64,000 bases of DNA from Centroscyllium fabricii (taxonomy: Eukaryota), in assembly GCA_051313645.2 (NCBI GenBank), contig JBNRSN020000005.1, positions 192,572,001 to 192,636,000 on the forward strand, given 5' to 3'. The position numbers and the translations under genes were made by a program. This document shows, in pieces, positions 1 to 64,000 of the stretch. How positions within the stretch are numbered: position 1 is the first letter of the stretch; each line of letters starts with the position of its first letter. The notes under the pieces were generated by a model. That model worked only from the letters and a program-made list of their open reading frames with translations, had not been told where the DNA came from and searched no databases.

Positions 1-1110
1 CTACGGCATGTTCTTTGCAGCCTTCAACATGTCATCGATGATGACGAACACCTCACTAAGGCCATCCCCACGCCCCCACTACTTGCCTTCAAACAGCCGC
101 CTAACCTCAAACAGACCATCGTTCACAGCAAATTACCCAGCTTTCAAGCGAACAGCAACCACGACACCACACAACCCTGCCGGGGCAACCTCTGCAAGGC
201 GTGCTAAATCATCAGCAAAGATACCATCATCACACGTGAGGACACCACACACCAGGTACACGGTACATACTCATGTGACTCGACCAACGCTGTCTACCTC
301 ATACGTTGCAGGAAAGGATGCCCCGGGGCATGGTACATCGGCGAGACCATGCAGACACTACGACAATGGATGAACGGACACTGCGCATCAATCGACAGGC
401 AGGAGTGTTCCCTCCCAGTCGGGGAACACTTCAGCAGTCAAGGACATTCAGCCTCCGATCTTCGGGTAAGCATTCTCCAAGGTGGCCTTCGAGACACACA
501 ACAATGCAAAATCTCTTTCAAAACTGAGATGAGGAGAAACTTCTTCACTCAGAGGGTGATGGGGCTGTGGAATTTGCTGCCCCAGAGAGCTGTGGAAGCT
601 ACTACGTTGAATAGATTTAAAACTGAGATAGACAGTTTCCTGGAATTAAAGGGAATTAGGGGTTATGGTGAGCGGGCAGGTAAGTGGACATGAGGCTATG
701 TTCAGATCGGCCATGTGATCTCCTGGACCAGTTTTCGATCGCCTAGATGGGTCGGAGAGGAATTTTCCAGATTTTTTCTCCCAAATTGGCTACTGGGTTT
801 TTTATCTGGTTTTTCACCTCTCCCAGGTGATCACATGGGTCTGGGCGGGGTGGAGAGTAAAAATAAAATTGAGGTTAGGATCAGATCAGCCATGATCTTG
901 TTGAATGGCGGAGCAGGCTCGAGGGGCCGATTGGCCTACTCCTGCTCCTATTTCTTATGTTCTTATGTAATCGTCGAGCAGAGGCTGATAGCCAAGTTCC
1001 ACACCCATGAGCACGGCCTCAACCGTGATATGGGATTTATGTCGCACTACATGTGACCCCTCCTGATGTAGAGTCATCCAGACTCGAATCATCTTTGGCT
1101 TGTTCTGCTA
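1..1110 (+). mobile_element. Penelope-like element 3' fragment (GIY-YIG endonuclease), interrupted by a CR1 insertion at 514-968
   Basis: Frame reads PLLAFKQPPNLK...CDSTNAVYLIRCRKGCPGAWYIGETMQTLRQ...VGEHF...QQCKI, then resumes after the insertion as VEQRLIAKF...GLNRD. There is an in-frame stop near 205. Confidence 0.85.
514..968 (+). mobile_element. 5'-truncated CR1 (HER1-like) LINE 3' end
   Basis: RRNFFTQRVMGLWNLLP...FKTEID C-terminus; tail GGCCTACTCCTGCTCCTA...(TTCTTATG)2; AATC duplication at 510-513 and 969-972. Confidence 0.9.
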
Positions 1111-1339
1111 TTTTCAGTAAGAACAATCCTTTTTTTTTTAAATCATTCTGTGGGATTTTCACAGACAGCAGACTGTAACATTTGACCCTTTGTGACTGCA
1201 CCCTTTGATCTCAGGCTGACGGATATGTTAGAATACCTTTGATTGCTTTGATGTCTCTCAGCTGAGGTGTGATGTGAAACAGTTGGGGAGACCACATTGT
1301 TCTCTCTCTATATATGCTATGTTTAAATGAATCTCATCA

Positions 1340-1468
1340 CTTCACCAGACAAAGGAGCAGCGCTCTGAAAGCTTGTGATTTCAACTAAAACTGTTGGACT
1401 ATAATCTGATGTTGTGTGACTTCTTACAATTGTCCACCCCAGTCCAACACCGGCACCTCCACATCATA
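1340..1468 (+). mobile_element. Penelope-derived terminal repeat fragment
   Basis: Degenerate hammerhead-like core followed by CTGTTGGACTATAA...TGTTGTGTGACTTCT; an inverted piece of the same repeat lies at about 47950-47990. Confidence 0.6.
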
Positions 1469-1597
1469 TATCGATGGAGAACAATATAATCTTTCCAACT
1501 GCTCTACATCACACCTCGGCAGAGAGACATTCATAGCAAAGGTGTGAATGGTGTTTAAACAGATCAAGAATGTGCCGCACACAGACTACAGGAGCCC

Positions 1598-1925
1598 ATT
1601 GCGCAGGCGCCTGACCCTGGTTTGGAGCATGCACGGTGCGTATAATGACAGAGATTATCGCCACACAGCAGCTGCACATTAATAGATGAGAAACGGCCCG
1701 AGGAGTGGAGTAATTGACCGGCCGGTGGGTGGGGTATCTTCATAAACAACTGCTGCAGTCCGCAAGCCCTGAACAATTGCTATCATAATAATGTGAAGGT
1801 CCCGCTTTCGCAGCTTCTGGACTTCTCCCAGTCACAGGTCCAGTCTGACGGCCGCCATCTTGATTCAGTGTGTAGCAAAGCGCATGCGCCGACATTTTGG
1901 TCAGGAACATAGTGGGCGGGGCTTC
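1598..1925. promoter_or_regulatory. CpG-promoter-like motif cluster (NRF1, YY1, GC box)
   Basis: TGCGCAGGCGC at about 1600, GCCGCCATCTT at 1851-1861, GCGCATGCGC at 1880-1889, GGGCGGGG at 1914-1921. No linked exon identified. Confidence 0.4.
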
Positions 1926-2051
1926 AGTGTCGGTTCCCACCCGGGCCCCAGAGCCCGGTTTATGAACAGATTTCTCACCATCTCTCCTGAAGCACAAGGT
2001 TAGCATCCCACACAGTTCTAACTGAAGAGCCCCAGAGCCAGGCTCCAATTC

Positions 2052-2510
2052 TACTGTTGCCTGTCACTTTAATTGTCCGCTTCAGTCCCACTCTGATCCC
2101 TCTGTCCTCGGCCTCTTAAATTGTTCCAATGAAGCTCAACGTAAGCTCAAGGAACAGCACCTCATCTTTCGATTAGACACTTTACAGACTTCCAGACTCA
2201 ACATAGAGTTCAACAATTTCAGACAATAATCCTGCCCACATTTTTCCTGCTGTATGATATTGCCATTCCCATTTACAACATTTAACCTTTCCTGCCTCTT
2301 ACATAAGCACGATATGTTCTTTCAATTTAATTCCTCCCCTCCGAAACCCCTGCCCCTTTCTCTGCACATGCATAATATCTGTTACACCTTCAGCTTTTCC
2401 CAGTTCTATTGAAAGGTCCCAGACCTGAAACTTTTACTTTGTGTCTATCTCCACAGATCCTGCATGGCCTGCTGAGTATTTCCAGCATTTTCTGTTGTTA
2501 TTTCACATTC
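2052..2510 (+). mobile_element. Penelope-like element 3' fragment with terminal repeat
   Basis: Decayed VACHFN...RKLKEQHLIFRL...LNIEFNNFR* followed by AGGTC-CCA-GACCT-GAAAC and TCTCCACAGAT...CTGCTGAGTATTTCCAGCATTTTCTG. Confidence 0.8.
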
Positions 2511-5500
2511 TACAGAACCAGGGTTGAAATCCCCATGTACAGTCCCAGGGTTAGAATTCCCATGTACAGTCCTGGGGTTAGAATCCCCATGTACAGTCCC
2601 AGGGTTAGAATTCCCATGTGCAGTCCCAGGGATGGAATCTCCATGTTCTGTCCCACGGATGGAATCTCCATGTTCAGTCCCAGGGAGGGAATCTCCATGT
2701 TCAGTCCCAGGTTTAGAATTCCCTTATACAGTCCCAGGGTTGGAATCCCCATGTACAGTCCCACGGTTAGAATCCCCGTGTACAGTTCCAGGGTTAGAAT
2801 CCCCATGTACAGTCCCAGGGTTAGAATTCCCATGTACAATCCCAGAGTCTGAATCCCCATGTGCAGTTCCATGATTGGAATCCCCATGTACAGTCTCAGT
2901 ATTAGAATTCCCATGTACAGTCCCAGGGTTAGAATCCCCTTATACAGTTCCAGGGTTGGAATCCCCAAGTACAGTCCCAGAGTTAGAATCCCTAAGTACA
3001 GTCCCAGGGTTGGAATCGCCATGTACAGTCCCAGGGATGGAATCCCCATGTACAGTCCCAGGTTTAGAATTCCCATGTACAGTCCCAGGGTTAGAATCCC
3101 CATATACAGTCCCAGGGTTAGAAACCCTATGTACAGTCCCAGGGATGGTATCTCCATGTACAGTCCCAGGATTAGAATTCCCATGTACAGTCCCAGGGTT
3201 AGAATTCCCATGTGCAGTCCCAGGGTTGGAATACCCATGTAAAGTCCCAGGACAGGAATTCCCATGTACAGTCCCAGGGATGGAATCTCAATGTACAGTC
3301 CCAGGGTTGGAATCCCCATATAAATTCCCGGGGATGGAATCCCCATGTACAGTCCCAGGATTAGAATTCCCATGTACAGTCACAGGGTTAGAATCCCCAT
3401 GTACAGTCCCAGGGTTAGAATTCCCATGTGCAGTCCCAGGGCTGGAATCACCATGTACAGTCCCAGGTTTGGAATTCCCATATAAATTCTCAGGGTTGGA
3501 ATCCCCATATAAATTCCCGGGGATGGAATCCCCATGTGCAGCCCCAATGTTGGAATCCCAATGTGCAGTCCCTGGGATGGAATCCCCATGTACAGTCCCA
3601 GGGTTAGAATTCCCATATACAGTCCCAAGGTTAGAATCCCTATGTACAGTCCCAGGGATGGAATCTCCATGTACAGTCCCAGGATTAGAATTCCCATGTA
3701 CAGTCCCAGGGTTAGAATTCCCATGTACAGTCCCAGGGATGGAATATCCATGTACAGTCCCAGGGATGGAATATCCATGTACAGTCCCAGGGATGGAATC
3801 TCCATGTACAGTCCCAGGGATGGAATCTCCATGTACAGTCCCAGGGATGGAATCTCCATGTACAGTCCCAGGGATGGAATCTCCATGTACAGTCCCAGGG
3901 TTGGAATCCCCATATAAATTCCCGGGGATGGAATCCCCATGTACAGTCCCAGGATTAGAATTCCCATGTACAGTCCCAGGGTTAGAATTCCCATGTACAA
4001 TCCCAGAGTCTGAATCCCCATGTGCAGTTCCATGATTGGAATCCCCATGTACAGTCTCAGTATTAGAATTCCCATGTACAGTCCTAGGGTTAGAATCCCC
4101 GTATACAGTTCCAGGGTTGGAATCCCCATGTACAGTCCCAGAGTTAGAATCCCTAAGTACAGTCCCAGGGTTGGAATCGCCATGTACAGTCCCAGGGATG
4201 GAATCCCCATGTACAGTCCCAGGTTTAGAATTCCCATGTACAGTCCCAGGGTTAGAATCCCCATATACAGGACCCAGGGTTAGAAACCCTATGTACAGTC
4301 CCAGGGATGGTATCTCCATGTACAGTCCCAGGATTAGAATTCCCATGTACAGTCCCAGGGTTAGAATTCCCATGTGCAGTCCCAGGGTTGGAATACCCAT
4401 GTAAAGTCCCAGGACAGGAATTCCCATGTACAGTCCCAGGGATGGAATCTCAATGTACAGTCCCAGGGTTGGAATCCCCATATAAATTCCCGGGGATGGA
4501 ATCCCCATGTACAGTCCCAGGATTAGAATTCCCATGTACAGTCACAGGGTTAGAATCCCCATGTACAGTCCCAGGATTAGAATTCCCATGTGCAGTCCCA
4601 GGGCTGGAATCACCATGTACAGTCCCAGGTTTGGAATTCCCATATAAATTCTCAGGGTTGGAATCCCCATATAAATTCCCGGGGATGGAATCCCCATGTG
4701 CAGCCCCAATGTTGGAATCCCAATGTGCAGTCCCTGGGATGGAATCCCCATGTACAGTCCCAGGGTTAGAATTCCCATATACAGTCCCAAGGTTAGAATC
4801 CCTATGTACAGTCCCAGGGATGGAATCTCCATGTACAGTCCCAGGATTAGAATTCCCATGTACAGTCCCAGGGTTAGAATTCCCATGTACAGTCCCAGGG
4901 ATGGAATATCCATGTACAGTCCCAGGGATGGAATATCCATGTACAGTTCCAGGGATGGAATCTCCATGTACAGTCCCAGGGATGGAATCTCCATGTACAG
5001 TCCCAGGGATGGAATCTCCATGTACAGTCCCAGGGATGGAATCTCCATGTACAGTCCCAGGGTTGGAATCCCCATATAAATTCCCGGGGATGGAATCCCC
5101 ATGTACAGTCCCAGGATTAGAATTCCCATGTACTGTCACAGGGTTAGAATCCCCATGTACAGTCCCAGGGTTAGAATTCCCATGTGCAGTCCCAGGGCTG
5201 GAATCACCATGTACAGTCCCAGGTTTGGAATCCCCATATAAATTCACAGGGTTGGAATCCCCATATAAATTCCCAGGGATGGAATCCCCATGTGCAGCCC
5301 CAATGTTGGAATCCCCATGTACAGTCCCAGGGATGGAATCCCCATGTACAGTCCCAGGGATGGAATCTCCATGTACAGTCCCAGGGATGGAATATCCATG
5401 TACAGTCCCAGGGTTGGAATCTCCATGTAGAGTCCCAGGGATGGAATCCCCATGTGCAGCCCCAATGTTGGAATCCCCATGTACAGTCCCAGTGATGGAA

Positions 5501-5610
5501 TCCCCATGTACAGTCCCAGGGATGGAATCCCCATGTAAAGTCCCAGGGATGGAATCTCCATGTACAGTCCCAGGGTTGGAAACATGTACAGTCCCAGGAT
5601 TGGAATCCAT
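2511..5610. repeat. 27-bp minisatellite (CATGTACAGTCCCAGGGTTAGAATCCC) with a 1161-bp higher-order repeat
   Basis: 9-aa periodic ORFs in several frames; the diagnostic variant TACAATCCCAGAGTCTG occurs at 2835 and 3996 (43 x 27 apart). Confidence 0.97.
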
Positions 5611-5907
5611 CCGTTTGCCAATAAGCTTGGTGCCCAGCACATGCTCCCTGTAAAACCCAGTTCAAGGGCAATCTGAATCCATTTTCCTGCTCCCTTTGTG
5701 CCCAGCATTGCCTGCATCCCCGGCACACGGAAGTGGAATTTAAGCCTCAATGTTACAGGTTTCCTCGGTTACAGTCTGGAGAGGAATAATTGAATCTGAC
5801 AACGAGCTGTGTGATTGGTTCAGCCTATCATAGGAACAGGAGGGGCCCATGATTAATCCCGCCTGTATACCCTCCTCTCCTAAACGCTGTTTACAAATGT
5901 CATCACT

Positions 5908-6250
5908 ATAAGTCGGAACAAGAGGAGGCAATTCAGCCCATCGAGCCTGTTCCCACATTCAATTAGATCTGGGCTGATCGTTATCTTTGCTCCATCTACC
6001 CGCCTTGGTTCCATAACCCTTAGTACCCTTGACTAACAAAAATCTCGCACACTCAGTTTTGAGATTTTCTATTGACCCCCAGCCACAGCAGTTTTTGGGT
6101 AGAGAGTTCCGGATTTCCAGTACCCTTTGTGTGAAGAAATGCTTCCTGACATCACCCCTGAATGGCCTGGCTCTGATTTTAAGGTTGCTGTGGACTCCCC
6201 CGGCAGAGGAAATAGTTTCTCTCTGTTTACCCAATCAAATCCTTTAATCA
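5908..6250 (-). mobile_element. CR1 LINE 3' fragment
   Basis: [29 protein letters not shown] plus CR1-type tail. Confidence 0.85.
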
Positions 6251-6252
6251 CC

Positions 6253-6722
6253 CATAGGAAGGATGTGATTGCTTTGGAGAGGGTGCAGAGGAGATTCACC
6301 AGGATGTTACCTGGGCTGGAGCGCTTCAGCTATGAAGAAAGACTGGACAGGCTGGGGTTGTTTTCCTTGGAGCAGAGAAGGCTGAGGGGGGGACCTGATT
6401 GAGGTGTACAAAATTATGAGGGGCATAGATAGGGTAGATAGAAAGGAATTTTTACCCTTAGTAGAGGGGTCAATAACGAGGGGTTATAGTTTCAAGGTAA
6501 GGGGCAGGAGGTTTAGAGGAGATTTGAGGATGAACTTTTTCACTCAGAGGGTGGTTGGAATCTGGAACTCACTGCCTGAATGGGTGGTAGAGGCAGGAAA
6601 CCTCACAACATTCAAGAAGCATTTGGATGAGCACCTGAAATTTCATAGCATACAAGGCTACTGACCAAATGCTGGAAAATGGGATTAGAATAGACAGGGC
6701 TTGATGGCTGGCGCAGACACGT
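6253..6722 (+). mobile_element. CR1 LINE 3' fragment
   Basis: [20 protein letters not shown]...YEERL...NFFTQRVVGIWNSLP. Confidence 0.9.
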
Positions 6723-6723
6723 T

Positions 6724-6900
6724 CGGCCAGTTGCTGCGGGAGGGGGGTCAGCCCGAGATCGGCCAGTTGCTGAGGGGGGTTGGGCGAGATCGGGGAGATG
6801 ATGAGGGGGGTCGGGCGAGATCGGGGAGATGATGACGGGGGTCGTCCGAGATCGGGGAGATGATGAGGGGCATTGGCAGAGATCGGGGAGATGATGAGGG
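6724..6900. repeat. 31-bp GC-rich tandem repeat
   Basis: GAGATC recurs at 6755, 6786, 6817, 6848 and 6879. Confidence 0.85.
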
Positions 6901-7191
6901 AGGGGTGCCGACTCATCATGCACTGTTTCCCCTACCCCCTTTAAGACCTGTCCAGCTCCAGAGTTCATGGGAAAGCAAGGGGTTGCTGAAGGAGCGCTGC
7001 ACCCGCGATCGGCAATTAGCGCCACGAAATTGGGCGTTTGCACCCGTGCAATGCTAGATTTAGCGCTAAAATCTGAAAGGCCGGCGCAAAACCCAATTTC
7101 GGGCGCTCCGGCGCTAATTTGCGCCCATCGCTAATTTTAATGATGCGCCCATTTTAGCGCCTCAAATCGTACGCTAATGAATTTCATGCCC
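6900..7191. mobile_element. Probable one-ended non-autonomous TIR element (Harbinger-like)
   Basis: GCGC/TAGCGC-rich segment ending GAATTTCATGCCC; similar in composition to 48535-49004. No partner TIR seen. Confidence 0.35.
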
Positions 7192-7472
7192 TATGACTCT
7201 GAATACCTCAATGAGATCACCACTTCATCTTCTAGATTCAAGCGAGTAGAAGCCTAGTCTATGCAAACTGTCTTCAGAATTTACAAAAGTCATCACTGTC
7301 GGTGCAGGATAGAAATTCTGAACAGACAGTTCTAGTATCTCTGCAACATTCTTTCCTCTCTTGCCCCTCCTAATCTGTAAATGCCCCATCCCACACGCTC
7401 CCCCTCCTCGCCACATCCTCGCTGTTTGAAATCCAGATTCATCGCAGCCTCATAATTGTCTCCCTTTCTCTC

Positions 7473-7756
7473 CTGAAGGTGCTGTGTGAAGTTGGTTTTC
7501 GGCCCCAGTCACTGTTTGCCCTCCAGTACCTTGCCGAGTGCTAATTCTAAGCTGTGAGTCTGTACTGAAGGTGCTGTGTGATGGTGGGGTTCTGCCCCAG
7601 TCATGGTTTGCCCTCCAGTACCTTGCCGAGTGGTAATTCTGAGCTGTGAGCCTATACTGAAGGTGCTGTGTGATGGTGGGGTCCGGCCCCAGTCACTGTT
7701 TGCCCTCCAGTACCTTGCTGAGTGGTAATTCTGAGCTGTGAGCCTATACTGAAGGT
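7473..7756. repeat. 92-bp tandem repeat, 3 copies
   Basis: CTGAAGGT at 7473, 7565, 7657 and 7749. Confidence 0.92.
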
Positions 7757-8372
7757 ACACAAGAAATTATTACACAAAATTAGGGCTCTTGGTGTTGGGG
7801 GTAAAATATTAGCATGGACTGAGGATTGGTTAACGGGCAGAAAACAAAGAGTAGGAATAAACGGGTCACTTTCGGGTTGGCAGGCTGTACTAATCGGGTA
7901 CAGCAAGGATCAGTGCTTGGGCCTCAGCTATTTACAATCTATATCAATGACTTCAATGAGGAGATTGAGTGTAATGTATCCAATTTTGCTGATGATACAA
8001 AGCTAGGTGGGACAGTAAGCTGTGAGGAGGACACAAAGAGTCTTCAATGGGACATAGACAGGTTAAGCGAGTGGGCAAGAACATGGCAGATGGAATATAA
8101 TGTGGAGAAATGTGAAGTTATCCACTTTGGTGGGAAAAATAGAAAAGCAGAATATTTTTAAATGGTGAGAGACTCGGAAATGTTGGTATTCAGAGGGACC
8201 TGCGGGTCCTTGTACATGAATCACAGAAAGTTAACATGCAGGCACAGCAAACAAATGGTAAGTTAGCCATTATTACAAATGCTTTGGAATTTAAGAATAA
8301 AGAATTCTTACTGCTATTATAGAGGGCCTTGGTGAGCCCACACCTGGAGTACTGTGGACAGTTTTGGTACTC
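7757..8372 (+). mobile_element. CR1 LINE reverse-transcriptase fragment
   Basis: WLTGRKQRVGING...QGSVLGPQLFTIYIND...FADDTKLGG...WQMEYNVEKCEVIHFG, frameshifted. Confidence 0.9.
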
Positions 8373-8384
8373 TCAGAATGCTGT

Positions 8385-8560
8385 TCGATGAGGTGTTCCA
8401 GGATTTTCACCCAGCGATGATGTCGGAACGGCGATATATGCCCAAGTCAGGATAGTGTGTGACTTAGAGGAGAACTGGGAGGTGATGGTGTCCCCATGCA
8501 CCTGCTGCCCTTGTCCGTCTAGGTGGTGGAGGTTGTGTGTTTGGGAGGTGCTGTCGAAGT
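8385..8560 (-). mobile_element. LINE 3' fragment of the family seen at 36277-37195
   Basis: Reverse complement resembles about 36880-37060. Confidence 0.65.
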
Positions 8561-8639
8561 TCCAGTCGTGTTGCAGATGTATAAAGTCGCTCTCCTTCAA
8601 TCCTCCCTCCCACCTCACTCTCTCTTCTCCCATAGAGGC

Positions 8640-9236
<597 letters not shown>

Positions 9237-9237
<1 letters not shown>

Positions 9238-12200
9238 CTGTAGGTGACAATCGTATGACCGTCTTTAGGTGACACAAACATGGCCGTCTGTAGGGGACAC
9301 AAACATGGCCGTCTGTAGGTAATACAAACATGGCTGTCTGTAGCTGATACAGACATGGCCGTCTGTAGGTGACGCAAATATGGCCGTCTGTAGGTGACAC
9401 AAGTATGACCATCTGTAGTTAACACAAATGTCGCTGTCTGTAGGTGATGCAAACATGACCATCTGTAGGTGACACAAATACGGCCGGCTGTATGTGACAC
9501 CTACAATGCCCTCTGTATATGGCATGAACATTGCTGTCTGTAAGTGACATCAACATGGCCGTCTTTAGGTAGCAGAAACATGGCCATCTGTATGTAACAT
9601 AAACATGGTTGTCTGTAGGTAACAGAAACATGGCCATCTGTAGGTTACACAAACATGGCCATCTGTATGTAACAAAAAATGGTCATCTGTAGGGAACAGA
9701 AACATGGCCGTCTGTAGGTGATACAAATATGGCCATCCCTAGGTGATACTAACATGGCCATCTATAGGTGATAGAAACATGGCCGCCTGTAAGTGATGCA
9801 AATATGGCCATTTGTAGGTGACACAAACATGGCCTTCTCTAGGTGACACAAACATGGCGTTCTCTAGGTGATACAAACATGGCTGTCTGTAGGTGACACA
9901 AACATGGCCGTCTGCATGTGACACAAACAATGCTGCCTGTATGTGACATGGACATTGGCGTCTGTCGGTGAATTAATCATGGCCATCTTTTGGTCACACA
10001 GACATGGCTTCCTGTAGGTGACATTAACATGGCTGTCTGTTTGTGATACAATGAGGGCCATCTGCAGGTGTCACACACAAACCTGCATGTACTTCACAGA
10101 ACCATGGCCATCGGTAGGTGACACAAACATGGCCGTCTCTTCATCACAGAACCATGACTGCCTGAAGGTGACACAAACACAGCCGTCTGTAGGTGACACA
10201 AACATTGCCATCTGTAAGTAACAGAAACACAGCCGTCTGTAGGTGACACAAACATGGACATCTATAGGTGACAGAAACATGGAATCTATAGGTGATACAA
10301 ATATGGACATCTATAAATGACAGAAACATGGCCGTCTGTAGGTGATACAAACTTGGACGTCTGTAGGTGACACAAACAGGGTCGTCTGTAGGTGATACAA
10401 ACATGGCCATCTATAGGTGACAGAAACATGGTCATCTGTAGGTGATACAAACATGGACATCTATTGGTGAAAGAAACAGGGTCGTCTGCAGGTAATACAA
10501 ACATGGCTTGTTGTGATACAACGAGGGCCATCTGCAGGTGTCACACACATAGCTGCATGTAGTTCACAGAAGCATAGCCAATTGTAGGTGACACAAATAT
10601 TGCCATCTGTAAGTGACAGAAACATGGCCATCACTTCGTCACAGGAACATGACTGTCTGAAGATGACACAAACACGGCCATCTGTAGGACACAGAAACAT
10701 GCCTACCTGAAGGTGACACAAACATGGCTGTCTGAAGGTGACACAAACAGGGTCGTCTGTAGGTGACACAAACATGGCCGTCTGTAGGTGACACAAACAT
10801 GGCCGTCTGTAGGTGACACGAACAGGGTCGTCTGTAGGTGACACAGACATAGCCATCTGTAGGTGACACAAACAGGGTCGTCTGTAGGTGACACAGACAT
10901 AGCCGTCTGCAGGTGACACAAACAGGGTCATCTGTAGGTGACACAAACAGGGTCATCTGTAGGTGACACAAACAGGGTTGTCTGTAGGTGACACAAACAT
11001 GGCCGTCTGTAGGTGACACAGACATAGCCATCTAGGTGACATAAACATGGCCGTCTGTAGGTGACACAAACAGGGTAATCTGTAGGTGACACAAACATGG
11101 CCGTCTGTAGGTGACACAAACTTAGCCATCTGTAGGTGACACAAACAGGGCCGTCTGTATGTGACATGGACATTGAAGTCCATAGGTGATATAAACATGG
11201 CCATCTGTTGGTGACAGAAACATAGCCGACTGTAGGTGACACAAACATGGCTTGTTGTGATACAATGAGGACCATCTACAGGTGTCACATACATAGCTGC
11301 ATGTAGTTCAGAGAAGCATAGCCAACTGTAGGTGACACAAATATTGCCATCTGTAAGTGACAGAATCATGGCTGTCACTTCGTCACAGAAACATGACTGT
11401 CTGAAGATGACACAAACACGGCCGTCTGTAGGACACAGAAACATGCCTACCTGAAGGTGACACAAACAAGGTAATCTGTAGGTGACAAAAACATTGCCAT
11501 CTGTAGGTGGCACACAAACAGTGTGATACAAACATGGACATCTATAGATGACAGAAACATGGCCGTCTGTAGAAAATACAAACAGCTATCTGTAGGTGAC
11601 ACAAACATGGCCGTCTGTATGTGACACTAACAATGCTGCCTGTATGTAACACGGACATTGCCGTCTGTAGGTGATATAAACATGGCTGTCTATAGCTGAC
11701 AGAAACATGGCCGACTGTAGGTGACACAAACATGGCTTGTTGTGATACAACGAGGGCCATCTGCAGGTGTCACACACATAGCTGCATGTAGTTCACAGAA
11801 GCATTGCCAACTGTAGGTGACACAAATATTGCCATCTGTAAGTGACAGAAACATGGCCGCCACTTCGTCACAGAAACATGACCGTCTGTAGGTGACGCAG
11901 TTGTCTGTAGGACACATAAACATGCCTATCTGAAGGGGACACAAACATGGACATCTATAGGTGACACAAACATGGACGTCTATAGGTGACACAGGGTCGT
12001 CTATAGGTGACATAAACATGGAAGTCTATAGCTGACACAAACAGGGTCGTCTGTAGGTGACACAAATAGGGTCATCTATAGGTGGCACAAACATGGACAT
12101 CTGTGGGTGACACAAACAGAGTCGTCTGTAGGACACAGAAACATGCCTATCTGAAGGTGACACAAACATGGACATCTATAGGTGACACAAACATGGCCAT

Positions 12201-12274
12201 CTGTGGGTGACACAAACAGGGTCGTCTGTAGTTGACACAAACATGGACATCTGTAGGTGACAGAAACAGGGTCG
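9237..12274. repeat. 25-bp satellite (GTCTGTAGGTGACACAAACATGGCC), left part
   Basis: 25-bp period (10756, 10781, 10806); a variant block recurs near 10040, 10510, 11253 and 11739. Confidence 0.97.
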
Positions 12275-13392
12275 CATATGTGGTGTATGTAGCATTGTTA
12301 ATACAAAGTTATCATTGCGCACTACTTTGTACTGTGGTCCGCCACTACTGTATATAAATCTAAGCGTGGAGTAATATGGGTCAGTTCCAGACTGTACCAT
12401 GATGAGTAAACATCACCTTTAGTTCGTACCTGTACAACTGAGTCTGTCATTATTAATCCTCAATAGTGCGGGCTCAACAATGGCAACGAGGTCAGTCGAA
12501 CTCATAGCTGTGTATTCGGCTACGTCGGGAAATGAAAAGATTCATTTTTAACTGAAGTCGACCATTGACCACTAAGGCACACCCTGCACTCCAGAAAAGG
12601 GAGCGGCAGCGATTCAACAGCAGAGGGAACTCAGTCAGCCTACACTCCAACACTGGGAGTGGCGAGGCATTTTCGCTCCAGCCAACAGAAATTGGCAGCA
12701 GGAGCCAGCAGAAACCGGCAGCAGGAGCCAGCAGAAATCGACAGCAGCAGTCAGCAGAAATCGGCAGCAGCAGCCAGCAGAATTCGGCAGCAGGAGCCAG
12801 CAGAAATCGACAGCAGCAGTCAGCAGAAATCGGCAGCAGGAACCAGCAGCAGCAAGAGCCATCAGAATCGGGTGCCCAGCTCAACAGCGGCAGGAAGGCG
12901 GCGAAGCAGGACCCAGCCAGCAGAAGCATCGGACATCGGCTCGAAGTGGGGCCAGAACAACAGCAAACAAAGTCGCACATCGGGGTCGAACGGGAGCATC
13001 CAGGGTGACGAAGCCAGTCACCAGAAGTGGTTGTCGAGGACCTAGGGTGGTCCTCTGACCAGGAGAACGCACCAGCTTGCAGGTAGAGTGCAATCCTTAC
13101 TGTAACCGCGGGGGAAATCAGAGGCCCAGCAGGGGAGAGACGCCATCTTTGAGCAGGAAAAGCACAGGAAGAGACGCGCGCAGGTGGGAAGATGCCGGAA
13201 GAGACGCGCAAAGGCGGGGCTAAGTGCCGGAAGAGACGTGCAAAGGTGGGAAAAACGCCATCTTAGCACGGGAAGAAACCGGAAAAGAAGTGGGAAGGCG
13301 GGACCAATGCCATCTTTTGGTGGGAAAGTGCTGGAAGAGACGTGGGGAGGCGGGAGAAGATGCCATCTTGACTGCAATAAAATTAAATAAAC

Positions 13393-15664
13393 ATGGCCAG
13401 AACAAACGGGTTTGGGGTTTCACAGCCAGATAAAGAAGACTGGGATGCGTATTTAGAATGCTTCGATATTTATTGTAACGTACAAGCAGTCACGAACGAG
13501 AACAAACTAAATACATTCTTAAATGCCCCGGGACCTGAAACATACGGGTTGCTCAGAACACTAGTGTCTCCAGATAGACCAGCGACTAAAACGTTACAAC
13601 AGATAAAGGATATTTTAAAAGATAATCTGAACCCAAACCCCCCTTTTATAGCGGAACGATTCACATTTTTTAAAAAGGGACCAGCAAAAGGGGGAGTCAC
13701 AGGCTGAGTACATGACCGCACTCAGATGGTTGTCGAAGCACTGTGCCTTTGGGGAGGAACTGTCCAATCACCTAAGAGACTGATTTGTATGTGGTATAAG
13801 GGATGATACCACACAAAAAACATTATTGACCAAAAAGACGCTCACTTTAGAGCAGGCCCTGGAGACGGCCGTGGCCCATGAGGCAACTGCAGCAGGGGCA
13901 GCCGCGATTAGAAACAGTGGGGGTCCTCTTGAGACCCACGAAATCTCTACATGCACAAAAAAGTGCTACCACTGTGGCAAGTCCACACATGACCAGAGTC
14001 GGTGCTGAGCTAAGGACAAAGACTGTAGACAATGTGGCAAGATAGGCCACATAGCGGCGGCTTGTTGGTCAGGGAAACAAGCGAGGCCAACACAGAGACA
14101 AACACAGAGACGGCCCAAACCCAGAAAGGTAAATAAAATGGCCGAAGAGGATTCAGGAAGCGAATCGGAAGACCAGGGCACAGACCAGTGGGGGCTGGGA
14201 AGCTTAAAGGTCCACAATATGGGCGACCACACTGACCGGAGTGTAATATGGATTCCCCTAAAAGTAGCAGGGGCAGAGATATCTATGGAGCTAGACACAG
14301 GATCTGCTCTATCAGTGATTAATGAAAAATTCTATCGGAAAACAGTCAGTGGGACACCCCTAGAACAGTCCCCGGTAATATTAAAGGCCTACACAGGACA
14401 GAAAGTTAAGACATTGGGGAGGTTGCCTGTCACAGTCAGATATCAAGGTGAACAGACAAAGGGTCTGTACCTCTATGTTTTAAAAGATGGTGGAGCACCA
14501 CTCTTGGGGAGGGAGTGGATCCGACGGATCAACTTCGACTGGGGCACAATACATAATGTCAAGGCCTCACACAAGACTGATGAGGACCTATCGGTCACCA
14601 GAAGACTAGACAGAATACTGGAAAAGAACCCAGAGGTTTTCCAACCGGGCCTGGGGAAGTTATAAAGCATTAACGCAAGGGTAATGATCACGCAGGGGGC
14701 AACCTCAATTTTCGCCAAGGCACGTCCAGTACCCTATGCTATTAGACCAGCAGTGGAGGCAGAACTCAAAAATTTGGAAGCAGAAGGAGTTCTGTCCAAG
14801 GTGGAATGGAGCGAATGGGCCACACCCATCGTTCCAGTCATAAAAAAACACAAAACAAGGACGGGGAGAAGACAAAGGTGCGCATTTGCGGGGACTTTAA
14901 AATGACCATTAACCCGGTGTTAAAAATTGTACAGTATCCATTGCCCAGAATTGAGGATATCTTTGCTTCCTTAGCAGGTGGGAAACGGTTCAGCAAGATA
15001 GACCTCTCACAAGTGTATCTACAGATGGAGGTGGAGCAGGATTCCAGGAAACTGCTGACCATCAATACGCACAAAGGGCTGTCAATATAACTGAATGGTT
15101 TTTGGCATCGCATCAGTGCCGGCCATATGGCAGAGGACCATGGATCAGGTACTGCAGGGTATTCCAGGGACACAATGCTACCTGGATGACATCTTAGTGA
15201 TGGGCAGAACGGATGGGGACATTTGTCTAACTTGGAAACAGTCCTGGAAAGACTCAAAGAGTGTGGGCTCAGGGCCAATAAGCAAAAATGTGAGTTTTTT
15301 AAGGATCACATTTCTTATTGTGGCCATGAAATTGATAGCGAAGGGTTACACAAATCGCCTGACAAGATAGTGGTGGTAGTAAATGCCCCAAGGCCAGAAA
15401 ATGTCATGCAGTTAAGGTCATTTCTGGGGCTGATTAACTATTATCACAAGTTGGTGCCCAACCTATCAACGGTTTTTACCCACTAAATACACTGCTACAG
15501 GCAGGGACACCCTGGAAGTGGGAGAAAGCATGTGAGACAGCTTTCTTAAAAAGCAAACAAATAATCACCTCTAAGGAGGTCTTGATGCATTTTGACCCCA
15601 GCCTGCCCATAAAGTTAGCGTGTGATGCTTCCCCTTATGGCATTGGCTCCGTGTTGTCCCACAA
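13393..15664 (+). pseudogene. Gypsy gag-protease-RT, disrupted
   Basis: ORF pieces at 13393, 13826, 14138 (LDTGSA), 14806 (YPLPRIED, KIDLS), 15095 (YLDD), 15582 (LACDAS). Confidence 0.85.
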
Positions 15665-16701
15665 ATGCAACTGGACCCTGGACTTTCTAACCAACAGACC
15701 ACAGTCTGTGAAGTTAGGCAACCTCACCTCCCCCCGCCTTACCCTGAACACGGGGGCCCCACAAGGTTGTGTGCTGAGCCCCCTCCTCTACTCCCTCTTC
15801 ACTCACAACTGTGTGGCTGTCCATGGCTCCAACACGATCATCAAGTTCGCGGATGACACCACGGTGGTTGGCCAGATCACCAACAACGACGAGTCAGCCT
15901 ACAGGGATGAGATCCAGCGCCTTGTGGGTTGGTGTGCTGACAACAACCTGGCACTGAACACCAAGAAAACCAAGGAGATCATAGTGGACTCCCAGAGGAC
16001 TGGAAGCAGAGGACACGCCCCCATCTTCATCCAAGGGGCTGAGGTGGAAAGGGTGTCCAGCTTCAAGTTCCTCGGGGTCCACATCTCGGAAGATCTCTCC
16101 TGGTCACTAAACACCTCCTCTCTGGTTAAGAAGGCCCAACAGCGCCTGTACTTCCTAAGGAAGCTGAAGAAAGCCAGGCTGTCATCCGGCATCCTCTCCA
16201 ACTTCTACCGCTGCACAATAGAAAGCATACTGACAAGCTGCATCACTGTCTGGTATGGAAATTGCACTATCTCGGACCGGAAAACCCTGCAGCGGGTAGT
16301 CAAAACTGCCCAACAAATGCCCAATGCACACAGCTACCGTCAATGGAAAGCATCTACCTCAAACGCTGCTTACGGAGGTCTCTGAACATTATTAAAGACC
16401 CCACACACCCCAGCCACAGTCTGTTCGCCCCCCTGCCCTCCGGGAGATGCTACAGAGCAATTTGCACCCGCACGACTAGATTTCAGAACAGCTTCTTCCC
16501 CAGGGCTGTCAGCCTCCTGAACTCTAAAAAGAAACTCCGGTACCTGCACGCCTGATAATGTACTTTACTGTATGCAATTTGCATGTAATTTATTTGCACT
16601 ACTCTCGGGAGAGTCGAGTCTTCGTCTCGTTGTATTGTACTAGTACTCTGCAATGACAATAAAACTTGAATTGAATTTAATTGAATTGAATTGAATTGAA
16701 A
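15665..16701 (+). mobile_element. Rex1/Babar-like LINE, 5'-truncated, inserted in the Gypsy RNase H
   Basis: CNWTLDFLTNRPQSV...GAPQGCVLSPLLYSL...KFADDTT...KAQQRLYFLR; tail CAATGACAATAAA(TTGAA)n; host frame resumes as RPIAFFS. Confidence 0.92.
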
Positions 16702-17141
16702 GACCAATAGCATTTTTCTCTAAGTCCCTCACCACGGCAGAAAAAAACTATGCTCAAATAGACCGTGAAACACTCAGCCTTGTGTGGGGGGGTGAAAAAA
16801 TTTCACCATTACATAAACGGCCAACAGTTTACACTGATAACCGCCCACCAACCATTGGTCTCTATTTTCCACCCAGAAAAAGGGGTACCCCAGATGACTG
16901 TACAAAGGCTACAAAGATGGGCACTGTTCTTGGGCGTGCACAAATATACCATTGAACATAAAGGCACTAAGAGGCATCGTAATGCGGACGGATTGTCATG
17001 ATTGCCCCTACCAGAAACAGGGGAGGGGGGACAACAAGATCCCCTGGAATTGTACCATATGGCAATAGTGGAGCAGTTACCAGTCACTAGCAAACAGATA
17101 GAGAGGGAAACGAGAAATGACCCGTTTGTCAAAACTTTTTA

Positions 17142-18359
17142 ATGTCTCAGTACGAGGATGGTCCAGACCTCAACCTATGGCCTGATTACGCCAACAGAAA
17201 GGACCAGTTGTCGGTCTGCCAGGGCACGTTAATGTGCGGAGGTCAGGTGGTAATCCCAGAAAAATTACGGAAACAAATTCTGATAGACCTACATGAGGGA
17301 CATCTGGGCGGGGTTAAAATGAAATCCTTAGCCAGGGCGTACATATGGTGGCCCAGGATTGACAAAGATATTGAGACACTGGCTAGTGAATGCACCGGGT
17401 GCAAAATGGTCCAAAACTCACCGCCCCAGGCGCCCTTACACCCATGGGAGTGGCCATCATCTCCATGGCAAAGAATTCATATAGATTTTGCCGGGCCTTT
17501 TATGGACACTATGTTCCTCATTGTCGTTGACGCCCATTCCAAGTGGCCCGAGGTGATAAGAATGTCTTCCACCACAGCTGAGAAGTCAATCGCAGTCCTC
17601 AGAACCATTTTTGCCAGAAATGGTATACCGGAACAGATCTGTTCCGATAATGGACCTCAGTTCGTCTCTGAGGAGTTTAGTGCATTTCTAAAAAGAAATG
17701 GGATCCAACATTACAAGTCGGCACCATACCACCCAGCCACAAATGGACTGGCAGAAAGGTTTGTGCAGACCTTCAAAAAGGCCATAAAAGCCATGGGGGG
17801 AGGAAAGTTGGAATTACAACATAAAATAGACAACTTCCTCTTTGCTTATAGAAATGTGGAACACACAACTACTAACCAGTCTCCGGCAGTGTTGTTCTTT
17901 AATAGGAGATTGCGGAATTGTCTGGACCTGTTGCAACCTAACATTCGTCGAGACATAGAAAACCAAATGTACCGAAAGGCTTCGGACCATGCAACACGAA
18001 ACTTTGATGTCGGTCAGGATGTGCTAGTAAGAGACAATAGGCATGATAGGTGGCAGGCTGGAACAATCAGCCATCGGCAAGGGCCGTTATCATACACAGT
18101 AGATACACCTGAGGGGCAAATCAGAAGACACCCTGACCAAATTGTAAGGGACACTGTGGCCAGTGCTGATTCACCCAAATCAAAGACAACAACAAAACGG
18201 ACAATACCCCATGACACCAATTCAGATGAAGAAGCGCCTGACGAAGGCTCTTTGGAGGTCGAAACAGACGGCGAGTCAACAAAGACTACCTCATCATCAG
18301 CCATCGCAGGACAATACCCAACGAGAGAACGCCGACCTCCACAGAAACTGAATCTGTAA
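17142..18359 (+). CDS. Gypsy integrase (open segment of pol)
   Basis: HHCC (LHEGH...C..C), IHIDFAGP, SDNGPQF, NGLAERFVQTFK. Confidence 0.85.
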   Translation: MSQYEDGPDLNLWPDYANRKDQLSVCQGTLMCGGQVVIPEKLRKQILIDLHEGHLGGVKMKSLARAYIWWPRIDKDIETLASECTGCKMVQNSPPQAPLHPWEWPSSPWQRIHIDFAGPFMDTMFLIVVDAHSKWPEVIRMSSTTAEKSIAVLRTIFARNGIPEQICSDNGPQFVSEEFSAFLKRNGIQHYKSAPYHPATNGLAERFVQTFKKAIKAMGGGKLELQHKIDNFLFAYRNVEHTTTNQSPAVLFFNRRLRNCLDLLQPNIRRDIENQMYRKASDHATRNFDVGQDVLVRDNRHDRWQAGTISHRQGPLSYTVDTPEGQIRRHPDQIVRDTVASADSPKSKTTTKRTIPHDTNSDEEAPDEGSLEVETDGESTKTTSSSAIAGQYPTRERRPPQKLNL

Positions 18360-18668
18360 CTGTACATATGACATCTGTATATATATCGTTATTAGTCCTC
18401 CCCCTTTACTGACTGTTGTACCGTAAAGGCTAATTAAGTGGGGAGGAATGTGGTGTATGTAATATTGTTAATACAAGGTTATCATTGCGCACTACTTTGT
18501 ACCGTGGCAGGACACTGCAGTACTGTGGTCCGCCACTACTGTATATAAGTCTAAGCGTGGAGCAATACGGGTCAGTTCCAGACTGTACCATGTCGAGTAA
18601 ATATCACCTTTAGTTCGTACCTGGACAACTGAGTCTGTCGTTATTAATCCTCAATAGCGCGGGCTCAA

Positions 18669-19015
18669 GTCTATAGGTGACACAGGGTCGTCTGTAGGTG
18701 ACACAAACAGGGTTGTTTATAGGTGACACAAACATGGACGTCTATAGGTGACACAAAGAGGGTCGTCTGTAGGTGACACAAACAGGGCCGTCTGTAGGTG
18801 ACACAAACAGGGTTGTCTATAGGTGACACAAACATGGACGTCTATAGGTGACACAAAGAGGGCCGTCTGTAGGTGACACAAACAGGGTTGTCTATAGGTG
18901 ACACAAACATGGACGTCTATAGGTGACACAAAGAGGGTCGTCTGTAGGTGACACAAACATGGACGTCTATAGCTGACACAAACAGGGCCGTCTGTAGGTG
19001 ACACAAACATGGCTG
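18669..19015. repeat. 25-bp satellite, right part
   Basis: Same monomer as 9237-12274. Confidence 0.95.
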
Positions 19016-20068
19016 CTCCCAGCTGCACTTTGCCCTGCCGTTGAAGAAACCACAATCCTTTCCATGTCCCATCGACCGCAATTGTTGGTTTCTGAATATG
19101 GGTTTGGGTTCCCGCTCCTGTCCCGAGGCTGCAGAGCCCCTTTGGAATGTCCTGAGCTGGTGACAGGCAGTAAATAAAATCATAATCCCATCTTTCTTTT
19201 TGAAAAAGCCGTTACTTTCCAAAATAGCAAAAGTTCAGAAAGAAAATGTAGTATTTCATGTCAGCTGAATTTTACCATTCAACATTTATTTGTAATTCTT
19301 TAAAACGCACCAAGTAACTTGGACAAAAAAACAAAATAATTCCACATTACACTGAGAATAAAATAGGGCTGGGGCGAGACAGTATCCACACAGTGACCAC
19401 ACGGAGTAGAGAGGAAGCTCCGAGGCTGAACATTATTTACCACAAGTGTGGAATATGAAATGTAATAAAAATAACTTCCGGATACATTAAGTAACAACAT
19501 GTAAAATAAAACTGAAGGTTGTTCTCTTTGGTTGGGTGAAATTTACTGTCACAAATCCCCCAACAGATAGAACAATAACAACTTCCTGTCAATTTTTTGC
19601 AATTCGATGTAAGTGCAGTAAATTCTGTGACTGCTCAGGGAGGGGAGTTCACTTCCTACACTTATTGCTGCCAACAGTCTGCAGCTGTCAATCCTCAGCA
19701 CTGAGCTTTGGATCTACCCCCACATATTACTGCCTCTCTACCATACCTTTGTTCTGTAACCTCCTGTTAAGCGCCTTGGGATGTTTTGCTCTGTTAAAGT
19801 CGCTGTATAAATGTAAAATTTTGCTGCCGAGATTGATATGCCATCAATAACTCAAAGACAAGAAGTTAAAGGATTTAACTGTAGGCTTTTAATCGCTAAG
19901 AATATTGCACGTCATTCCCCATCGGGTTCCTCTGGCAGAATGACTCATACAGCTCTGGAGACCTTTATGTGATAAAAGACAGGGGCGGAGCCAATACACA
20001 CAATGGGAAAAGGGTGCGGTACACACAATACAATACAGGTAAAACCACAGGGGCTGATGAAAGACATT

Positions 20069-20994
20069 GGGCCATGTTTTCCTGTGCTCCAGAGGAGCTT
20101 CACACCCACGAAGAGGGTTCAGAAATGCCTCGTGGGTGTGAAGCACGGTGATTCCCACAAACGTCAATTTCCTGTGCTGATGGGGAAGGAGCTTCAGCTT
20201 CCAACGCAGGAAGACTTTGAACTGCCGATTTCCTGTAGCAGCTGCTCAAAATGCGTGTGTTATCACGTGGACATTTCTGTCTTGAGCTGCACATTTACAA
20301 ATCAGTCGTTGATGGTGAGAAACACGTTGAAAAGCTTTAAAAGGTAAGTTTTTTTAAATTCCTTTGGTGATGTGTGTGTGTGGTCTTTCTGCTTTTAAAT
20401 GGAAGTGGTTTTTTTTCTTTTTGTAAATTTTTTTTTTTAAACGGGTTTTCAGCAGTTCTGGTGGCTTTTCTTAAAAGCACTTTTACCTTATCTCAGAAGA
20501 CAGCAGCTGGTTAATTTTTACCTTAGGAATGAGGAACCAGTGTTTAAAAAAGAAAATGCTGCAAAACTGTTAAAAACCCATTTAAAAAATAAATAATTAA
20601 AAATGGGTTTTTAACAGTTTTGCAGCATTTTCTTTTTTAAACACTGGTTCCTCATTCCGAAGGTAAAAATTAACCAGCTGCTGTCTTCTAAAGTGCTTTT
20701 ACATAGCTGCTGTTTTTGGTGGGGTTTTCAGATCTTTTCACCTGCTGAAAGCCTTTGCTTTCTGCAGGATTCTGTGCTCTGTGCGGGGGAAAAAGCCGAC
20801 CTCAGTGGGCGTGGCCTGCTCACAACCCACGCACAAAGCACCTCGCAGCAACAAAAGCCAGACCCCCACGCAGCAAAAAAAACGGCATTTTCAGCAGGAA
20901 ATCGGCGTCAGAAAAAAAATAATTACGTGCGCGTGCGCCGCGGGTGCACGGGAGCGCGCACCCGCGGCAAACGGGCCACAGGAAAACATGGCCC
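20069..20994. mobile_element. MITE (PIF/Harbinger-like) in the 3' LTR of element E
   Basis: TIR GGGCCATGTTTTCCTGTG / CACAGGAAAACATGGCCC; TSD ATT; the sister LTR is uninterrupted at this position. Confidence 0.92.
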
Positions 20995-22907
20995 ATTTAT
21001 TTCATCATATTCACCCCTTCTACAGATTTAGTCTGTCCGGGGGTGTGATAGTCCTTTCTGAACGTCACAACAGTGCTTCGGGTTCAGACCGGGAGTCCGT
21101 GGTGCCCTCCTGGGCATACCCATGTGCTGGGGTTGTTGCAGGTACTTCTGGGGGTGGTGAGGATACCTCTGGCGATGGAGAGGATAGGTTGTCATCGCTT
21201 CCTGCCGGGGCAAGGTCCTTTATGGACAAGGTGTCCTCACGCCTGTCGGCATGCTTGACGTACGCGTACTGTGGGTCTGTGTGGAGTAGGTGTTCTGCCT
21301 CCACGATGGGATCTGTTTTGTGGCCCCTCACATACTTCCATAGTAAGACTGTCCCTGGGGTGGAGAGCCACGAAGGTAGGGACACTCCTGAGGTTGATTT
21401 GCGTGGAAACACAAACATCTTCTCGTGAGGAGTGGCATTAGCAGCAGTACACAGTAGCGACCTTATCGAGTGGAGTACGTCTGGGAGGACCTCTTGCCAG
21501 CGGGAGGTAGGGAGGCCTTTAGACCTTAGTGCTAAGGTGACCTCCTTCCACACCGTCGTGTTCTCCCTCTCCACTTGCCTATTACCCCGGGGGTTATAAC
21601 TAGTGGTCTGACTCATGGCTATCCCCTTTGACAGCAGGTATTGGCGCAGTTCATCGCTCATGAACGATGCCCCCGTCAGTTTGGATATAGTTTGAAATGC
21701 TGAAAGTGCAAAACCGGCTGCCGAGGCACTTGATGACCGTGGCACTGGTCATGTCTGGGCAGGGGTAGGCAAATGGGAAGCGGGAGTACTCGTCCAAGTT
21801 GAGAAAGTACACATTGCGGTCGGTGGAGGGGAGGGGTCCCTTGAAATCTAAGCTCAGACACTCGAATGGCCATGTAGCTTTGATCAGGTGGGCTTGGTTG
21901 GGCCTGTATAAATGGGGCTTGCATTCCGCACAGGTGCGGCAGTCCCTGGTCATAGACCGGTCCTCCTTGATGGAATAGGGCAGGTTACGGGATTTTATAA
22001 AGTGAAATAGCCGGGTGACCCCCGGGTGGCAGAGGCCATTGTGGAGGCAGTGTAGCCTGTCCCCCTGGATGCTGGCACACATCCCTTGTGATAGGGCATC
22101 TGATTCGTTGAGGGCCCCCGGCCTATATCTTATGTCGTACTCAAACGTGGAGAGTTCGATCCGCCACCTGAGAATTTTGGCGTTCTTAATCTTCCCCCTC
22201 TGTTGTTAAACATGAAGGCTACCGACCGCTGGTCGGTAAACAGTGTGAAGTGTTTGCCGGCTAGGTAGTGACTCCAGTGCCGCACTGCCTCCACTATGGC
22301 CTGGGCATCTTTCTCCACCGAGGAGTGCCTGCTGTCGGACCCTTGGAGGGTTCTTGAGAAAAAGGCTACGGGCCACCCATCCTGGTTGAGGGTGGCTGCT
22401 AAAGCGAAGTCGGATGCATCGCTTTTGACCTGGAAAGGGATGTTATCATCCACTGCCCGCAGCGCGGCCTTCTCAATGTTGTGCTTAATGCTGTTGAGGG
22501 CGGCGTGGGCCTCGGCCGTGAGTGGGAAGGACATTAATTTTAGATAGGGACGGACTTTGTCGGAATAATTGGGGACCCATTGGGCGTAATAGGAGAAAAA
22601 CCCCAGGCACCTTTTCAGGGCCTTGGGGAGTGTTTGGTAGGGGTAGCTCCCGTAGGGGGTGCAATCGGTCGGGGTCCGGACCGATTTCCCCGTTTTCCAC
22701 CACATAGCCCAGGATACAGAGGCGCGTGGTGCTAAAGGCACGCTTATCCTCGTTGTAGGTGAGATTGAGTCTGCGGGCGGTTTTAAGAAATCTCGCAAGG
22801 TTCGAATCATGGTCTTGCTGGTCATGCCCGCAGATGGTGATGTTGTCTAGGTATGGATAGGTGGCTGTTAACCGGTTCTGATCAACTATGCGGTCCATCT
22901 CCCTCTC

Positions 22908-23323
22908 GGGCGGCACGGTGGCACAGTGGTTAGCACTGTTGTCTCACAGCACTGGAGACCCGGGTTCAAATCGAGCCTCGGGTACTATCTGTGTGGCTGT
23001 GTGGAGTTTGCACATTCTCCCCGTGTCTGCGTGGGTTTCCTCCAGGTGCTCCGGTTTCCTCCCACAGTCCAAAGATGTGCGGGTTATGTTGATTGGCCAG
23101 GATAAATTGACCCTTAGTGTTGGGGGGATTGAATATGTGGGGTTACGGGGATAGGGTGGGATATGTGTCGGTGCAGGCTCGATAGGGATCGAGGGATATG
23201 GGGAGAGGGCAGGGACAGGGACGGGGTACTGGGTTTGGATGATCAGCCATGATCTCATTGAATGGCGGAGCAGGCTCGAAGGGCCGAATGGCCTACTCCT
23301 GCTCCTAGTTTCTATGTTTCTAT
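22908..23323 (+). mobile_element. HE1-like V-SINE inserted in the RT of element E
   Basis: tRNA-like A/B boxes (TGGCACAGTGG, GGTTCAAATC), V-domain GGAGTTTGCACATTCTCCCCGTG, CR1-type tail (TTTCTATG)n. Confidence 0.92.
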
Positions 23324-25757
23324 GGAAGACGGAGACCCCAATTCGTTACCCCAAAGGGGACTCTGAGGAAGTGGTAGGGGCGTCTGTTCGCCTCGAAGGC
23401 TGTGTATGGAAGGTCCTCCGGCCTAATGGGGAGCTGGTGGTATGCCGATTTTGATAGTGGAAAACACCCGGTATTGTGCAATTTGGTTAACCATATCCGC
23501 TATGTGGGGCAGAGGGTAGGCGTCTAGCTGGGTGAAAAGATTAACCGTCTGTCTATAATCTATCACCATCCGCTTCTTTTCTCTACCCTTAACTACTACT
23601 ACCTGGGCACGCCACGGGCTGGTACTGCATTCGATAATACCCTCTCGCTTGAGTCTTTCTACTTCAGATGCAGTGAACCGTCTGTCCCCCCAGCTGTACC
23701 ACCTACTTTGGTCGCTATGGGTCGACAGTTAGGTGCGAGGTTGGCGAACAGAGAGGGCGGCTTGACCTTCAGGGTAGCCAGACCACACACTGTGAGGGGC
23801 GGCTGGGACCGTGATACTTTGGTGGTGGCATTGGAAGTCCAGACCCATGATCACGCTCACACAGAGGTCTGGCATTATCAACAGTTTAAAATCTCTGTAA
23901 TCAGTGCCTTTTACCGACAACATAACCGCGCAGAAACCTGTAATATGTGAGGTATGCATCTTATCAGCCATGGCGATTTTGCCCTGTGTAGGGACTATCG
24001 TTAGTGAAAGTCATTTTATCAGGCTAGGATGAATAAAACTTTTGGTGCTCCCGCAGTCAATCAAGTGTTTACCTTGTCCCCATTTACCTCTATGTCCATC
24101 ATCGATTTAGACAATGGATGCAGCCTGGATTGATCCACTGTGATTGAGGCCACCAGTGGGTCCTGGGGGTCCGTGGAGTCGGGACAAGATGGTGGACTCC
24201 ATGTGGGTGGACAAGATGGTGTCCAAGATGGCTGCCCCCACAGTGCGCATGCGGCGGCGGCGGAGTTGGAGGTGGGATTCCCTCTGCAGACTTTGCTGAA
24301 ATGTCCTTTCTTCCCGCATTTAAAACAGGTGGTGCCCTTCGCTGGGCACAGATGCCTGGAGTGTTTGTCCTGGCTGCAGGTGTAGCATTTTGGGCCCCGA
24401 TGCATCGCCGCAGTAGTGGGGCTCCTGGGTGGAGGCTGGGGCTTCGATGGTGCTGGGCTGGCCTGAAATTTGGGAGGTGAAGATAGCTCCTAAGATGGCA
24501 GCTCCCACGGCATGCACGAGGTGGGGTGGAACGCGTGTCGTGAGGAATAGGATTCAGCGTTCCTCTGGGCCATATCCAGCAATTGCGCTATGTCCATAGC
24601 CTGTTTTAAGTCCAGTCCCTCCTTTTCAAACAGCCTCTGCCGAATGTAATTTGAACTGAGGCCCGCAATAAAGGAGTCATGGATCAGCTCCTCCGTGTAC
24701 ACGGTGGCAGACACGGCCTTACAATTACAGTCTCTGCCCAGTACTTTTAGGCTTCACATGAAGTCCTCTAGTGACTCACCATGCCACTGCGTGCGAGTAG
24801 TCAGAAGATGCCTGGCGTACACCTCGTTTATTGGCTGCACATAGTGAGCCTTCAGGATGGTGCAGGCATCCTTGTAGTTGATGGCATCTTGGATGAGAGG
24901 GGAGACCTGATGACTCACCCGGTTTCGCAGGATTCCCAGTTTCACGTCTCTGGTGGCGGTCGCAGCTGCTATGGCAGTGGCTGAGGTTTCAATGAAAAAT
25001 TCGAAGCATTGGAACCAGTGTTCGAACTGTGTGGCTGCGTCTGTGGCATGGGGGTCCAGATCCAAGTGCTTTGGTATCAGGAGTCGATCCATCTTGGTGT
25101 TTTAGTGATTAAAATTGATGTGCCATCAATAACTCAAAGACGAGAAGTTAATGGATTTAACTGTAGGCTTTTAATCACTAAGAACATTGCACGTCATTCC
25201 CCATCGGGTTCCTCTGGCAGAATGACTCATACAGCTCTTGAGACCTTTATGTGACAAAAGACACGGGCGGAGCCAATACACACAATGGGAAAAGGTTGCG
25301 GTACACACAATACAATACAGGTAAAACCACAGGGGCTGATGAAAGACATATATTTCATCACAGAGATGTGGTGGATCCAATGGGAGGAATTTCGTGAGGA
25401 GCAGAGAAACCAGCACAGACTAGTTGGGCCGAATATCCGGTTTCAGTGCTGTTTAATCTTTGTTATGTAAGCACCTGAACTACCGCTCTGCTCTGTCTGC
25501 CTTCCTATTGACGGGGATCTTACCATGGAAGCTGCAAATAAATTTATGCACTAAACAGATGAAGGGACTCTTTAAAGAAGAGCTATGATGGAATTCAGCA
25601 AATTAGTGGTCGTCCCGAATGTCAATGTCGGAACTGTCAATAAGAAATAGTGCCCTGTCCTAAACACAGTGCTTGTTCTGCCGCTGATTTTATTTTCAGA
25701 TCACCAGCGATTCCTGGTGTAATTCATGTAATAGTTGTCTGGGGCTAAATATTACAT

Positions 25758-26701
25758 TCATGCCCTGGAAACACTGGGACCTGCCTCGGGGCTGTGCTCA
25801 GTTGTTCTCATACATTGAATATTTGAGGTAAACGGATATTTCACCATGCTCTTGAACTGCTCTCTGAACTTGGACTGGGTCACCCCATAAATAAATGTAT
25901 TTGTGCAGCAACTTAAATTCTGCAGCATATATCCGACTTGATTAAAGATATAAAAAGGATAATTGTCATAATTGCCATCTGTTCCTCTAATGTAATGGTG
26001 CAAGAAATGTATTACATATACCAACCAAAGGAGTATGAAGCTGCCAGATATGGTGAATAGTAAAATCACAGACTTCCTTCTGTTCTCCATCTCTGGGTCA
26101 ATGTCATTCTCTCCCTTGCTCTCACCCCTCAGTCCCTTACGGACCCGACTGGCCACTAAAATGTGCCTGACTGTCAGAGCATTGAGCAACAGGATTAAAG
26201 CGAATGGGAGCATTGGGGTGAAAACCATATCAGACAAGTCAAATCCCACCCATCCGGGTTCAGAATAATAGCTTGGGATTAAGTAACAGAACCACAGCAC
26301 ATTGTCGATTATCTCTCCAGGTTCATATATAAAGTAGTAGGGAACGTTTTTTAAGCAGAGCAGAATGCAGGTTGTTGCTAAAACCACAGCCGCTGTTTTC
26401 TCGGTGCAATATTTTGTTTTCAGCTTCTGGCAACAAATGGCCACAAATCGATCAAAGGTGAAAGTGACGGTGAACCAGACAGAACAGTCTGTGGCTGCAC
26501 CGACCAGGACAGTGCGAACACTACACACAGGAGTGATGTCCAGGAAACATATTGGGAAATAATACCAATTGATCTGGTTCAGTATGATCTCAGTGATAAT
26601 GACCATTAGATCCGCCGCTGCCATGGCCACCAGGTAACAAGTGGTGCAGGTGGAGAGGCCGCATTTTCCTCAGGACAGGATCACAATCGCCACTAAATTA
26701 A
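25758..26701 (-). pseudogene. GPR139/GPR142-like class A GPCR, exon 2 (end of TM1 to TM7), with a premature TGA
   Basis: Acceptor TTTTTAAAG| at 26702; (V)NLVAIVILS*GKCGLS...YLVAMAAADL...FTFDRFVAIC...NTFIY; TGA at 26670-26672, probably from CGA; the downstream 290-aa frame is open. Confidence 0.88.
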
Positions 26702-26891
26702 CTTTAAAAAAGAGCAGGGAAAAGAGTCTGGAAGTTACTGATCAAACATTCTCCTTGTCTGGGCCCAGACAGTAAGGGCTGCATTTTAGAACAAAGAACG
26801 GGTGGTTTGGATTCGGCTCAGAGGTTCAAATGTTAACATTTCCACCTTGGCCCCAGCCCGCCTCCAGACCGCCCACTTCCGAGTTTAACAG

Positions 26892-27310
26892 CGGAATCTG
26901 CCCACCACACTGGCTGGTGATTGGACCACCCCCGGAATCTGATCACCACACTGGCTGGTGATTGGACCACCCCCGGAATCTGATCACCACACTGGCTGGT
27001 GATTGGACCACCCTCGGAATCTGATCACCACACTGGCTGGTGATTGGACCACCCCCGGAATCTGATCACCACACTGGCTGGTGATTGGACCACCCCCGGA
27101 ATCTGATCACCACACTGGCTGGTGATTGGACCACCCCCGGAATCTGATCACCACACTGGCTGGTGATTGGACCACCCCCGGAATCTGATCACCACACTGG
27201 CTGGTGATTGGACCACCCCCGGAATCTGATCACCACACTGGCTGGTGATTGGACCACCCCCGGAATCTGATCACCACACTGGCTGGTGATTGGACCGCCC
27301 CCGGAATCGG
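26892..27310. repeat. 41-bp tandem repeat, 10 near-identical copies
   Basis: GGAATC at 26893, 26934, 26975 ... 27303. Confidence 0.97.
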
Positions 27311-27609
27311 AGACACTTTCCCGTGTTCGCTGATCAGATCCAACCCCGGTATTGGCTAGCAATAAACCCCCAGGACCGTGAATGGACCGGCCCCAGAATC
27401 GGGCCACCACACTGGCTGGTGATCGATACCCAGCATCCCACCGCTGTGGATTTCATCCTGCGATCTTCTCCGGAATCCTCCCCACCCGACTGAAACCCAA
27501 GCCGGTCAATCTGGTTGACTTCAGGCAGTGAAGCGGTCAAGGACAAAACTGTGCACTGCCTACGTAACCTGACCCTGTTGATAGTAAATGTACAAAACTG
27601 AGATTGTTG

Positions 27610-27960
27610 TAACTCTGATAAAAACAGATAATGCTGTGAACACACAGCAAGTCAGGAAGCATCTGTGGAGAGAGAAACAGAGTTAACATTTCAGGTCGAT
27701 AAACTTTCATCTGAACTGGAAGAAAATAATGACAGAGCCAGATAAAAAGTAGGGTAAGGGAGGAAAGAACAATTTGGAGGTCTCTGATCGGGTGGATGGC
27801 AGGAGTAATCCAATGATAAAAAGTGCTAATTGTTCAAGGCGAAGAGGACAATTAAAGAAAGCAAAGATTGATGCAGAGCAGGAATAAATGGCTACAGCAA
27901 AATAACAGAGGGGGAGGTAAGCATGGAACATCTGTAATAGAAAAGGCCCCAGGAATGAGT
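27610..27960 (-). mobile_element. Penelope-derived terminal repeat fragment
   Basis: Reverse complement of 27620-27720 resembles 2400-2500. Confidence 0.65.
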
Positions 27961-27985
27961 CGGACGAAGGTGGTGTAGACATCAG

Positions 27986-28502
27986 ATGTACGGACTAGCC
28001 TTCATTCTGCCCTGGACTGGTGTGCCCGCACTCTTCCAGCCACCACCTCAATTTCATGGTTGGCTGGTTGGAGACAAGGCCTACCCACTCTCCACCTGGT
28101 GCAAGACTCCCCTCTGCAGGCCCAACGCTCCTGCCCAGCAGTCATATAATGAGAGCCCTGCTGCCATCAGGAACATTATCGATCAGACTATCCGCCTGCT
28201 GAATCAATGGTTCCGCTGCATTGCCCGCCCGGGAGGAGCCCTCCAGTACCGGTCGGAGCGGGTGTCACATTTCGTGCTGGTCTACTGCATGATCCACAAC
28301 TTGGGAGCCCAGCTCTTGCCACCAGGGTTTGGGGGGGCACCTCAGGAGGAGGACGAGTCTGAGGAGGAAGGGGAATATGAGGACCACAATGAGGTGGATG
28401 AGGAGGAGGAATAACAGGAGAGAGGGAGGAGGCAGCCACTCAATCCGTCTTCCAGAAGGATGATCCGTGACCACCTCATCAGACTGAGGTTTGAAAGGAT
28501 TA
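27986..28502 (+). pseudogene. Harbinger (HARBI1-like) DDE transposase C-terminal remnant
   Basis: GWLVGDKAYPL...TP...YNE...RNIIDQTIRLLNQWFRCI...LQY...YCMIHNL followed by an acidic tail. Confidence 0.85.
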
Positions 28503-28698
28503 AACTCCAGATCCCCGTTGCTCAAAACATCCCCATCATTATATATCAGTCGCAAGCCGTATCACAGCGCAATGATGATGTGAGAGACACCACAAAAGGA
28601 TCCAAAGTGACTTAATAAATTTATGAATAATCAGTGATCATATATTTTCAAGAACGTTATTAACTATTCACGCTTGTGCAATTCCTTAGTGCCTCTCG

Positions 28699-30879
28699 TT
28701 ACTGTGCCATTGTCTTCTCTAGTGCTGGCCCAGTGGCTACAGCAGGATTGGTGGAAGGCTGCTGAGTGCAGAAGAGTTCAGATGACCATGCAGGACATCC
28801 TTGACCAACTCTGGGCCTGGAAGGCCCGGCTGTGGACTGCAACACCTCAGAACGGGTGGCAGCAGTCTGGGCTGTCGGGATGACAGGCAGCGACAAGGGC
28901 AATGGCGGAGTGGAATTTGTGGGAGCAGGAATGCTGTCATTGGACGACACGGTGGCGCAGTGGTTAGCACTGCTGCCTCGCAATAAGGAGCTCCTGGGTT
29001 CGAATCCTGCTTGGCCCGGGACCTCGCTGCGTGGAGTTTGCATGTTCTCCCCATGTTCATGTCGGTTTCCTCCGGGTACTCCGGTTTCCTCCCACCACCC
29101 AAATACATGCAGGTTCAGTGAATTGGAGATACTAAAAATTGCCCATGAGTATGTGTGTGAGATATAGTTCTTAGAGCTGGGGGTGTCGGGGGATGGTGGG
29201 AGGGGGGTGCTGGGTTTGGATGATCAGCCATGATCTCATCAAAAATGGCGGAGCAGGCTCGAAGGGCCGAATGGCCTACTCCTGCTCCTATCTTCTGTCT
29301 ATCTGTGTGTCTGTATCCTGAGAGAGGACAGTAGGTTCCTGCTCCACTGACCCACTGCCACTCCCCAGGGCAGCAACACAGCATTCCCAGCAATCTGTTG
29401 AAGCACAGATTATTCATCTGCTGAGACACTGTGAAAGAACTAGTCGATGGTGGTAGACCCGGACACAATGGCAGCAGTCAGAGCTTGCATGGCATCAAGC
29501 TGAGACTTCATGGCACCAGTCTGTGACTGGATGTCAACAAGCAAAGACTGCATTACATCAGTAAGATGTTGTGTTTGTTTCACCTGTGCTGCAATGGAAG
29601 CCACATCGGGTCTGGGTCGCATGGTGTCGCTGGGAATCTACCATTCTTTGCAGACTGGAAATGATGGTCTCCAAGGTATATTTAGAGCCTTGTGCAATGC
29701 TCTAGGTGGACTCCACCACGTCCTTATCATTGCTGAGAGGCTTTCGGGCCCCCTTGCCATGTGCATGCACATGACCATTCATCTAAAAGCCTCACCATCA
29801 AAGTCCTGATCTGAGTCGTGTGCAGCAGATCTCCCAGACCAACCGCCATCCAGGGAGCCGGCCCCTGAGGTAACCTTTCCCCCTTGCCTTCCTGGAGCCC
29901 ACTCATCCCAGGTGCCTCACCATTTTCAGATCCCGCTACTATTCTAGCTAATACAGAGGGCCTAGTGCCAGTATCTGAGCTGGGGCCTAAGTGTGAGAGA
30001 GACACTGAGGTGGTCTGTTCTTTCTCCTCCTCTTCTCCCACCTCGCTCTCTACGGTGCCATCAGGAACAGGCTGCTGAGCTGCTTGCTCATTATCTGAAA
30101 GCATAAAGGCACAAGAGTCGTGTTAAGGTGAGTGAAGGGGGACAGAAAGGGAGCAATGCATGCATACATACAGCATGATTAGCTGGAAATTGCAAAAGGC
30201 TTGTGGCGTGATGGGGAAGTGGGGTGTAGAAGAAGGAGTAGGGTGAAACTACCATTGTTGTCCCCAATGGGGTTAACATCGGCGCTGGCCATGCTGCCCG
30301 CCCCCTGGTGCCAATAACCTGTAGCACTCGATTATCGAGCACAGACAGTGGTTATTTGTCGGCTTGAGTCCCCGCCTATGTGCTCCTGCTCCCCCCTGTT
30401 GTGAACCACCTTGGCCTGCAAGATAAATGAAAGTGTGTGAGTGACTGGAGCAATGTGTTTGGCTGATGTGCTTGCCATCGGTGAATAGCTGTCATTGTGT
30501 GCAAGTTGTGAGATGTGGCTGTGAGTTTTTGCAGATATTGTTGGTGTTTGAGTGATGCGGGTGTGGGGCTTTGGACAGTGTGTGAACAATCTGGTTCAGA
30601 AGGTGTTACGTAGCATTTGTAGAAGAATTCACTCACCCTGTCCACCCAAGTGAGGTCATTAATTTTAATGCTGCACTGTGTACGGATCCTGGGGACTACA
30701 GTTCTGCCCAAGACATGCTGCACTACTTCCCTCCACATGGTGCGGAAGATTTCTGGCGAGGGCCTTCTGCCACTTGGTGGGTAGAGCACCACCCTCCATC
30801 TCTCCACAGTGAAGACCAATGCCTCCAATGCTTGATCGCATAATCTGCGGACTCTCTCTCTGGGGCGTGGATCTGCCAT
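28699..30879 (-). pseudogene. Harbinger Myb/SANT-like accessory gene, multi-exon, decayed
   Basis: Exon 30879-30637 encodes MADPRPRERVRRL...LEALV...WREV...RTQCSIKINDL; donor GTGAGT; phase-0 acceptor at 30416; convergent with the transposase as in two-gene Harbingers. Confidence 0.75.
28942..29317 (+). mobile_element. HE1-like V-SINE (second subfamily)
   Basis: A/B boxes, V-domain and CR1-type tail; closely similar to 40635-41018. Confidence 0.9.
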
Positions 30880-30990
30880 GTGTACAGCTGCTTCAGTCCA
30901 CTGGCTCCTTTTCGTTGACATGCTGCTGCTTGCTGAGGCAGCTGCACAGCCAGAAATGCTGATGATTCGATTTTGCAGCATTAATGCACC

Positions 30991-33900
30991 TGTCGTGCAT
31001 GCAGGCCTGAAGAACCACGCGGGAGCCAGTAGGACAGAAAACACTTGTTTATTACATTGCATGGCCAGGTAGGAAAAGAGACTGAACCACCTGGAGCAGG
31101 CTTATTTAAAGCACCCGCGGTTGGTGATCTCATCACGCCGGAAGTCGCGGTGATGTCACCACATCACCCGATGGGCGGGGCCGTGCCCCGCGGTACTCCC
31201 GAGGCGGATTCGATGCCTTTGGTGGGCGTGTCGCCACACAGCTCCCCCCCAGAATCTGTAAGGGAGAATAAAGTAAAAATAAAAAATGAGTCTCATGAGA
31301 GGCGTTGAGGTGGCCGGATGATGCGGCCGGCACGTGTCGTGCGCTGCTCCTTGTTCTGCGGTGGAGTGTGGGCGGTTTTTGGTGCGGGAGGGCGTCCGCG
31401 TTTTGGTGGCTGCGCGGGGACTGTTGTCTCACCCGCTATTACGTGTGCCGGCTTCAGCCGGTCTATTGAGACGGTTTCAGTCCTGTTGCCCATTTTCAGT
31501 TCGAAAGCTTTAGCTCCCGCCCGAAGCACTCTGTACGGTCCATCATACGGTGGCTGTAGTGGCGATCGATGTGCGTCGTGGCGGACAAACACATATTTGG
31601 CGTTTTTCTCCGTGCCGGGCCACCGGTAGCGGTTTGAATGCTCGTGCCTGGTTGTTAAAGTCCTTCAGGTATTGGTCTGCTGACCAGGGAGCGTTTGGCT
31701 CTGCGAGGAACTCACCTGGCATGGTTAGAGTTTGGCCGTAGACGAGTTTCGCTGCTGAGGCGTGCAGGTCTTCTTTGGCCGCTGAGCGTAGGCCGAGCAT
31801 TACCCAGGGCAGGCGGTCTGTCCAAGTTGAGTCCTTAAGACTGGCCCGCAGGGATGCTTTGATGGAGCGGTCGAACCATTCGCAGAGTCCGTTGGACTGT
31901 GGGTGGTAAGCGGTGGTTCAGTGTAGGGTTACCCCAAGGTCGCGGGCGATGGTCACCCATAGTGTCGACGTGAATTGGGGGCCTCTGTCCGACGTGGTGT
32001 CGGTGGGTACGCCGAAACGCGCGACCCAGGTGGCGATGAAAGCCCTGGCCAGGTCCGTGGTGCTGGTAGCAACGAGTGGGACCGCTTCTGGCCAGCGAGT
32101 GCTGCGGTCGACCATGGTCATGACGTGTGTGTGTCCCCGTGATGGCGGTAGTGGTCCGACCAGGTCGATGTGGACGTGGTCGAAGCGTCTAGCTGGTATG
32201 GTGAATGTTTCCAGTGGTGCCTTGATGTGCTTGTGCACCTTGGCGCGCTGGCAGGCAATGCAGGCGTTGGTCCAGGCGCGGACATCCTTGCGCAGGCCGC
32301 GCCAGACGAAACGTGCCGAAATCAGCTTGGTGGACGCGCAGGTGCCAGGGTGGGACAGGCCATGGAGGGTCTGGAAAATGTGTCGCCTCCATGCGTGGGG
32401 GACGATGGGTCTGGGCTGCGGGAGGGAGACGTCGCAGCAGACTGCGGTGGCTGTGGGCCCGTGTGCTACGCTGGCCAAGTGCAGGCCGGGGAGGTTGGTA
32501 GCTGGGTCGAGCAGGTCTGGGTCTGTTAGTTGGTCGGTTGCCAGTTTGGCGTAGTCGACCGCCGTTTGTATGGCGTTGATGGTGGGATGTGACAGGCAGT
32601 CAGCGACCACATTGTCGCGGCCGGCGATGTGCTGTATGTCGGTGGTAAATTCTGACACGGCCACGAGCTGGCGCTGCTGCCTGGCCGACCAGGGTTCGGC
32701 GATCTTAGCCATTGCGGACACGAGCGGCTTGTGATCAACGAAGGCTGTAAAAATGGCGGCCCTCTAAGAGGAAGCGGAAGTGGCGCACTGCGAGGTAGAG
32801 AGCGAGTAGCTCCCTATCGAAGGCGCTGTACTTGACCTCTGGGGGCCGAAGTTGCCAGCTGAAAAAGGCCAGGGGTTGCCAGGAGTTGCCGGTCCTCTGC
32901 TCAAAGACCACTCCGAAAGCGTGGTCGGAGGCGTCGGTGGTGAGGGCCACTCTGGCGTTGGGCCTAGGGTGGGCTAGGAGCGTGGCGTTGGCCAGGGCGG
33001 TTTTGGTTGCGGTGAAGGCGGTGGTGGCTTCGGCCGTCCACTCGACCGCAGTTTTGTTGGACTGCCCGCGTGTGGCCTGGTAAAGGGGTGCCATGAGAGC
33101 GGCTGCTCCTGGGATGAAGCGGTTATAAAAATTAACCATCCCTAGGAATTCCTGCAGCCCCTTGATGGAGTGCGGGTGGGGGAATTCCTGGACCGCCTGC
33201 ACCTTGGAGGGCAGGGGTATGGCCCCGGTTTGGGAAATGCGGTGGCCGAGGAAGTCGATCGTCTTGAGGCCAAATTGGCATTTAGAGGGGCTTAATATGA
33301 GACCGTGCTCGGTCAGGCGTTGGAACAGGGTCCTGAGATGGAGGAGGTGTTCTTGGGGGGAGGTGCTGGCCACGAGGATGTCGTCTAGGTAGACGAACAT
33401 GAACTGCAAGTCCCGTAAGACTGAGTCCATGAGGCGTTGGAAGGCCTGGGCCGCGTTTTTAAGTCCGAAGGGCATTCGGAAGAATTCGAACAGTCCGAAA
33501 GGGGTGATGACGGCTGTCTTAGGGACATCCGCCGGGTGCACTGGTACCTGGTGGTAGCCCCGTACCAGGTCGATCTTAGAGGAGATTGTGCAGCCCGCTA
33601 GCCTGGCGGAGAAATCTTGGATGTGGGGTACGGGGTACCTGTCTGGGGTGGTGGCATTGTTGAGGCGGCAGTAGTCTCCGCAGGGGCACCAACCACCGCC
33701 CGGCTTGGGGGCGATGTGGAGGGGGGAGGCCCAGGGGCTGTTGGAGCGGCGGATTATGCCGAGTTGTTCCATAGTGCGAAACTCGGTACGCGCGATCTCC
33801 AGTTTGGCCGGGTCCAGCCTGCGGGTGTGGGCATGGACGGGAGGGCCGGTGGTGGTGATGAAATGGTCCACCCCGTGTTTGGCCGTGCGGGCTGTGAAGG

Positions 33901-35435
33901 TGGGGTTGGTGAGGGCTGGGAACTCCGCGAGGAGTGTGCCGTATGTGTCGGAGTTCCGGGCTCGGTAGTGTGCCGCTGCGTGGGCCTGGCGTGCCGGCCC
34001 TGTGGTGCATGGGATGGTCGACATGTTGTGTATATCGACCAGTCGGCACCGGGTCATGTTGACCAGGAGGCCGTGGGCACAGAGGAAATCTGCCCCGAGG
34101 AGGGTTAGTTTGACCTGGGCGGTGATGAAGTCCCAGTGGTACGTGTGGCCTGCTAGCTTGATGGTGAGCTTGCGGGTGCCGTACGTCTTTATTTCGGAGC
34201 CGTTTGCGGCTTCGAGTGGCGGGCCCCGGGTGCCTTGTTTGGCTTCTGCAGTGGAGGCTGGCACAATGCTGTGCTGCGCGCCTGTGTCGCAGAGGAACCG
34301 GAGGCCTGTGCCGCTGTCTGTGACGTAGAGCAGGGCTCCAGAGTGGCCTACAGACATGGTGGGGCTTGAGCCGGGCTGGGGTTTGAAAGTGCAGGGCTGG
34401 ACGCAGCATTGTGCTTTGGATTCAAACCAGGTGTGGTAGTAGCACCAGCCGGTGCCCGATGTGCGCGGCCTTTTGCGGGGTCGCGTTGGCCTGGGTTCAG
34501 GCCTGGGGCCGGACCTGGGGTGCACGTAGCGGGGCTCGGCTGCCGTAGCAGCGGGCTCGCACGTGGCGGAGCGGGAGCGCTCGGCCGTCATGAGCTTGTC
34601 GGCCTCCTCAGCCAGCTGTTCTCCGCTGCAGTGGCAGAGGGCCATCAGAGCCGGTCTGACGGAGGGGGGCAGTTTGAGGAGGAACAAGGTGCGCTTGATG
34701 GAGGCTGGGTCTGATTTCAGCGCTTCCATTTGGGCCCAAAGGTCCGATGGGTCTGCGTCCCCGAGTTCGGGGAGGTTGATGAGCTGGCAGTCGCGCTCAA
34801 ATTGGGAGGGGGTGAATTTTTTAAGCAGCGCGGCCTTAAGGAATTCTTACCTGCCCGCTGCTGGTGCACGCTGTAACGTCGGCCACATCCGATCGACCGT
34901 GGTCTGCGGTAGGGCCGAGAAGAGCAGGTCGTAGCGATCATCCCCCTGGACGCCATGGATGCGGCAGCTGGTTTCGATACACAGGAACCAGGCCGCTGAG
35001 CGTAGCTCCCAGAACTCCGGTAGAGTTAATCTGTGGCCGGAGTTCTGGCCCAGTCTTTGAGGTCGTGCAGCTTGGCTTCCTGAAGGCATGTTGGTTGGAA
35101 GTGCTCTGAGGCAGCTTGGCCCTCAGTCCTGCAGCAACTGCTTCATTTCTGTTCTCCTGGAAGACGTTCCAAGCTCGGGGTCACCACTGTCGTGCATGCA
35201 GGCCTGAAGAACCATGTGGGAGCCAGTAGGACAGAAAACACTTGTTTATTACATTGCATGGCCAGGTAGGAAAAGAGACTGAACCACCTGGAGCAGGCTT
35301 ATTTAAAGCGCCCGCGGTTGGTGATCTCATCACGCCGGAAGTCGCGGTGACGTCACCACGTCACCCGATGGGCGGGGCCGTGCCCCGCGGTACTCCCGAG
35401 GCGGATTCCATGCCTTTGGTGGGCGTGTCGCCACA
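30991..35435 (-). mobile_element. Ty3/Gypsy LTR retrotransposon, CsRn1-like, full length
   Basis: 248-bp LTRs 30991-31238 and 35188-35435 (6 differences by eye); TSD CACC; PBS TGGTGACCCCGA (tRNA-Trp-like); G-rich PPT; CHCC gag motif CYYH...C...C. Confidence 0.96.
31293..35089 (-). pseudogene. CsRn1-like gag-pol, with frameshifts and stops
   Basis: LCDTGA protease, YLDD RT and TDAS RNase H in 32735-34729; integrase HIDLVGP/SDRG in 31918-32721. Confidence 0.9.
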
Positions 35436-35734
35436 CACCTCCACTTCAAGAAGTAGAAAAAGCCTGTGGAAATCATGATTGGCAATTGGACTGCACCTGA
35501 TATTGGTCCACCTTCGGAGTGTAACATCAATGAATTTGCGCTTAAAGTCTTGAATTGGGTTTCCAATCATTCCTTTGAACAGTGAGCATTAGCGGCTGGT
35601 AGTAATTCTGCAACTTTTCTACTGATACCGTCCATGCCTGGGCTATAATAAATTTCTAGCCCACTGAGTCATAGATAAGAACTGGTTCGTCAATCCTTAA
35701 TATGTAACAGAAGTGCAGTAATTAATAACCGCAG

Positions 35735-36025
35735 CTCAACGGTAGCATAGTGGTAGTATCACTGGGCAAGTAATCCTTGATGTGAGTTCAAATCTCACTA
35801 CGGGGAATTTAAGTTCATTTACTTAAATAAATCTGTAATAAAGAGCTAGTATCAGTAATTGCAACCATGAAACTACTGGATTGTCCGAAAAATCCATCTG
35901 GTTCACTAATGTCATTTAGGAAGGACATCTGCCATCCTTACTTGGTCTGGCCGATATATGATTCCAGACCCACAGCAATCTTGCATCTTAACTGCCAGCT
36001 GAAATGGCCAAGCAATTCACTCAGG
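35735..36025 (+). mobile_element. tRNA-derived SINE (family uncertain)
   Basis: A box TAGCATAGTGG, B box AGTTCAAATC, core CATCTGGTTCACTAATGTC shared with 40110-40465 and 8640-8800. Confidence 0.7.
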
Positions 36026-36050
36026 TGTAACTAACTGCTACGAAATATAA

Positions 36051-37728
36051 TGGCACAGAAATTCGGGTCGGAGGCTTCCTGCGGGTGCCAGCCTCCAAGC
36101 TGCACTTAGCTTGCGCACCGGCAGTTGAGCTGTGGGACCATGTGGAATTGCGATGCTGGGCCTCCTCCAACTGCCGGTGTGCAGTGCTTGCATGTCCCAG
36201 GGGGGCAGTTAGTTTGATGCATCCCCTGGGATCACGTGGGCGATGGAGAGCCAATGGGAGCAGAGAATTGGCCATTGTGGGGATGTTCGCTGATGATTGC
36301 ACACTGTTCAGCACCATTCGAGACTCGGCAGATACTGACGCAGTCCGTGTCCATATGCAGCAAGACCTGGACAACATTCAGACTTGGGCTGACAAGTGGC
36401 AAGTAACATTCGCACCACACAAGTGCCAGGCAATGACCATCTCCAACAAGCGAGATTCTAACCAACTCCCCTTGACATTCAGTGGCATTATCATCGCTGA
36501 ATCGCCCACTATCAACATCCTGGGGGGTTACCATTGATCGTAAACTGAACTGGACCAGCCATATAAATACTGTGGCTACAAGAACAGGCCAGAGGCTGGG
36601 AATTCTGCAGCGAGTGTCTCACCCCCTGACTCCCCAAAGCCTTTCCACCATCTACAAGGCACAAGTCAGGAGTGTGATGGAATACTCTCCACTTGCCTGG
36701 ATGAGTGCAGCTCCAACAACACTCAAGAAGCTCGACACCATTCAGGATAAAGCAGGCTGCTTGATTGGCACTCCATCCACCACCTTCAACATTCACTCCC
36801 TCCACCACCAGCACACCGTGGCTGCAGTGTGTACCATCTACAAGATGCACTGCAGCAACTCGCCAAAGCTCCTTCAACAGCACCTTCCAAACCCGCGACC
36901 TCTACCACTTAGAAGGACAAGGGCAGCAGATGCATGGGAACATCACCACCTACAAGATCCCCTCCAAGCCACACACCATCCTGACTTGGACCTGTATCGC
37001 CGCTCCTTCACTGTCACTGGGCCAAAATCCTGGAACTCCCTTCCTAACAACATTGTGGGTGTACCTACACCATATGGACTGCAGCGGTTCAAGAAGGCGG
37101 CTCACCACCATCTTCTCAAGGGCAATTGGGATGGGCACTTAATGCAGGCCTAGCCAGCCAGCGACATCCACATCCATCAATGGATTAAAAAAAAATCATA
37201 AGTTTGACAGGAAGAGCTGTCAAAACTATGAATACTATAAGCCCCAAAACATCACGAAAACTTCAAATACATTGAAAAAAAAAATCACATTTTTAAAATA
37301 ACTATAAATTCCATGAAATAACTATTTTAAAAATAATTTGAATTTTTGAAAATTGTAATAACATTTTCTAACGGGACTACCAATAAACTTACCTTTCTTT
37401 AAAGTATTTAAAAATAATAAACCTGTGTAGAAATGTTTTAATTTTAATTAATTCAACACTTACCTGGTTAAAAGCAGGCCTTACACCTCCTTTTTACATG
37501 TGTAAAATCTGCAGAATTACCCGCACGTAAAACATGTAAAAATAAATAACTGCAATACGCACTCGCTGCCGCTGCCGTGCATGAGTTCCACCTCTTAACA
37601 CCTTCAGAGGAATGGAAATGCTGGTATCCCAGGCATGTGCAGAGCATGAATGAAACCAGCACTTTAGTTGGACCTACGCATGAGTACCCCATTCGTACTC
37701 ATGCATTAGGACCCGAATTTCTGGGCTA
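36051..37728. mobile_element. MITE (Harbinger-like) interrupted by a LINE
   Basis: TIR TGGCACAGAAATTCGGGTC / GACCCGAATTTCTGGGCTA; flanks TAA and TTA; the related copy at 47494 is continuous across the LINE site. Confidence 0.8.
36277..37195 (+). mobile_element. CR1/L2-group LINE 3' end
   Basis: MFADDCTLFS...WQVTFAPHKCQ...IYKAQVRSVMEYS; A-rich tail. Confidence 0.9.
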
Positions 37729-37734
37729 TTAAGA

Positions 37735-38612
37735 ATGAAACTGGATGGAGCTCGCACTGGCTATGGACACGGCAATGACACACCCAGTCGGCCCTGTAAA
37801 ATCCTCAGCTACATCTGGGGACCGGTACCAAAATTTGGATAGCTGTCCCACAGACTAGTCAACCAACAACCAGACATAGTCATATTCACAAAATCATACT
37901 TTTCAGCCAATGTCCCAAACTCCTCCATCTCCATCCCTGCGGACGTCCTTTCCCGAGGTCCCCACTATCACAGCAGCCAATCTTCAACCAACCCAATTCA
38001 CTCCACATGATATCTAAGAAACGGGTGAACTCACTGGATGCAGAAAAGTCTATGGACCCCGACAACATCCCTGCTATTGTGTTGAAGACTTGTGCTGCAG
38101 AACTAGCGAAGCCTCCAGAATAGCTTTTCAAGTACTGCTATAATACTGGCATATAGACGACAATGGGAAAGACTGCCCAGGAATGTCCTATCCACAGAAA
38201 GCAGGACAAATCCAGCCTGGCCAATTAATGCCCCATCAGTCTATTCTCAATCATTAGAAAAGGATGGAAGGTGTCATCAACAGTGCTATCAAGCGGCACT
38301 TCATCACCAGTAACCTGCTCAATGATGTTCAGTTTGGGTTCTGCCAAGCCCACGCGGCTCCAGACCTCATTACGGCCTTGGTCCAAACATGGACAAAGGA
38401 GCTGAATTCCAGAACTGAGGTGAGAGGGACTGCCATTGAAAGCAAGGCAGTATTTGACTGAGTGTGGCATCAAGGAGCCCTAGTAAAACTGAAGTCAATG
38501 GGAATCAGTAGAAAATGCTTTACTTGCTGGAGTCATACCTAGCGTAAAGGAAGATGGTTGTGGTTGTTGAAGGTCAATCATCACAGCCCCAGGAGTTCGC
38601 TGCAAATGTTCC
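37735..38612 (+). mobile_element. Internally deleted CR1/L2-group LINE (start of endonuclease fused to RT)
   Basis: LSHRLVNQQPDIVI-like segment followed by PDNIPAIVLKTCAAELA...QFGF...AVFD. Confidence 0.7.
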
Positions 38613-38779
38613 ACATCTTGTCTCATACACAGATAATAAATGTTAGCCCACATGACCGACAGATTTACAGGGCCGTGTTGGGGTTAGGGGAACATTCAGC
38701 ACTAAAATAATTAAAGTGTTCACAGTAACTATACTTAGAATAAGTCATGAACTCAGTTCATATCAGTGAAACTCTAATG

Positions 38780-39125
38780 GGAAATGGCAGAGAAATTAAA
38801 TAAATACATTGTTTCTGTCTTCACGGAGGAAGAAACAAATATCCTCCCAGAAATACGAGATCCCAGAAATACGAGATAACCAAGAGTGTGGCAAGAATGT
38901 GGAACTGAAAGAAATTGCTATTAGTAAAAAAACAGTACCAGCAAAATTAATGGGACTAAAATTCGATAAATCCCAAGGACCAGATGACCTACATCCTAGG
39001 GCTTTTAAAAAATTGGCCATTTTGATACTGGACGCATTGGTTGCCATCTTCCAGAATGCTATAGACTCGAGAATGGTTCCTGCAGATTGGAGGCTAGTAA
39101 ATGTAATCCCATTATTTAATAAAGG
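38780..39125 (+). mobile_element. CR1 RT fragment, cut by a solo LTR
   Basis: DKSQGPDDLHPR...VPADWRLVNVIPLFNKG. Confidence 0.85.
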
Positions 39126-40093
39126 TGTAACGTTTGGGTGATGGGACCCAAATGCAAGACACTGAGAAAACAGTCTAAAACTCAGATTCCTTTATTTCAT
39201 ATAATGTAACCAAACCTATATTAAATACATCCATACATACAAATAATATACATATAAAGCAAGTCTTCAGAAGGAAAACTGGAACAAGCTTAATACTGAA
39301 CTGAACCCTCAGGACACTCGGCAAAGAGCATCCTCATAACAGAAAGGGCCTCATTGTAGTAAGAATGAAATGTCCAAAACTGAGTTCAGGTGATTTAGAG
39401 CAATGTACAACTGAACCCCCAGGACACTCAACAAAGAGCATCCTCATAACAGAAGGGCCTCATTGTAGTAAGAATGAAATGTCCCATCCTGAGTTCAGGT
39501 GATAGAGAGCAATGTCCAGAATGTAGAAATGGAATTCTCCAGAGTCCTGTCCATCGCAGGGACTCACTCCAACCTGGGTCTTCAGAAAGAGAATCCATTA
39601 TCCACAAGCAGGGGAACGCCCCATGTACATTTGCCTCCACGGAGCTACTGAGTTCAGGTGATAGAGAGCACAGTCCAGAATGTAGAAATGGAATGTCCAA
39701 ACCTGAGTTCAGGTGATAGAGAGCAATGTCCAGAGTGTAGAATTAGGAATTCTCCAGAATCCGCTCCACAGCAGGGACTCACTCTCACTGAGTTTTCTGA
39801 AGGAGACTCCATCATCCATAAGCACAACTGCCTCCCACGGAGCTAGGACAGCACCTCTGTGTGTCCTAGTTGTAAGTAGTAATGATCCGGCAACTTGCTG
39901 GTCTCAGCTCTAAGCTTATAAGCAAATCAAGCTAACTAGATTGATTAGAGCTATCCAATCAAGTGCATGTAACAGTGAACGAGGTACACTGAGGTATGTG
40001 CACAGGTAAATGAGGTACAACAAGCAAAAACATAGAATACAAAGATGGATTCCTTAAAGGGGAATTCCTTGAAAAGGAATCCACCCTATGACA
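39126..40093 (-). mobile_element. Solo LTR related to Sushi-like element D
   Basis: TG...CA ends; TSD AAAGG (39121-39125 and 40094-40098); termini TGTCATAGGGTGGATTCC and TTGCATTTGGG...CGTTACA resemble 62496-62992. Confidence 0.9.
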
Positions 40094-40109
40094 AAAGGAG
40101 AGAAAGAAA

Positions 40110-40545
40110 TGTTAGTCTTAGTAATGGCGATCATGATAGTATTGTCGATTGTTGCAAAAACCCATCTGGTTCACTAATGTCCTTTAGGGAAGGAAATCTG
40201 CCGTCCTTACCTGTTCTGGCCTACATGTGACTCCAGACCCACAGCAATGTGGTTGACTCTTAATGCCCTCTGAAATGGCCAAGCAAGCCACTCAGTTGTA
40301 AACAACCGCTGTACAACATTGTGGGTGTACCTACACCATATGGACTGCAGCGGTTCAAGAAGGTGGCTCACCACCATCTTCTCAAGGGCAGTTAGGGATG
40401 GGCACTAAATGCAGGCCTAGCCAGCCAGCGATGCCCACATCCCATCAATGAATTTAAAAAAAATGATCACATTGAATGGCGAAGCATGCTCGAAGGGCCG
40501 AATGGCCTGCTCCTGCTCCTATTTCTTATATTGTTATGTTCTTAA
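40110..40545 (+). mobile_element. 5'-truncated SINE whose tail is shared with the 36277 LINE, followed by a CR1 tail remnant
   Basis: 40314-40463 is closely similar to 37048-37195. Confidence 0.75.
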
Positions 40546-40634
40546 GCAGAACGATATGATGCATTTCACTTTATATGCGTTTTCCCAAACAATTTCAACA
40601 AAGAACAAAAATATTCCTCTTTGGCATCGATTAC

Positions 40635-41018
40635 GGACGACACGGTGACGCAGTGGTTAGCACAGCTGCATCGCAATAAGGAGCTCCTGGGTTCGAATCC
40701 TGCTTGGCCCGGGACCTCTCTGCATGGAGTTTGCATGTTCTCCCCGTGTTCGTGTGGGTTTCCTCCAGGTACTCCGGTTTCCTCCCAACACCCAAAGACA
40801 TGCAGGTTAGGTGAATTGGAGATACTAAAAATTGCCCATGAGTATGTGTGTGAGATATAGTTCTTAGAGTTGGGGGTGTCGGGGAATATGGGGAGAGGGT
40901 GGGAGGGGGTTGCTGCATTTGGTTTATCAGCCATGATCTCATCAAGAAATGGCAGAGCAGGCTCAAAGGGCTGAATGGCCTACTCCTGCTCCTATCTTCA
41001 GTGTTCCTGCGTTTCTGT
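40635..41018 (+). mobile_element. HE1-like V-SINE (second subfamily)
   Basis: A/B boxes, V-domain and tail; TSD GATTAC at 40629-40634 and 41019-41024. Confidence 0.92.
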
Positions 41019-41094
41019 GATTACATTCGGAAAACACAAAGACAGCTGCACGGAGGGGACAGATCCGTCTTCTGAAACAATGATTTCAAAGTAG

Positions 41095-42705
41095 ACCCGA
41101 TTGTTCCACTCTGGTTAGTGATCCACACTCAGTAGAGTTCTACAGTGATCGATACTCCGAGTAATACATGGTCACTGGGATCAGGTGTTCCACTCCTGTG
41201 AAATTCCACACTCAGTAGAGTTCAATCGTGAGAGATACTCCCAGCAATACATGGCCACTGGGGTCAGCTGTTCCACTCCTGTGATGATCCACACTCAATA
41301 CAGTTCCACAATGACAGATACTCCCAGCAATACATGGTCACTGGGGTGATGTGTTCCACTCCTGTGATGATCCATACTCAGTACAGTTCTACAGTGACAG
41401 ATACTCCCAGTAATACATGGTCACTGGGGTCAGGTGTTCCACTCCGGTTAGTGACCCACACCCAGTAGTTCTACAGTGAGAGATACTCCCAGCAATACAT
41501 GGCCACTGGGATCAGCTGTTCCACTCCTGTGATGATCCATACTCAGTACAGTTCAATAGTGACAGATACTCCCAGCAATACATGGTCACTGGGGTCATGT
41601 GTTCCACTCCTGTGATGATCCACACTCAGTACAGTTCTACAGTGATCGATACTCTGAGTAATACATGGTCACTGGGGTCATGTGTTCTACTCCTGTGATG
41701 ATCCACACTCAGTAGAGTTCTACAGTGATCGATACTCCCAGTAATACATGGTCACTGGGGTCAGGTGTTCCACTCCGGTTAATGACTCATGCCCTAGTTT
41801 CACTGGAGGCTACGAATTCCCGAATCGTGCCGATTTTTAAATTTGGCCGATTCGTGGGTCATTCTTGCAATTCGTAGTGGATTCGTAGTAGATTCGTAGT
41901 GGATTCGTAGCGGAATCGTAGAGTTCGCGGTAGTTCGCGGGAGTTCTTTTACTTTTAAGGAAAGTTTTTGTTTGTCAAAAAAATTCGTAGGAGGGTTCAC
42001 GAATTTTCAATTCGTGATAGATTCGTAAACAATTCGTGACCCATTCTTACCGTTCGTGACCCTTTCTTACCGTTCGTAACTGATTCGTAGTGGATTCGTG
42101 GTGCATTCTTGACTATTCTTGGGCATTCTTCATTTTTTCAAAATCAAGAATGCACCACGAATGCACCACGATTGTCCACGAATGTCCACGAATGCACTAC
42201 GAATGCCATTCGTAGATAATTCGTAGCTAATTCGTAGAATTCGTAACTAATTCGTGGAGTTCGTAGTGGATTCTTAATTAATTCTTGCAATTCGTGGTGG
42301 ATTCGTGAGTGATTCGTACCTCATTCGTAAAATAATTCGTGATAGATTCGTAACCTTGTCCAGAATCGCCAAGAATTCACCAAGAATCGCCAAGATTCAA
42401 CCAAGTATTTTTCGCATTTACATGCAGAATCACCAAGAATCGCCAAGATTTCGATTCTGGACGATTCTTGGGATACTTGGCATACTTAGCCTCCAGTGAA
42501 ACTAGGGCATCACACCCAGTAGTTCTACCGTGACAGATACTCCCAGTAATACATGGTCACTGGGGTCATGTGTTCCACTCCGGTTAATGACTCACACCCA
42601 GTAGTTCTGCAGTGACAGATACTCCCAGCAATACAAGGTCACTGGGGTCAGCTGTTCCCCTCCTGTGATGACCCACACTCAGTAGAGTTCTACAGTGACA
42701 GATCT
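41095..42705. repeat. About 83-bp tandem repeat, split by a MITE
   Basis: TTCCACT at 41104, 41188, 41271, 41354 and onward. Confidence 0.93.
41790..42509. mobile_element. MITE (Harbinger-like), ATTCGT-rich
   Basis: Perfect 23-bp TIR TGCCCTAGTTTCACTGGAGGCTA; TSD TCA; the empty-site monomer AATGACTCACACCCAG is present at about 42586. Confidence 0.95.
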
Positions 42706-43003
42706 TTGTAGTAATGGATTATGTCAGAGAGTTGCCCGCTCTGAGCACTGATTCAACAGTACACCATATCCCACTAACGGCAAAAACCTGATCATTCAGC
42801 GAGCCTTTGAGCTATCCGCGGAGATTTATTTTGAGTTCAGGCAATGACATTAAACTACAGAACTTGTTCCAGGCACTTAACATAACGAAATAACTAAACA
42901 CTGATCGCACGTCTTGAGAACTATGAGCACTAAATTCACAGAACTAGAGCAGAGACCTGCTCACACAGAGATTTACACAATTTCAGTGGTTATAGTCACT
43001 TAC

Positions 43004-43062
43004 CAGGAATACCAATGACGGCAAGCATCATGTAATATATTTTCAGGAATCGGTCGATTCAT
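43004..43062 (-). pseudogene. GPR139/142-like GPCR exon 1 (start of TM1)
   Basis: FLKIYYMMLAVIGIP-G|GTAAGT; the phase-1 donor at 43003 joins exon 2 as GIP-V-NLVAI; the ATG at 43062 is 1 nt out of frame and the ATG at 43031 is in frame. Confidence 0.8.
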
Positions 43063-43147
43063 TTTCTGTGTGAAGCGCTGTGTCCCTTCGTGCTGCAGGC
43101 AATCTCTCTGAATTATACTCTGAGGTGATACATTCCCAGACCTTTAA

Positions 43148-43153
43148 TTTATA
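43148..43153 (-). promoter_or_regulatory. TATA box of the GPCR gene
   Basis: GGGTATAAATTAAAGG about 86 nt upstream of the ATG at 43062. Confidence 0.5.
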
Positions 43154-43400
43154 CCCTGCAGGATCTCCACGGGGACATTGAGGTTGCAACATCGCTGGAA
43201 ATAGTTACTTTTAAAATTTTCACGAACAGATTACGACAGCTGCATTAATTGCCTGTTATGAAAGAGTATATTTTGTGCTGAGATTCAAATTGAAATCCCC
43301 AAAGACTGGATTCTGACCACGTTAATTAGCTAATGAAAACTGACAGCTGTATTCTGCCAGCACTAGGGTTGTTGTTGTTTCAAGCACCTTCAGTGCATGT

Positions 43401-43796
43401 CATAGAAACATAGAAGCAGGAGAAGGCCATTCGGCCCTTCGAGCCTGCTCCGCCATTCAATGAGATCATGGCTGATCATCCAAACCCAGTACCCTGTCCC
43501 TGCCCTCTCCCCACATCCCTCGATCCCTATCGAGCCTGCACCGACACATATCCCACCCTATCCCCGTAACCCCACATATTCAATCCCCCTAACACTAAGG
43601 GTCAATTTATACTGGCCAATCAACCTAACCCGCACATCTTTGGACTGTGGGAGGAAACCGGAGCACCCGGAGGAAACCCACGCAGACACGGGGATAATGT
43701 GCAAACTCCACACAGATAGTACCCGAGGCTGGATTTGAACCCGGGTCTCCAGTGCTGTGAGACAGCAGTGCTAACCACTGTGCCACCGTGCCGCCC
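43401..43796 (-). mobile_element. HE1-like V-SINE
   Basis: Reverse complement closely similar to 22908-23323; TCATA at both junctions. Confidence 0.92.
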
Positions 43797-43849
43797 TCAT
43801 AACTCATGTTGTTTCGCTGATATCCTTTACAATGCTGTTGCGATTCTGT

Positions 43850-45992
43850 TATTAAATTCCAAATGTTAGAGTGTCCGCTCACGGCTGCTGTGCTGCCTCT
43901 GGGATGGGGCCGACCACTTTAACTGTGGCCTTCCAGTAATTCAATTCCAATGGTTAGAGTTTGCTCTCAAGGCTGCTCTATTGTATTCTGGGATTGGGCT
44001 CTCTTCTTTAACTGTGACCATTCAGTAACTCAATTCCCAATGTTTGAATGTCTTCTCAGGGCTGCTCTGCTGTACTCTGGGATGGGGCTGTCCTATTTAA
44101 GTGTGGCCATTCAGTAATTAAATTCAAATTGTTACAATGCCCTTTCATTGCTTCTCTACTGCATGTTGGGATTTGGCTGTCCTATTTAACTGTGGCCATT
44201 CAATAATTAAATTACACATGTTACAGTCTCCTCTCACGGCTAATCTTTTGCACTCTGGGATGGGTCTGTCCTCTTTAACTGTGGCCATTCAGAAATAAAT
44301 TCAAAATTTTAGAGCGCAGTCTCATGGCTAACCTGCTCTCTGGGATGTGGATGTTCTCTTTAATTTTGGCCATTCAGGAATTAAATTCCAAATGTGAGAG
44401 TGTCCTCTCACTACTGTTCTACTTCTCACTTGGATGGGGCTGTCTTCTTGAAATGTGGCCATTCAATAATTACATTCTAATTTTAAATTCAATTGAATTG
44501 AATTGAGGGCTGCTCCTTTGCGCTCTGGGATGTGGCTGTCCTTTTTACCTCAGGCCATAGATTAATTGAATTCCAATTTTTAGAGTGCCCTCTCAGTGCT
44601 TTTCTACTGCACCCTGGATGGGGCTGTTTGCTTTAACTGTGGTCATTCAGTAATTAAATTCCAAACATTAGATTGACTTCCCAGTGATGTTCTGCTGCTC
44701 TCTGGGATGTGAGAGCCCTAACTGTGTTCATTCAGTAATTAAATTACAACTGTTAGGGGGCACTCAATGAGCTGCTCTACTGTACTCTTGGATGGGGCTC
44801 TGCTCTTTAACTTTGACCATTCAGTCATCAAATTCCAAATGTTAGAATGCCCTCTCACGCCTGCTCGACTGCTCTCTTAGTTGGGGCTCTCCTCTCCAGT
44901 TTAACCATGAACATTCAGTAATTAATTCCAAATGTTAGAATGTCCTCTCAGCTGATCTGCTGTACTCTGGGATGGGGCTGTCCTCCTTAACTTTGGCCAT
45001 TCAGTAATTAAATTCCAAATGTTAGAGTGCATTCTCAGGACTGCTCCACTGCACTCTGGGATGGGACTGCCCTCTTTAACTGTGGCCCTTCGTTTATTAA
45101 TTTCCAAATGTTACAATGCCTGCTCAGGGCGTCTCTACTGCACTCTGAGATGGGGCTTTCCTCTTGAACTGTGGCTGTTCAGGATTTAAATTCAAAATAT
45201 TAGAGTGTCCTCTCATGGCTGTTCTACTGCATTCTGGGATGTGGCTGCACTCTTTAACTGTGGCCATTTATTAATTACATTCCAAATGTTAGAAGGCCCA
45301 CTCATTGCTGCTCGACTACACTCTAGGATGGGTCTGTCCTCTTTAACTGTGACCATTCAGTAAATAAATTCCAAATGTTAGAATGTCATTTCACGACTGC
45401 TCTACGGCACTGTGCGATGGTGCTGTTCTCTTTAACTGTTGCCATTCAGGTATTAAATTCCAAACGTTAGAATGCTTTCTCAGGGCTGTTCTGCTGCTGT
45501 CTGGGATGGGGATGTCCTCTTAAATTTTGCGCATTCAACAATTAAGTTCCTAATGTTAGAGTGTCCTCTCACAATTGCTCTACTGCAATCTTGAATGGGG
45601 CTCACCTCTTTAACTGTGAGCATTCAATAATCAAATTCCAAATTTTAGAATGCCTTCTCATGACTGCTCTATTGCTCACTTGGATGGGGCTCGACTCTTT
45701 ATCTGTGAACATTCAGTAATACAATTACAATTGTTGGAATGCCCTCTCAGGGCTGCTCTGCTGTATTATGGTATGGAACATTCCTCTTTAACTGTGGCGA
45801 ATCTGCAATTAAATTCCAAATGTTGGAGTATGTTTTCAGGGCTGCCCCACTGCACTCTGGGAGGGGCTGTTCTCTTTTACTGTGGTCAATCAGCAAGTAG
45901 ATTCTAAATGTTAGGGTGTCCTATCGAGACTGCTCTATTTCAGTCTGGGAGGAGACTATCCTCTATAACTGTGAACATTCAGTAATACAATT
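43850..45992. repeat. About 88-bp diverged satellite
   Basis: AATTAAATTCCAAATGTTAGA...GGGATGGGGCTGTCCTCTTTAACTGTGGCCATTCAGT, spacing 87-89 bp. Confidence 0.93.
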
Positions 45993-46004
45993 CATCACTA
46001 ATTG

Positions 46005-47493
46005 GCATAAAAAATAACAAAAAGGGTGTGTCAACAGTAGCTAACAAGGGAAATTAGGGATAGCATAAGATCCAAGGAGAGGTCATATAAATTGGCCAGA
46101 AAAGGCGCCAGTCCTGAGGATTGGCTTCAGTTTAGGATTCAGCAAATGAGGAGAAAGGGATTAATTAAGAGGCGGAAAATATAGTATGAGAGTAAGATTT
46201 CAGGGAACATAAAAACTGACTGTAAAACCTTCTATAGATATGTGAATAGAAAAAGATTGGTGAAGTCAAGCGTAGGTCCCTTGCAGTCAGAATCACGGGA
46301 ATGTATAACGGGTAACAAATAAATGGCAGACCAATTAAATATATATTTTGGTTCTGTCTTCACAAAGCAGGACACAAATAATCTCCCAGAGTTGTTGGGG
46401 AATATAGGTTCCAATGAGAGGGAGGAACTGAATGAAATCAGTATTTGTAGGGAAATGGTGTTAGGGAATTTGATGGGATTGAAGGACGATAAATCTCCAG
46501 GGCCTGATAATCTACATCCTAGGGTACTTAAGGAAGTGGCCCTGGAAATAGTGGATACATTACTGATCATCATCCAAAATTCTATAGACTGGAACAGTTT
46601 CCATGGATTGGAGGGTAGCTAATGTTACCCCACTATTCAAAAAAGGTGGTAGAGAGAAAACAAGGAATTATAGACCAGTAAGCCTGGCATCGGTAGTGGG
46701 GAAAATGCTAGAGTCCATTATAAAAGATGTAATAGCAGAGCACTTGGAAAACAGGGACAGGATCGGACAAAGTCTACATAGATTTACAAAAGGTAAATCG
46801 TGCTTGACTAATCTACTGGAATTTTGAGGATGTAAATGGTAAAATAGATAAGGGAGAACCAGTGGATGTGGTGTATTTGGACTTTCAGAAGAGATTAGCG
46901 TGTAAATTTAAAGCACATGAGATTGGGGGTAAGGTACTTACTTGGATAGAGAACTGGTTGGCTGACAGGAAGCAAAGAGTTGGAATAAACGGGACATTTT
47001 CCGAGTGGCAGGCAAGGATTAGTGGGGTACCACAGGGATCGGTGCTAGGACCCCAGCTATTCACAATATCCATTAATGATCCAGACGAGGGGATTAGATG
47101 TAATATCTCCAATTTTGCAGATGACACAAAGCTGGATGTGTGTTTGTGCTGTGAGGAGCATGCCATGAAATTCCAGTATGATTTGGACAGGTTGCGTGAT
47201 TAGGCAGATGTATGGCAGATGCAGTATAATGTGGATAAATGCGAGGTTATCCACTTCGGGAGCAAAAGCAGGGAGCCAGATTATTATCAGAATGGCAATA
47301 GATTGGGAGAAGGGGAAGTGCAACAAGACCTGTGTGTCCATGTGCACCAGTCGCTGAAGGGAAGCATGCAGCGAAGATTCACCAGGCTGATACCTGGGAT
47401 GGCAGGACTGACGTATGAGGAGAGGTTGGGTCGATTGTGATTATATTCGCTGGAGTTTAGAAGAATGAGAGGGGATCTCATTGAAACTTATAA
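46005..47493 (+). mobile_element. CR1 LINE ORF2 fragment with internal deletions
   Basis: KSPGPDNLHPRVLKE...NYRPVSL...YLDFQK...GVPQGSVLGP...FADDTK. Confidence 0.92.
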
Positions 47494-47768
47494 TGGCCCA
47501 AAAATTCGGGTTGGAGGCTTCCCACGAGTGCAAGCCTCCAACTCACACTTACGGAGCAAGCCTGCCGTTCTCAATTTCACCCACTTGAAATCCCAATCGG
47601 GAGGCCTGCTGAGAGGCCGGCATGCTGCGCTGATGCAACTGAACATTGGAGTTAGTGCGGGGCTCCGTGTGGGTTCACGTGGTCCGTGGGGAGCCAATCG
47701 GAGCAAAGAATGCTCCACATAAGTTTGACAGAAAGACCTGTCAAACTTATGAATTACTACAGCCCCAC
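47494..47768. mobile_element. Left part of a MITE of the 36051 family
   Basis: TAA|TGGCCCAAAAATTCGGGTTGGAGGCTTCC; 14-bp hairpin CATAAGTTTGACAG/CTGTCAAACTTATG. Confidence 0.75.
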
Positions 47769-47769
47769 A

Positions 47770-47936
47770 TCACAGTTAAAGAGGACAGCCCTATCCTGCA
47801 ATGCAGATGACCAGCCCCGAGAAGACACTCTAACTTTAGGAATTTAATTACTGAATGGCCACCGCTAAATAGGAGAGCCCCATTGCAGTTTACAGCAGAG
47901 AAACCCTGACAGGCCATGTTAACTTTTGGAATTTTA
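47770..47936. repeat. Two inverted monomers of the 88-bp satellite
   Basis: CACAGTTAAAGAGGACAGCCC and GGAATTTAATTACTGAATGGCCAC are reverse complements of the 43850 array. Confidence 0.85.
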
Positions 47937-47985
47937 TGGACAAATGCAAGAAGTCACACAACACCAGGTTATAGTCCAACAGTTT

Positions 47986-48534
47986 TATTTGGACTTCCAA
48001 AAGGCTTTCGATAAGGTCCCACATAAGAGATTAGCGTGCAAAGTTAAGGCACATGGGATTGGGGGCAAGGTATTGACTTGGATAGAGAACTGGTTGGCAG
48101 CCAGAAAGCAGAGAGTAGGAATTAACGGGTCTTTTTCCGAGTGGCAGGCAGTGACTAGTGGGGTACCGTGGGGATCGGTCCTTGGACCCCAGCTATTCAC
48201 AATATACATTAATGATCTAGATAAGGGAAGTAGATGTAATATCTCCAGGTTTGCAGGTGACACAAGGCTGGGTGGGCGTGTGTGCTGCGCGAAGGATACC
48301 AAGAAACTCCAGGATGATTTGGACAGGTTGGGTGATTGGGCAGAAGCGTGGCAGATGCAATATAACGTGGATAAATGCGAGGTTATCCACTTTGGTGTCA
48401 AAAGCAGAAAGGCAAACTATTATCTGAATGGAAATAGATTGGGAAACCGAGAAGTGCAACAAGACCTGGGCGTTCTTGTGCACCAGTCGTTGAAGGTAAG
48501 CATGCAGGTGCAGCAGACGGTGAAGAAGACAAAT
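47986..48534 (+). mobile_element. CR1 RT fragment
   Basis: YLDFQKAFDKVPHKRL...WQMQYNVDKCEVIHFG. Confidence 0.9.
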
Positions 48535-49004
48535 GGGCCAGTGCTGAATTAGCATCAAAAATAGCGCCCCGCGCTAAATGCAGCTGGGCACTAAACTGGG
48601 GGCTAACTGTTAGCGCCCCAACAAATTTAGTGCCCAGCTGGACTTCCTGAATTACGTCATCAGGTTGTGCAGCGCCTGGGAGGCACTGCACGGCCGAAAT
48701 TGGGCAGCGCCCATCGTTTCATCATGGCGCTCTGCCAGCACCAGCCTTTTTCTGTCCAAACAGCAGCGCCTGAGCACTGCTTAAGGGAAGTGCAGCGTTC
48801 AGCCATTTTTATTGCTGGCCGACCGCCAGCACCTTCCCCCTAGCCTCCCCCGCTGCTCCCCGGAAGGGTGAGTCTTCCCTCAGCTGAGCCCGGTACTTCC
48901 TCCGAGTGCCGGGCTCGTTCTGCGGCTCCCGGTCCCTCGGCAGCCCCACATGGCTCTCGCTGCAGCCACACTAGGCCCCTCACCTTTAATGGGGGAGGCC
49001 GGCC
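48535..49004. mobile_element. Probable one-ended non-autonomous TIR element
   Basis: Starts GGGCCAG; AGCGC-rich like 6900-7191. Confidence 0.35.
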
Positions 49005-51113
49005 TGTGTGATTTCTGTTTGAGCTTTAACAGTTGAAGTCTCTGTCTCAGTTCCTTACTCTGCTTTTCTTTTGCACAGCAGGGTAGCGTGGTGCACAACT
49101 TGCGACCCATTAGTAGTTCAGCAGTTGAAGAACCACAGTCCAAAGGGGAGGCTCGGTAACTCAACAGAGCGAAATAAGAATCAGACTTGCTTTCTGTTGC
49201 TTTCTTCAGTAGCTGTTTGAGAATTTGAACACATTTCTCTGCCTTACCATTCGATTGAGCATACAGAGGACTAGATGTGATGTGCAGAAAGTCATAATGT
49301 GCTGCAAACTGTTGCCACTCCTTACAGTTGAAGCACGGACCATTGTCGCTGATGGAAATTCTGGGAATCCCATGTCTGGCGAAGATGGATTTGACATGCA
49401 ATATGACACTGCTTACTGATGTTCTTGAGAGCAGCGCCATCACAGGATATTTAGAATAGTAGTCAATCACTAATATATAGTCTTTACCATTCAAATGGAA
49501 AAGGTCCATACCAACCTTTTGCCATGGTGCTGTTTGTAAGTCAACTACTATCATTGGTTCCTGTGCTTGTTTACTTTGGTGTTTCTGACATGTCTCACTT
49601 TTGACTATCATGTTCTCCATGTCCTTATTTATGTCAGGCCAATAAACAGTGCCTCTTGCTCTCCTTTTGCATTTTTCAATTCCGAGGTGTCCCTCTACTT
49701 TTGAGCATGTCTCGATGTAGAGCTTGTGGAATGACTATTCTGCTCTGTCTTAGTAATAGTCCATTTGTGACACTCAACTCTGACCTTATGTGATGGCACT
49801 TTGGACAGGAACCTTTTGGCCAACTATGATGAATGTTCTCTATCACTGTTTGTAAAATTATATATTTTACTACTTCTTCTGAGTTTGCATTGATTTTGTG
49901 CCTGACACGGGCAGTGCAACAGTGACCATACTCGGTTCCCTCCTGAAAATCTGTCCTTCCTCAGTTCTAACAGTGTATGACCTTGGTCCTACTTCCTCAA
50001 GAAATGTAGCTTTCCTGCTCCATGCATTTGGATCCTCAATCCTGACAACATCACCCCTTGTCAATGGTTTCATAGTTTTGGATGACTTGCCATAGTGTGA
50101 TTTCTGTTTCAGCTTTAACAGTTGAAGTCTCTGCCTCAGTTCCTTACTCTGTTTTATTTTGCACAGCAAGGTAGCGTGATAGGACCATAATCACACAAAC
50201 ATCCACGTCTTCTTCAGTAGAGCTCACGTGACTCACTGTGGGTGCTCGGGATAGTGCATCTGCTAACTGCTAACATTATGTGTTTGCCTGGTGTGTAGAT
50301 CAGTTCAAAGTCATATCATAGCATCCTCCAATGTTAGTTCAGTTTATCTCAACAGATGTTCCCTGACCTTTTTATCATTAACACCAAACACAATCTGGTC
50401 GCGAATCATGGATGATTTCAGCTCAGAGAAATTACATGGCTGTGCTTTCAGTTTCAGATCGGTCACAAAGCTATCAAAAGTCTAATTTTGCTGCTGAGTC
50501 CGTGAACGGAACACGCATCTCTCATAGGTCTCGTTCTTTTTGGGAGAACAATGTGCATCAAACTTCTTTAGCACGTCGTCCATTTTTCCTTTGTCATCCT
50601 CTGGATTAAATACAAATGTATTAATACCCCTATCGCCTGTGGGCCTGCAACTGTGAGCAACAATGCTATTTTCCTTTCATCTGGCTTCGTATCTAACCTG
50701 ATGGCAGCAATGTAGAGTTCGAATTGTTGTTTGAAAGTCCGCCAATTGCAGTTGACATTCCTCGTGAGCTTCAAACTCTGCAGTGGCTTCAAAGTATCAA
50801 TGTCGCATTTTGCAATATTCAGCAGTTTTTTCAACCAGTTTTCGTAATATTCAGCAGATAGTACGACTTTTGCAATATTCAGCAGATATTACCACTTTTT
50901 GCAAGTCTGCAGATTTTACCACTCCTAGGTATCATGTTATGTTCATGATGATTATGTCGACATTTTTATTATGAACAGCTAGCTTTAATCTAGTCATTTA
51001 ATTCAGCACAATTCAGCACAAGTTGACTTGCATCCATGTTTAACAACAAGTAAGTAGAGTTAACAAGATCAGCTCTATAGATGCAGCTCACTACTTTACA
51101 TGCAGCTACACCT
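49005..51113 (-). mobile_element. Ty3/Gypsy element A (Mag-like), heavily deleted; its 5' LTR starts at 50935 and continues at 62467-62495
   Basis: Integrase VGMDLF/SDNGP, gag NWRTFKQQFELYIAA, degenerate PBS TGATACCTAGGAGTGG; related to element C. Confidence 0.85.
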
Positions 51114-51551
51114 TGATGTGACAAAAGAGACCTATACATCAATAACTCTAAGGGGCCCTTCACAATTGTCAACATTTTCACAAGTGTACAAAGAGTACTC
51201 TTTTTTGCTACCCCCTCCCCCCCCCCTGGAAGTGTACACCAAAAATGTTTATTTTTTCCAACATCATCCATTGAATTTAATTAGCACAGGGAGGTTTAGA
51301 AAGGAACCAGAGTGACTGCAGACTCATCAGGGAGATCCTCGTTACTCAGAGTCACTGTCTGCGGTCATGGGCCGGGGGGCCGGCAGCCTTGTGTGTTGAT
51401 GGAACTTCAGATCTGTAAAAATCAGCACAAGATGACAGTAAACACACTGACTGACCAGCCGCACAGCAATCCCCATCCCCGGCCCTGGCCCCGGCTCCTC
51501 CGGGAGGACAAACCTCAACCGCGGCAGCAAGGCCCAAGGCGCAGCCCGACC

Positions 51552-51694
51552 GCATTTGGATGAGCACTTGAGATGTCATAGCATACAAGGCTACGGACCA
51601 AGTGCTGGAAAATGGGATTAGAATAGAAAGGGCTTGATGGCCGGCGCGGACATGATGGGCCGAAGGGTCTCTTTCTGTGCTGTAAAGCTCTATG
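51552..51694 (+). mobile_element. CR1 3' tail
   Basis: Closely similar to 6620-6722. Confidence 0.85.
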
Positions 51695-51986
51695 GGCGAG
51701 TTTCCCACCCAGAATGTTGATGCCCCTTCGGTTCAGGTGCAAGCCGTCCCGGTCATACAGATCCCACCTTCCCCAGAACGATCCCCAATTGTCCACGAAA
51801 CTCATGCCCTCCCTTCTGCACCAATCCTGTAGCCACGCGTTTATTCTCATTCTTTTTTTGTTTTTCCACTCCCTATCCCGTGGCACTGGTAGGATCCCAG
51901 AAATCGTGGCATTATTCGTTTTGTCTCTCAGTTTCCTTCCTAGTTCCTTAAATTCCTGCTTTATGTCTTCCTCCTTTTTCCTCCCT
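51695..51986 (-). mobile_element. CR1 ORF1 SGNH-esterase fragment
   Basis: INAWLQDWCRREGMSFVDNWGSFWGRWDLYDRDGLHLNRRG. Confidence 0.85.
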
Positions 51987-52111
51987 ATATATTTTGGTGA
52001 TAGTGAAAAAAATCGGGGATTTGAACGCGATCTCTCCAGCTCTCAGAGCTCTCGCAGCTCTCGACATCGCGTTCAAATTGCCGATTTTTTTCACTATCAC
52101 CAAAATATATA
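51987..52111. repeat. About 125-bp hairpin (possible mini-MITE)
   Basis: TATATATTTTGGTGATAGTGAAAAAAATCGG..ATTTGAACGCGAT pairs with ATCGCGTTCAAAT..CCGATTTTTTTCACTATCACCAAAATATATA. Confidence 0.85.
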
Positions 52112-52217
52112 AAAACCTTCACATTTACAACCTGTAAGACCACAAACAAATATCTCCAAAGGAATTTTTTTTAAATTACCTTTAAACCTGTTTTTTTCAC
52201 TTCTCAAACCGACGGAA

Positions 52218-52854
52218 TTTCAATCAAGTTCAATTTTATTTGTCATTGTACAGCGAACAAACACCATACAACGAAATGCTTACTGCTACCCGACACACCG
52301 TGCAACAACAACAACAACCGCGCAACAATTAAGCTGCCCGGCGTGAACGAGCCCGCAAGACGTCAGCCATCCTTCGGCGCCATCATCGTGGATCCCGTTC
52401 CTGCTCTGGCCACTCAACCGTTGGTAAAATTGTCCTCTCTCGCCCAGTCAATTCGCTCTGCCACTGTTCCTTCCGTGGCCACTCTCAGCCCGACTCCCCG
52501 AATCCACGGAGCTCCGAACTCCGGGCACAGCGTCCTGAGGCCTGAAGCCTAGCCCTCTCCGAGTGCCCCATCCCAGCTCCCCTGAGCTCCGAACTCCAGC
52601 GCTCAACGCAGGCTCCCCGGAGCTCCAGCGCTCGACGCAGGCTCCCCGGAACGCCAAGCCAAGGCCGTCCCGACACCCCGGAGGTCCGAACTCTGGACCG
52701 AGGCCGAACTGATGCGGCGTCCTGGGGCAGAACTGTGCCCCGCATCTCACCGGCTCTGCCGACGTCAAATGGCGGTCGACCAGAACGGATTGACTCCACG
52801 AAGAGGAGTCGAGGTACAGCCGCCCGATGGCGGCCGTCCTGCCAGAACCGGAAC
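52218..52854 (-). mobile_element. Non-coding CpG-rich retroposon with a Rex1-type tail
   Basis: Tail TTCGTTGTA...TACAATGACAAATAAAATTGAACTTGATTGAA resembles 16625-16701; candidate TSD CGGAA at 52213-52217 and 52855-52859. Confidence 0.65.
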
Positions 52855-52876
52855 CGGAACAAAAAAAAAAAAATCG

Positions 52877-52910
<34 letters not shown>

Positions 52911-53729
52911 GAAAAAAAAAATCGACATTTAAACGCAAAAAAAAGCGTACGGACACGTCGGACCCCCTCCCCCCCAGCGTACGGTTTGTACGCTCGTGAA
53001 AATGTTGACAATTGTGAAGGGCCCCTAAGCAAAGCTTTAATCAACTATTTACAGAGTTAGAGTTTCACATGCTTACAGGGGAAGCATTATCCCAGACTGG
53101 ATAGCAGCAGAACTTATACCACTAGACAGGAAGTGACATATATACAGGAAGTGACATGTAAAAAGGAAATGATGTCACAGGAAATACATATGCAGAGTTC
53201 ATTAGACTTTCTGCCGGAAGTTTCAATATCACCACAATCTTCCCTCCTAGAAAATTACGAGGCAGAAATCAATTATTATTGTTATGTTCGTGTTCTGAAG
53301 AATGAGGCTTGATTTAATAAACAAGTGATCACTTTATTTTCATTGCAAGTTCAGCAGCTTGCAGCAGTCTCACAGAATCCAACATGTCTGCTTAGTTTCA
53401 GTTTCCCTTGTCCAACTCTGTACTCTGAACTCTCCACCTAGTGGAACTCTCCACCTAGTGGACAGAACGTGTAACCACATCTAATCATTACATCCCCCTT
53501 TCTTTGAGGCAACATGCAATACAGGTAAACTAACAAATCACAGGTGTCAGTTATCTGAACCATTTCTCATTGAAACGTTATCTTGCAACATACACCAATT
53601 CTCCATATATGTGGCATGAATTAACCTGTAAGAAACATCAACAAATTACACTTTGTTTACAATAATCAACAATTAGCAATCAGTCTTTCGGGTTTCCTGA
53701 TTTCTCTTGTGGATTTCCTTACCACAGGT

Positions 53730-56700
53730 TCACTTTGGAGTGTTTGTGTTGGTGTTACAGTCTGTAGGGGTTGGAGCGATGGACTGAGACTCACTGTGTG
53801 CTTCACTGAGCTCTCGAACAGTCTCTGGTGGAGTCTTTAACAAACTGCGGCGATTGCGTCTGAGGATTTGTCCTTCCTTGGTCCTCACAGTGAACGACCG
53901 TGGAGCTACTTCTTGAAGAACAGTGGCTCTTGTCCTCCATCCATCAGCATCCTCTATCCTGACTGTGTCACTGCTTGACAGTGATGGAAGGTGCTTGGCT
54001 GTCCTGTCGTAGAATGACTTCTGTTTCATTTTCTGTTGTTTTAGCTTGTAGTCTAGCTTTGGACATTTCTTTGGTTTTGAGTGACTCGGCAGTGTAGTAC
54101 ACAGCTTTCGATGCATCAGCAGCTCAGCCGGTGATAGCCCGCACTCGAGAGGTGATGCACTGTAGCTGAGTAGAGCAAGGTATGGATCTGAGACACCATC
54201 AGCTGCTTTCTTTAGGAGTTGCTTGAGAATGTGAACTCCCTTTTCAGCTTTCCCATTGGACTGTGCATACAGAGGGCTTGACATGACATGCATGAAGTCA
54301 TACTGCACTGCAAACCTCTGCCAGTCTGCGCTGTTGAAACATGGGCCGTTGTCACTCACCACTGTGTTTGGAATGCCATGCCTGGTGAAGATGGATTTTG
54401 TGTGCGTTATGACACAGGCTGACGTTGTGTTTGATAGCAATGCCATCTCAGGGAAGTTTGAGTAATAGTCAATGACCACTAAATAGTCTTTACCCTTGAG
54501 ATGAAACAAGTCCATTCCTACTTTTTGCCATGGTGCTGTTGGCACATCAGCTACCACCATAGGTTCTTTGCTTTGCTTGTTTCTGTGTTTCTGGCATGTG
54601 TCACATTTGCTTATCAGTGTCTCAATGTCTTTGTTAATTCCAGGCCAGAAGACTGTGTCTCTCGCCCTCCTTTTACACTTTTCGACACCGAGATGTCCTT
54701 CATGGATCCTGTGCAGTATGTCCTCTCTCAACTCTCGTGGAATGACAATCCTGCTTTTCTTCAGTAACATTCCATCGACTACACTGAGTTCACTTCTGAT
54801 ATGGTAGAACAGTGGACAGGAACCCACCGGCCATCCTTCATCCATGTTTTGAATGACACGTTGTAGCTCTGTGTCTTTTGCTGTTGCTTCAGCTATTTGT
54901 CTGGACTTAGTGTCTGACACAGGCAGCGTAGCAGACACCAAGTTCACATGGCTTTGAACATCCTCATCAGTTGCACTCACACAGTTTCCAGTAGTTGCTC
55001 TTGAGAGTGCATCGGCGAGTATCAGGTGTTTTCCTGGTGTGTAGATCAATTCAAAGTCGTATCGCTGCATTCTCATCATTAGACGTTGAATCCATGGGGA
55101 CATTTTGTTTTGATTCTTTTTGATGATGGCGACTAGTGGACGATGATCTGTCTCTACCGTAAAAGAGGGTAAGCCATATATATAGCTGTGGAATCTCTCT
55201 AGGCCATACGCCAGTCCTAGGCATTCTTTTTCGATCTGAGCATAACGATGCTCAGCTTCAGTCATGGCCCTGGATGCATAGGCTACAGGTTTCTAGTGCT
55301 CGCCCTCAGCCTGTAAGAGAACTGCACCAATTCCGTCCTTGGAGGCGTCTGTCGACACTTTGATCCTTTTCGTGTGGTCATAAAATGTCAACACTGGTGC
55401 GGTGGTCAGTGTGTTTTTGAGCTTTTTCCACTCATTTTCATGTTTGTCTGTCCACTTGAACTCAGTCTCATTGTGCAGGAGTTCACGGATGCATGATGTT
55501 TTCGCAGTCAAATTGGGAATGAATTTACCTATGAAGTTAACCATCACAATGATGCGTAGCACACCTGTCTTGTCTGTGGGCCTGGGCATGTTCTGTATGG
55601 CATGTATTTTTTCTTTGTCCGGCTGGACACCTTGTGCAGAGAGCTTGTCTCCCAGAAAGATGAGTTCTTGAACTCCAAACTGGCATTTGCTCTTGTTGAG
55701 TTTCAGTCCATATTTTCGTATGCGCTCCATCACTTTGTTCAGCCTCTGATTGTGCCCTTGGACTGTACAGCCCCAGATGATGATGTCATCAATGTAGACC
55801 CGAATGCCACCCAACCCCTCGATGATCTGTTCCATTGGTCTATGAAATATTTCAGGTGTTGATTTTATTCCAAAAGGCAGTCTGAGAAAGCAATATCTGC
55901 CGAAGGGCGTGTTAAAGGTGCAGTATTTGGTGCTGCTTTCGTCCAATTTTAGTTGCCAGAAGCCTTGTGATGCGTCGAGCTTTGTGAAGTAACCGGCGCC
56001 CGCCATTTCGCTGGTGATTTCTTCACGTGTGGGTATTTGATAGTGTTCACGCTTTATGTTCTCATTCAGATCTTTTGGGTCCATACATATTCTCAACTCG
56101 CCATTCTTTTTCTTTGTGGCCACCATCGAGTTCACCCAATCTGTAGGCTCCTCTACCTTCTGTATCACACCCAGCGTGGTCATCCTATCAAGCTCTTTCT
56201 TTAAGCGGTCTCTCAGTGGTGCTGGGACTCTGCATGGAGCATGCACCACTGGCTGTGCGTTTTCTTTCAGCTGGATTTTATATGTGAATGGCAGTACACC
56301 AAACCCCTTGTAAACGTCTTCAAAGTTTTGTACTATAGAGTCAATGGAGTCACTTGATATACTCACGGCTGTGTTGATGCGATACACTCTTTTCACCAGC
56401 CCTAAATCTTCACATGATTTATCACCCAGCAGTGATTCGCGTCCTTCAGCCACGACAGAGAAGAGTAGATGATGCACTTTTTCTTTCACTGTGATGTTCA
56501 GTCTGCATGTGCCTAAACACTGAATAGGCTGTCCATTGTACTCTTTCAGTCCTGACATTTTCCTCTTTATTTGTGGCTTATCTTTCATTTCCTTGATATC
56601 AGACATGCTTATGAGATTTGCCTTTGCACCAGTGTCTAATCTCCTTGTGACTAGAGTCCCGTTTATTTGCAATGGTGCTATCCATTTATCTTCTTTAGTG

Positions 56701-57859
56701 GCATTATTTTCTTTTTGTTGCTCACTTTCTGACTCATTTTCACAGTTCACCATGCCAATGAAAACTGTGTCACTGAGATCAGTTTCCTCCACTATGTTTA
56801 CATATCTTCCTTTCTTCCCCTCTTTTCTTTTTGAGAAGCATTGTCTAGCAAAATGGTTTTTACCCTGGCAATTTGAGCATTGCTTACCAAAGGCTGGGCA
56901 CTGTTTTGGCTTGTGCTGTGAGCCACAGCGCATGCAGTTGAACATCCTGTCATCTGCTCGCTGTGCAGGCTGGGTCTGTGGGTGCCTCCTCCCCTGGTAT
57001 GACACCGCACCAACCGCTGCCGCACTGTCACTCACGTGCTCCGTTGTGCCTGCCGCCATTTCGCAGAACGTTTTCACTTGCTTGTGAGACAGTTCACTTG
57101 CCTGGCAGATCCTGATGGCTGCTTCCAGTGTCAGCTCCGTTTCCCTCAGTAGCCTTGCTCTGATCTTTTTATCCTCCCTCTGATCTTTTTATCCTCCACA
57201 CCAAAAATGATCTGGTCCCTGATCATGGAGTTTTTTAGTGTTGCAAAGTTGCATGACTGCGCTTTTAGCCTCAAGTCCGTCAGAAAGCTATCAAAGGGCT
57301 CGAGCTGTTCCTGCATCCGAGATTGAAATACGTATCACTCATATGTCTCATTCTTCTTTGGAGAGCAGTGAGCATCAAATTTATCAAGCACTACATCCAG
57401 TTTTTCATTATCATTTCGATTGGCAAACACGAATGTATTAAATACTTCCATGGCCTGTGCAGGTTAGGTTGATTGGCCATGATAAATTGACCCTTAGTGT
57501 TAGGAGGATTAAATATGTGGGGTTACGGGGATAGGGTGGGATATGTGTTGATGCAGGGTCGATAGGGATCGAGGGATATGGGGAGAGGGCAGGGGCGGGG
57601 TGCTGGGTTTGGATGATCAGCCATGATCTCATTGAATGGCGGAGCAGGCTCGAAGGGCCAAATGGCCTACTCCTGCTCCTAGTTTCTATGTTTCTATTGT
57701 TAGCAATAACGCTACCTTCCTAGCATCCGGCTTCATTTACAGTCCCATGGCCGCAACGTAGAGGCGGAACTGCTGTTTGAAGGTGCACCAATTTCCGTCG
57801 ACATTCCCCGTTAGTTTCAAACTCTCCGGTGGTTTTAAATCCATGATGTCGTCGCTCAT
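53730..57859 (-). pseudogene. Element C gag-pol
   Basis: ORFs 55293-57077 (CCHC, LDTGA, YIDD, TDAS) and 53730-55265 (RNase H, integrase) are separated by one TAG; gag is frameshifted and interrupted by a SINE. Confidence 0.9.
57456..57697 (+). mobile_element. 5'-truncated HE1-like SINE in the gag of element C
   Basis: Closely similar to 23076-23323. Confidence 0.9.
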
Positions 57860-58125
57860 TTGTTATGTTTACTCACTTAGATTTTACTCCTGGTACCATG
57901 TTATGTTCGTGTTCTGAAGAATGAGGCTTGATTTAATAAACAAGTAATCACTTTATTTTCATAGCAAGTTCAGCAGCTTGCAGCTTGCAGCAGTCTCACA
58001 GAATCCAACATGTCTGCTTAGTTTCAGTTTCCCTTGTCCAACTCTGTACTCTGAACTCTGAACTCTCCACCTAGTGGAACTCTCCACCTAGTGGACAGAA
58101 CGTGTAACCACATCTAATCATTACA

Positions 58126-61100
58126 ATTCTGGAGTAGACGCATGCGGAGGAGTCGCATGCATTTAAGTTCGTTCTTTTGAGTTGATAGACCGTTTTGATG
58201 GTCAATGTCCGAGTTACTGGGCCGTTTGCAGGCTGTCAGCCTTGGGTCAGAGTCAACATGGCCTGAATTACCCGGCAATGGGTTAGGAAGATCATGGCTC
58301 CGCGTGCGAGATCCAATAGGCTCAGAGTTGGTCTGCCTTTGGTCGGGAGAAGGTACCAAGCTAGTCGATGGCCCATTGGCATTTTGGCGTGTGGCACTGG
58401 GAGGATCATGGCTCCGTGTACGAGCCCCTATGGGCTCCGTGTCGGTTGAGTATTGATCAGCATCCTGGAATGAGGTACCAGGCGAGTCGAAGCTCCGAGT
58501 GCGGGATCCTACCGGCTCAAAGGTCATTGGTGCCTGATCGGGGTGCTGAAGAGTGGTACCCAGTGGTTCTCTGGAGGTTCCTGGTAGGGTACTATCCCTA
58601 GATGACCCTCTAGGTCCTGATGGGCAGGGTGCCAGGTCCCGTAACGATACTGTAGACTCTCGTCCGTCAGGGTGCCGTATGTGAGCGTAGGTGGGGTTGA
58701 CCTCCGTCAGTTCCACCTCGTCCACAAGAGGGTCATTCTTGGAGATTTGGACATATCTTTGGAGCAATATGGGCCCTGGAGTGGTCAGCCACGAAGGGAG
58801 TGATGCTCCATACGATGAGCGATGCTGGAACCTGAAGAACCGTTCATGAGGCGTCGTGTTCGTGGCTGTGGAAAGCAAGGACCGTATGGAGTGTAATGCA
58901 TCTGGTAACACCATCTCTCATTGCTGGTTGGATAGACCTTGGGACTTTAGGGCAAGGCATACCGAGTTCCATATGATGCCATTATACCTTTCTACCTGGC
59001 CGTTACCGATGGGGTGGTATGGTGTTGTTTTGCTTGTCGCAATGCCTCTTTCCGAGAGGTAGTCCTTAAGTTCAGTGGACATGAAAGATGGACCCCGATC
59101 TGAATGGATGTAAGCTGGCATGCCACAGAGCGCGAATATCTGCTCGAGACAATTGATTACCGTAGAAGTCAGAATATTAGAGCAGGGGAAGGCAAATGGA
59201 AAACGTGAATATTCATCGACCATTGTAAGCAGATATACCTTCCGAGTGGACAAGGGTACCGGGCCCTTAAAATCAATGCTCAGTCGTTGCATTGGTTGTG
59301 TCTCATGTATAAGTACACCATCCGGGGGCCGGAAAAACTGAGGTTTTAGCTCAGCACAGGTTCTGCATTCCGAATACGTTTTCTTGATGTCTCCGGTTGA
59401 GAATGGGAGATTTCGTGACCTCACAAAATGTAACATACGTGTCACACCAGGATGACATAATCCATCATGGATATCTGCGAGAGTGGAGGATGATGCAGCA
59501 GAGCAGAATGCTCGTGTAAGAGTATCCGGGGCCACATTATCTTTACCAGGGCGATAGTGAATAATATAGCCAAACAAGGCCAATTCCATCCTCCACAGTT
59601 GTATCTTATTATTCTTGACTTTGGTTCTTTTTCGGTTGTCAAGCATGAAAGCGACTGATCGCTGGTCCGTTATCAACGTGAAGTGCCGGCGAGCTAAAAA
59701 ATGGTTCAATTTTCGTACAGCCTCAATGATGGCCATAGCTTCTTTTTCCACCGGTGGGTAGTGTACATTGGCACCCTGTAGGGTCCTAGACATGAAAGCT
59801 ACAGGGCGACCTTCCTGATTGAGTGTAGCCGAGATTGCCACCTCTGAAGCGTCGCATTCATCCACGAATGGGAGGTTCTCATCGATGGAGTGGAGGGTTG
59901 CAATCTCCAAATGCTGTTTAAGAGTATTAAAGGTTGTAATAGCCGTTGTTCCGAATGGAAATGTTCTGGCATTCAACAAAGGTTGAATTTTGTCAGAAAA
60001 GTTAGGAATCCACTTCGCATAGTAGGCAAATAGGCCGAGGGCCCGACGCAGAGAAGCAGGATTGTTAGGTGGAGGAAGCTCCTGGAGGGGACTAAGTCTT
60101 TCCGGATCAGGCTTGATGATGCCGTTACCCACACAGTAGCCAAGAATGTTAATGGTTGGCTGTGATTCTACAGATTTGGATTCGTTTAAGGTCAGGTTGC
60201 GACGAGAAAGTGCATCCCGAAATCTTCGAAGGTTGTCGTCATGTTCTTGCTGGTCATGGCCAGCAACAGTTATTTTGTCGAGATAAGGGAAAGTGTCCCT
60301 CAAGCCTTCTTGCTGCACCAAGCCATCCATGGCTCGTTGAAAGATGGCTACTCCGTTGGTGACTCCGAATGGGAGACGGCAAAATTGATACAATCGTCCT
60401 CAAAGGCTGTATATTTTTTATCCGAGGCCCGTAGGGGTACCTGATGATAAGCACTCTTCAGATCATAAGTTGAAAATACTGAATATTCAGCCAGTTTATT
60501 CACCATGTCGTCGATACGTGGCAGTGGGTAAGCATCTAAGTCCGTATATTGATTAACGGTCTGAGAGTAATCAATACATAGGCGTTTCTTCTGAGATTTC
60601 AAGGAGTTTTTAACAATGACGATCTGAGCCCGCCAAGGCGATGAACATGGTTCAATGATGTTCTCCACCAGGAGTCGAGAGATTTCTGTATCAATGAAGG
60701 ATCGATCCTCCTGACTAAAGCGCTGAGACTTGGTTATTATTGGCTGGGGCGTAACGCTGATAAATAATGACGGTTCGTCCAGAGAGGCTGCTGACAATGC
60801 ACAAAATGGCGTTTTAGATGATGATTTAGAGATAATGAGTCCGGGTTTAAAACCCCCGAACTCAATGGTCAGCTTGTTATGTTGTCTTTGGAAGTCTAGT
60901 CCCAGAATGAGATCACTACATAGATCCTTAAGGACTGAGAGACGGGTGGAGGGATACAGGCGGCCATTAAGGGTTAAGTCCACAATACAGAAGCCAGAGA
61001 TTCTAGTATTAAGTGAAGATTGGGCCATTTCAATTGCCTGGTCTGATGGATAAGTGTGCAGTTTCAATTTATTAATGATTTGCTCCTTAATAAAGCTGTC

Positions 61101-62143
61101 AGTGCTACCAGAGTCAATTAGGGCATCAAAAATATGTCCATTAATTGTGACCCTTGTGGCTGCATGGACCAAGTTCTGAGGGCAGGCAGCTGTTATTGGC
61201 ATGATTGCACAGAGTACAGCAGTGATTCTAGATGAGCTCCTTCGAGTGGGAGCTCAATAGGTCCTGGCTGGTGTGTCTTGACAGGCCCTAATTGATGCAT
61301 CCCGATAGGCCCTAATTGGAGCAGCTCCGTAGGGCCTAGCTTGATTAGCTCTTGCAGAAGCTTTGGATTGGCACACCTTTGCAAAGTGCCCTTTTTTGCT
61401 GGAGTAGCTGCAGATTGCATTACGGGCTGGGCAGAATTTTCTTGGGTGGAAGATATCTCCACAAAAGAAGCAGCTTTTCCTGGACTGCCAAGAGGCTGCT
61501 AATGTAGCCTCCTCATCACTAAGTTCATCAGGGCTAGAGTCGCTTATGATTGGGTCCACCTGTGGCCCCTTGAAAGGTCTGATTGTAGTTGCAGCAGCAC
61601 TTCAAGCTCTGGGCAACTGATAAAGTTCTGAGTTTTTTTTTGCTAGATCCAAGGAGCAAGCCAGGTCGAAAGCTTTTTGCAATTCTAGGGTCTTACTCTC
61701 CAGTAGATGCTGGCATATCAGTGGGGAGGAAATCCCGCTGATGAAGGCATCGCGGATCATTTCCTCACGGTAAAGCTCACTGAGGCTGCCTTAAAGTTAC
61801 AGTTCGTACTGAGCCTGCGCAGTTCTTGCAGGAATTCACTGATAGATTCCTCTGGCCTTTGCCGGGCGGTGGCCAGTAAATGTCTAGCGTAAACCTCGTT
61901 GGGTGTCTTCGTATACAGTTCTTTAAGAGTTCCGATTGCTTCATTAAAGTTATCCCATTTGTCCAGATATTCATATACGTTAGGGGATACATAGTTTACC
62001 AGTAGCCGGAGTTTAGCAGTATCGCCCGCATCACATTCTGCAAGGAAATTTTCAAAAGTATGGTACCAGTGCTTCCATACATTTGCGACTGATGGCGAGT
62101 TCGGATCCAGGTCAAGAGTTCTGGGTTTGAAGAGGCTCTCCAT
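58126..62143 (-). pseudogene. Element B gag-pol
   Basis: gag MESLFKPRTLDLDP; protease LIDSGS; RT AYPLPRID/PFGVTNG/YLDK; RNase H; integrase LSIDFKGP/HSDRG; stops and frameshifts. Confidence 0.9.
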
Positions 62144-62495
62144 GACGGGTGGTTCCCTGGGGTCCTCAGTTCCTTGTTGTCTGAAGGTTTCAAAATTTTG
62201 AGCGTAGTAGTTGATTAAATTGATGTGACAAAAGAGACCTACACATCAATAACTCCAAGCAAAGCTTTAATCAACTATTTACAGAGTTAGAGTTTCACAT
62301 GCTTACAGGGGAAGCATCATCCCAGACTGGATAGCAGCAGAACTTATACCACTAGACAGGAAGTGGCGTATATACAGGAAGTGACATGTAATAAGGAAAT
62401 TATGTCACAGGAAATACATATGCAGAGTTCATTAGACTTTCTGCCGGAAGTTTCAATATCACCACACACCTGGTGGACAATTCTAGAATGAAATG

Positions 62496-64000
62496 TGTCA
62501 TAGGTTGGATTCCCCTTTAACTCCTAGGTGGGCTCTTCTCCTTTAAACTGGTCAGCACCTCGTTAACTACTGCATGCACCTGATTGGACAGCCCAGATTA
62601 ACCAGTAGTATCTAGAGCTGTATATAAGCTCCCACTTTTCACCATGAGGTTGCCAGATCGTTAATTCTTCTGACTGTGATACTTATGTTTTGTTCCTAGC
62701 TCTCTGATCCTGTCTGTTCGTGATACTGACCTGCTTACTGGAAACTTGGATTTTCTTCTGCTTGAACTCTGTTTTGGATTGTCGCTCCCATGGACGGACT
62801 ACCCGGTATATTACTGTTTCTGAATTTGGATTCTCTCCTGCCTGAACTCTGTTTTGGACTTGTTGCCTCCGTGAACTTTCTGCCGTTATTGACCTACTGT
62901 TTCTCATGTCGTTGACTGCTCAGAAATAAAGGAGTTTACTTCTACGTATGTTTTCAGTGTATTGCATTTGGGCCCAACCTACAACCGTTACAGAACGATC
63001 TGGCCAGAAATGGACCCAGCAGACACACCGAATCGTCTTGCGCAGATCGAGGGCCTCCTACAACAACTGGGGCAGGCCTTGGAAGGGCTAACAGCCCGAG
63101 TTGAGCAGCTAACCGTTGCCCGGATCCAACAGGCAGCTTCGAATCCGGCAGAGACCCTACCACCACCAGTTCTTGCTCCAGCATCGGGGTCGGCAACCAT
63201 GCCTCACCCACAAGGCCTCACACCCGAACCCCGGGTCGGGGTCCCGGAGCGTTATACCGGTGAACCTGAGCAATGCAATCCCTTCCTCACAAACTGTTCC
63301 ATTCTTTTTTCATTGCAACCCCACACCTTTGCCAATGAGGCGGCAAGGGTAGCCTTTGCTATTAACCACCTTACAGGAAGAGCTCGTCTCTGGGGAACCG
63401 CCGAGTGGGAGAGAGAGACTCTGGCTTGCTCTTCCTTCCAGAGATTCGCCATCGAATTAAGAAAGGTGTTCGGCATGGTGACCTACGGCTCTGAAGCAGC
63501 TCGGGGACTCATGAATCTGAGCCAGGGTAATCAGACAGTGGCAGACTATTCCATAGACTTCCGAATCAGAGCTCGTCAGAGTGATTGGAACTCTGCTGCA
63601 TTAGGTGACGTTTTTCTTCATGGGCTTGCAGAGTACATCAAGGATGACCTGGTCTCCTATGATCTCCCTTCCACCCTGGATGAACTAATTAGTCTTGCCA
63701 CCAGGATCGATCTCCGTATCCAGGCGCGTCGACGTGAGAGACGACTGGGAACGACTGGTCGACCTCCTCCAAAACGGTCTCAAGAGATATTCGTGGCGCC
63801 CAGGTCTACTGCGACAGCAGGGTCACAGCCAGTGGGCCCCGAACCAATGCAGTTGGGTCGCACCAGTCTCTCATTGGTGGAGCATGAACGACGCCGCCAG
63901 GGGAATCTCTGTTTGTACTGCGGCCAGGCCGGCCATTTTGTTTCCCAATGCCCAGTAAAAGGCCGGACTCACCAGTAGATGGAGTCGTACTGGTGAGTCG
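62496..64000 (+). mobile_element. Sushi/Tf1-like Gypsy element D (5' LTR plus gag), running off the window
   Basis: LTR 62496-62992 (TGTCA...TTACA), TATATAA at 62621, AATAAA at about 62925; gag follows directly. Confidence 0.9.
63010..63978 (+). CDS. Sushi-like Gag (PEG10/RTL-related family), intact
   Basis: MDPA start, PERYTG..C..FL, LTGRARLW, LSQG...VADYSIDF, EPMQLG, CLYCGQAGHFVSQC. Confidence 0.92.
   Translation: MDPADTPNRLAQIEGLLQQLGQALEGLTARVEQLTVARIQQAASNPAETLPPPVLAPASGSATMPHPQGLTPEPRVGVPERYTGEPEQCNPFLTNCSILFSLQPHTFANEAARVAFAINHLTGRARLWGTAEWERETLACSSFQRFAIELRKVFGMVTYGSEAARGLMNLSQGNQTVADYSIDFRIRARQSDWNSAALGDVFLHGLAEYIKDDLVSYDLPSTLDELISLATRIDLRIQARRRERRLGTTGRPPPKRSQEIFVAPRSTATAGSQPVGPEPMQLGRTSLSLVEHERRRQGNLCLYCGQAGHFVSQCPVKGRTHQ

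Follow-up and report, generated by a model that had tools for sequence, protein, structure and literature searches.

How does a Ty3/gypsy retrotransposon that carries no tRNA-type primer site begin its reverse transcription? The question is raised by element E, a decayed Ty3/gypsy retrotransposon on the minus strand (19834-25362) of the 64,000-nucleotide stretch of Centroscyllium fabricii DNA analysed here (the window), and by element B of the same window, since the TGG of a tRNA-type primer site was found in neither of them. A preliminary description of the window had remarked that the primer-site position of E is complementary to a segment of its own LTR, that B possesses the same fold with a different sequence, and that this argues for selection on structure. 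The analysis presented below leads us to an answer that we consider probable on the sequence evidence: in the clade of E and B, reverse transcription would be primed not by a tRNA but by this LTR segment (the arm) itself, once it has been cut, as predicted, at its 3' edge.

Element E displays the hallmarks of Ty3/gypsy elements, i.e. paired TG...CA LTRs, a target duplication and a polypurine tract. Its parts are the following:

25116..25362, minus strand: 5' LTR, 247 bp, TG...CA, delimited by its pairing with the 3' LTR, the target duplication and family contigs (ending at 25362 and showing loose ends at 25116)
25363..25367 and 19829-19833, minus strand: 5-bp target-site duplication ATCTC, in matching copies flanking E
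25169..25181, minus strand: LTR arm of the helix, the predicted self-primer, including ATTAAA
25102..25114, minus strand: primer-site position, a perfect complement of the arm without TGG, at +2 past the LTR-terminal CA, with the spacer A at 25115
25114..25130, minus strand: 7-bp palindrome with a 3-nt loop (ATTGATG-3 nt-CATCAAT), overlapping the helix by one base
25124..25135, minus strand: E copy of a 12-mer common to E and B
21065..25092, minus strand: decayed gag-PR-RT-RH-IN region with several frame breaks
21010..21021, minus strand: polypurine tract, with a comparable tract before the 3' LTR in the related loci L005 and L017
19834..21009, minus strand: 3' LTR, interrupted some 15 bp in by an insertion with terminal inverted repeats (about 20070-20994)

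The two LTRs are 96% identical (9 differences in 234 columns), the start codon is located at 25092, 22 nt past the start of the primer site, and a SINE-like insertion (about 22908-23316) interrupts the coding region. On the same strand, about 400 bp upstream of the 5' LTR, lies a host-type reading frame of a rhodopsin-family receptor (25758-26669, minus strand; 7tm_1, E-value 9e-19).

The complementarity itself is exactly as it had been described: on the minus strand, TTTTAATCACTAA (25114-25102) pairs without a mismatch with TTAGTGATTAAAA (25181-25169). The resulting helix of 13 bp closes a loop of 54 nt and begins at +2 behind a one-base spacer A. Both its position at +2 and the presence of ATTAAA in the arm had been pointed out before, and both were seen with the LTR end fixed by the LTR pair and the target duplication. 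For E alone, an iid estimate puts the chance expectation of a match of this kind inside the LTR at 8e-6. The predicted folds of E and B are stable; for E the folding z-score amounts to -4.65 (0 of 200 shuffles as low) in a segment trimmed closely to the helix, and to only -1.68 on a 116-nt segment. Contigs from four runs carry other letters at 25106 and 25177, two positions paired in the helix, which would make a matched change, but this is a hint only, as the contigs are unphased and mixed with other subfamilies and the letters of E also fit CpG decay. An inner stem at 25114-25130 had likewise been proposed; the palindrome is indeed present, but it is absent from the predicted E fold and shares base 25114 with the main helix.

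Element B, a member of the same clade, is built in the same manner:

62221..62466, minus strand: 5' LTR, 246 bp
62467-62471 and 51109-51113, minus strand: target duplication AGGTG
62266..62277, minus strand: LTR arm
62252..62265, minus strand: predicted hairpin directly 3' of the arm
62208..62219, minus strand: primer-site position at +2, a 12-bp complement of the arm
62244-62255: B copy of the 12-mer common to E and B

Its helix comprises 12 bp with a loop of 46 nt, again at +2, so that E and B differ in helix sequence and in loop length (54 vs. 46 nt) with perfect pairing in both, as previously stated. This difference is not trivial, because the two elements sit in different subclades of the RT/RNase H tree. 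The 12-mer that had been reported as common to both LTRs has four copies in the window, one per LTR of E and B, and none in the other 77 of the 79 regions surveyed below. It was accordingly rejected as a motif of the clade (2/79 regions), and also as a promoter element at a fixed distance, because its spacing from the arm differs between E and B.

The other mobile elements of the window provide controls on both sides. Gypsy elements with TGG-type sites, A (12278-18668) and F (30990-35442), served as negative controls, and the three TGG-type elements of the window show at most 6 complementary nt. We take F to be CsRn1-like, and two of the TGG-type elements to be Mag-like. The TGG-primed gypsy element C (53280-58125) is nested within B, and a decayed relative is found at about 48900-50900. 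A positive control outside the E/B clade is provided by an element of the sushi type:

62496-64000, plus strand: sushi-type element G, which runs off the window end
62652..62662, plus strand: 11-nt arm of G, with its complement at 62994-63004, at +2 past the LTR end

Element G displays the same +2 register, with a helix of 11 bp and a loop of 331 nt; a TATA box precedes its arm by 24 nt, and fish relatives of its Gag carry chromodomains. The 3' LTR of B, like that of E, is split by a terminal-inverted-repeat element (about 51153-53026 in B); 3-bp duplications flank these insertions in both elements, and presumably they are Harbinger-like. Elsewhere in the window, at about 2400-5700, there is a tandem array of a 27-bp unit in more than 110 copies, with several frames open.

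To what extent the helix is shared was assessed in relatives that were gathered by Gag protein similarity, independently of the helix (2 loci from genome bins and the best 80 of 90 from metagenomes). Five loci with less than 90 nt upstream were dropped, and the remaining 77 form, together with E and B, 79 regions in 35 sequence clusters. Under an anchored rule, any CA plus one base located at most 95 nt from the start codon was considered, and the next 11 bases were compared with the best upstream segment. Perfect 11/11 pairing was found in 45 of the 79 regions and 21 of the 35 clusters; among 1050 dinucleotide shuffles none reached 11 and 15 reached 10. Because a few assemblies supply many loci, the 21 clusters are the count to use, and these are related rather than independent. 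A conserved helix with changing sequence thus extends well past the two elements for which it was proposed, and the shuffled controls that the preliminary description had called for speak in its favour.

The same description had regarded family members without the helix as counter-evidence. Besides the 21 clusters with perfect pairing, 14 miss the perfect rule. Six of the latter keep a partial helix and look mutated or deleted (L021, L055, L061, L066/67, L068, L076/77), three possess a primer-site-like start with no arm upstream (L043, L069, L070), in one the site is decayed (L075), and four are without a visible LTR end (L004, L024, L033/34, L072/78). The LTR ends were also checked independently. 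A 3' LTR was seen in 19 of the 32 loci of sufficient length, and the LTR alignment ended exactly at the CA in question in 7 of these, while it overran the CA by a few bases in 8 and by more in 2, with 2 cut by the contig; in L005, L010, L012, L013 and L017 the LTR ends are fixed by 5-bp target duplications. The LTRs of L005 and L010, families with young copies, are 99-100% identical. A held-out scan based on RT yielded 13 loci, from which four clade members and three distant elements were examined. In L086 a helix of 14 bp stands where it was predicted, and L085, from the same family, is a copy with 10 bp; no helix was found in L084 and L087, nor in the three distant elements. The viral contigs scanned contained no relatives. 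Animal-type retrotransposons (L001, L002, L083-L093, L095) were observed inside contigs filed as bacterial genome bins, a placement that is likely due to host contamination. In L018 only two bases of the contig precede the helix (L018:1-16), a single case and possibly chance.

Since helix positions 1-11 were selected for, a fair test of covariation has to look beyond them. The unselected position 12 forms a Watson-Crick pair in 21 of 21 families and does so with all four pair types, compared with 6.0 expected from the make-up of the columns. At positions 13, 14, 15 and 16 Watson-Crick pairs are present in 18, 17, 15 and 8 of the 21 families, and the chance level is reached beyond. The helix is sharply bounded, with a length of 12-15 bp and an inner edge that never extends inwards; the spacer is A in 21/21 families, and no G-U pair occurs in the 63 cells of positions 12-14. 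When arms are swapped across families, only 6 of 420 pairs match at 12/12 (there are 18 distinct 12-mers), with 9-10 matches of 12 being frequent; the arms are AT-rich and partly alike. Even the close relatives L031 and L058 are distinguished by one matched double change. A TGG near the LTR end was found in none of the 21 families.

In tRNA-primed retroviruses it is established that the primer site is recopied from the primer. In the E/B clade the covariation is probably in part mechanical as well, given that each cycle would renew the primer site as a copy of the primer, and the lack of G-U pairs at positions 12-14 fits such recopying. Under recopying, all pairs would have to be Watson-Crick and the outer edge abrupt; both are seen, and the covariation therefore favours priming over selection for a generic fold. 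Of the argument for selection on structure, the covariation itself holds throughout the clade, but the recopying of the primer site is another possible source of it.

The relatives possess a single reading frame of about 1200 aa and LTRs of 150-250 bp. Two zinc knuckles are present in the Gag of all 83 proteins longer than 1100 aa, and in E, and the domain order of E and B is PR-RT-RH-IN, with which the Pfam results for the relatives P0008 and P0106 agree. A chromodomain (PF00385) was found in 0 of 120 listed relatives, and is absent in P0008, P0106 and the integrase tails of E and B; it is present in the sushi-type protein P0011. The RT active-site motif ends in DN, not DD, in 94 of 120 proteins (relatives P0008, P0072-P0190), and likewise in E and B. 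Named members belong to Nematostella, Paramuricea, Trichobilharzia, Paragonimus, Sparganum, Trichuris, Biomphalaria and Armadillidium, the hosts thus being a sea anemone, a gorgonian coral, flukes, a tapeworm, a nematode, a snail and a woodlouse.

In RT/RNase H trees the clade (24 rows; 12 in a second tree, with part of E) and the fish sushi-type proteins each form a 100/100 group. A grouping of the clade with sushi was neither recovered nor rejected in a data set with three other long-branch rows, no outgroup and no fungal Tf1 row (AU p = 0.062), and a branch uniting the clade with Mag-like rows is weak (71/41) and involves two long rows only. Two zinc knuckles in Gag are a trait of the Mag lineage, and the combination of two zinc knuckles, a frame of about 1200 aa and LTRs of 150-250 bp recalls Cigr-1 of Ciona. 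By this resemblance, the clade may be that of Cigr-1. By contrast, the Mag-like elements of the window carry TGG-type sites, which were found in 0 of 21 families of the E/B clade, and there is no supported grouping of the two. In the searched supplements of PMC6238403 names are present, with no match for the motifs looked for.

Several further features accompany the helix. The four bases directly after the arm pair in a local hairpin, with a mean of 0.64 vs. 0.31 in shuffled sequences (21 families; highest of 100 shuffled means 0.49), E being an exception without this junction hairpin (0.07 vs. 0.35 in the null), and they are conserved as G/A, C, C and T in 20, 19, 16 and 15 of 21 families. 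A stem at the LTR end is just as frequent in shuffles (0.28 vs. 0.28, 21 families) and is well formed in B only. The notion of one fold common to the elements consequently applies to the outer helix but not to the LTR-end stem, and with a loop folding z below -2 in only 2 of 21 families the inner stem does not qualify as a feature of the clade. The arm includes AATAAA or ATTAAA in 17 of 21 families, and usually this is the sole such hexamer nearby; the perfect helices of the other four cover no canonical hexamer, L015 having one outside the helix. In the outer half of the arm, helix positions 11-9 are fixed as A, G and T (18, 20 and 18 of 21) behind a T-rich run, which may resemble an initiator. 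An exact TATA box at 15-45 nt upstream of the arm is present in 0 of 21 families (in L018 the upstream sequence comprises only 5 nt), and there is no fixed upstream position at which a TATA box recurs. Words with one mismatch to TATA cluster weakly at about -70 and -100 nt, in about five families and with no null comparison, and would place the RNA start well before the arm.

The geometry of the helix is that of a primer: it is antiparallel, the 3' end of the arm would point into the LTR, and it lies one base from the LTR edge, at the place of the tRNA. Self-priming of the Tf1 kind, outside the Tf1/sushi group, is the reading that suits this clade-wide feature best. In such a cycle transcription would initiate, without a TATA box, at the outer edge of the arm or slightly ahead of it, and the 5' end of the RNA would fold back onto the primer site. 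RNase H would then cut between the arm and the adjoining hairpin, as in Tf1, and minus-strand DNA would be copied over the 24-72 nt back to the cut. The strand jump would rely on the short stretch of overlap that reaches from the cut to the poly(A) site, and in plus-strand synthesis the primer would serve as template for a new primer site, so that both arms would stay matched. The arm copy in the 3' LTR (in E at 19887-19899, one base off the 5' arm) has no partner nearby and would likely act as poly(A) signal in most families.

The hexamer within the arm suggests a different purpose, namely that the helix chiefly hides the poly(A) signal of the 5' LTR and so prevents premature 3'-end processing, with priming left to something else. 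Such a role would suit the location of the 3' arm of the helix outside the LTR, which allows the helix to form only at the 5' end, as well as the usually solitary hexamer in 17 of 21 arms and the stable folds of E and B. We nevertheless judge it quite unlikely as the main function: masking needs neither an inner edge at +2 nor an invariant spacer nor positions 12-14 free of G-U pairs, and it would leave the element without a primer site. The four helices that cover no hexamer, together with the fixed register and the missing tRNA site, are thus left unexplained by it. Masking of the poly(A) signal may, however, be a second role of the helix. That the whole match is a by-product, whether of chance in AT-rich sequence, of template switching or of an inverted repeat linked to integration, and that a host RNA such as a tRNA fragment primes unrecognised, appears to us most improbable. 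The AT-richness and partial likeness of the arms across families would agree with it, and priming by half-tRNAs exists in copia lineages (PMC6317226, in the part accessible). However, the shuffles, the covariation of position 12 in all 21 families and the failure of arms to match when crossed largely refute this reading; moreover, the 18 distinct sites each follow their own LTR, which no single host RNA could match, and a search of positions 24900-25500 gave no Rfam match.

Self-priming by something other than a 5'-terminal piece of the RNA is closer to the preferred reading, and we consider it unlikely. The primer would here be a long 5' fragment, from an RNA that starts 45-70 nt upstream, of which only the terminal 12-15 nt would pair, or the arm copy at the 3' end, trimmed to a 3' OH. 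Both variants would be in line with the lack of a TATA box at a Tf1-like distance and with the weak TATA-like clusters further upstream; furthermore, as the arm overlaps the poly(A) hexamer, it is also close to the 3' end of the RNA, and DNA cannot distinguish between the LTR copies. On the other hand, pairing falls to chance past position 15, as if the primer ended there, the fixed and possibly initiator-like A, G and T in the outer half of the arm would point to a start at this place, a partner at 24-72 nt should outcompete one at a distance of 4 kb, and the TATA-like clusters concern the few families mentioned, without a null for comparison. A more far-reaching proposal, to which we attach very little probability, holds that an ancient, animal-wide clade invented tRNA-free priming independently of Tf1, and that a single segment of 12-15 nt is poly(A) signal and primer at once, its 3'-end copy being the one that pairs with the primer site, circularises the genome and would prime after trimming to the edge of the helix.

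Tf1-like self-priming by the 5' arm, the reading that we prefer, has clear parallels. Its demonstration has so far concerned mainly the Tf1-type elements of fission yeast. Self-priming of the Tf1 type has been described (PMC4600332, PMC6317226, bioRxiv 10.1101/2022.12.06.519325), and in the accessible parts of the literature self-priming is characteristic of Tf1/sushi chromoviruses, with predictions for a few plant lineages, among them Tcn1 and copia TAR (PMC6317226, PMC4600332, bioRxiv 10.1101/2022.12.06.519325, PMC3601003, PMC6934838, PMC2864245, PMC6238403, PMC8556966). As in Tf1/Tf2 of Schizosaccharomyces pombe, Tj1 of S. japonicus and the Tf1/sushi chromoviruses, the primer site of the E/B clade is complementary to the element's own upstream LTR, a tRNA site is absent, and the domain order is that of Ty3/gypsy. 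Unlike Tf1/sushi, the E/B clade possesses no chromodomain and forms a separate RT/RNase H clade, its arm usually includes a poly(A) hexamer, and there is no exact TATA box at the usual distance. The helix of 12-15 bp with a loop of 24-72 nt also differs from that of the sushi-type element G (11 bp, 331 nt), and, of the three-duplex Tf1 'pretzel' around the primer site, the LTR-end stem is not enriched in the E/B clade, where a hairpin directly after the arm is. For the plant elements Tcn1 (gypsy) and TAR/Houba/Osr-1 (copia), self-priming has been predicted from a complement of at least 10 bp located 0-5 bp after the LTR (PMC6317226, accessible part), i.e. likewise as a prediction and on the same sort of sequence evidence; the E/B clade differs from these in being an animal Ty3/gypsy lineage with other hosts. 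In a literature search that covered few subscription journals and no Repbase notes, we found no report of self-priming for a chromodomain-less animal clade.

If the preferred reading is true, self-priming would be a recurrent strategy in animals, present in elements of cnidarians, flatworms, nematodes, molluscs and crustaceans in addition to the copies in Centroscyllium fabricii, and it would account for the absence of a primer site in elements of the E/B clade. It would also predict that these elements escape from control by tRNA fragments. The positions of RNA start and cut that it specifies are exact, and the clade would offer a second system for the cutting of an RNA-RNA duplex by RT/RNase H. 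Finally, the design would be a compact one, in which about 15 bases combine the primer, the likely RNA start and the poly(A) signal.
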